Below are positions 1 through 64,000 of a stretch of 64,000 nucleotides of DNA, one piece after another. Made by a program: the position numbers and the translations under genes. Source of the DNA: Leucoraja ocellata (Eukaryota); the NCBI GenBank assembly GCA_036785375.1, contig JAWMAR010000094.1:6820001-6884000 (forward strand), written 5' to 3'. Each line of letters starts with the position of its first letter. Within the stretch, counting starts at the first letter, position 1. The notes beneath the pieces were generated by a model, which ran no database searches, was not told where the DNA came from, and was given only the letters and a program-made list of their open reading frames with translations.

Positions 1-2392
1 GAGGGTGGAAAATTACCGCAAAGCTGGAAGGAGGCAGTAGTAATCCCAATAGGAAAACCAGGTAAAGATCTGACAAACCCAGGGAATTATAGGCCTATTG
101 CATTAACATCCAACATATGTAAAGTAATGGAAAAAATGGTAAATGAAAGGTTAACATATTATGTAGAAAATAAAGGATATTTATCCAATTACCAGAGTGG
201 TTTTAGGAAGGGGAGAAACACCATGGATCCAGCTATATGTTTAGAACATGAAATTAGGAGAGCACAAATTAACAGGGAAAGTGTAGCAGCTGTATTTTTT
301 GATATTGAGAAAGCATATGATATGATGTGGGGAGAAGGGTTATTAGTGAAACTAGGTAAATTGGGGATTAAAGGTCGTATATTTAAATGGATTAAGGATT
401 TTTTATCTGGGAGGTCAATACAAGTACAAGTTGGAAATCAATACTCAGGAACATTAGATATTGAAAATGGAACACCTCAAGGGAGCATAATAAGTCCTTT
501 ACTATTTTTAGTAATGATAAATGATGTATATGAAGAAATTGTAAATGAAATGGGAGTTTCACTGTTTGCGGATGATGGGGCAATCTGGAAAAGGGGGAGA
601 AATGTGAAGTTTATTGTGCAGAAACTACAGAGGGCTATAATAAAGGTACAAGAGTGGTCATATAAATGGGGATTCAAATTTTCTGTGGAAAAGACAAAGA
701 TAATGTTTTTTACTAGGAAGAAAATTGGTAGTGAGGTAAATACTAAACTTATATAACCAGGAATTGGAGAGAGTAAAATACTATAAAATTTTAGGTTTAT
801 GGTTTGATGAGAGGATTACATGGATGGTTCATATTCAGAAAGTTGTGGACAAATGTAAGAAGATACTTAATGTAATGAGATGTTTAGTTGGATGTGATTG
901 GGGGGCAGATAGAACAGCTTTGAAGGCTATATACACTGGGTTAGTTAGATCTGTGTTAGATTATGGTTGTGTGGTGTATGGGTCTGCATCAAGTACTTCT
1001 CTTAAGAAAATAGACAACATTCAATATCAGGCATTGAGAATATGTACAGGTGCAATAAAAACAACTCCAACAGCAGCATTACAGGTTGGAATGGGGGAGA
1101 TGCCTCTAGAGATGAGAAGGATACAGCTTTCATTGAATTACTGGATTAACCTACAGGGCCACAGTCAAGAACACCCAGCACAAGTTACTGTCAAACCATG
1201 CTGGGAAAAGGAGAGAAGGGAAACAAAACGTTTTGGATGGACAGTGACCCAGAGAGCAATACAAATTAGCATAGCACAATTAAATATGGTTCCAACGGTT
1301 CCATTACCTTCAATTCCACCTTGGATACTTCCAGATGCAACAGTAGACTTTACAATATTAGAACAGAAAAACAAGGATAAACAGCATATGTATAATTCAT
1401 TCATCATACAGGAATACATTGACAGATACTACAGTTTTGTCCAAATTTATACAGATGCATCAAAAGATTCAGTAGATAAAGTAGGAATAGCATTTATTGT
1501 ACCAGAATTTCACATCAAAGTAGGGAAGAGGATCAATAATGAGGTCTCAGTATACACAGGAGAAATGATTACAATATTGTTAGCAGTACAGTGGGTCGAG
1601 GATACTAGGCCTTTAAGGACAGTTATTTGTTCAGATTCAAGTTTAGCAATAAAGAGTTTACAGCACAGTCATTCAGACAGTAGACCAGACATTTTGATAG
1701 AAATACAACAAACACTATTCAGAATTCAAATGATGGGGCTTACAGTCATATTTTTATGGGTACCAGCACACATTGGCATTAGAGGAAATGAAATGGCAGA
1801 TAAGGTAGCAAAAGAGGTAACAAAAAGAAGTAAGATTGATTTAAGTATTAACATAGGTAAAACTGAAATCAAAGACATTATTAAGCAAAGACTGAAGGAA
1901 AGATGGCAAAAGCAATGGGAGGAAGAGCGGAAAGGACGGTGGTTCTATAGAGTCCAGAGGAAAGTGGGAGAGATGAGATGTGTAGGAAAGAACAGAGAAG
2001 AGGAGACGGTGATTTCAAGAATTAGATTTGGACACACTGGTCTGAACAGTACACTTTTTGTAATGGGCAAGCATAATACAGGCAGATGTGAATACGGTGG
2101 GCAAGACGAAACGATAGAGCATGTCATTGTACATTGTGAGAGGTATGAGGAGGAGAGAGAACGGATGAGTGAGCAGTTCAGAAAAGAAGGAGTACAATTT
2201 GATTTGGTAGATATTTTGCAAGGGAGTTCAAATAAGTGCTATCAAATCCTATTGCTTTTTCTTAGGGTAACCAATTTGTTCGGAAGGATATAGGATATTA
2301 GTGTATGTAATGGTGTTGTTTGATCCACACTCCATGCCATTTGGTGACGGTAATGCAACCGCAAAAAAACACTATATAGAAGAAGAAGAAGA
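1..2392 (+). mobile_element. I-group (Nimb-like) LINE, 3' part: RT + RNase H + 3' UTR, frameshifted near 750
   Basis: ORF 127-756 has RT motifs (QSGFRKGR, DIEKAYD, GTPQGS, LFADD). ORF 764-2293 continues in another frame with RNase H (YTDAS, SDS, WVPAHIGIRGNEMAD) and a C-terminal GH...C...ETIEHV..C motif. Ends in a (GAA)n tail at about 2379-2392. Confidence 0.85.
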
Positions 2393-3600
2393 GGCCTCAG
2401 AGGTTTGTTAGAGAAAATTAGTGAACAAACAGCATCATGAAATCCAAGGAACACACCAGACAGGTCGGGGATAAAGTTGTGGAGAAGTTTAAAGCAGGGT
2501 TAGGTTATAAAAAAAATATCCCAAGCTTTGAACATCTCACGGAGCACTGTTCAATCCATCATCCGAAAATGGAAAGAGTATGGCACAACTGCAAACCTAC
2601 CAAGACATGGCCGTCCACCTAAACTGACAGGCCGGGCAAGGAGAGCATTGATCAGAGAAGCAGCCAAGAGGCCCATGGTAACTCTGGAGGAGCTGCAGAG
2701 ATTCACAGCTCAGGTGGGAGAATCTGTCCACAGGACCACTATTAGTCGTGCACTCCACAAATCGGGCCTTTATGGAAGAGTGGCAAGAAGAAAGCCATTG
2801 TTGAAAAAAAGCTATAAGAAGTCCCGTTTGCAGTTTGCCACAAGCCATGTGGGGGACACAGCAAACATGTGGAGGAAGGTGCTCAGGTCAGATGAGACCA
2901 AAATTGAAGTTTTTGGCCTAAATGCAAAACGCTATGTGTGGCGGAAAACTAACACTGCACATCACCATGAACACACCATCCCCACTGTGAAACATGGTGG
3001 TGGCAGCATCATGCTGTGAGGATGCTTTTCTTCAGCAGGGACAGGGAAGCTGGTCAGAGTTGATGGGAAGATGGATGGAGCCAAATACAGGGCAATCTTG
3101 GAAGCAAACCTGTTAGAGTCTGCAAAAGACTTGAGACTGGGGTGAAGGGTCACCTTCCAGCAGGACATCGACCCTAAACATACAGCCAGTGCTACAATGG
3201 AATGGTTTAGATCAAAGCATATTCATGTGTTAGAATGGCCCAGTCAAAGTCCAGACCTAAATCCAATTGAAAATCTCTGGCAAGACTTGAAAATTGCTGT
3301 TCACAGACGCTCTCCATCCAATCTGACTGGGCTTGAGCTATTTTGCAAAGAAGAATGGGCAAAAATTTCAGTCTCTAGATGTGCAAAGCCGGTAGAGACA
3401 TACCCCAAAAGACTTGCAGCTGTAATTGCAGCGAAAGGTGGTTCTACAAAGTATTGACTCAGGAGGGCTGAATACTTTTGCACGCCAGACTTTTCAGTTT
3501 TTTATTTGTAAAAACATTTGAAAACCATGTATCATTTCCCTTCCACTTCACAATTATGTTTGGTCTATCGCATAAAATCCCAATAAAATACATTTACGTT
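2392..3600 (+). mobile_element. Tc1-family DNA transposon copy A, defective; 5' end missing, 3' TIR runs into gap
   Basis: Transposase fragments 2437-3457 ([31 protein letters not shown]) with a frameshift near 2515 and in-frame stops. 3470-3600 matches the TIR of copy B. Confidence 0.92.
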
Positions 3601-4461
3601 NNNNNNNNNNNNNNNNNNNNNNNNNNNNNNNNNNNNNNNNNNNNNNNNNNNNNNNNNNNNNNNNNNNNNNNNNNNNNNNNNNNNNNNNNNNNNNNNNNNN
3701 NNNNNNNNNNNNNNNNNNNNNNNNNNNNNNNNNNNNNNNNNNNNNNNNNNNNNNNNNNNNNNNNNNNNNNNNNNNNNNNNNNNNNNNNNNNNNNNNNNNN
3801 NNNNNNNNNNNNNNNNNNNNNNNNNNNNNNNNNNNNNNNNNNNNNNNNNNNNNNNNNNNNNNNNNNNNNNNNNNNNNNNNNNNNNNNNNNNNNNNNNNNN
3901 NNNNNNNNNNNNNNNNNNNNNNNNNNNNNNNNNNNNNNNNNNNNNNNNNNNNNNNNNNNNNNNNNNNNNNNNNNNNNNNNNNNNNNNNNNNNNNNNNNNN
4001 NNNNNNNNNNNNNNNNNNNNNNNNNNNNNNNNNNNNNNNNNNNNNNNNNNNNNNNNNNNNNNNNNNNNNNNNNNNNNNNNNNNNNNNNNNNNNNNNNNNN
4101 NNNNNNNNNNNNNNNNNNNNNNNNNNNNNNNNNNNNNNNNNNNNNNNNNNNNNNNNNNNNNNNNNNNNNNNNNNNNNNNNNNNNNNNNNNNNNNNNNNNN
4201 NNNNNNNNNNNNNNNNNNNNNNNNNNNNNNNNNNNNNNNNNNNNNNNNNNNNNNNNNNNNNNNNNNNNNNNNNNNNNNNNNNNNNNNNNNNNNNNNNNNN
4301 NNNNNNNNNNNNNNNNNNNNNNNNNNNNNNNNNNNNNNNNNNNNNNNNNNNNNNNNNNNNNNNNNNNNNNNNNNNNNNNNNNNNNNNNNNNNNNNNNNNN
4401 NNNNNNNNNNNNNNNNNNNNNNNNNNNNNNNNNNNNNNNNNNNNNNNNNNNNNNNNNNNNN
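3601..4461. other. assembly gap (N run)
   Basis: Run of N. Confidence 1.
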
Positions 4462-4800
4462 CGTCCCCTCTCTCTCTCTCTCTCCCCCTCTCTCTCTCTC
4501 TCCCCCTCTCTCTCCCTCTCTCCCTCCCCCTCTCTCTCCCCTCTCTCTCCCCACTCTCTCCCACTCTCACCTCCCTTTCTCCCTCTCCCCTCTCTCCGCC
4601 CCTCTCCCCATCCCCCTCTCTCTCTTCCTCCCCCTCCTTCCCTTCCCCCCCCCCCTCTGCCTTCCCCCTCTCTCCCTCCACGCCTCTCACCCTCCCCCCT
4701 CTCCCCCCTCCCCCCTTCTCTCCCACCCTCCCTCTCTCTACCCCTCCCACCTTCTCTCCCTCAACCCTGTCTCACCCTCCCCCCTCCCTCCACACACACA
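4462..4800. repeat. CT-rich low-complexity tract
   Basis: Almost pure C/T sequence. Confidence 0.95.
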
Positions 4801-5419
4801 CGGTGTTAGTTAGGTATGTATAGGATGTGTGTTCGTGTTTGAGAATAAAGAAGTTAGTTGATCCAGAGCTTAGTGTTTTACTGAACCAGACTAACTGGGT
4901 GAGATTAGGAGCAAAATTACATAATGATGCGAAAGGGGCATTGGAGGTTCAGTGGCGCAAGATTAGAGCTGAGAGTCAAGGCAGACAAACCACTGTGGGT
5001 GGTTGGAGAGTGCAGAGATATGAAGATTTATATTGGGAACACAGATGCAGAAGAGCAAAGGTTTCAGAGGGTTGCAGGACTGGAAGAGGTTCCAGAGAAA
5101 GAGACGGAGTGAGGGCCGAGGAGAGATTTGAACCTGAGGTTGAGAATGCTAAAACTGAGTCAGGGAACTGGCAGAGCAAAGCATTAACACACACTCTGTT
5201 CATTGCCCAGCGAGCAGCAAGAGAAGGCGTCAATGTCCACAGTTGGTGACCAATGAGGCCCACAAGACTTCATTAATCAGCTTGCAGATCCAGAGACACA
5301 AGAAAACGCAGGTGCTGAAATCATGGGTAAAACACAAAGTGCTGGAGTAACTCAACGTTTCATGTAGCATCTCTGGAGGACATGATGTTTCGAGTTGGGT
5401 CCCTTCAGTCTGACCACAC

Positions 5420-6155
5420 GAGAAGCCTATGAAGATTAGATAAGAGATTACTTAAGAGATTAGTATACAAACTTAAAGCACACGGTATTGGGGGTTCAGT
5501 ATTCATGTGGATAGAAAACTGGCTGGCAGACAGGAAGCAAAGAGTAGGAGTAAACGGGTCATTTTCACAATGGCAGGCAGAGACTAGTGGGGTACCGCAA
5601 GACTCGGTGCTGGGACCCCAGCTATTTACGATATATATTAATGATTTGGACGAGGGAATTGAATGCAACATCTCCAAATTTGCGGATGACATAAACCTGG
5701 GGGGGGGGGGGGGGGGGGGGGTGGGGGGGGGGCAGTGTTAGCTGTGTGGAATTTGCTAGGAGGCTGCAAGGTGACTTGGATAGGCTGGGTGAGTGGGCAA
5801 ATGCATGGCAGATGCAGTATAATGTGGGTAAATGTTAGGTTATCCACTTTGGTGGCAAAAACAGGAAAGTAGACTATTATCTGAATGGTGGCCGATTAGG
5901 AAAGGGGGAGATGCAACGAGACCTGGGTGTCATGGTACACCAGTCATTAAAAGTAGGCATGCAGGTGCAGCAGGCAGTGAAGAAAGCGAATGGTATGTTA
6001 GCATTCATAGCAAAAGGATTGAGTATAGGAGCAGGGAGGATCTACTGCAGTTGTACAGGGTCTTGGTGAGACCACACCTGTAGTATTGCATACAGTTTTG
6101 GTCTCCTAATCTGAGGAAAGACATTCTTGCCATAGAGGGAGTACAGAGAAGGTTT
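5420..6155 (+). mobile_element. CR1 LINE RT fragment
   Basis: [19 protein letters not shown](D)SVLGP, SKFADD motifs; interrupted by a poly-G run. Confidence 0.9.
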
Positions 6156-7194
6156 ACTTGCTCCCCAGGAGATGCTTCCCGACCAGCCGAGTACTGCAAA
6201 CCCTCGTTTTAATGTTATAATGGATTTCAGATACAGCGGACGGACCTGCTGACGCCATGCATGCTCGTACCATCTCACCAGACGTTGAGAGCCCGGCATC
6301 CAACCCCACCTCTAACTTGCAAGGTGCACTAGCGAGCACTTCTTCACCTACAGCAAGGTCTGAGTGACGCATCTGTTGTTGGGAATTCTTGTACACATTG
6401 TAATTCTTCTTTGGGCAACCGACGCTGACAGCCACTATGGGGCCCTCACCTGCTGCTGCTTCTTATATCCGCTCCCGTCTCGACCGCCACTGTCCACTTG
6501 GCCTCTCCCCCACCCCCACCAGCATTATTTCCCCCCACAGTCACCAACATACGCCACTTTGGAGGCGGCAACAGGTCAGTCCCACGGTGTCCGAAGGCGT
6601 CTTGGCGTTGGCAGCAGCCTGAACAAAGCGTTGTCGGCCAGCACTACAACATGAGCCCCAATAACAGCCACGCCAAGAAGGGCTCGCTGATGATGACCAG
6701 TTGCATTGAGTTTTAAGGGCCAATGACACAAAACGCTGGAGTGACTCAGCAGACTGAATCAGTGCGAAGATGGCTCCCGCTGTCTCCTCCCCACGTTCTC
6801 CAGAGATGCTGCCTGGTCTGCTTTGCAAATCTGTGTACTGTCTCATTGAAGTCCAGTAATCTCACATTGGCACCAACGCACTGCTATGCTTATTAATTAT
6901 TGTGATTATGTATAGTGTGATTTAACTGAATTGTATGCAAAATAAAGAATTTCACTCTACGCTGGTACACGTGACAACTATAAACCTAAACTTGTCACTT
7001 TAGCTGCAGTTGCATCCACAGGCATGAGATGAGAACCAGACCCACACTTCCATCCCGGGACGGCTGCGGCCGGACCCATGTTTGACCCCCGGCTACCATC
7101 CCCTCTCTTCTCACCTCTGCCGAACACACCGGGACCTGCACTCTAAGATGCCTCTGCTCTGCAACACTGCTCAGGCCCTCCGATTTGATACTCA

Positions 7195-8647
7195 ATGTAA
7201 AGGGACATTAGGAGGTAGTGATCACAACATGACAATTTCTAACCCGCAATTTGAGAGGGAGAAGGTGACATCGGATATGTCGGTATTGTAGCTGAGCAAA
7301 GGGGACTACAGCGGCACGAGGAGGAGCTGGCAAAAGTTGACTGGAAAGAGACTCTAGCAGGGGTGACGGTGGAACAGCAATGGCAGGAATTCTGGGAATA
7401 ATCCGAAAGATGCAGGATCTTTTTATTCAAGAGAGGAAGAAAGATTCAGGGGGAGAAAGAGGCGATCATGGCTGAGAAGGGAAGTCAAGGACAGAATAAA
7501 ACAAAAAGAGAAGGCATATAGCAAATAGGAAACCAAATGATTGGGAAGCTTTTAAAGAACAACAGAAGGTAATTAAAAAGGCAATACGGGAGAAAAGGTG
7601 AAATACGAAAGTAAGCTAATCAATAATATAAAAGAGGATAGCAAGAGTTTCTTCAGTTATATAAAGAGTAAGAAAGAGGCAAGTGTGGACGTTGGGCCGC
7701 TGGAAAATTATACAGGAGACGTGATAATGGGGAATAAAGAAATGGCAACTTTTTTGCTGCCGTCTTCACAGTGGAAGACACCAGCAACGTGCCTGAAATT
7801 CAAGAGAGTCAGGTGTTGAAGTTTGTGGAGCGGCTATTACTAAGAAGAAGGTACTTGGAAGCTGAAAGGGCTGAAGGTGGATAGGTCACCTGGACCTGAT
7901 GGACTGCCCCCTAGGGTCCTGAAATACGTGGCTTTATTGTGGAAACATTGACAGTGATATTTCAAGAATCTCTAGAGACAGGAGAGGTCTCAGATGATTG
8001 GGAAATTGCCAATATTACCCCGCTGCACAACAAGGGAGCAAAGCAGAATAGTGGGAATTATAGGAAGATTAGTCTGACTGCAATAGTTGGTAACATTTTA
8101 GTCCTTTATAAAGGAGTCAATCTGCATTCGCCATTCCTCAGCCCACTAGTCCAGCGGATCAAGAGCCTGTTGTAATGTTTGACAACAATCTGACATTGAC
8201 CGCAGTCTCTGGACCAGCACGGTAAGCGGCTGTGGCAGTACAAATTCCACCGATGCTTCTGCACTGAGGAATTCGGGTGCCTGGGGATTATGCAAGCCAG
8301 CGACGTGGAGGGAGTCACCCGTGGTTGTAGCAAGTAAAGGAACAGGCCCATTGTTGCCCTTCTCTGAAGTGTCCTGGAATGAAGCATTGACTGAATTCCT
8401 TGGGTCATCGTTATGTCCATCAGTGAGTCTGAAATTCTCTGCCACAGAATGTAGTTGAGGCCAGTTCATTGGCTATATTTAAGAGGGAGTTAGATGTGGC
8501 CCGTGTGGCTAAAGGGGTCAGGGGGTATGGAGAGAAGGCAGGTACAGGATACTGAGTTGGATGATCAGCCATGATCATATTGAATGACGGTGCAGGCTCG
8601 AAGGGCCGAATGGCCTACTCCTGCACCTATTTTCTATGTTTCTATGT
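7195..8647 (+). mobile_element. degraded CR1 ORF2 fragments and 3' end
   Basis: GGSDHN, KSFFSYIKSK, SPGPDG and ANITPL..KG motifs; CR1 3' UTR with (CTATGTTT)n tail ending about 8647. Confidence 0.8.
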
Positions 8648-9672
8648 ATCCGTGGGTAGAGGCCACGGGCCCCTGACGCCCCCGGTCGTTATGATATCCT
8701 AATATTTCCCTGCTGTTGATCCCAATCCCCGCTCCTCCCGAATATTATATATTTATCACAGCTGGAAATCTCGGCGATTTCTCTCTCCCGCAGCGAGCTC
8801 TTTCGCAATTATTATCAAATCAACTTACTATCAATTAAAATATTGAAGTTCATCGCTTCAAAGAGCAATGAACTGCAATTTATGAAAATCTTTTTGAAAG
8901 ATTCCATTTAAGGTTCATTGTCTTCCGGAGATTGCAGTTTCTTAATGTTAAATCATTTTTGAAAATGCTCCCCCACGTCTCCCTCCTCCCTCGTAGAGTC
9001 CCAGCGACCGCGACACCTGCACCTCTTCACAAACAACCAAAAGCAGCATCGATTTGTATAACGGCAGCTAAATAAAGACCGCGCCAACACCGGCCGGGTC
9101 CCCGTGGGGAAATGACGAGAGCGCAGCTGCATCAGCGCCGCACAAACGGCCCACGAACCGTCGGCAACGTGGTGGTGACTGGACGCAATGAAACTGATGG
9201 AGAGAAACATGTTCCAGTTCATAATTGAACCGAGTTATCGATTTCAAGTCAATCAGGTTCCACCTAAATGTAATCCTTCACAAAAACCTATGCTCTCTAA
9301 TACTTCATGTTCCTACCCCGGAATAAAGACTGTATTCACAGTATCTATCCGCCTCATGATTTTATAACTCTATAGGGTCACCCCTCAGCCTTTTGTGTTC
9401 CAAGGAATTAGGTCCTAACCTGCTCAACCTCTCCCTGTAACTCAGGCACTCCGTTCTTGCAACCCCTTGCGCCTCTCTATGCACTTTCCCCTCAGCTAAT
9501 TAACATGTTTCCTACATTAGAGTGACCAAATCTGAACACGACATACCTATTGCGGCCTCATCAACGTGCCCTGCAACTGTCAGATACTAACGTCTATACT
9601 TGACTGATGCTGTGCAATGTTCTGAAAGCTTTCTTGACCACCCAGTCTACCTGTGACGACACTTTTATGGAA

Positions 9673-10760
9673 CTATGTTGTATATATGGACTTCAGTAAG
9701 GCCTTTGACAAGGTTGTTTGTCAGGTTGGAGGCCAGTGACTAGTGAGGTGCCACAGGGATCTGTGTTGGGTCCACTGTTGTTTGTTATGTACATCAATGA
9801 TCTGGATGATGGTGTGGTAAATTGGATTAGTAAGTATGCAGATGATACTAAGATAGGAGGGGTTGTGAATAATGAAGTAGATTTTCAAAGTCCACAGAGA
9901 GATTTATGCCAGTTGGAAGAGTGGACTGAAAGATGGCAGATAGAGTTTAATGCTGATAAGTGTGAGGTGCTACATCTTGGCAGGACAAATCAAAATAGGA
10001 CGTACATGGTAAATGGTGGGGAATTGAAGAATGCAGGTGAACAGAGGGATCTGGGAATAACTGTGCACAGTTCCCTGAAAGTGGAATCTCATGTAGATAG
10101 GGTGGTAAAGAAAGCTTTTGGTGTGCTGGCCTTTATAAATCAGAGCATTGAGTATAGAAGTTGGGATGTAATGTTAAAATTGTACAAGGCATTGGTGAGG
10201 CCAATTCTGGAGTATGGGGTACAATTTTGGTCGCCTAATTATAGGAAGGGTGTCAACAAAATAGAGAGAGTACAGAGGAGATTTACTAGAATGTTGCCTG
10301 GTTTTCAGCAACTAAGTTACAGAGAAAGGTTGAACAAGTTTGGGCTTTATTCTTTGGAGCGCAGAAGGTTAAGGGGGGACTTGATAGAGGTCTTTAAAAT
10401 GATGAGAGGGATAGACAGAGTTGACGTGGATAAGCTTTTCCCACTGAGAGGAGGGAAGATGCAAACAAGGGGACATGACGAGAATTAAGGGGCCGAAGTT
10501 TAGGGGTAACATGAGGGGGAACTTCTTTACTCAGAGAGTGGAGGCTGTTGGAATGAGCTTCCAGTGAAGGTGGTGGAGGCAGGTTCGTTTTTATCATTTA
10601 AAAATAAATTGGACAGTTATATGGACGAGAAAGGAATGGAGGGTTATGGTCTGAGCTCAGGTATATGGGACTAGGGGAGAATACGTGTTCGGCACGGACT
10701 AGAAGGGTCGAGATGGCCTGTTTCCGTGCTGTCATTGTTATATGGTTATATGGTTATATG
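9673..10760 (+). mobile_element. CR1 LINE 3' fragment (subfamily with (TATATGGT)n tail)
   Basis: ORF 9718-10488 contains [17 protein letters not shown] and ERRRLRGDLI; tail at about 10737-10760. Confidence 0.92.
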
Positions 10761-11580
10761 TTCCTGTACACTTAATCCCTCTGCTCTACAACACTTCCTA
10801 TTTACCGGTGACGCCACTTTTAAGGAATTGTGTACCTGTACTCATGATCTCTGTGCTCTGCACCCCCCTACTCCTCCCCCCCTCCCCCCACCCCCGGGCC
10901 TTCATTGTGAAGCCCCTGTCCTAGATTGACTTCCCAAATCGCAAAGCATTGCAGTTATCTGCATTGCATTCCATTTGAAGTTGTTCAGAGGACTTGTCAA
11001 GCTGATCAAGATCCTGTTTTAACCTCTGATAACCCCTCAATGTCTGCATTACCAGCTATTTTGTGGCATCTGCAATCTGACGTACATTCCTATGCATATT
11101 TGCCAACTCCGACACCGAGGCACTAGAGAACATAGAGTCTGTAGAACAAGCTTCTAACATACCCTAAACTGCAATAGGTTAACCCTATGAAGAAGGGTTT
11201 CGGCCCGAAACGTCGCCTATTTCCATAGATGCTGCTGCACCCGCTGAGTTTCTCCAGCATTTTTGTGTACCATAGATTAAGAGAGATTATTTAATCAATC
11301 AAGACGACCCAAGCTGCTTTGTTGTTATCGGGAAATGCTGGTGCCCGGACACACAGGAAGGCACCCGAACAGATTACCAAACGCTCCGGTCGAAATGTGG
11401 TCTCAAAGAGTATATCACTGGAACACAGGGAGGTGCAGAGGTTAAGAAACCTCTAGAGCTCACGACTATCTCAGCGAAGGAAGGAACGTTCATGGCGGCC
11501 GCGGTTACATTTGTGAACCAATATTTGTGAATGAGGCGAAGCGGAGGTGTTGGTGCTTGTGGGGCTGCAGGAGGGAGGTT

Positions 11581-11857
11581 ATAACCATATAACCATATAA
11601 CAATTACAGCACGGAAACAGGCCATCTCGGCCTACAAGTCCGTGCCGAACAACTTTTTTCCCTTAGTCCCACCTGCCTGCACTCATACCATAACCCTCCA
11701 TTCCCTTCTCATCCATATGCCTATACAATTTATTTTTAAATGATACCAACGAACCTGCCTCCACCACTTCCACTGGAAGCTCATTCCACACCGCTACCAC
11801 TCTCTGAGTAAAGAGGTTCCCCCTCATGTTACCCCTAAACTTCTGTCCCTTAATTCT
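11581..11857 (-). mobile_element. CR1 3' end
   Basis: Reverse complement of the same 3' UTR and tail as 9673-10760. Confidence 0.88.
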
Positions 11858-12154
11858 GCCTAATTTCTGCCTCAATTCCTGGGTCTGGGTCGGGGTGGGG
11901 TACTGTGTTGGACTGAGGACAATGGGTGCTGTTCTCCCGATAATTAACTGGAGGAAACTTCACTGATGATGATCGCACTGTCCATCCATCGGTATAGAGA
12001 TGGTAAAGGGGTGAAGGGTGTTGGTGAGTCACGGTGAAAACCGAAACACAGTTGTCCAAGTGTAACGGCTTTTCTCAGAATAGACGACTGGCTCTCAGAA
12101 CAACCCGTACTCGAGCTGTCGCCATATACCCCTTTTTATTATATATCTTGATCA

Positions 12155-12455
12155 GTTTAGATTCGTTCAGTTTAGAGATATAGCGCAGAAACAAGCCCTT
12201 CGGCCCATCGGGTCCGCGCCGACTAGCGATCATCGCATATTAACACTATCCTACACCCACTAGGGGCATTTTTTACATGTACCAAGCCAATTAACCTACA
12301 CACATGTACGTCTTTGGAGTGTGGGAGGATACCGAAGTTCTCGGAGAAAACCAATGCAGGTCACGGGGAGAACGTACAAACTCCGTACAGACAGCACCCG
12401 TAGTCGGGATCGAACCCGGGACTCCGGCAGCAACTCCACCACTGCGACACTGTGC
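12155..12455 (-). mobile_element. tRNA-derived V-SINE/HE1-like SINE
   Basis: On the minus strand: B-box-like GGTTCGATCC, conserved GGGTGCTGTCTGTACGGAGTTTGTACG core, and CR1-like 3' end GGGCCGAAGGG...TAAACT. Confidence 0.8.
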
Positions 12456-12559
12456 GTCCGTGGGCTGAGGACAACGGATGCGGTGCTCCCGATACTTAAC
12501 TGGAAGAGTTAGTTGAGGCAGAAACTATTTAACTGTTGTTTAAGTAGGTTGCGAAATGG

Positions 12560-13607
12560 TTAATGTAGTTTAATGCATATAAATGTGAGGTGCTGCTGTT
12601 TTAGCAGGACCGGCGCATTAAATGGTACTGCTTTGTTGTAGAACACAGACATTTAGGAGTGAAGGTACACAGTTCCATGAAAGTGGCGACACATCTAGAT
12701 AAGATGGTCAAGTATGTTTTGGACACATTGACCTCATCATTCATTCTTTATTAGATATAGAAGTTGGGATGTTACCTTGGTACACAGCACTGGTTAGACC
12801 ATAGTTGGAGTATTGTTGGCAGTTTTGGTAGCCCCACTAAACTAAGACGATGTTAAGATGGAAAGAGTGCAGCAAGGTTACGAGGATTTTGCCCTGACTT
12901 GAGTCTTGATCTATGGGGAGAGTTTATTTTACCTAGAGTATTATACCTAGAGCAGAATTAAGAAGACGGGTTCAAGGTGGCAGGGAAACGTCTTAATAGA
13001 ACTCCGCGCTGAAACCTTTTCACACAGCGTGTGGTGGGTATATGAAAAGAGCTACCGTTGGCGTTAGTTGAGGCAGAAACTATAACACGTATTACTAAAT
13101 TTTGACAGGTACATGGATAGGGAATGTTTGGATCGACATGGGCCAAATTCAAGCAAGTAGGATTAGTGTAGTGGGTGCACATCGATCAGTATGGACAAGC
13201 TGGGCCGAGGGGTGTGTTTCCGTGCTGTTTGACTCTATCATCTAAAAAGGGACAAACGTATCCACATAACGCATGCTAGGGAAGTATAGGGAAGTAAGGA
13301 AGATTCAAACAAGGGGACATGACTTGAGAATTAAGGGACTGAAGTTTAGGGGTAACATGAGGGGGAACTTCTTTACTCAGAGAGTGGTGGCTGTGTGGAA
13401 TGAGCTTCCGGTGAGGGTGGTGGAGGCAGGTTCGCTTTTATCATTTAAAAATAAATTGGATAGTTATATGGACGGGAAGGGAATGGAAGGTTATGGTCTG
13501 ATCGCAGGTGTATGGGACTAGGGGAGAATATGTGTTCGGCACGGACTAGAAGGGTCGAGATGGCCTGTTTCCGTGCTGTAATTGTTATATGGTTATATGG
13601 TTATATG
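12560..13607 (+). mobile_element. old CR1 fragment followed by a younger CR1 3' end
   Basis: Degraded RT C-terminal motifs at 12560-13240; FFTQRVVAVWNELP and TATATGGT tail at 13290-13607. Confidence 0.75.
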
Positions 13608-14167
13608 TCATTAGTAACGTTCATTGTATGATTAGGTTCCACACTAGAAATATTTTCATCCGGGGAACCCGTGAGAAGTGGCACTCGGAGCCAAACGTCT
13701 CCATATTGGGCCTAAACGTCACTGGACACAACACAGTCTATGTTAAACCAACTTTGAACTGCTGGAGTGATACAGAGAGACGGGGTGCAGTCTGTGTCCG
13801 AAAGAACAAATACATATAAATAAGAGCGGGGGGCTGTATGTTCAGAGGGGGCGGGGGCGGTTAGAGTGGGTAAGAGGAGTGGAAACGTTGAGACGGTAGA
13901 TGCCACGCGGGAGTTGGAAATAAAAAGGTTAAAAGAGTTTTTAAATATATATATAAATAAGAGCGGAGTGCTGTACGGTCAGGGGGGAGAGGTTAGAATA
14001 CGTTCCTTCTCTCCAGAGATGCTGTCTGGCCCGCTGAGTTACTCCAGCGTTTTGTGTCTATCTTCGAGGTCTGCCGTGGCGAGCGAGCTTTGTGGATTCA
14101 CGTGGCTTCTATGGGTTTAACAACAGGAATAAAGGGGACATATGGGTGGTTTTGTGTCAAAGAATGT

Positions 14168-14600
14168 AGAAATCCAATCCAATCCAATCCAACTTTATTT
14201 GTTAAGCACTTTAAGACAACCAATGTTGACCAAAGTGCTGTACAGAAGAATAAACAAGACATCATAAACAGACAACATAACAGAACATAACATAACAGCT
14301 CACATAAAGCACAAAAATTACATATGAAATACAACATTAAATTAAAAGACATAAAACATGAGTAAAAATAATAACCACGCAATAAAGCAATCAAAAAAGA
14401 AATTAAATCAAGTAAATAAAGTCGACATCTTACTGGGTATCAAAGGCCACGGAGAAGAGATGGGTTTTAAGAAGTGATTTAAAAACAGACAGAGAAGAGG
14501 CCTGTTTAATGTGGACAGGCAGATCGTTCCATAATTTGGGTGCCGACACAGCAAAGGCACGGTCCCCTCTGAGCTTCCGCTTAGTTTTAGGCCCCCTAGA
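14168..14600 (-). mobile_element. L2-clade LINE 3' end
   Basis: GDRAFAVSAPKLWNDLP...FKSLLKTHLF C-terminus; (TTGGA)n tail. Confidence 0.85.
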
Positions 14601-14947
14601 AATACGGTCCTTGGTTATACTTCTTGGTAACACACGAACGGGCTCAATAAAATGGCAGACGATTTAATTAATGTAGTGAGAGAGAGAGGGGGGGGGGGTG
14701 CGAGAGGGAAGGGAGAGAGAGGGGAGAGGGAGAAAGAAAAGGTCGGGAGGAGAAATGTATGTGGGAGAGAGAGAGCGAGAAAGAGAGAAGGGTGGGGGGG
14801 GGGGGTCAAAGAAATACGGAGACATAAGGAGCAAGGCAGAGAGCGAGAGAGAGAGAGAGAGAGAGCAAAAATTTAGACATGACGAGAGAGAAAGAGTGTT
14901 GCAGGCTAATTAGTTTTACTTCAGTTGGGAGAAATGCTGCGATTTCT

Positions 14948-15460
14948 AATCTTGGTTCTTGGTTCTTGGTTTCTTGGTCATCCAAAATGTTCCAAATGGA
15001 ATTTAAACTGCAGGTGATGAAGGGAGGGCTTAAGCCAGAAAGGATTATTGGGAAGAAAGAGCTACTTTAAATTTAGTTGCATCTGGTTGGGTAACTATAG
15101 ATGGGTGGAGATTATTCCATGCTTTAATTGTGCGGGGGAAGAACGAATTGCTGTATACATCTGTCTTTGTAGCTGGGATCACAAATTGGATCGAATGCAC
15201 TCGTCTGCTCCTAATTGGTTTGGGTTTGGTGTAGGTCTTGTAGTCTATGTCGAGCTGACCATTTAACATTATGTAAAAAACAGGTCAAACGGTGAGCTTC
15301 ACGTCTGTCTGTCATGGAGAGGGTTCCACCCCAGAGAATTCAGAAGTTTGGTGACACTCGCTTCTCTCTCATAGGTGTTAGTAACAATTCGAGCTGCCTG
15401 TCTTTGGACACGTTCGATGGAAGAAATGTTTTTATTTGTGTATGGGTCCCATGCTGCCAT
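14948..15460 (-). mobile_element. CR1/L2-group LINE 3' fragment
   Basis: YSNSFFPRTIKAWNNL C-terminal motif; (CCAAGAA)n tail. Confidence 0.7.
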
Positions 15461-15719
15461 AATCGAAGAAATGCAAACAAAACGCTCGGTTTATACCTAC
15501 AGATACCTTGTCAAAAATTACAGCAATCATGTTTGGTGCATCTCTCAGCCCGGTATTAAATATATAAATTCCGAGTACTATTTAACGTGAGAGTTTGAAA
15601 TGTGTTGGTGAAAAGTCCAGGTGACTTACACGTAGATAATAGGCGGTTTACAAATACCACAAACAAGTAATAAAGCCTGGGGCAACCGAGTAACACGTAC
15701 AAATGTTATACAGCGTTTA

Positions 15720-18265
15720 TACAGGATACTGGTGGGAACGCAATTGAACGTCCGGGTGGATAAGTCTCCTGGACTGGATGGATTGCACCGGGGTTCTGAA
15801 GGAGGTGCCTTCAGAGATTGGCGAAACATTAGTTGTGATATTAAAAGAATCACTAGAGTTGGGAGTGGTTTCTGAAGATTGGAATACCACGAATATCACC
15901 CCGCTATACAAGAAGGGAGCAAAGTAGAAGAGCAGAATCGAGTGGCCGGTTATCCTGACTTCGGTGGTTGGTAAGATTTTACAGACAATTATAAAGGATG
16001 AGGTCATATAGTACTTAGAAGTTCATGATAAAATAGGCCGAAATCAGTATGGTTTTGTGAAGGGCCGATCTTGACCCACGGAAGGGAAGCTGTAGAAATT
16101 GTGCACCTAGATTTTCAGAAACATAGAAACATAGAAAATAGGTGCAGGAATAGGCCATTCGGCCCTTCGAGCCTGCCACGCCATTCAATATGATCATGGC
16201 TGATCATCAAACTCAGTATCCTGTACCTGCCTTCTCTCCATACCCCGGATCCCTTTAGCCCCAAGGGCCACATCTAACTTCCTCTTAAATATGGCCAATG
16301 AACTGGCCTCAGCTACCTTCTGTGGCAGAGAGTTCCACAGATTCACCACTCTCTGTGTAAAAAATGTTTTTCTCATCTCGGACCTAAAAGACTTCCCCCT
16401 TATCCTTAAACTGTGATCCCTTGTTCTGGACTTCCCCAACATCGGGAATATTCTTCCTGCATCTAGGCTGTTCAACCGCTTAAGAATTCTATAAGTTTCT
16501 ATAAGATGCCCCCTCAATATTCTAAATTTTAGCGAGTACAAGCCGAGTCTATCTAGTCTTTCTTCATATGAAAGTCCTGCCATTTCAGTAATCAGTCTGG
16601 TGAACCTTCTCTGTACTCCCTCTATGCAAGATTGTATTTCCTCAGCTTAGGAGACCAAAACGGTACGCAATATTCCAGGTGTGGTCTCACCAAGACCCTG
16701 TACAACTGCAGTAGAACCTCCCTGCTTTTATACTCAATTCCTTTTGCTATGAATGCTAACATACCATTCGCTTTCTTCACTGCCTGCTGCACCTGCGTGC
16801 CTACTTTCAATGACTGGTGTACCGTGACACCCAGGTCTCGTTACAACTTCCCTTGGATTGGAGGAGGGCTACTGTTATCCAACTTTTTAAGAAAGGAGGG
16901 AGAGAGAAAACAGGAAATTATAGACCAGCGGTGGGGAAGATGGTGGAGTCAATGTAATAGCGGCGCATTTGGATAGCAGTAACAGGATTTGACCGAGTCA
17001 CCATGGATTTATGAAGGGGAAATCTTGTTTGAGCAATTTTTTAAGTACGTATCAAGAAATATGGATAAGGGAGAGCCAGTGGATGTAGGGTATCTGGACT
17101 ATCGGAAAGCCATTGACAATGTCCTACACAGATTAGTGGGCACAATTGGAACATATGGTATTGGGGGTAGGGTATTGACATGGAAAGAAAATTGGTTGGC
17201 AGACCGGAAACAAAGAGTAGGAATTAACGTGTCCCTTTCAGAATGAGACGCAGTGACTAGTGGGGTGCCACAAGGCTCGGTGCTGGGATTGCAGCTATTA
17301 ACAATATATATAAATGATTTAGATGAAGGAATTAAAAGTAACATTAGCAAATTTGCAGATGCCGCAAAGCTGGATGGCAGTGTGAACTGTGAAGAGGATG
17401 CTATGAGGATGCAGGGTGACTTTGATAGGTTGGGTGAGTGGGCAGATGCATGGCAGATGCAGTATAATGTGGATAAATGTGAGTTTGTCCACTTTGGTGG
17501 CAAGAACGAGAAGGCAGATTACGATCTGAATGTAGTCAGAATATTGCAGGATAAGGGGAAGTGCAACGAGACCTGGGTGTCCTTGTACACCAGTCACTGA
17601 AAGTAAGCACGCAGGTACAGCAGGCAGTGAAGAAAGGCCTTCATAACGAGAGGATTTGAGTATAGGAGCAACGAGGTCCTTCTGTAGTTGTACAGGGCCC
17701 TTGTGAGACCACCCCTGGAGTATTGCGTGCAGTTTTGGTCTCCTGAGGAAGGACATTCTTCTTATTGAGCGCACCGTAGTTTCACGAGGTTAATTCCCGG
17801 GATGGCGGGACTGTCATATGATGAAAGAATGGGACGACTGGGCTTGCATTTACTGGAATTTAGAAGGATGAGAGAGGATCTTATAAAACCATATACAATT
17901 ATAAAGGGATTGGACAAGCTAGATGCATAGAACATGTTCCCGATGTTGGTGGAGTCCAGAACCAGGGGGCAGAGTGTAAGAATATGGGGTAGCGCATTTA
18001 GAACGGAGATGAGGAAAAACGTTTTCACCAGAGTGTTGTGAATTTGTGGAATTCTCTGCCTCAAAAGGCAGTGGAGGCCGATTCACTGGATATATTGAAA
18101 AGATACGACTCTTTGGTTTAGCGGAATCAAGGGATATGGGAAGAAGGCAGGAACGGGGCACTGAGCATGGATGATCAGCCAAGATTACATTGAATGGCGA
18201 TGCTGGCTCGAATTGCCTAATGGCCAACTCCTGCACCTATTTTCCATGTTTAAATGTTTCTATGA
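15720..18265. mobile_element. cluster of CR1 fragments (+ 15720-16080, - 16117-16845, + 16845-18265)
   Basis: Multiple RT motifs ([27 protein letters not shown]) and 3' tails on both strands. Confidence 0.85.
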
Positions 18266-18437
18266 TAATCTCAAGTGCTGCCAGGGTGTAATCCCACTGT
18301 CAACTATCTCCAGATCCAGAGACCACACTCTCAGACTAAGTGGTCTGCCCTGGCTGACTGGAATATAAACTCACCCGCAGAGGGGGGTGACGTTTTAGAC
18401 TCCGGAGAATCAGTTGCTCGGTTTATACAATACATAT

Positions 18438-18716
18438 TTTAGTTAGTTTTCTTTAGAGACACATCCCTTCGGCCCACTGAGTCCGCACCGACCAGCGATC
18501 CCCGCACACTTACACGATCCTACACACACTGGGGACAATTTACATTTATACCAAGCTAATTAACCTACACATCTCTATGCTTTTGGAGTGTGGGGGGAAA
18601 CAAAAGATCGCGAGGAAAACATACGAACATGGGGAGAACGGACTAATTCCGTACAGACAAGCACCCGTAGTCAGTATCGAACCCGGGTTTCCTGCAGTAG
18701 CTCAACTGCTACGCCA
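18438..18716 (-). mobile_element. V-SINE/HE1-like SINE
   Basis: Same core and 3' end as 12155-12455. Confidence 0.75.
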
Positions 18717-20534
18717 CCCCTGGATTGAATGAGATTTTAGATAGATTGTTGGATGTGAAGGGAATTGATGCTATGGGTTTCGTGCGGGAGGGCAGCACTC
18801 GGGTAAATGATCAGCCACCTTCACGTTGAACAAGGGCGAGCAGAGGCGCGAGGAACCCCGTGCCCTAATAGTATTTAATGGTCAAATGCAGAGGGAAAGG
18901 AACGTTGATATTCTCACTTTTAGCACCTTGATCCACCTATTAACGTATTAACGCGGGGAAAATATACAGTAATCAATAATACAATCAATTAGTAATTAGT
19001 TATACAAGGTGCCCACAATAGTGTAAAACCGAAGCCCGTAGTGTAACTAAAATCAGAGAACGGTTGCTGCGGGAATGGTTTGCATTGTGCGCTTTTTATT
19101 TTAAAGGAACAATACGGAAACAGGCTGCCCAAAGATCACTCGTACACACATGTTCCATGTTATCTTATCCTTCCATTATCTAAACACCAGCATTTTGGGG
19201 GGATGTGGGAGGAAACGGGAACACCAGGAGGAAACTAGCGCGGACACAGGGAGAAACAGCTCCACACAGACAGCACCTGGTTCAGAAACCCGGTTGTCTG
19301 GCGCTGTGAGGCAGCAGCTCTACCCGCTGCTCCACTGCGGCTGGGTGCCCACGAGTATGATGATTGCTGGGAAAAGTAATGCACTGTCATACCCATGTCT
19401 TTATTTCTGATGTAACGCCTCACGCTGAATGCCCATGCGCGAGTGGCGTAAGGAATGGATTCTCGTGTTGGTGGCGCAGATCCAACCCGTGTGTCGGGAT
19501 GGGCTCAAGTTGTCCAGGAGTACAGGCGAGTTGACAACTCACCCACGTGGTTGCATCCCAACACACTACTGATTCCTGGAGAGTCTTTGGCCTAACCCGA
19601 AACAAATCTCTCGCCATATCACCTTAGGCCTTTGTCCCTGGGATCGGGTAACATTAGTCATGGAGCCGCAGAGTCACACAGCACAGGCGCTTCGGCTGAG
19701 CTGTGCCGACCATGATGCCCCTTCTCCACTCGTCCCACCTGCCTGCGTTGGGCCCAAATCTATCGGAAACTTTCATATCCATGTGCCTGTACGAATATAT
19801 TTGAAATTCGACTCTCGTTCTGCCTCAACTATCTCATCTGGCAACACGTTCCATAAACCCACCCCGCTCATTGTGAAATATTATTTACACATCTTGATTT
19901 AATTGATCCGGTTTAATTTATGGCCTCTGGGTGTTAATGGCGGAGGATTCTGCAGTGCTGTACCATTGGATATCACAGCTTGGTGGACAGACTATTTGTG
20001 GAAAGAGGCGATTAATGGCACATGCGAATGGTTGTTCACCGATCCTGCCCCACACTCCATTATAAGGCAAGAATCGGATACAATAATGACTTTCGAAAAA
20101 TATTTGAACAGCTATGTGGATTGAAAGGATTTAGAAAGATGAGGGCTAAATGCATGCACTGGGACTCGCCAACGTGCGTTGACAAGGTGGGCCGAAGGGC
20201 TAGGGTTTCACTGCTCTACGACTCGATATGGAAAGTACAATGAATACAACTGCCATGTGATCCCCGAATGGGCTGGTGGGGTGGGATGGGAATGGTGAAA
20301 CTGCTGTTAATGTTGGGCTCTGCTCGCTATTTCGAGGAACTCCTGCAGTGATGTACTGGGGCTGTGTGGATTAGCTTCCAATAAACCATTCAGCAGGACG
20401 ATGCCTGGATTGTCAACTACAGTAGGACATTTGAGCTACGTGGTTGCATTCTCTGGAACGCTGGAGGTTGCGTGGACTCCTAATAGACGTATATAAAGTT
20501 AAGGGGCACACATAGGATTAATAATCAGAACCTA

Positions 20535-21360
20535 TAACATAGAAACATAGACAATAGGTGCAGGAGGAGGCCATTCAGCCCTTCGAGCCAGCACCGCCAT
20601 TCGTTGTGATCATGCCTGATCAACCCCAATCAATAACCCGTGCCTGCCGTCTCCCCATACCCCTTGATTCCACTGGCCCCTAGAGCTCTATCTAACTCTC
20701 TCTTAAATCCATCCAGTGAATTGCCCTCCACTGCCTTCTGTGGCAGGGAATTCCATAAACTTACAACTCTGGGTGAAACCGTTTTTTCTCACCTCAGTCT
20801 TAAATGACCTCCCCTTTGTTCTAAGACTTTGGCCCCTGGTTCTGGACTCACCCTACATTGCGAACATTGTTCCTGCATCTGGCTTGTCAGGTCCTTTTAT
20901 AATTTTATATGTTTCTATAAGATCCTCTCTCATCCTTCTAAACTCCAGTGAATACATGCCTAGTATTTTCAATCTTTCCTCATATGACAGTCCCGCCATC
21001 CCAGGGACCAATCTCGTGAACCTACGCTGCACTGCCTCAATCACAAGGATGTCCTTCCTCAAATTAGGAGACCGAAACTGTACACAATACTCCAGATCTG
21101 GTCTCACCAGAGCCCTATACAACTGCAGAAGAACCTCTTTACTCCTATACTGAAATCCTCTTGTTATGATGGCCAACATCCCATTAGCTTTCTTCACTGC
21201 CTGCTGTACCTGTAACCCAACTTTCAGTGACCGGTGTACATGGACACCCAGGTCTCTCTGTATTTCCCCCTTACCTAACCTAACCCCATTGAGATAATAA
21301 TCTGCCCCCTTGTTTTTGCCGCCTAAGTGGATAACCTCACATTTATCTATATTATACTGT
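20535..21360 (-). mobile_element. CR1 3' fragment
   Basis: ORF 20853-21428 (DKCEVIHLG, RPDLEYCVQF, RRMREDLI); tail at 20535. Confidence 0.9.
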
Positions 21361-22252
21361 ATTGTACCCATGTCATATACGGCTTTCCCTGACGGAGATG
21401 CGACTTTTTCAACGTATCTCTTCTGCACAGCGGCTTTAAAATCATGGAGCTGGGAGAAAAGGAGGACATTAGGGATAAGTTATTTGACTTCCATCACAGT
21501 GGGGAATGTGAGGTCGCCGAAAAAACAAGATGGACGTGCTGCCCGCACTGGTGAGGACTCGGAGGGAGAGCAGAGAGTGCGGTGATCTCGGTGTTTTGCG
21601 GGGACATGCCTCCCTGAGGACATCCCGTAGTGTGCGAGTGTGGACGGGACGGCTTTCTGAAGAAGGGTTTCGGCCCGAAACGTTGCCCATTTCCTTCGCT
21701 CCATAGATGCTGCCAAAGAGGCTGCTACACCCGCTGAGTTTCGCCAGCTTTTTTGTGTACCTACGGCTTTCTGACTGTTCGGGCGGACAGGGACTGCAGA
21801 GAGAGTGACAGCGGTCAGTACAACTCTGGTCACATCACGGTGAAGGACATTGAACTGATGGCTTTGGGTCTCCGCTTATGCTGTGGCCCTGTGGATTCTC
21901 ACACACCGCTGTGGTGGCTGTTTAAGTCTACGTGTAATTTGTATGTGGTTATGTATCTTGTTGTTTTTTTGAATGACTGTTGGCAAATCAAATTCCGTGT
22001 ATGTTTACATACTTGGCTAATAAATTAATTTCAATAAGGATTCGACGATATTTAATTTGCCATCAGCAGATTATAAGCGCCGGAAATCAGTCTCCACCCA
22101 CACAGGTTACATAGCCCCTCCCACTCATTATATTCCGGTTAATAAAGACAACCAGAGGCTCTGGTTTCCAGATACTGGAACCCGAGCGGCTACCGGACTT
22201 TGCAGACCAACTCGAGTGGGTCTGAACCTTGGCTGCTCGCCTGTCCGGAATA

Positions 22253-22304
22253 ATGGCCCCAGCGCTGCACCTACTGTGGACTCTGCTGCTGCTGCTCCCT
22301 ACAG
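22253..22304 (+). CDS. Ig light chain leader exon (MAPALHLLWTLLLLLPT-G)
   Basis: ATG at 22253, hydrophobic signal peptide, phase-1 donor AG|GTGAGA at 22305. In frame with acceptor GAAG|G at 22699/22700. Confidence 0.88.
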
Positions 22305-22699
22305 GTGAGACTCGGGTTGGTTCACGACTGATTATGTGCAACGAGGCTCGTTAAAATCTCCACCATCATCGGAGCTGTACGCGTCTTTAACCTTCTGTGG
22401 GCTCCAGATCACCCAGTCGTTTCATCCGTTCATAAGTGATCGGCCATTCAATCACGGCTGATCTATCTCTTTCTCCTAACCCCATTCTCCTGCTTTCTCC
22501 GCATAACCCCTGTCACCCGAACGAAACACGGATCTATCTATCTCTGCCTGAGATGCATCCATTAACTTGGCCTAAACCGCCGTCTGTGGCAAATAGTTCG
22601 CCTCCCTCGGACGAAAGAAACTCGTCATCATCTCATTCCTAAATAAATATATTTTATTTCTGAGGCTTTGATGAATGTTTTTATTGTGTTTTGTTGAAG

Positions 22700-23059
22700 G
22701 TCTCCTGGCGATTCCAGTCCTGAATCAAACCCCAACGTCCGGACCTGTCTCCGCGGCACAGACCGCCCGCTTAGAGTGTCGGATGCAGAACGGAAATGTT
22801 GCAAGTTACGATGTATTTTGGTATCGACAGTGTCCCGGGGATAGACCAAAGTGGGTGTTAGAGTATCAAACGGATAATGATATATACCGTGGCAGTGGGA
22901 TCACAGACCGGTTCCAACCGTCCAGAGATACTTCCGCCAACAGATACATCCTGACCATCGGCACCGTGGAGCCCGGAGACGCCGCCGTCTACTACTGTGC
23001 CGTGTGGGAAAGCGGTACGGGATACATCTTCAGCCCAGGGACTATCCTGGATATAAAGA
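22700..23059 (+). CDS. Ig light chain germline-joined VJ exon, sigma-cart (type I/NS5) class
   Basis: GLLA-IPVLNQTP...LEC...WYRQ...DRFQPSRDTS...DAAVYYC-AVWESGTGYI-FSPGTILDIK. V and J are contiguous and in frame with no RSS between them. Donor A|GTAAGT at 23060. Confidence 0.93.
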
Positions 23060-23614
23060 GTAAGTGACTCCCTCGTTCTGTTCCCATGAATCCCCTTTGC
23101 AGTCGTTCTCATTCCCCGGCGCTCGGTGCATCCCCAGACCGGGAACGCCGGACTTGTATCTGCGCGCCGTAAAAACTTGTTCTGTCTCTACTCGGCGCGG
23201 GAGGCCATTCTGCCCAATCGGGTCCGCTCCGTACGTCAGCGGTCGGGAGAGTATTCCCGCCAGCGGGGATTCCTGCATCGTTAACACAAGCCGCAGTTTG
23301 CGACAATCAAACGCGTTAATGTTGGGGAAACAAGGAAGACAATTTGCAGGCATTCTGATGAAAGACATTGAGGAAAATACCGGGCAGCGGGTTGGGCGAG
23401 TCGGCTAGAGAGTGTAGCGGGAAAGGACGTGTTGGTGCGGGCTCGGGGTGAATCCGGGATGAACCGGTCGTTTCATCGTCTCTCCACCTCTCAATGGCTT
23501 GCGGAGCCACGCTGCGTCCCCCCGCTCCCCTTGCATCACTTGACAGGGAGTGTTGGATATCCGGAGGCCTCTCCGGTGCCGGTACTTCCCGCCATAACTC
23601 CTTAAAGTGGTTGC

Positions 23615-23920
23615 TGCACATTGGCTCAACGGTAGATACGTTGCCTCACTGCGCCAGATTCCGCGATTCGAGCCTGACCTCGGGTGCTGTCTGTGTGGAG
23701 GTTGCAAGTTCTCCCTGGGATTCCTCCGGCTGCTCCGGTTTTCCCCCACATCCCAAAGACGTGCGGGTTTGTAGGTTAATTGCCCGTCGGTGAATAGCCC
23801 CTGGTGTACGGGGAGTGGTTGAGAAGCGGGATATCATAGAACTAGTGTGAACCGGTGATAAATGGCCAGTGTGGACTCGGTGGGCCGAAGGGCCAGTTTC
23901 CATGCTGTATCACCTAAAAT
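23615..23920 (+). mobile_element. V-SINE/HE1-like SINE in the J-C intron
   Basis: GGGTGCTGTCTGTGTGGAG core, CCCACATCCCAAAGACGTGC, and GGGCCGAAGGGCC...CTGTATC 3' end. Confidence 0.78.
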
Positions 23921-24021
23921 AGCTACATTCGCAAATTCACATTCAAGCGAATTCCAGAGCTGGGGTCAGTGTGTGGCGCTGCCGGCGGTCTCCATCAACT
24001 AACAATGCCTCTCTTCTCTTC

Positions 24022-24340
24022 CGCCTCTCTCTCGCTTCTCCTGCTCCCTCCGTCTCCGGAGGAAACTGGCACGGGCTCGGCCACACTCAGCTGTCTGGTG
24101 AGCGGCTTTAAACCGGGCCTCGTGGCGCTGCGCTGGGCCGTGGACGGCGTGGAGACGGAGAGCGGGGTGACGACGGGCGCCGTATCACCGGACGCCGAGC
24201 AGACGTACAGGCTGAGCAGTTACCTGCGGGTCCCCGCCGCCGCGTGGGACAAGGGCACGAGCTATTCCTGCAGCGTAGCCCATAGCTCTCTGGGCTCGCC
24301 TCTCCGCCACACCGTCTCCTCATCATCTTGCGCGAACTGA
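24022..24340 (+). CDS. Ig light chain constant exon (sigma-cart class); normal acceptor apparently missing, 5' boundary uncertain
   Basis: LLLPPSPEE..SATLSCLVSGFKPG..W..YRLSSYL..W..YSCSVAH..SSSCAN*. Both C1-set cysteines and the C-terminal interchain Cys are present. Confidence 0.88.
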
Positions 24341-24614
24341 GTTCGTGCCATTGGCATCGGCTGCCAATTCTCTGCTATGTTTAACACAGAGAGGTGTTCA
24401 CTGTGGTCTGCCGCCACATTGTGCAATGTAACCTATAGCAATGTCCGCTTCTGGGAACAACACGAATATGTAATTATCTCAGAGATCAGTGCGAATTTCG
24501 TTGCAGATTTGTCTCCAGTTCTATGTGTCTTACTGCCTCTGTCTGTAGAATGGGGGCAGATTCCCCTGTAGACAGTAACCGTGTTGTGATTGGATCTGGT
24601 GTAACTCAGCTCTC

Positions 24615-24620
24615 AATAAA
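24615..24620 (+). terminator. probable polyadenylation signal of the IgL gene
   Basis: First AATAAA after the C-exon stop (about 275 nt downstream). Confidence 0.55.
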
Positions 24621-25640
24621 GAGGAAAAACTGCAGTGTGATTCCATTGGTCTGTTTTCACTTGGATCCTCGCAGTACATTGAGGGGTTTGGGGCAAAGAC
24701 GTGGCGATCAGGAGCCGCCTTACACAACTACAGCCAGTTCCGCTCAAACGGCTGATTCCGCTCCTCTTGATCAATCCCACTCTGTGTCTGCACCGACCTC
24801 TTCCCCCCTCTCCCACCTGCCGCCGTCTGCCGCTTCCTCTATTCTGCGTCCGGTCTCTCCTACCTCCATCGCAACCTCACGTGTTTATCCTACTCCCCAT
24901 TTCCCACCTATAGCCCCTCTGGATGCTAGTTGCACAATCTCGCCGCTCTTTGGTCAAATTTGTGGGAGGGGCTGGGACACACACGCGAACACACACACAC
25001 ACACACACACACACTTGAAACACGGAGCTGGACTCATCCGCTCTGATCCATCCGTCAAATTTTGTCCGTTCCGTTTGTAATCCGATGCATTCCGGGCACC
25101 TTGTTGGATTCTGAAGCTGCCGACGCTGCAATATTCAACATGTCGGAGGGAAACATAATTACGTGACAAAAAATAAGCCGAAGTCGATCCTTGGACCATT
25201 CAACGTGGTTCACCTCTCAACCTCGTACTGATTTCGCCAATTAACTCCCAGCCGTGATCTATAATTGTAAGGAAAGACGTGCAATGCCGGAGTAACATCG
25301 CTGCTCAGGCAGCATCCCTGGAGCACGTGGGTAGGTGAAAACTCGGTTAGAGACCCTTCTTCAGATTTAGCTCCGAACCTAAACGTCACCTATCCATGTT
25401 CTCCATGGATGCTATCCGACCCATTACCAATGTCTATCCTTGGTCAACTAGCATCTGCAGTTGATTGTTTGCAGTTGCCGCTATAAATGCACGAAGTTCT
25501 CAGATATCAGTAATAATGTGACGCTATCTCTCGGGAAGCATTCGCTACTGACGACAGAGTGGGCGAACACTAAAATACATAAAAGCTGACCACCGGGTTG
25601 TCAATGTTCAAGAATGAACAGCAAATGCTGAAACATCGAA

Positions 25641-28503
25641 GGTAGACAAAAATGCTGGAGAAACTCAAAAAATAAAAATAAAATAAAAATAAAATAAATT
25701 GGATAGGCATATGGATGAGAAGGGAATGGAGGGTTATGGTATGAGTGCAGGCAGGTGGGACTAAGGGGAAAAAAGTTGTTCAGCACGGACGTGCAGGGCC
25801 GAGATGTCCTGTTTCCGTGCTGTAATTGTTATATGGTTATATGGTTATATGGTATTGGGTCGAGACCCTTCTTCAGACTCTTGTGAGGGTGGGGGGTGGG
25901 CGGGAAGGAAGAGGCGAAGACATGCTGAGGGAGAGATGAGAAGGGGAGGAGAAAGCAGGGACTACCTGAAATTGGAGTATAGTCGAGATAGCCATGGGTG
26001 TCAGTGGGTGTCGGTCAGTACATCTACTTACTGGCCAACATCTGCTATAAACCCACTGACTGCCATGGCTATCTGGACTACACTTCTTCCCACCCTGCTT
26101 CCTGTAAGGACTCCATCCCCTACTCCTAATTCGTCCGTCTACGCCGCATCTGCACGCAGGATGAGGTGTTCCATTCCAGGGCATCGGAGATGTCTTCATT
26201 CATCAGGGTTCCCTTCTTCGATTTAAATCTTTTTATTTGAATTTCACAGCAATTTGCATACATACAATGATAACAGACAGTGAAAGTCAAGGCATAATTG
26301 TGCAACAGTATGTAAGTGAGCCTCAAAGCCCTTACACTTACCCACCTTCAACCCACCCGAATCAGGTCGGAACCAAACGGGGACAAACAACACTCACATA
26401 CATACACATCCACACAAATATGGTAAGATAAACGAAACAAAAAGTACTAAAAAAAATTAAAAAGAAATAAATAAAAATTTAAAAAAAGGGATCACTAATA
26501 ACAGTAAATAAGTAAATAATTAAATAAATAAGTGTGGGGAGGGGGGGGGGGGGTTAAGGGGAAAGCAGCTGCAGTAGAGCAGAACTATGGTGGAGAGCAC
26601 TCAGTCCTCTTCCGAGTCCGGGGACAAGTTGAGAGAGTTAACAAGTTCCAAGAAAGGGTTCCATGTATCTAGGAATGTCTTGGTAGAGCCTTTGAGAGGG
26701 AACCTAAGTTTTTCAAGCTTTAAATTGTAAAGCACCTCCTTAATCCAGCGGGCGTGTGTCGGGGGACAGGTAAGCCTCCAGTTAAGCAAGATCAGTCTCC
26801 GGGCTAACAAGGTTGTAAAAGCTAGGACCCGTTTCACCGCAACATAGAGGTTGGTGTTGGGAGGGGTACCAAAAATGGCTGACAGTGGGTTTGGAGGAAT
26901 AGTCTGGCCGTAGGCTCTGCTTATCAAGTCGAAAGCACTCCTCCAAAAGGCTGCTAGCTTAGGGCAAGACCAAAACATATGGCTATGGTTGCAGGAGATT
27001 GATTACATCTGTTGCAGGTGTCCCTAACAGCAGGGTAAATTCTATATAATCTTGCATTTGTGTAGTGGACTTTGTGAAGGACTTTGCATTGGATTAGGCC
27101 ATGACGGGCACATGTGGAGGAAGAATGGATCAAATCCAAATCCAATCCAAATCCCATTGCTGGTCTGTTAGTTTCGTATTCAGCTCACCCTCCCACGCAG
27201 CTTTTAATGAGGTATGAGGTTTCAATATAACCGACCCTAACAAGTTATACAAAACAGAGATGCATTTCTTCCGGTTGGGATCTAGAGCTAAGATGGTATC
27301 GTTAAGGGTCTCAGGGGGGCGATTTGGGAAATGGGGGAATTTCTTCTTCAGAAAATCCCTAATCTGGAAAAAAACGAAAAAGGTGGGAGTTTGGGAGGCT
27401 ATAGTTGGACGAGAGCTCCGCAAAAGACGAAAAGATGCCATCCTTGTATAGGTTTTTGATACTACTGATACCGTTGCTATGCCAGGTTTTGAATGCGTGG
27501 TCTGTACTTGAAGGTTTAAATATGTGGTTTTTAAGCAGTGGGGTCAAGATGGAAGGGCCTTGTAAACCGAAGTTTTTCCTGAGTTGACTCCATATCTTGA
27601 GCGAGGGGGACGCAATTGGGCCTGCACCCCTCTTCTACTATAGCTGAGGCTCTCACCAGGGTCTCTTCTATACCCCGCAACTCTGCTCTCATTCCCCAAC
27701 CCCCAACTCGTAACAAGGGCAGAGTACCCCTTGTCCTCATCACATACAACAAATAATTCTCCAACTTTTTCACCACCTCCAACGGGATCCCACCACTGGC
27801 CACATCTTCCCATCTCCTCCACTGTCTGCTTTCCGCAGAGACCGCACCCTCCATAACTCCCTGGTTAATTTGTCCCTTCCCACCCAAACCACCCCCTCTC
27901 CTGGCACTTTCCCTTGCAACTGCAGGAAATGCTACACTTGTCGCTTTACCTCCCCCCTCGACTCCATTCAATGACACAGACAGTCTTTCTAGGTGCGGCA
28001 GAGGTTCACCAGCATCTCCTCCAACCTCATCTATTGCATCCGCTGCTTTAGGTGTCAGCTGCTCGACATCGGTGAGACCAAGCGTAGGCTTGGCGATCGC
28101 TTGGTCCAACACCTCCGCCCGGTTCGCAATAACCAACCTTATCTCCCGGTGGCTCAGCACTTCAACTCCCCCTCCCATTCCGAATCTGACCTTTCAGTCC
28201 TGGGCCTCCTCCATGGCCAGAGTGAGGACCACCGTAAATTGGTGGAGCAGCACCTCATATTTTGCTTGGGCAGTTTACACCCCAGCGCTATGACCATTGA
28301 CTTCTCCAATTTCAGATAGTCCCTGCTTTATCCTCCCCTTCTCAGCTCTCCCTCAGCCCACTATCTCCGCCTCTTCATTTCGTCTTCCCGCTCCCCCACC
28401 CTAACATCAGTCTGAAGAAGGGACTCGACCCGAAACGTTGCCTATATCCTTCCTCCATAGATGCTGCCTCACCCGCTGAGTTTCTCCAGCATTTTTGTCT
28501 ACC
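25641..28503 (+). mobile_element. Penelope-like element (GIY-YIG), 5'-truncated, with inverted terminal segment; interrupted by L1 and CR1
   Basis: NLIYCIRC..CQLLDIGETKRRLGDR GIY-YIG endonuclease (27993-28319). 25641-25978 is an inverted copy of the 3' end 28304-28503. Confidence 0.82.
26220..27625 (-). mobile_element. L1-clade LINE 3' fragment inserted into the Penelope element
   Basis: LIQCKVLHKVHYT..C.RC, MFWSCPKL..FW, KLEK..F...W.PF (ORF2 C-terminal zinc knuckle region); AATAAA at the 3' end about 26232. Confidence 0.87.
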
Positions 28504-28737
28504 ACCAGGTTGTGAATGGTCCTATTAAAGACAGGGCTTTATTTCGTTAATACATGAGCATTTATTGATCGTTTCATTAATTAGACACACTTGATGTGAG
28601 TTATAACCACAGACTCTCACAGATAATTCAATGAATGCCCACACAAAAGATCATGATGTGAAATGGGTGTCTGAGGGGTTGGGTGAAGCCATTTCATTGG
28701 GGTTGATGATTGAGGAGAAGGTGAATTTCGAATTAAG

Positions 28738-29143
28738 TAGATTGAGGGGGGACCTTATAGAAACTTACACATTTTTTAAGAGGTTGGACAGGCTAGATGC
28801 AGGAAGATTATTCCTGATGTTGGGGAAGTCCGGAACAAGGGGTCACAGTTTAAGGATCAGGGGGGAATCTTTTAGAACAGAGATGAGAAACACATTTTCA
28901 CACAGAGAGTGGTGAATCTCTGGAATTCTCTGCCACAGAAGGTAGTTGAGGCCAGTTCATCGGCTATATTTAAGAGGGAGTTAGATGTGGCCCTTGTGGC
29001 TAAAGGGATCAGGGTGTGTGGAGAGAAGGCAGGTACAGCATAATGAGTTGGATGATCAACCATGATCATATTGAATGGTGGTGCAGGCTCTAAGGGCCGA
29101 ATGGCCTACTCCTGCATCTATCTTCCATGTTTCTATGTTTCTA
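28738..29143 (+). mobile_element. CR1 3' end
   Basis: RLRGDLIETY...; (CTATGTTT) tail. Confidence 0.88.
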
Positions 29144-30416
29144 AGGTGGGAGCTGGAGATTGGGTGTAAAGAATAAGGAAAGACAGGACGCCGAGTTTAA
29201 TGCTGCATACCGATATTGTATGTGCCGTAAGGCTCGCTGAATGGTTAGAGAAGTGTAAATATATATATATGGAGATGGTCGGGGTGCAAAGACTTATGTA
29301 GTGAAGTAAGAAATTCCAACCGGTTAAACAGCGTTTTTCATTGAGACCAGTTATTCAATTATAGAGCAGTACTGCACATGAACAGGCCTTTCAGGTCACC
29401 TTACCCCTGCGACCAAGTTGGCATACCAGGCAAGTCACATTTGGTTGTAAGCTGTGGGCCGAGCTTCGAAAATGTGTCTAGAATTTAACTTTCGTCACCC
29501 ATGTCTGTGAACTACTTGAAACTTTGAACATATTTAGATATAATTGAGAAGGAAGTTATACCTCGTCAGTGGCAAAAGTTGCATTTTAATTAATTAAGCC
29601 AATTAGAATATGATATCGAAAAAGTAGGCAGCATCTAGTGCCCATATTAATCCATGGGGAGCCTAATTCTGTGCTGCTGTTTGTTTAAACCATATATATA
29701 CTACTGAATATGAGTGTAATTATATATAATTATATTATATAAATATAATATATAAATATAATTATATAAATATAATATAACAAATATAAATGTGAGTGTG
29801 TATGTTGAGTGAGACTGCCGCAGAGGTCGGGGTCCTGAACCTGCCTAATTAATGTGTGAGGGCAGTTCCTGTGGGTTCCCACCTTTACTGAACCCCACTG
29901 ACTGCCAGTTTGCAGAGTGGGGGTCACGGCCATAGTGGGACTGGGGCAGTGCCAGGCTGGGAGAAGACTAAGGCATCTTCCACTGACAGGAAAATGCATA
30001 ACCCTAACCCTAACTCGCCCCCTTCCAGAGCTGTCCACGGCTGGAGCTGAAGCCGTTTTGGGCTCCGGAAGTGTGGCTGCTGAGCGCGTTCAACTCGGCC
30101 AGCATGCTCTTTTGGATCATCATGGTGATGATGGTGGGGAGCAGCACTGCCCTGCACGCCGTCCGGGCCGCCTTTAGCACCCCCATAGTGCCGGCTCTGT
30201 CAGTTGGCCCGCTCGTTCGTTGCCACACCGACCGTCCGACAGCCCGAGCAACCCCTCACAACATGTACCGGTGGCCCGGCAGCCCGACCGGCCCTTCACA
30301 GCATCCACCGGCTCACCGGCAGCCCTACCGACCTTTCACAGCACTCACCGGCAGCCCGACCGACAGACTGGTCGACTGATCGACTGACTTCTGGCTGACC
30401 GACCGACCGACTGACT

Positions 30417-33400
30417 TGTTGTGGTTCGTTTCTCTTAAACAGACAAAAACACAAATACAATCAGTAATCAAGCATTACATCAGTAATAAATCTTTATTTC
30501 GCCATGCGGGTGTGGTAAGACTCTTACAGTATGTAGATACAGACTATACAGAGTAATCCCACACAAAGGGCAGTGATTAAGTACATGCGTTTATATTCCA
30601 ATAATCAGCGATTCAGCTATACCTTATAACCATATAACAATTACAGCACGGAAACAGGCCATCTCGGCCCCACAAGTCCGTGCCGAACAACATTTTTCCT
30701 TTAGTCCCACCTGCCTGCACTCATACCATAACCCTACATTCCCTTCTCATCCATATGCCTATCCAATTTATTTTTAAATGATACCAACGAACCTGCCACC
30801 ACCACTTCCACTGGAAGCTTATTGCACACTGCTACCACTCTCTGAGTAAAGAAGTTCCCCCTCATGTTACCCCTAAACTTCTGTCCCTTAATTCTGAAGT
30901 CATGTCCTCTTGTTTGAATCTACCCTATTCTCAAAGGGAAAAACTGATCCACATCAACTCTGTCTATCCTCTCATCATTTTAAAGACCTCTATCCAGTCC
31001 CCCCTTAACCTTCTGCGCTCCAGAGAATAAAGACCATGGTACAGCTTCTTGCTTCTTAAGATTGACAGCTTCTTAAGATTGACAGGTTCTTTCGAGAGAG
31101 GAAGAGTTAGCCATATATGGTTATATGAGGCGGCTATTTTCCTTCAGAACAAGAATTTTGTTTTGTTTTTACAGAATGCGCACATTATAATCTTATAGAG
31201 CAAGGGTAAGAGCCGAGAGTCCGAACAGCCTCTAAATGTTTATATAATGGAGGAGACATTCATGAACTTGTGCTTGTGATCTCACTTGTATTATTGGAAA
31301 AAGGCCCATAAACAACGTGTTAGCCTTGTTAGTATAATAAGAGCAAGGGTTAGAGCATTCTGCTGGCTTTGCAATTAATAAGAGAAAGGTTACAGCCTGT
31401 CTTAGTTTCAGCTGAACCAATGTTTGTAAAGTTTGGGCTGTTTGGACTCTGTAGACTGGACAATGTTCAGGGACTCGGCAACGGACCTGAACGAATACGC
31501 CACAGTCGTCACAGACTTCATTAATAAATGTGTGGATGACTGCATCCCTACAAAAACCCTCTGAGTGTTTCCCAATCAGAAACCTTGTATGAACTTTGCA
31601 ATCCGCACCATTCTGAAGACCAGACACCGGGCATTCATGTCTCATGATACAGTGGTCTACTAGAAGTCCAGGTACGACATTGGTAAGGTCATCAAAAAGG
31701 CCAAAAGGGACTTCTGCTCCAAGCGGGAGGATGAGACAGATGTTCGGCAGCTGTGGCGGGGCCTGAATGCAATCACCTCCTACAGGGCAAAATCAGGAGG
31801 CAGCTCGAATGTCAGCGAAACATCACTCCCTGATGAGCTCAATGCATTTTACACACGCTTTGATAGGGAGAACACTGATGTGCCTTCTCGAGACCCCATT
31901 CGCTGTGATGGTATTTCAGCCTCAGTCACAGAGGCCGATGTCAGGAAATCCCTCAGAGGGGTGAACCCTCGAAAAGCGCCTGGACCTGATGGTATACCCG
32001 GTCGTGTTCTAAACACCTGTGTGGACCAACAGGATGGAGTTTTTGCAGACATTTTCAACCTTTCACTTCTGAGGTCTGAGGCTCCCACCCGCTTTAAAAG
32101 GGCATCAATTATACCGGTGCCCAAGAAGAGCAAGGTGACTTGCCTCAACGACTATCGACCAATGGCACTATTGTCGGTGGCGATGACGTGCTAAGAGAGC
32201 TTGATCATGGCGCAAATCAACTCCTACCTCGACAAAAAACTGGACCCACTGCAGTTTGCTTACCGCCACAACAGATCAATGGTGGATGCGATCTTGCTGG
32301 CTCTCCACTTGGGCAACAAAAACTCATATGTCAGGCTGTTATTCATTGATTATAGTTTGGCATTTAATATAATCACCTCTTGCAAGCTGGTTAGCAAGCT
32401 CTCAGATCTGGGTCTCTGCGCATCCCTCTGCAAATGGATCCTCGACTTCCTAATTCAAAGACCACAGACTGTTCGTATTGGTGGAAATGTGTCAGCCTCG
32501 ATAACAATCAGCATGGGAGTACCTCAAGGCTGGGAGCTCAGCCCCCGGTATGCTCACTCTATACTCATGACTGCGCAGCCGGTCATATTGCGAATTCCAT
32601 CATCAAGTTCACTGACGACACCATTGTTGAGACGTTCACTGATGGGGACGAGTCAGAGTATAGAAGTGAGATCGACCGACTGACCAAATGGTGCCAGCAC
32701 AACAACCTTGCCCTCAACACCAGCAAAACCAAGGAACTGATTGTGGACTTCGGAAGGGGTAGGATGGGGACCCACACTCCCGTTTATATCAACGGGTCGA
32801 TGGTGGAGAAGGTCAAGAGCTTTAAATTCCTGGGCGTGCATATTTCTGAAGATTTTTCCTGGTCCGAGAACACTGAATCAATTATTAAGAAAGCACATCA
32901 GCGGCTCTACTTCCTGGGAAGATTATGGAGAGTCGGTATGTCAAAGAGGACTCTCTCAAACATCTACAGGTGCACAGTAAAGAGCATGCTGACTGGTTGC
33001 ATCGTGGCTTCGTTCGGCAACTTGAGTGCCCAGGAGCGGAAAAGACTACGAAAAGTAGTAAACACTGTCCAGTCAAATCATCGTCTCCGACCTCCCTACC
33101 ACCGAGGGGATCAATTGCACTCGCTGCCTCAAAAAGGCTGGCAGCATCATCAAGGACCCACACCATCCTGGCCACACACTGATCTCCCCGCTACCTTCAG
33201 GAAGAAGGTACAGGAGCTTGAAGACTGCAACGTCCAGGTTCAGAAATAGCTACTTCCCCACAGCTATGAAACTAAACTGAAACAAATCTCTGAACACTAA
33301 TAGACTATTATCTGTTTATTTGCACCTTATCTGCTTATTTATGGATGTATGTATATATTTATATAATGGTGTATGGACTCACTGATATGATGTGTTCTGT

Positions 33401-33520
33401 ATTCGTGCCTACTATATTCCGTTGTGCTGATGCAAAGCAAGAAGTTCATTGTCCTATCTGGGACATATGACAAACTCTCTTGACTTGACTTGACATTATC
33501 AGTTTATGATAGCATTCACA
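30417..33520 (-). mobile_element. 3' LTR of an endogenous retrovirus (interrupted by CR1 30625-31035 and Rex1 about 31430-33495)
   Basis: 30420-30625 and 31035-31190 are homologous to 49889-50260. Minus-strand TATAAA (30590-30595) and AATAAA (30493-30498); ends ...CCACAACA. Inferred start TGTGAATG at 33520 follows a short GGGGAT purine run. Confidence 0.75.
31430..33495 (+). mobile_element. Rex1/Babar-clade LINE, defective
   Basis: [43 protein letters not shown]; (CTTGA)n tail. Confidence 0.9.
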
Positions 33521-33544
33521 ATCCCCGGTAGGTACAAAATGGTC

Positions 33545-33762
33545 GAAAACAGTTCACAATAAAAATTAGAGCGATGATTAATAAAACAATAGAGCCATAT
33601 TATAATATAGTATTCCAAAGTCCATCAAGCCAACTGAATGGCCAGAATTTCCCATGTTATTTCATTGTACCCATGCATGTCACTGTCAACCTTATGGGTG
33701 TTCTCAATTTCTTGGGAAATGTGGGTAGCAAGGTCATTTATATTAGAGGATTCGTCAGGGAT
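33545..33762 (-). pseudogene. env: retroviral env TM-subunit remnant
   Basis: Manual translation: IPDESSNINDLATHISQEI..., then after a frameshift WPFSWLDGLWNTIL*YGSIVLLIIALIFIVNCF (Trp-rich membrane-proximal segment plus TM helix). Lies immediately before the 3' LTR. Confidence 0.7.
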
Positions 33763-34378
33763 CTTGGCACATCACTCGTCTTATTATAATACAAGTGCCA
33801 CTTTGTTAATGTTTATGATCAATACTTATTACATGGTAAGAAAGATTTTTAATATACAATAGTTGTAAAACAGTTAACACGATTTTGTACAAAGATTATT
33901 AAGAATTGAGAATGGAGCTGTCAACTATCTTTATGCAGCCCTTATAAAAAAATGAAGAGTAATATGTAGAATTCATTCGTTTCAGTCTGCTACCGTTAAC
34001 TCTTATACACATTTCCCCTTTAATTGCTTCATGCCATTTATCCAAGACTGTGGGATCTGCAGATTAGGTTTAATTAGCTTCTTTAAGAGATTAACATCCA
34101 TAAATTCAAATATTACAAGATGCCATGAACTAGAAGCATTATGTAATTTGGTACTTACATTATTGTAATTTGGTTTTGAATCTGTCCTTGAGCTCGTAAG
34201 GGGTTATGGCACAAACCCAAAATCCTAATCAGATAAAGAAGTTTGTTTACTTCATCGCACCTAGTTCACTGCTGAACACTTCTATAATAGTAGCCCTTCG
34301 CCGTTACAGCGCGTAAGCAGGTTGGCATGTTATTCCACCACTGCTGGCAACGCCACAGAACAATAGGCTATCGGTATT

Positions 34379-34800
34379 TATGCAGGGATATGGGGAAAAA
34401 GGCTGAACATGGGTCAATTACTGTAAAGGTGTCGGCTTCTGTTGTTATAGATGACAGAATAATATTGGTATCAGGTACCAAAGGACTATTTTAAATAGCT
34501 CTCAGGTCTTAGGCAAAACACCATTCATTACATCTTCCCACTTTCGGGATCTATTGCACAGACTTTGCACTTTCACTAATAGTGCTTGTTGCAATAAAGC
34601 CAACCATGTCACCCATAAAGACTATAGCTGTCCCTTCTTCAGCCTCCGAGGCCAGTCAATTTAAAAAACAATCATGGTAAGGCAGCTCCACTTTTTTTAT
34701 AGTCAGCTTATGTTCAGGGGCTGAATACACTCATCCCACATGGCTGATGCGTTGCCCATAGTTTGTAGAGTACTTGGACTAGAGCCATAGTGGGCAGATC
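34379..34800 (-). pseudogene. pol: retroviral reverse transcriptase N-terminal remnant (gamma/epsilon-like)
   Basis: Manual translation: LWATH..HVG..SA.., EAEEG, LLQQ.LL..QSLCN, PKVGR.NEW.F.*DLRAI, PLVPDTNIILSSI, FTVIDPCSAFFPISLH. Confidence 0.82.
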
Positions 34801-35129
34801 CTCAGTAGGCAGCTGTTGCTTTCCATAGTGTCCCATTCCTATCTGACACGTGTGATCTTTCCTTCTGTGTCATTGGCAACTTAGAACATGAATTGTATGT
34901 TTGTCCTTCAGCCATTTATCATTTTTTGCTATTTCTTTCGCTGTTACTGGAGGTCGAATAGTTACCATTAAGTGTGAGTCAGAGGAGTCTCTCATTTCAA
35001 ATCGATCCCTCTGGTTTTATTCCTTATCCCGGGACCCCAAAGAACAAATAAGAGGTCACTGTTAATTGGTCAAATTTATTCAACCAGGGGGAGTCTCGTT
35101 CTGTTGTTTATACTCTTGGTTTATACTCT

Positions 35130-35548
35130 CTAGAATTTAGGAGATTGAGAGGGGATCTTATAGAAACATACAAAATTCTTAAGGGGTTGGACAGGCTAGA
35201 TGCAGGAAGATTGTTCCCGATGTTGGGGAAGTCCAGGACAAGGGGTCACAGCTTAAGGATAAGGGGGACATCCTTTAAAACCGAGATGAGGAGAACTTTT
35301 TTCACACAGAGAGTGGTGAATCTCTGGAACTCTCTGCCACAGAGGGTAGTTGAGGCCAGTTCATTGGCTATATTTAAGAGGGAGTTAGATGTGGCCCTTG
35401 TGGCCAAGGGGATCAGAGGGTATGGAGAGAAGGCAGGTACGGGATACTGAGTTGGATGATCAGCCATGATCATATTAAATGGCGGTGCAGGCTCGAAGGG
35501 CTGAATGGCCTACTCCTGCACCTAATTTCTATGTTTCTATGTTTCTAA
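35130..35548 (+). mobile_element. CR1 3' end
   Basis: ORF 35145-35450 is the RT C-terminus; (CTATGTTT)n tail. Confidence 0.92.
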
Positions 35549-35734
35549 GTATCCGGGATTAGGGAGGCAAGTATATAATTCAGTGCTGTGCGTTTGCTTA
35601 TGTTCATGGCTGGTTTTAACAAGATACCGTAAATACTGGCCTTTTTATAATTGTGTGTATGGCTTCCTTTTACCTCCAGTCTTGCAGGAGGACATCCAAA
35701 TTAATACTTCCTTTTCCCAGTTTCCAATTATTTT

Positions 35735-35990
35735 GCAATAAATTAGGTGTATCCAAGGAGGATTATTTTCGACCTTCACTGAAGGTAGATGTAGTCAGCA
35801 GTACTGGGAAGTGCTTCTTCCACCGTTCTCCCAATTTCCTCCGCTCCCAATTTCTTATCAGTACGTTATCTCGTGGTTGTAAGGATTTGCCGTTATGGTC
35901 AGCTGATAGTGGTTTCTGCGTTTCTCTGGTTCAGAGGTTCCTGTAAGACTAACAAGGTTCTGGTCAATTGCTGTGCATACGTAATGAATG
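35735..35990 (-). pseudogene. pol: retroviral integrase C-terminal remnant
   Basis: Manual translation: LQPRDNVLIRNWERRKLGERW..HFPVLLTTST.VKVENNPPWIH..CK, matching the QPGDWVL..W.GP(F/Y).VLLTT.TAVKV..WIH..CK module. Confidence 0.8.
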
Positions 35991-36539
35991 CACACTAAGG
36001 TCCTGCCCAGTCCCAGTCAAGGATTGACTTAAACTATTTAACTACTTACAAGGTAGACCCTTTAAAAATAGCTCATTATAAAGAAAAACAATTTAAAAAT
36101 GATTCCCAATTCTCATCCAATTCTCATTCAATCTGAATTCCAGTGCGTAATTCAGACCTCTCTTCAATTCAATTCAAAAGGTAAGAAGTAGGAAGAAATC
36201 AAACAAAAGATAGAGACAAGGTTACCAAACCTCATGCCAGGTTATGCGGTGAAGAAATGAACAGTGTCTTTGCTGATCTACATCCGCTGCTTAATGAAAG
36301 TTGAGAAGACAGAGAATGTATAGTTAATTTCTAGATAGATAGCCATTATATTTTCAAAGAGCTAAGGAAACCAAAATAACTTTGTCCCAGGCTCAACACC
36401 CAATACAGCTGCAACTTCTTAAAGATACATTACCTTTTAGAACACATGAGACTCTATAAAGATTTATCACGTAAATGTGCAAGCCTTTCAATGACATCCT
36501 ATTTCATCTGAATTATATGACTAATTCAACATTCACCTA

Positions 36540-38133
36540 CAGTGGCTTGCAAAAGTATTCATACCCCTTGAACTTTTCCACATTTTGTCACGTTACAACC
36601 ACAAATGTAAATGTATTTTATTGGGATTTTATGTGATAGACCAACACAAAGTGGTGCATAATTGTGAAGGAAAGGAAAATGATACATGGTTTTCAAATTT
36701 ATTTACAAATAAAAAACTGAAAAGTGTGGCATGCAAAAGTATTCAGCCCCCCCCCGAGTCAATACCTTGTAGAACCACCTTTCGCTGCAATTACAGCTGC
36801 AAGTCTTTTGGGGTATGTCTCTACCAGCTTTGCACATCTAGAGACTGACATTTGTGCCCATTCTTCTTTGCAAAATAGCTCAAACTCAGTCAGATTGGAT
36901 GAAGAGCGTCTGTGAACAGCAATTTTCAAGTCTTGCCCGAGATTCTCAATTGGATTTAGGTCTGGACTTTGACTGGGCCATTCTAACACATGAATATTCT
37001 TTGATCTAAACCATTCCATTGTAGCTCTGGCTGTATGTTTAGGGTCGTTGTCCTGCTGGAAGGTGAACGTCCACCCCGGTCTCAAGTCTTTTGCAGACTC
37101 TAACAGGTTTTCTTCCAAGATTGCCCTGTATTTGGCTCCATCCATCTTCCCATCAACTCTGACCAGCTTCCCTGTCCCTGCTGAAGAAAAGCATCCCCAC
37201 AGCATGATGCTGCCACTACCATGTTTCACAATGGGGATGGTATGTTCTGGGTGATGTGCAGTGTTAGTTTTCCGCCACACATAGCATTTTGCATTTAGGC
37301 CAAAAACTTCAATTTTGGTCTTATCTGACCAGAACACCTTCCTCCACATGTTTGCTGTGTCCCCCACATGGCTTGTGACAAACTGCAAACGGGACTTCTT
37401 ATGGCTTTCTTCTTGCCACTCTTCCATAAAGGCCTGATTTGTGGAGTGCACGACTAATAGATGTCCTGTGGTCAGATCTTCCCACCTGAGCTGTGGATCT
37501 CTGCAGCTCCTCCAGAGTTACCATGCTTGGCTGCTTCTCTGATCAATGCTCTCCTTGCCCGGCCTGTCAATTTAGGTGGACGGCCATGTCTTGGTAGGTT
37601 TGCAGTTGTGCCATACTCTTTCCATTTTCGGATGATGGATTGAACAGTGCTCCGTGAGACGTTCAAAGCTTGGGATATTTTTTTATAACCTAACCCTGCT
37701 TTAAACTTCTCCACAACTTTATCCCTGACCTGTCTGGTGTGTTCCTTGGGCTTCATGATGCTGTTTGTTCACTAATGTTCTCTAACACACCTCTGAGGCC
37801 TTCGCAGAACAGCTGTATTTATACTGAGATTAGATTACACACAAGTAGACTCTATTTACTAATTAGGTGACTTCTGAAGGCAATTGGTTGCACTGGATTT
37901 TAATTAGGGGTATCAGAGTAAAGGGGGCTGAAGACTTTTGCACGCCACACTTTTCAGTTTTTTATTTGTAAAAAAATTTGAAAACCATGTATCATTTCCC
38001 TTACACCACAATTATGCGCCACTTTGTGTTGGTCTATCACATAAAATCTCAATAAAATACATTTACGTTTGTGGTTGTAACGTGACAAAATGTGGAAAAG
38101 TTCAAGGGGTATGAATACTTTTGCAAGCCACTG
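36540..38133 (-). mobile_element. Tc1-family transposon copy B, full length, defective
   Basis: TA|CAGTGGCTTGCAAAAGTATTCATACCCC...GCAAGCCACTG|TA; about 200-bp TIRs with internal repeats. Transposase 37756-36759 ([22 protein letters not shown]) broken by small deletions. Confidence 0.95.
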
Positions 38134-38604
38134 TAGTACTGGTTCCACAAACAAGTAACAGTATTTAAACTCACTCACTCTTTCTGTGCCATTCACTCAC
38201 AAATTTCCACACCTCGTGCAATATGCTAAATCTCAAATATTCACACACGTTAAGGTAATACAATTCTCACTCAAAGAGTAAAACAGTTATACACTCCTCA
38301 AGGAAATTGTGCCAAACTCTTAAAACTTTGATACACCCAAAATGATAAATTTACATTTTAATATATGATATTATTAGGCAAAGGCACTAGGTCTTGTGGA
38401 CCTTGTTGTGAACCTTGACCAAGCTAGCTTTGGAGAATTATGAAACAGAAGCCTTATCTTTCTTAACTATAATTTAAGAAAAACAATTATATAGCTGTGC
38501 TGTAGACAAGATTCATACATAGGCTGTATCAGAGGAAAATGTTATTTGTCAGCCAGCCATTTTACATAACCCTGAGTTTATACCACTAGAGGTATAGGAT
38601 TTTA

Positions 38605-40830
38605 TTAAAAGCTTCAAACAGACTCACAACCACGAGACAGCCTTCATTGTTGCGGGTGACTTCAATCACTCCAACCTGAAGACTGTACTCCCCAAATTCC
38701 ACCAACATGTCTCCTTCGCCACTAGAGAAGACAAGACACTGGACAAAGTCTACACTAACATTGCTGAAGCTTACAAAGCTGTCCCCCTCCCCCAACTTGG
38801 TCAGTCTGATCACCTTTCACTGTTCCTGCTCCCAAAGTACTCCCCACTTATCAGACGGGTTAAACCCACTTTGAGGACCCTGACTCCCACACGAACATTG
38901 ATTCCTATGCATCCTCTGTTCTGGAACTTATAAACTCCGCCATCAACAGTGTCACCTCCCTCAAGCGGGTGACCATATTCCCGAATCAGAAGCCATGGAT
39001 GAACTGCGAGGTCAGGCTACTGCTGAAAGCACGGGACACCGCTTTCAGGTCAGGTGATGCTCGAGCCTACAGTTCATCCATGGCTAACCTGAAGAGGGGC
39101 ATGAAGATGGCCAAGCACTGCCATAAGCTCAGAATTGAGGAGCACTTCAAAAACAACTCCGACCCCCGACGCATGTGGGAAGGCATCCAGGCCATCATGA
39201 ACTACAGACCCTCCACCATCACCCCGACATCCAGCGACGCCTCCTTCCTTGAGGAGCTTAATCACTTCTATGGCCGCTTCGACAGGGACAATCTAGAGAC
39301 AGCCATCAAGGCTGTGCTACCTGCTGATCACCAGCCCCTCACACTCACCCCCTACGACGTATACGTGACACTGAGTAGGACTAATGCACGTAAGGCTGCT
39401 GGCCCTGACGGCATCCCCGGGTGCGTGCTCAGGGCCTGTGCTACGCAGCTGACAGACATCTGAACTGACATCTTCAACCTGTCACTTGCCCAAGCAGTTG
39501 GCCCCACTTGCCTTAAAACCACCTCCATCGTGCCAGTGCCAAAACACTCCACTGCGGCAAGCCTCAATGACTTCCGCCCAGTTGCACTTACTCCCATCAT
39601 CACCAAGTGCTTCGAGAGGCTGGTCCTGGCACACTTCAAAGGCTGCTTACCCCCCACATTGAATCCCTATCAGTTTGCCTACCGCAAGAACAGGAGTACG
39701 GAGGATGCCATCTCAATGGCACTTCACTCCGCCCTCTCCCACCTCAACAACAGAGACACTTACGTAAGAATGCTGTTCATCGATTACAGCTCAGCATTCA
39801 ACACCATTATACCCTCTAAACTGATCACGAAACTCGGTGACCTGGGCATCGACCCCTTCCTTTGCAACTGGATACTGGACTTTCTAACCAACAGACCACA
39901 GTCTGTTAGGTTAGACAAGCACACCTCTTCAACCCTCACCCTGAACCCCGGTGTTCCACAGGACTGTGTGCTGAGCCCCCTCCTCTACTCCCTCTTCACC
40001 TACGACTGCACACCTGTACATTGTACTAACACCATCATCACGTATGCAGACGATACAACGGTGATTGGCCTCATCAGCAACAACGATGAGTTGGCCTTTT
40101 GGGAGGAGGTCCAGCTCCTAGCAGCATGGTGCGCTGACAACAACCTGGCCCTTAACTCCAAGAAGACCAATGAGCTCATTGTAGACTTCAGGAAGTCTAG
40201 GGGCGGCACGCAAACCCCCATCCACATTAACAGGATGGAGGTGGAACGTGTTTCCAGCTCCAGGTTCCTGGGGATCAACATCTCCGATGACCTCTCTTGG
40301 ACCCACAATACCTCAACTCTGGTCAAGAATCCTCACCAGCGTCTCTTCTTCCTGCGGAGACTGAAGAAGGTCCATCTGTCTCCTCAGATTCTGGTGAACT
40401 TCTACCGTTGCACCATCGAGAGCATCCTTACCAACTGTATCACAGTGTGGTATGGCAACTGCTCTGTCTCCGACCGGAAAGAACTGCAGAGGGTAGTGAA
40501 AAGTGCCCAACGCATCACCGGTTCCTCGCTCCCCTCCATTGAGTCTGTCCAAAGCAAGCGTTGTCTGCGAAGGGCGCTCATCATCGCCAAGGTCTGCTCT
40601 CACCCCAACCATAGACTGTTTACCCTCCTACCATCTGGGAGAGACCCCCCCCCAGACGTCCTCCCACCAGGAAAAACACTATGACTGTATGCATGTAAAT
40701 AGATTTATTTATTGCACATATCCTATGTCGCTCTTCCAGGGAGATGCTAACTGCATTTCATTGTCTCTGTACTGTGCACGATAGTACAGTATAATGACAA
40801 TTAGAGTTGAATCTGAATCTGACTCTGAAT
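38605..40830 (+). mobile_element. Rex1/Babar-clade LINE, 5'-truncated, defective
   Basis: [46 protein letters not shown]; (GAATCT)n tail. Confidence 0.92.
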
Positions 40831-41157
40831 CAAAGTGCAAGCTACTATCCACATTCTCTTCCCTCTTTATCAGCATGCGTAAGGAAGTGTATATAGTGCA
40901 AAAGAAAAACAACATCAGGTACAAATTTAATATGGAAGTTGCAGGAAGGCATAATTGTGTAATAAAATTTATCAGCTCCTCCTGCATCCCCCATTATTAT
41001 CCCTGCTAAAATAAATTTCAAATGTCGCAAATGAATTTGTCTTGATTTACATTCTAAACAGAAACCAAACAGCACATTGTTGCTGTTTCTTTACAATTCT
41101 CAACAATCCTCACAACATAATTAATTATCTTTACATTCCTTTGGCTGAAAGAGCCAT

Positions 41158-44100
41158 TATAACCATATAACCATATAACAATTACAGCACGGAAACAGGC
41201 CATCTCGGCCCTACAAGTCCATGCCGAACAAATTTTTTTCCCCTTAGTCCCACCTGCCTGCACTCGTACCATAACCCTCCATTCCCTTCCCATCCATATG
41301 CCTATCCAATTTATTTTTAAATGATACCAATGAACCTGCCTCCACCACTTCCACTGGGAGCTCATTCCACACCACCACCACTCTCTGCGTAAAGAAGTTC
41401 CCCCTCATATTACCCCTAAACTTCTGTCCCTTAATTCTGAAGTCATGTCCTCTTGTTTGAATCTTCCCTATTCTCAAAGGGAAAATCTTGTCCACATCAA
41501 CTCTGTCTATCCCTCTCATCATTTTAAAGACCTCTATCAGGTCCCCCCCTTAACCTTCTGCGCTCCAGAGAATAAAGACCTAACTTATTCAACCTATCTC
41601 TGTAACTTAGTTGTTGAAACCCAGGCAATATTCTAGTAAATCTCCTCTGTACTCTCTCTATTTTGTTGACATCCTTCCTATAATTTGGCGACCAAAATTG
41701 TACCCCATACTCCAGATTTGGTCTCACCAATGCCTTGTACAATTTTAACATTACATCCCAGCTTCTATACTCAATGCTCTGATTTATAAAGGCTAGCATA
41801 CCAAAAGCTTTCTTTACCACCCTATCTATATGAGATTCCACCTTCAAGGAACTATGCACGGTTATACCCAGATCCCTCTGTTCAACTGTATTCTTCAATT
41901 CCCTACCATTTACCATGTATGTCCTATTTTGATTTGTCCTGCCAAGGTGTAGCACCTCACATTTATCAGCATTAAACTCCATCTGCCATCTTTCAGCCCA
42001 TTTTTCCAAATGGCCTAAATCACTCTGTAGACTTTGGAAATCCTCTTCATTATCCACAACACCCCCTATCTTGGTATCATCTGCATACTTACTAATCCAA
42101 TTTACCACACCTTCATCCAGATCATTGATGTACATGACAAACAACAAAGGACCCAACACAGATCCCTGAGGCACCCCACTAGTCACCTGCCTCCAACCCG
42201 ATAAACAGCCATCCACCATTACCCTCTGGCTTCTCCCATTCAGCCACTGTTGAATCCATCTTGCTATTCCTGCATTTATACCCAACAGTCGAACCTTCTT
42301 AACCAACCTTCCATGAGGAACCTTGTCAAAGGCCTTACTAAAGTCCATATAGACAACATCCACTGCTTTACCCTCGTCAATTTCCCTAGTAACCTCTTCA
42401 AAAAATTCAAGAAGATTAGTCAAACATGACCTTCCAGGCACAAATCCATTTTGACTGTTCCTAATCAGACCCTGTTTATCTAGATGCTTATATATATTGT
42501 CTCTAAGTATCTTTTCCATTAATTTGCCCACCACTGAAGTCAAACTAACAGGTCTATAATTGCTAGGTTTACTCTTAGAACCCTTTTTAAACAATGGAAC
42601 AACATGCGCAGTACGCCAATCCTCGGGGACTATTCCCGTTTCTAATGACATTTGAAATATTTCTGTCATAGCCCCGGCTATTTCTACACTAACTTCCCTC
42701 AATGTCCTAGGGAATATCCTGTCAGGACCTGGAGACTTATCCACTTTATATCGACTAGAATCTTTGGTGCTAAAAAGCTGTACATGAATTGGAACATGCC
42801 AATATATACTAGGTACCTAAAAAGGTACCATATTATTGTACTTACTTCTAATAAAAATAAAACATAAAAAAAAAGGAATCTTTGGTGCTGTGGGGACCAA
42901 TGTGCAGAATTCGTAATCTGCTGTGTGGGCAATAATGTCAGCAGGGACATTATCTGGGAGACTTTTCTAATTTCTTTCTTAAGATTCTTTTAACATTCTT
43001 GATACTCCTCAAGCACCTCATTTAATCCATGCTGCCTATAATTGTAGATCTCTCTCTTTTTCCGAACCGTCCAATTTCCCTTGGCTCTTTCCAATTTTTA
43101 CTCTTTCCTTTCAACCGAACAGGAAAGATTCTGTACTCTTAAAATTTCACCTTTAAATGTCTTCCATTTCTCTTCTACATTTCCATTTCCATTTCTCTTC
43201 TACATCCTCCCCATGAAACAAAAAGACCCAATTCACTCCATTTAAATCCTTTCGCATCTCCTCAAAGTTAGCCTTTCTCCAATCAAAAATCTCAACCCTA
43301 GGTCCAGTTCTGACCTTCACCATAATTATATTGAAACTAACGGTATTGTGATCACTGGACCCGAAGTGCTCCCCAACGCATACCTCTGCCACCTGACCTG
43401 TCTCATTTCCTAACAGGAGGTCCAGCATCGCCCCTTCTCTAGTAGGTACCTCTATGTATTGCTGCAAAAAACTATCCTGCACACATTTTACAAACTCCAA
43501 ACCATCAACCCCTTTTACAGAATGTGTTTCCCAGTCTATGTGTGGAAAATTGAAATCTCCCACAATCACTACCTTGTGCTTACTACTAATATCTGCGATC
43601 TCCTTACATATTTGCTCTTCCAATTCTTGCTCCCCTTTTGGCGGTCAATAATACACCCCTATAAGTGTTGCTACCCCTTTCCCATTTCTCAGTTCCACCC
43701 AAATAGCCTCTCTAGATGAGCCCTCTAATCTATCCTGCCAAAGCACTGATGTAATATCTTCCCTGACAAGCAATGCAGCACCTCCACCTCTTGCCCCTCC
43801 AATTCTCTCACACCTGAAGCAACGAAATCCTGGAACATTTAGTTTCCAATCACAGCCCTCCTGCAACCATGTTTCACTGATCGCCACAACATCATACTTC
43901 CAGATGTCAATCCATACTCTAAGCTCATCCACCTTTATTACAATGATCCTAGCATTAAAATATACACATTTAAGAAACCCACCACCTCTTATTCTCTGTT
44001 TATTATCTTTTTCTTCTTTCCCCCCTACATGTTGGGTCCAAGTGCTTCCCTTCTCTGACTCCTGCCTCACACACTGACTACTAGCTTTCCCTATTTGAGT

Positions 44101-45238
44101 CCCTCCCCCCAACCGTTCTAGTTTAAAGTCTCCCCAGTAGCCTTTGCAAATCTGCCCGCTAGGATATTGGTCCCCCTTGGGTTCAAGTGCAACCCGTCCT
44201 TTCTGTACAGGTCACACTTTCCCCAAAATAAGACCCAGTGATCCAGAAACTTGAATCCCTGCCCTCTGCACCAGTCCTTCAGCCACGCATTTATCCCCCA
44301 CCTCGCTCCATTCCTACTCTCACTGTCTCGTGGCACAGGCAGTAATCCTGAGATTATTACTTTTTTGGTCCTTCTCCTTAACTCTCCTCCCAACTCCCTA
44401 AATTCTCCTTTCAGGACCTCTTCTCCTTTTCTACTTATGTCATTGGTACCGATATGTACCACGACCTCGGGCTCCTCTCCCTCCCATTTCAGGATTTCTT
44501 GGACGTGTTCAGACACATCCCAGACCCTGGCACCAGGGAGGCAAACTACCATCCGGGTCTCTTGACTGCGTCCACAGAATCGCCTATCCGACCCCCTAAC
44601 TATAGAGTCCCCTATTACTATTGCCCTCCTCTTCTTTTCCCTACCTTTCTGAGCAACAGGGCCGGTCTCTGTGCCGGAGACCCGGCCTCTGTCACTACCC
44701 CCAGGTAAGCTTCCCCCCCCCCCCCCCCCTACCGTACTCAAACGTGAGAACTTATTTTCAAGGTGTCCAGCCACTGGGGTACTCACTAGTCCCTGCCTCT
44801 GCCCCTTGCCCTTCCTAACTGTGACCCACTTGTCTGCCTCCCGTGGTCTTAGAGTGACCACCTCCCTATAACTCCTCTCTATAACCTCCTCATTCTCCCT
44901 GACCAGACAGAGGTCATCAAGCTGCTGCTCCAGGTTCCTAACACAGTCCATTAGGAGCCCCATCTCGACGCACCTGGTGCAGATGTGGACGTCTGGAGGG
45001 CTATCACACTCCATGACCTCCCACATCTGACATCCAGAACAGTAAACTGCCCCGGCCCTCATTCTCCCCCCTTATCCTGGATCCAATTCAAAGCCTTATC
45101 CGGGATACAAGCCAATCAGCTGCTTCCTCTAGACCGCTTCCACCGATCAGCGGCTTCCTCAAGCCCACTTAATTTGAAGTGTGATCTGCGAATGGAACGT
45201 TGCAGAGTCCCTCACCAATGGCTCCTGGGCCTCTGTTC
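41158..45238 (-). mobile_element. near full-length CR1 LINE copy 1 (ORF1 zinc finger + SGNH esterase; ORF2 EN-RT)
   Basis: ORF1 44118-45062 (CxxC..CxxC, GDSIVRG, HIGTND, DGLHL). EN 43153-44112, RT 41524-42744 (YADD). Possible short TSD AATGG. Confidence 0.95.
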
Positions 45239-45504
45239 CATTTGTTTAATATTATGTTGGCCAACCATATTCTCTCATTTTTTATTTACAATGCCATTTT
45301 TATGTTTTCCTTGACCCAAATAACACATATGCAGTATCGAAGCTCCCATGTACCGGAACTCGCAAATGTTCCGAATCTCCCACATGAACCGAAACTCCCA
45401 CTTTACTCTTATCCCGAGCCCATCCTATTACCGGCTCAATAACGGCTTAATACTTCAGACAGCCTACTTAGTCTGATTCACCAATCCCAAAAATGGTCTT
45501 ACCT

Positions 45505-48500
45505 TATAACCATATAACCATATAACAATTACAGCACGGAAACAGGCCATCTCGACCCTTCTAGTCCGTGCCGAACACATATTCTCCCCTAGTCCCATAT
45601 ACCTGTGCTCAGACCATAACCTTCCATTCCCTTCCCGTCCATATAACTATCCAATTTATTTTTAAATGATAAAAACAAACCTGCCTCCACCACCTTCACT
45701 GGAAGCTCATTCCACACAGCCACCTCTCTGAGTAAAGAAGTTCCCCCTCATATTATCCCTAAACTTCAGTCCCTTAATTCTCAAGTCATGTCCCCTTGTT
45801 TGAATCTTCCGTACTCTCAGTGGGAAAAGCTTTTCCACGTCAACTCTGTCTATCACACTCATCATTTTAAAACCCTCTATCAAGTCCCCCCTTAACCTTC
45901 TGTGCTCCAAAGAATAAAGCCCTAACTTGTTCAACCTTTCTCTGTAACTTAGTTGCTGAAACCCAGGCAACATTCTAGTTAATCTCCTCTGTACTCTCTC
46001 TATTTTGTTGACATCCTTCCTATAATTAGGTGACCAAAATTGTACAACATACTCCAGAATTGGCCTCACCAATGCCTTGTACAATTTTAACATTACATCC
46101 CAACTTCTATACTCAATGCTCTGATTTATAAAGGCCAGCACACCAAAAGCTTTCTTTACCACCCTATCTACATGAGATTCCACTTTCAGGGAACTGTGCA
46201 CAGTTATTCCCAGATCCCTCTGTTCACTTACATTCTTCAATTCCCTACCATTTACCATGTACGTCCTATTTTGATATGTCCTGCCAAGATGTAGCACCTC
46301 GCACTTATCAGCATTAAACTCCATCTACCATCTTTCAGCCCACTCTTCCAACTGGCATAAATCTGTCTGTAGACTTTGAAACTCTACTTCATTACCCGCA
46401 ACCCTACCTATCTTAGTATCATCTGCATACCTACTAATCCAATTTACCACACCATCATCCAGATCATTGATGTACATGACAAATAATAGTGGACCCAACA
46501 CAGATCCATGTGGCACCCCACTCGTCACTGGCCTCCAACCTGACAAGCAACCATCCACCATTACTCTGTGGCATCTCCTATTCAGCCACTGTTGAATCCA
46601 TCTTGCTACTCCACCATTAATACCTAACCATTGAACCTTCTTAACCAACCTTCCATGAGGAACTTTGTCAAAGGCCTTACTGAAGTCCATATACACAACA
46701 TCCACTGCTTTACCCTCATCAATTTCCCGAGTAACATCTTCAAAAAATTCAAGAAGATTAGTCAACCATGACCTTCCAGGCACAAATCCATGTTGCTGTT
46801 CCTAATCAGACCCTGTTTATCCAGATGCTTATATATATTATCACTAAGTATTCTTTCCATTAATTTGCCCACCACTGACATCAAACTAACAGGTCTATAA
46901 TTGCTAGGTTTACTCTTAGACCCCTTTTTAAACAATGGAACAACATGCGCAGTATGGCAATCCCCCTGCACTATTCCCGTTTCTAATGACACTTGAAATA
47001 TTTCTGCCATAGCCCCTGCTATTTCTACACTAACTTCCCTCAATGTCCTAGGGATTATCCTGTCCGGACCTGGAGACTTATCCACTTTTATATTTCTCAA
47101 AAGTGTCAGTACTTCCTCTTCTTTGAGTCTCATAGTTTCCATAGCTACTCTACTTGTTTCCCATACCTCACATAATTCAATATCCTTCTCCTTGGTGAAT
47201 ACCGAAGAAAAGAAACTGTTCAATATCTCCCCCATCTCTTTTGGCTCTGCAGATAGTTGTCCACTCTGACTCTCTAATGGACCAATTTTATCCCTCGTTA
47301 TCCTTTTGCTATTAATATAGCTGTAGAAACCCTTTGGATTTACTTTTACTTTACTTGCCAAAGCAACCTCATATCTTCTTTTAGCTGTTCTAATTTCTTT
47401 CTTAAGATTCTTTTTACACTCTTTATACTCCTCAAGCACCTCATTTACTCCATTCTGCCTATAATTATTGCAGATCTCCCTCTTTTTCCGAACCAAGTGT
47501 CCAATTTCCCTTGAAAACCATGGCTCTTTACAATTTTTACGATTTCCTTTCAACCGAACAGGGACATAAAGATTATGTACTCTTAAAATTTCACCTTTAA
47601 ATGTACTCCATTTCTCTTCCACAACTTTCCCATAAAACAAACTGTCCCAATTTACTCCTTTTAAGTCCTTTCGCACCTCCTCAAAGTTAGCCTTTCTCCA
47701 ATCAAAAATCTCAACCCTAGGTCCAGTTCTGTCCCTCTCCATAATTATATTGAAACTAATGGTATTGTGATCACTGGACCCGAACTGTTCCCCAACGCAT
47801 ACCTCTGCCACCTGACCCATCTCATTTCCTAACAGGAGGTCCAGCACCACCCCTTCTCTAGTAGGTACTTCTATGTATTGCTGCAAAAAACTATCCTGCA
47901 TACATTTTACAAACTCCAACCCATCCAGCTCATTTACAGAATGTGTTTCCCAGTCTATGTGTGGAAAATTGAAATCTCCCACAATCACTACCTTGTGCTT
48001 ACTACTAATATCTGCAATCTCCTTACATATTTGCTCTTCCAATTCTCGCTCCCCATTTGGCGGTCTATAATACACCCCTATAAGTGTTGCTACCCCTTTT
48101 CCATTTCTCAGTTCCACCCAAATAGCCTCCCTAGACGAGCCCTCTAATCTATCCTGCCAAAGCACTGCTGTAATATCTTCCCTGATAAGCAATGCAACAC
48201 CTCCACCTCTTGCCCTCCCAATTCTATCACACCTGAAGCAACGAAATCCTGGAATATTTAGTTTCCAATCACAGCCCTCCTGCAACCATGTTTCACTGAT
48301 CGCCACAACATCATACTTCCAGGTGTCAATTCAGACTCTAAGCTCATCCACCTTTCTTGCAATGCTCCTAGCATTAAAATATACAAATTTAAGAAACCCA
48401 CCCTCTCTTATTCTCTGTTTATTGTCTTTTTCTTCTCTCTCCCCTACATTTTGGGTCAGAGTGCTACCATTCTCTGCCCCCTGCTTCACACACTGACTGC

Positions 48501-49655
48501 TAGCTTTCCCAATTTGAGTCCCTCCCCCCAACCATACTAGTTTAAAGTCTCCCCAGTAGCCTTTGCAAATCTCCCCGCTAGGATATTGGTCCCCCTTGAG
48601 TTCAAGTGCAACCCGTCCTTTCTGTACAGGTCGCACCTTCCCCAAAAGAGGTCCCAATGATCCAGAAACTTGAATCCATACCCACTGCACAAGTCCCTCA
48701 TCCACGCATTTATCCTCCACCTCGCTCCATTCTTACTCTCACTGTCGCGTGGCACAGGCAGTAATCCTGAGATTGTTACCTTTCCAGTCCTTCTCCTTAA
48801 CTCTCTACCTAACTCCCTAAATTCTTCTTTCAGGACCTCTTCTCTTTTTTTACCTATGTCATTGGTACCTATATGTACCACAACCTCAGGCTCCTCTCCC
48901 TCCCATTTCAGGATTTCTTGGACCCGTTCAGACACATCCCTGACCCTGGCACCAGGGAGGCAAACTACCATCCGGGCCTCCTGTCTGCGTCCACAGAATC
49001 GCCTATCCGACCCCCTGACTATAGAGTCCCCTATTACAATTGCCCTCCCCTTCTTTTCCTTACCCTTCTGAGCAACAGGGCTGGTCTTTGTGCCAGAGAC
49101 CCGGCCGCTGTCGCTGCCCCCAGGTAGGCTGTCTCCCCCACCCTTACTCAAGCATGAGTACTTATTTTCAAGGTGTACAGCCACCGGGGTACTCACCAGT
49201 CCCTGCCTCTGCCCATTGCACTTCCTAACTGTGACCCAGTTTTCTGTCTCCCGTGGTCTTGGAGTGAGCACCTACCTGTAACTCCTTTCTATGACCTCCT
49301 CGCTCTCCCTGAGCAGACAGAGGTCATCGAGTTGCTGTTCCAGGTTCCTGACACGGTCCCTTAGGAGCCCCATCTCGACGCACCTGGCGCAGATGTGGAC
49401 GTCTGGAGGACACTCCGACTCCATGACCTCCCACACCTGACATCCAGAACAGTAAACTGCCCTGGCCCTCATTCTCCCCCTTATCCAAATACAATAAAGC
49501 CTTACCCGGGATACAAGCCAATCAGCTGCTTCCTCTGGTCCGTTCGACCAATCAGAGGCTTCCACCAGCCTTCTTAATTTGAAGTGTGAGCTGCGAATGG
49601 AACGTTGCAGATTTTGGTTCCTCCTCCCTCTGTAACGGCTCCTGGGCCTCTGTTG
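45505..49655 (-). mobile_element. near full-length CR1 LINE copy 2
   Basis: Same architecture as copy 1 (ORF1 about 48537-49471, ORF2 about 45707-48400) with a few stops and frameshifts. Confidence 0.95.
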
Positions 49656-49866
49656 AGACAAGCCCCGCGATGGGTTTTTACCTTGTGTTGTCTGTTCCGA
49701 AAGATCTTGGCAGGGAACCAGATCACTTCGGACGAAGGGCCACAGTGTTCCCCGGTACTCTGAGGAGTTCAAACACAAGGGGTCTGATAATGCACTTTCT
49801 TTCCCCCTTCGAGAAACCGGCCAAACTGTAGCCAATTACTCAGTCTTCAGCGATTGTTTCAAGCAG

Positions 49867-49884
49867 ATCCTGCCGACTGCACCA
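49867..49884 (-). promoter_or_regulatory. retroviral primer-binding site, tRNA-Ser
   Basis: TGGTGCAGTCGGCAGGAT is 16/18 identical to the complement of the vertebrate tRNA-Ser(AGA/TGA) 3' end as I recall it (TGGCGTAGTCGGCAGGAT). Directly follows the LTR end. Confidence 0.8.
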
Positions 49885-49885
49885 A

Positions 49886-50260
49886 CATTGTGGTTGGTTC
49901 CTCTCAAACAGACAAAAATGCAAATAAAATCAGTAGTCAAGCATTGAAATCTTTGTATCGCCAGAAGGGTGTGGTAAGATTCTTACAGTATGTAGATACA
50001 GACTCTGCAGAGTAATCCCACACAAAGGGACAGTGATTAAGTACATTTATTTATACGCCAATAATCATTAATTCAGCAACACCTTATCTACAGTGCATAG
50101 TACAGCCTCTTGCATCTTTTGCATCTTAAAATTGGCAGCTTCTTAAGATTGACAGGTTCTTCCCAGAGAGGAAGGGTTAGCCATGTATGGTTATATGAGA
50201 AGGCTATTTTTCTGCAGAACAAGCATTTTGTTTTGTTTTTTACTGAATGACGCACATTAT
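49886..50260 (-). mobile_element. 5' LTR of the endogenous retrovirus (U3 truncated at a CR1 insertion)
   Basis: Homologous to 30417-31190; followed by the PBS. Confidence 0.8.
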
Positions 50261-50264
50261 TCAG

Positions 50265-50607
50265 CACACGGCTTGTACTCACCAGAATTTAGAAGATTGA
50301 GGGGGGAACTTATAGACACTTACAAAATTCTTAAGGGGTTGGACAGGCTAGATGCAGGAAGATTGTTCCCGATGTTGGGGAAGTCCAGAACAAGGGGCCA
50401 CAGTTTAAGGGTACTTTTAGGACCGAGATGAGAAAAACATTTTTCAGACAGAGAGTGGTGAATCTGTGGAATTCTCTGCCACATAAGGTAGTTGAGACCA
50501 GTTCATTGGCTACATTTAAGAGGGAGTTAGATGTGGCCCTTGTGGCTAAAGGGATCAGGGGGTATGGAGAGAAGGCAGGTACAGGATACTGAGTTGGATG
50601 ATCAGCC
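50265..50607 (+). mobile_element. CR1 3' fragment
   Basis: GLYSPEFRRLRGELI motif and CR1 3' UTR. Confidence 0.85.
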
Positions 50608-51279
50608 AACCACCTAGAACGAGAGAGTTCTACAAGGTACCTTGATATTCAGTGGACCTGTGCCGAGTCCCCAAGATAAACAAAATAACTTTAATTCAAT
50701 GTCTGCAGTATGCCATTTGCACTTATTTATATTGCACATTTATTATTGTACCTTAATAACATACCTCAAAATTTACTACACTCTGGCACACTGTGAATAT
50801 TTTATATAATGTATATGTCCTGTCTATTTTTATTGGTATATAGTCTGTCTGTGTTATAAATATTACTTGCACATTTGGAGTATGGGGAAACGCAATTTCA
50901 ATCCTCTGTGTAACTACTTGTTGCATTATTTGAATTGACAATAAAGTTTACTTTACTTTACTATAACACAGTGGGATCGCTGTTTACCAGAACCCGCTGA
51001 TGTCAGATTACTTTGGTGGTTTCAAGATCAGGCGTTTCCACAACCTACAGGGTGCAGATCACGATGGCGCTGGAATAACCACTGTCTGTCTGTATGAGTG
51101 TGATTCAGACAAAACAAACTCAATGCCATCCAGTGTAAAGTAGCCCCATGAAAATCCCCATGGTTACCCGTCCAGGGCACTCCGGTAACTGAAATCAATC
51201 CGTGGCCATGAATATAGGCATGCAAATAGCACCATTTGCATGTTCCCCTTATCCTGACTTGGAACACATTGTAATACCT

Positions 51280-51950
51280 TCCAGTGACCAGTGGGGTACC
51301 GCAAGGCTCGGTGCTAGGACCGCAGCTATTTACAATATACATCAATGATTTAGAGGAAGGGATTCAAAGTAACATTAGCAAATTGGCAGATGACAAATCA
51401 GACAAACGCTGGGTGGCAGTATGAACTGTGAGGAGGATGCTATGAGAATGCAGGGTGACTTGGACAGGTTGGGTGAGTGGGGCAGATGCATGGCAGATGC
51501 AGTTTATTGTGGATAAATGTGAGTTCATCGACTTTGGTAGCAAAAATGGGAAGGCAGATTATTATCTAAATGGTGTCAAGTTTGGAAAAGGGGAAGTACA
51601 AAGGGATCTGGGGGTCCTTGTTCATCAGTCACTGAAAGTAAGCATGCGGGTACAGCAGGCAATGAAGAAAGCGAATGGCATGTTGACCTTCATAACACGA
51701 GGAGTTGAGTACAGGAGCAAATACTGTAGGTCCTTTTGCAGTTGCACAGGGCCCTAGTGAGACCACACCTGCAGTATTGTGTGCAGTTTTGCTCCCCTAA
51801 TTTGGGGAATTATATTCTTGCTATTGAGGGAGTGCAACGTAGGTTCACAATGTTAATTCTCGGAATGGTGGGACTGTCATAGGCTGAGGGAATGGAGTGG
51901 CTGGGCTTGTATACTACTCCTACACAGCCTACTCCTGCACGTATTGTCTA
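51280..51950 (+). mobile_element. CR1 RT fragment
   Basis: [28 protein letters not shown] motifs. Confidence 0.85.
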
Positions 51951-52403
51951 TTGCCGTTACTGGTTCTGTACCTGTTAATATCACTCATTTGATAAGATGG
52001 AAAATTTCTGTTTAAAATATCTGTGAAACCTGCTTGGCATCTCTTGCAAAAAGCTACAAGACCACGAGGACCATGGCTCCTGAAAATCTGTGGCCTGGGA
52101 AGGGGTAGAATAGAGGTTGATATCTAGATGGCCGGCAATTGTTAATATGTATTTGATTTTGCAGAAGGAGCTAGGTCCTGTTGCAAAAGCTTGGGATTGG
52201 TTGGAGAAATGTTATGTCTCAACTATGTTGCAGATTCTGTTGCAGTACCTTACTCCCGTTACTTTTGATTGGTCCAGGAGTGTGGCCTCACTAAAGATGT
52301 TTCCTTCTTTAGTGATGATGTTTTTTTACTTAATGGAAATGTTTCTCCCTAAGTGCTATATGTTGAAAGAGCCACGTGTGTGAGAGCCGCTGATCTGCGT
52401 CAC

Positions 52404-52499
52404 CAAAGATACTAGAGGAGCAAGATGCCGCACTCAGCGGAAAACGCATAGTATGTCGTGTGTGATGGTCGAGGCCATTTTACTGGACTGCCCCCACAC
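52404..52499 (+). mobile_element. left terminus of outer P-family element (continues at 62914 to beyond window end)
   Basis: CAAAGATACTAGAGGAGCAAGATG...AAAACGCATAGTATGTCGTGTGTGA...GCCATTTT is a diverged copy of 52500-52580. Confidence 0.8.
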
Positions 52500-52599
52500 C
52501 AAAGATCCTAGAGGACCAAGATAGACCACTCCTCGAAAAACGCATAGTATGACGTGTGTGACCGTCGACGCCATTTTGTTAAGCATTTATTGGGCTGTA

Positions 52600-63905: not shown

Positions 63906-64000
63906 NCTCCCTCCCTGCTCCCCACCTCTCCCACTCCCCCTCCTCTCCTCCCCCCTCTCTCCTCCCCCTCGTCCCCCTATATCCCCTCTTTCCCCTCCAC

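What the first reader, a model, noticed from the sequence alone, without database searches (positions are those of the whole stretch)
30417..50260. Hidden 20-kb fossil endogenous retrovirus primed by tRNA-Ser
Seen on the minus strand, in order: 5' LTR, PBS, leader, integrase HxxxH (HFLTH 40875-40889), CxxC-like motif (about 38494-38519), integrase C-terminus (35747-35885), RT, env TM, short purine run, 3' LTR. It is fragmented by two near-full-length CR1s, two Rex1s, a Tc1 and two CR1 ends, so the ORF track misses it. Motifs resemble gamma/epsilon-like fish retroviruses. The LTRs look roughly 85% identical by eye, implying an old insertion and giving a relative chronology for the nested elements. 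It lies about 6 kb from an Ig gene.
Basis: partly seen in the sequence, partly recalled or inferred. Interest (0 to 1): 0.72.

Follow-up and report, generated by a model that had tools for sequence, protein, structure and literature searches.

The report
Scrambled, gutted skate endogenous retrovirus
This is the real but gutted fossil of an ancient fish-type retrovirus, most likely in a skate, broken up by seven later transposons; its one oddity is a piece of the reverse-transcriptase gene sitting out of order, in front of the envelope remnant.

Summary
A retroviral fossil is there, but it is not a whole provirus. Shown: two LTRs (K2P 0.128, 95% CI 0.088-0.173), a PBS matching 16 of 18 bases of tRNA-Ser(AGA/TGA), an integrase C-terminus whose closest named relative is a skate ERV protein, and an epsilon-like RT N-terminal fragment. 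Env TM support is marginal. Only 4.1 kb of the 20 kb is internal element DNA; the rest is LTRs and seven LINE/Tc1 inserts. Gag, protease and the integrase core were not detected; the CxxC is unsupported and HFLTH marginal. No TSD or convincing PPT was found. The RT piece lies downstream of integrase, out of order. Contigs of four runs show many copies about 10% diverged, some lacking the CR1 end (4 of 4 runs) or the Tc1 (1 of 4). Best reading: an old copy of a non-autonomous, rearranged class I ERV family, copied in trans (0.6). Rival: damage at this locus only (0.3). A known kind of element; modest interest.

The parts
49886..50260 (-). 5' LTR (TATA-like box 50046-50055); its first bases are lost or hidden where a CR1 fragment abuts at about 50270
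   Evidence: search for the missing start beyond the CR1 fragment gave background
49867..49884 (-). Primer-binding site, 16 of 18 bases complementary to the 3' end of tRNA-Ser(AGA/TGA)
   Evidence: (tRNA table in PMC10359600)
49655..49866 (-). Leader; no Gag or Pol homology
   Evidence: other copies (place 49772)
45501..49654 (-). Insert: full-length CR1-type LINE #1 (GDSL-esterase ORF1, endonuclease, RT; 8-base tail repeat). Family name recalled from this anatomy
45238..45500 (-). 263-base element piece; an RT-thumb-like octapeptide at its start is not significant (3 of 40 shuffles)
41157..45237 (-). Insert: full-length CR1-type LINE #2, K2P 0.09-0.10 from #1
40830..41156 (-). Element piece holding HFLTH (40875-40889), a marginal integrase zinc-finger remnant
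   Evidence: multi-copy (record 16)
38590..40830 (+). Insert: 5'-truncated Rex1-type LINE #1 (RVT_1 plus ALKBH8_N; family name recalled; left edge approximate)
38137..38590 (-).
   Evidence: diverged copies (records 5, 6, 13)
36538..38136 (-). Insert: Tc1 transposon, about 215-base inverted repeats (K2P 0.048), TA on both sides
   Evidence: absent from other copies in run X3 (table 5c)
35990..36536 (-). T-rich element piece without Pol homology
35720..35985 (-). Integrase C-terminal domain remnant (MLVIN_C type), in two frames
35102..35549 (+). Insert: CR1-type 3' end
   Evidence: joint 35101/35549 in 4 of 4 runs
34810..35101 (-). Element piece of unknown origin (no protease or SU hit)
34362..34809 (-). 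Epsilon-like RT N-terminal fragment (fingers to motif A, DLR type), ending about 53 residues before where YxDD would be; out of order
33480..34360 (-). Env-like remnant: RLKR furin-like site 33977-33988, broken cysteine-loop region about 33760-33800, heptad-like stretch, membrane anchor 33555-33611
   Evidence: motifs by eye; marginal scores; top hydropathy window, 2.63
31420..33490 (+). Insert: Rex1-type LINE #2 (edges approximate)
31190..31420 (-). 3' untranslated piece; 5-base purine run 31229-31233 followed by TG, an unproven PPT and LTR start
31036..31188 (-). 3' LTR, upstream part
30621..31035 (-). Insert: CR1-type 3' end inside the 3' LTR only, so younger than integration
30417..30627 (-). 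3' LTR, downstream part, with AATAAA at 30493-30498, ending in CA
   Evidence: host junction matched without a difference by run X1 (record 1)

Best explanation
One old, now inert copy of a non-autonomous class I (epsilon-like) ERV family, probably of skates. Steps: (1) an epsilon-like retrovirus primed by tRNA-Ser entered the germ line (shown by PBS, IN and RT homology); (2) a defective genome arose, most likely by template switching during reverse transcription, that lost gag, protease and most of pol and put an RT 5' piece between the end of integrase and the env 3' half (order shown, cause inferred); (3) it kept LTRs, PBS and leader and was copied in trans by helper proviruses to tens of sites (multi-copy state shown roughly, trans-mobilisation inferred); (4) this copy landed about 6 kb from an Ig light-chain cluster, its LTRs drifted about 13% apart, and seven LINE/Tc1 elements later inserted (shown for the LTR-internal CR1 end, the CR1 end at 35102-35549 and the Tc1; inferred for the other four). 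It encodes nothing now.
For: LTR pair, PBS, IN-C, RT-N. Internal control: the closest relative's IN C-terminus scores 210 while its IN core, usually better conserved, scores 27-31 (background) on all 4 upstream pieces, so the core is missing, not merely decayed. The pieces without Pol homology are themselves multi-copy: records with about 10% differences at 38141-38394, 35965-36184, 40961-41160, and a joint across the Tc1 site. The RT piece and env piece are covered to similar summed depth as the IN piece (bins 33635-34968 and 35636-36302: 459-2,593, single contigs mostly 10-55). A joint across the CR1 end links the integrase side to the piece before RT in 4 of 4 runs. Relatives end Pol 13-34 residues after the WIH-like motif in 4 of 4 proteins where it was found (3 more had no match), so the parent had the normal order. 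Deleted and recombinant ERVs that multiplied are documented (passages of PMC8278194 and PMC4724089).
Against: No displayed contig bridges 34809-34855 (just before RT) or 34376-34448 by 31 bases on each side; only 32 of about 551,700 pieces and 15 of 3,514 joints (plus 12 rows of table 5c) were shown, and the tool states that summed depth is no copy number. One X14 copy departs from the window upstream of 34660 (record 11). No joint across either full-length CR1 site was displayed, so loss of gag-pro-RT could be local. No TSD. Env support is marginal. Skate Ig light-chain clusters are themselves many (at least 89 type I clusters, abstract of PMC2192082), so some copies could be segmental duplicates.
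Confidence: 0.6

Rival explanations
1. Same virus family, but the deletions and the misplaced RT piece are damage at this locus after integration: for example recombination between CR1 copies removed gag-pro-RT, or two neighbouring proviruses were fused by deletion so that the two LTRs are not a pair.
For: Both full-length CR1s sit exactly where the large gaps would be. No TSD; the 5' LTR start is cut by another CR1 fragment. LTR divergence of 0.128 gives a very old age at published shark rates. No displayed contig bridges the RT edges.
Against: Pieces without Pol homology are multi-copy and joined across the Tc1 and CR1-end sites in other copies; X3 record 20 runs from inside the IN C-terminus to the CR1 site in a copy about 10% diverged. 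The missing IN core is not at a CR1 site.
Confidence: 0.3
2. The parent was a retrovirus lineage with integrase placed before RT in Pol, as in Copia and Gmr1 elements, later truncated.
For: The observed order is IN C-terminus, about 465 element bases, RT N-terminus, on one strand. The same reordering is known in Gypsy elements of the Gmr1 clade (passage of PMC8220671).
Against: The closest IN relatives stop 13-34 residues after the WIH-like motif, and the window's frame stops about 30 codons after it. The RT piece breaks off before YxDD. An RT-thumb-like octapeptide lies upstream, in the normal place, though not significant.
Confidence: 0.04
3. A class III ERV-S-type element (XtERV-S, HERV-S), which also uses tRNA-Ser and carries a class I env; or a Gypsy element with chance env-like motifs.
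For: XtERV-S has a tRNA-Ser(AGA/TGA) PBS and a gamma-type TM (passages of PMC8278194). No class III or Gypsy RT was among my 18 references.
Against: The RT piece has the DLR form of the motif, which that paper's table gives for MLV, against DYR for XtERV-S, ERV-L and foamy virus. The IN end is of the MLVIN_C type. Scores are highest against epsilon-type RTs (86-107), lower against gamma-type (48-72), delta-type (37-46) and LINE RTs (30-31) (group labels from my recall and the tree).
Confidence: 0.05

Closest known systems
Epsilon-like class I ERVs of cartilaginous fish (CmiERV lineages II/III, PMC4422223; clade Mu, PMC6001957)
   Same: Host group, class I IN C-terminus, epsilon-leaning RT, LTR-bounded.
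   Different: Those were defined on Pol with downstream Env, LTR divergence 0.024-0.033; this copy lacks most of pol, has RT out of order and LTR divergence 0.128. No direct sequence comparison was made (their supplementary sequences were not opened).
Unannotated skate and bamboo-shark ERV gene models (XP_078286998.1 Rhinoraja longicauda; XP_072406404.1 Chiloscyllium punctatum)
   Same: 54% and 42% identity over the IN C-terminal piece.
   Different: The Rhinoraja model begins with a stretch 62% identical to a zinc-knuckle Gag protein; no Gag was detected in the window element.
XtERV-S and its 19 deleted copies (PMC8278194)
   Same: tRNA-Ser(AGA/TGA) PBS, gamma-type TM, a family of internally deleted copies.
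   Different: Class III pol (DYR motif, dUTPase); its deleted copies keep the gag 5' end and have 5-base TSDs; no displaced RT piece was seen in the passages read.
Non-canonical, recombinant HERVs such as Harlequin (PMC4724089)
   Same: Mosaic internal structure ascribed to co-packaging and template switching, sometimes multiplied afterwards.
   Different: Those mix groups mostly in gene order; here a pol 5' piece is moved behind integrase.
Gmr1 clade of Gypsy elements (PMC8220671 citing Goodwin and Poulter 2002)
   Same: Integrase upstream of RT.
   Different: There it is a working Pol order in a Gypsy element; here the fragments are retroviral, short and separated by a stop.

Membership tests
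Endogenous retrovirus (Retroviridae) | Paired direct LTRs | tested here: met
Endogenous retrovirus (Retroviridae) | 18-base tRNA PBS next to the 5' LTR | tested here: met
   16 of 18 to tRNA-Ser(AGA/TGA) listed in PMC10359600; the host's own tRNA set was not available
Endogenous retrovirus (Retroviridae) | Retroviral Pol homology | tested here: met
   IN-C score 154 and RT-N score 114, shuffle maxima 39 and 38, 0 of 40 each; fragments only; the RT piece alone gave no Pfam or PDB hit
Endogenous retrovirus (Retroviridae) | env downstream of pol | tested here: inconclusive
   ordered motifs and an anchor; 0 of 40 shuffles for 1 of 4 Env proteins, 1 of 40 for a profile; no library hit
Endogenous retrovirus (Retroviridae) | TG...CA LTR ends, PPT and target-site duplication | tested here: inconclusive
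   3' LTR ends in CA, 5' LTR has TG there; starts not fixed; no TSD; 5-base purine run
Complete (autonomous-type) provirus | gag, pro and full pol in the order PR-RT-RH-IN | tested here: not met
   no Gag, PR or IN core; RT piece after IN
Class I (gamma/epsilon-like) ERV | GPY/F-type IN C-terminal domain (PMC1224870) | tested here: met
   MLVIN_C match; relatives carry it strongly; the motif's own letters are altered in this copy
Class I (gamma/epsilon-like) ERV | RT groups with gamma/epsilon RTs; DLR motif | tested here: inconclusive
   DLR present and scores highest for epsilon types; the 60-residue tree put it on a very long branch without resolution; no class III reference was held
Epsilon-like clade Mu | RT phylogeny with epsilonretroviruses | tested here: inconclusive
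   score ranking only
Class III ERV-S (XtERV-S, HERV-S) | tRNA-Ser PBS | tested here: met
Class III ERV-S (XtERV-S, HERV-S) | Class III RT (DYR motif) | tested here: not met
   DLR form
Non-autonomous multi-copy ERV family | Several independent insertions sharing the same defective structure | tested here: inconclusive
   diverged copies and shared joints, but no whole copy seen; no host genome held
Gmr1-like IN-before-RT elements | Continuous Pol frame from IN into a complete RT | tested here: not met
   stop after IN, RT ends before YxDD

The most novel reading that the evidence does not exclude
The fossil records a retrovirus lineage of cartilaginous fish whose Pol placed integrase before reverse transcriptase, the Copia/Gmr1 order, which I know of in no retrovirus (recall; one search showed none in its listing). 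A milder version, a non-autonomous family that spread with an RT piece lodged in front of env and whose copy here may be over 100 million years old, has about 0.5 probability and would deserve about 0.45.
Probability: 0.04. Interest if true: 0.85.

Novelty: new variant of a known kind. Interest (0 to 1): 0.33.

Why it matters
Epsilon-like ERVs in cartilaginous fish and deleted or mosaic ERVs in general are known, so the main finding is ordinary paleovirology. Three points have some value: a class I element primed by tRNA-Ser (the PBS label otherwise tied to class III ERV-S); an LTR divergence four to five times that of the two dated elephant-shark ERVs, which makes it a candidate very old insertion and a marker for skate phylogeny; and a probable family-wide displaced RT fragment, a record of template switching followed by spread in trans. 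There is no evidence that it affects the nearby Ig gene.

Tried and rejected
No host genome was held; no tRNA genes in the window. Word-index homologue searches with the IN piece and with an env piece found nothing. PDB search with the IN piece gave MLV integrase only at E 0.066, below chance hits to designed TIM barrels; env and RT pieces gave nothing in PDB or Pfam. The ESM Atlas gave no result for the env piece, so that route is untested. A 24-base LTR motif had 0 matches in metagenome contigs. Search for the missing 5' LTR start and a TSD beyond the abutting CR1 fragment: 113-265 of 300 shuffles as good. Protease or SU identity for 34810-35101: background. RT palm or thumb continuing into 33480-34360: background, 8 of 20. 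A tree of the 60-residue RT piece was uninformative. Earlier scan notes: nothing by sequence, place or words. Paper searches listed no description of this family or of an RT piece behind integrase in a fish ERV; the library lacks most subscription papers, and Repbase and Dfam could not be searched. PMC8672886 and PMC10587355 passages gave nothing usable. Rejected: that the RT signal comes from the LINE inserts (their RTs score 30-31 on the piece); that the 20 kb hides a full provirus.
Full report
Layout. Self-comparison of the window and a Pfam scan of 118 stop-to-stop frames (92 of the 96 found at 45 residues or more in 31100-41300, plus 26 longer ORFs elsewhere) resolve the interval on the minus strand into: 5' LTR, PBS, leader, full-length CR1 #1, a 263-base piece, full-length CR1 #2, a 327-base piece, Rex1 #1, a 454-base piece, Tc1, a 987-base piece ending in the integrase C-terminus, a CR1 end, a 1.6-kb piece, Rex1 #2, about 230 bases, and the 3' LTR split by a CR1 end. 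Internal element DNA sums to 4,116 bases. The names CR1 and Rex1 are recalled from the domain content; Tc1 rests on Pfam transposase hits, inverted repeats and TA flanks. Every Pfam RVT_1 hit in the interval lies in a LINE insert.

LTRs and PBS. The LTR halves align at 352 sites with 25 transitions, 16 transversions and 7 indels; K2P 0.128, bootstrap 95% interval 0.088-0.173. The 3' LTR ends in CA at 30417; the 5' LTR has TG in that place. A CR1 fragment abuts the 5' LTR at about 50270, and no remainder of the LTR or TSD was found beyond it. The 18 bases at 49867-49884 match 16 of 18 of the 3' end of tRNA-Ser-AGA-1-1 and -TGA-2-1 as printed in a table of PMC10359600 (passage; the same 3' fragment appears in PMC7330628, passage; position checked). 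The host's tRNAs could not be checked.

Pol. A 55-residue stop-free frame at 35766-35930 hits Pfam MLVIN_C (E 8.7e-5, under the gathering score) and 5 of 1.84 billion representatives at E up to 0.001; four are MLVIN_C proteins and one (P0005) is a repetitive match that I dropped. The two named ones come from Rhinoraja longicauda and Chiloscyllium punctatum. With 17 natural IN, Gag and Pol proteins, tblastn over the whole window finds the IN end (best E 1.9e-14) and, with 4 of the 5 full-length Pols, an RT N-terminal piece at 34362-34655 (best E 8.6e-5); 5 of 6 retrovirus loci from IMG/VR hit the same piece more weakly. A Pol profile with a frameshift-tolerant scorer gives 154 for IN-C and 114 for RT-N against shuffle maxima of 39 and 38 (0 of 40 each); the other six domain tests gave 0 of 40 for the HFLTH piece (34 against 33), 3 of 40 for an RT-thumb-like octapeptide, and background for IN core (two pieces), protease and RT palm. 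The closest relative's IN core is at background on 4 of 4 upstream pieces while its C-terminus scores 210; a related Gag is at background on 5 of 5 pieces. Among 18 reference RTs the piece scores 86-107 against five epsilon-type ones, 58-78 against four other fish, frog or unnamed ones, 48-72 against seven gamma-type, 37-46 against two delta-type, and 30-31 against the window's LINE RTs (group labels partly recalled). It has the DLR motif, which the table in PMC8278194 gives for MLV against DYR for class III (passages). It begins near the RT start and ends about 53 residues before YxDD. Retroviral Pol runs RT-RH-IN (established knowledge), so the piece is displaced.

Env. In separate frames 33480-34360 shows a furin-like RLKR, a broken cysteine-loop region, a heptad-like stretch and a membrane anchor in TM order (by eye). 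The anchor is the most hydrophobic 19-residue window scanned. Scores: 55 against the Env of L001 (0 of 40 shuffles), 42 against L005 (1 of 40), background against two more; a three-Env profile reached 1 of 40 and its plus-strand control also beat 10 of 10 shuffles at a lower score. Pfam, PDB and the homologue search gave nothing. Env is probable from position and order, not proven.

Other copies. Twenty of 24 listed runs hold part of 33490-36530, none half of it; four were laid on 30300-50290 at 85% likeness. Run X1 matches 212 bases across the 3' host junction and 452 bases of LTR and leader without a difference. Run X3 has four pieces with 21 differences in 952 letters (2.2%, gaps aside), one crossing the CR1 #2 edge by 37 bases, which suggests the same insertion in a second organism. 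All runs also hold contigs about 6-12% diverged on internal pieces, and the three insert-free bins have summed depths of 459-2,593 where single contigs are mostly 10-55: roughly tens of copies, with the tool's warning that this is no copy number. A joint that skips the CR1 end (35101/35549) is present in 4 of 4 runs, and one that skips the Tc1 in X3. These show that the flanking pieces are contiguous in other copies and that those inserts came later. No displayed record bridges the two edges of the RT piece, one X14 record departs upstream of 34660, and no joint across the full-length CR1s was shown; the tables were cut to a small part of what was laid.

Age and order. At 0.5e-9 per site per year (assumed for catshark in PMC10699275, passage) the LTRs give about 128 million years (88-173); at 2.2e-10 (assumed in PMC4422223, first part of the text) about 290. 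Both rates are assumptions from other species, and the pair is unconfirmed by a TSD. Relative yardsticks are safer: about six times the X1-X3 difference, 2.7 times the Tc1 repeat divergence (0.048), and four to five times the elephant-shark ERVs (0.024, 0.033). No insert lies within another, so they cannot be ordered among themselves by nesting; sibling divergences run from 0.046 to 0.152.

Mechanism and verdict. The best reading (0.6) is a defective genome made by template switching, multiplied in trans, then decayed here; the main rival (0.3) is local damage, including fusion of two proviruses. An integrase-before-RT virus, as in the Gmr1 Gypsy clade (PMC8220671, passages), is unlikely (0.04) because relatives end Pol right after IN. 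Class III ERV-S shares the PBS but fails the RT motif (0.05). Epsilon-like ERVs occur in nearly all jawed vertebrates (PMC6001957, passages), and recombinant ERVs that multiplied are common in humans (PMC4724089, passages); the GPY/F marker is from PMC1224870 (passages). Supplements of PMC4422223, PMC6001957 and PMC10699275 were not opened and may hold related elements. The host is inferred to be a skate from the closest named relative and from the neighbouring germline-joined light-chain gene (abstract of PMC2192082). The locus is a genuine fossil of a known kind with one unusual rearrangement: interest 0.33.

Noticed in passing
window 22253-24340 (+): Ig light-chain gene with leader exon, a V exon already joined to J (open through the J motif to a GT donor) and a C exon; fits germline-joined type I light chains of skates (type assignment recalled). 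The ERV points toward it on the opposite strand.
   Followed up: partly
window 740-2293 (+): 517-codon stop-free frame with an RNase H domain (Pfam PF00075, E 3.8e-11); no retroviral Pol hit of note; probably another retroelement in good condition.
   Followed up: no
window 2392-3600: Second Tc1 copy, K2P 0.046 from the one inside the ERV, running into an assembly gap (N at 3601-4461).
   Followed up: partly
window 56173-57168 (+): 331-codon frame with Pfam TNP-like_RNaseH_C (E 3.6e-9), a DNA-transposase remnant next to a Rex1-type copy at 57230-58582.
   Followed up: no
window 30236-30352: 40-base GC-rich tandem repeat (2.9 copies) in the host flank just beyond the 3' LTR, within a 121-codon frame with no Pfam hit.
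   Followed up: partly
run X14 laid on window 33794-34604 and 40961-41160: Depth per contig on ERV pieces is several times higher than in X1 (for example 2,186 over 9 contigs; one record at 313), hinting at younger, near-identical copies of the family in organism D.
   Followed up: no
proteins P0012, P0013: Alligator Ig-superfamily gene models that carry an MLVIN_C integrase domain; either a gene-model artefact or an exonised ERV piece.
   Followed up: no
proteins P0003, P0007: A Rhinoraja gene model joins a Gag-like start to integrase pieces, and an unnamed 566-residue Gag with one zinc knuckle is 62% identical to it: better-preserved relatives of this ERV group exist.
   Followed up: partly
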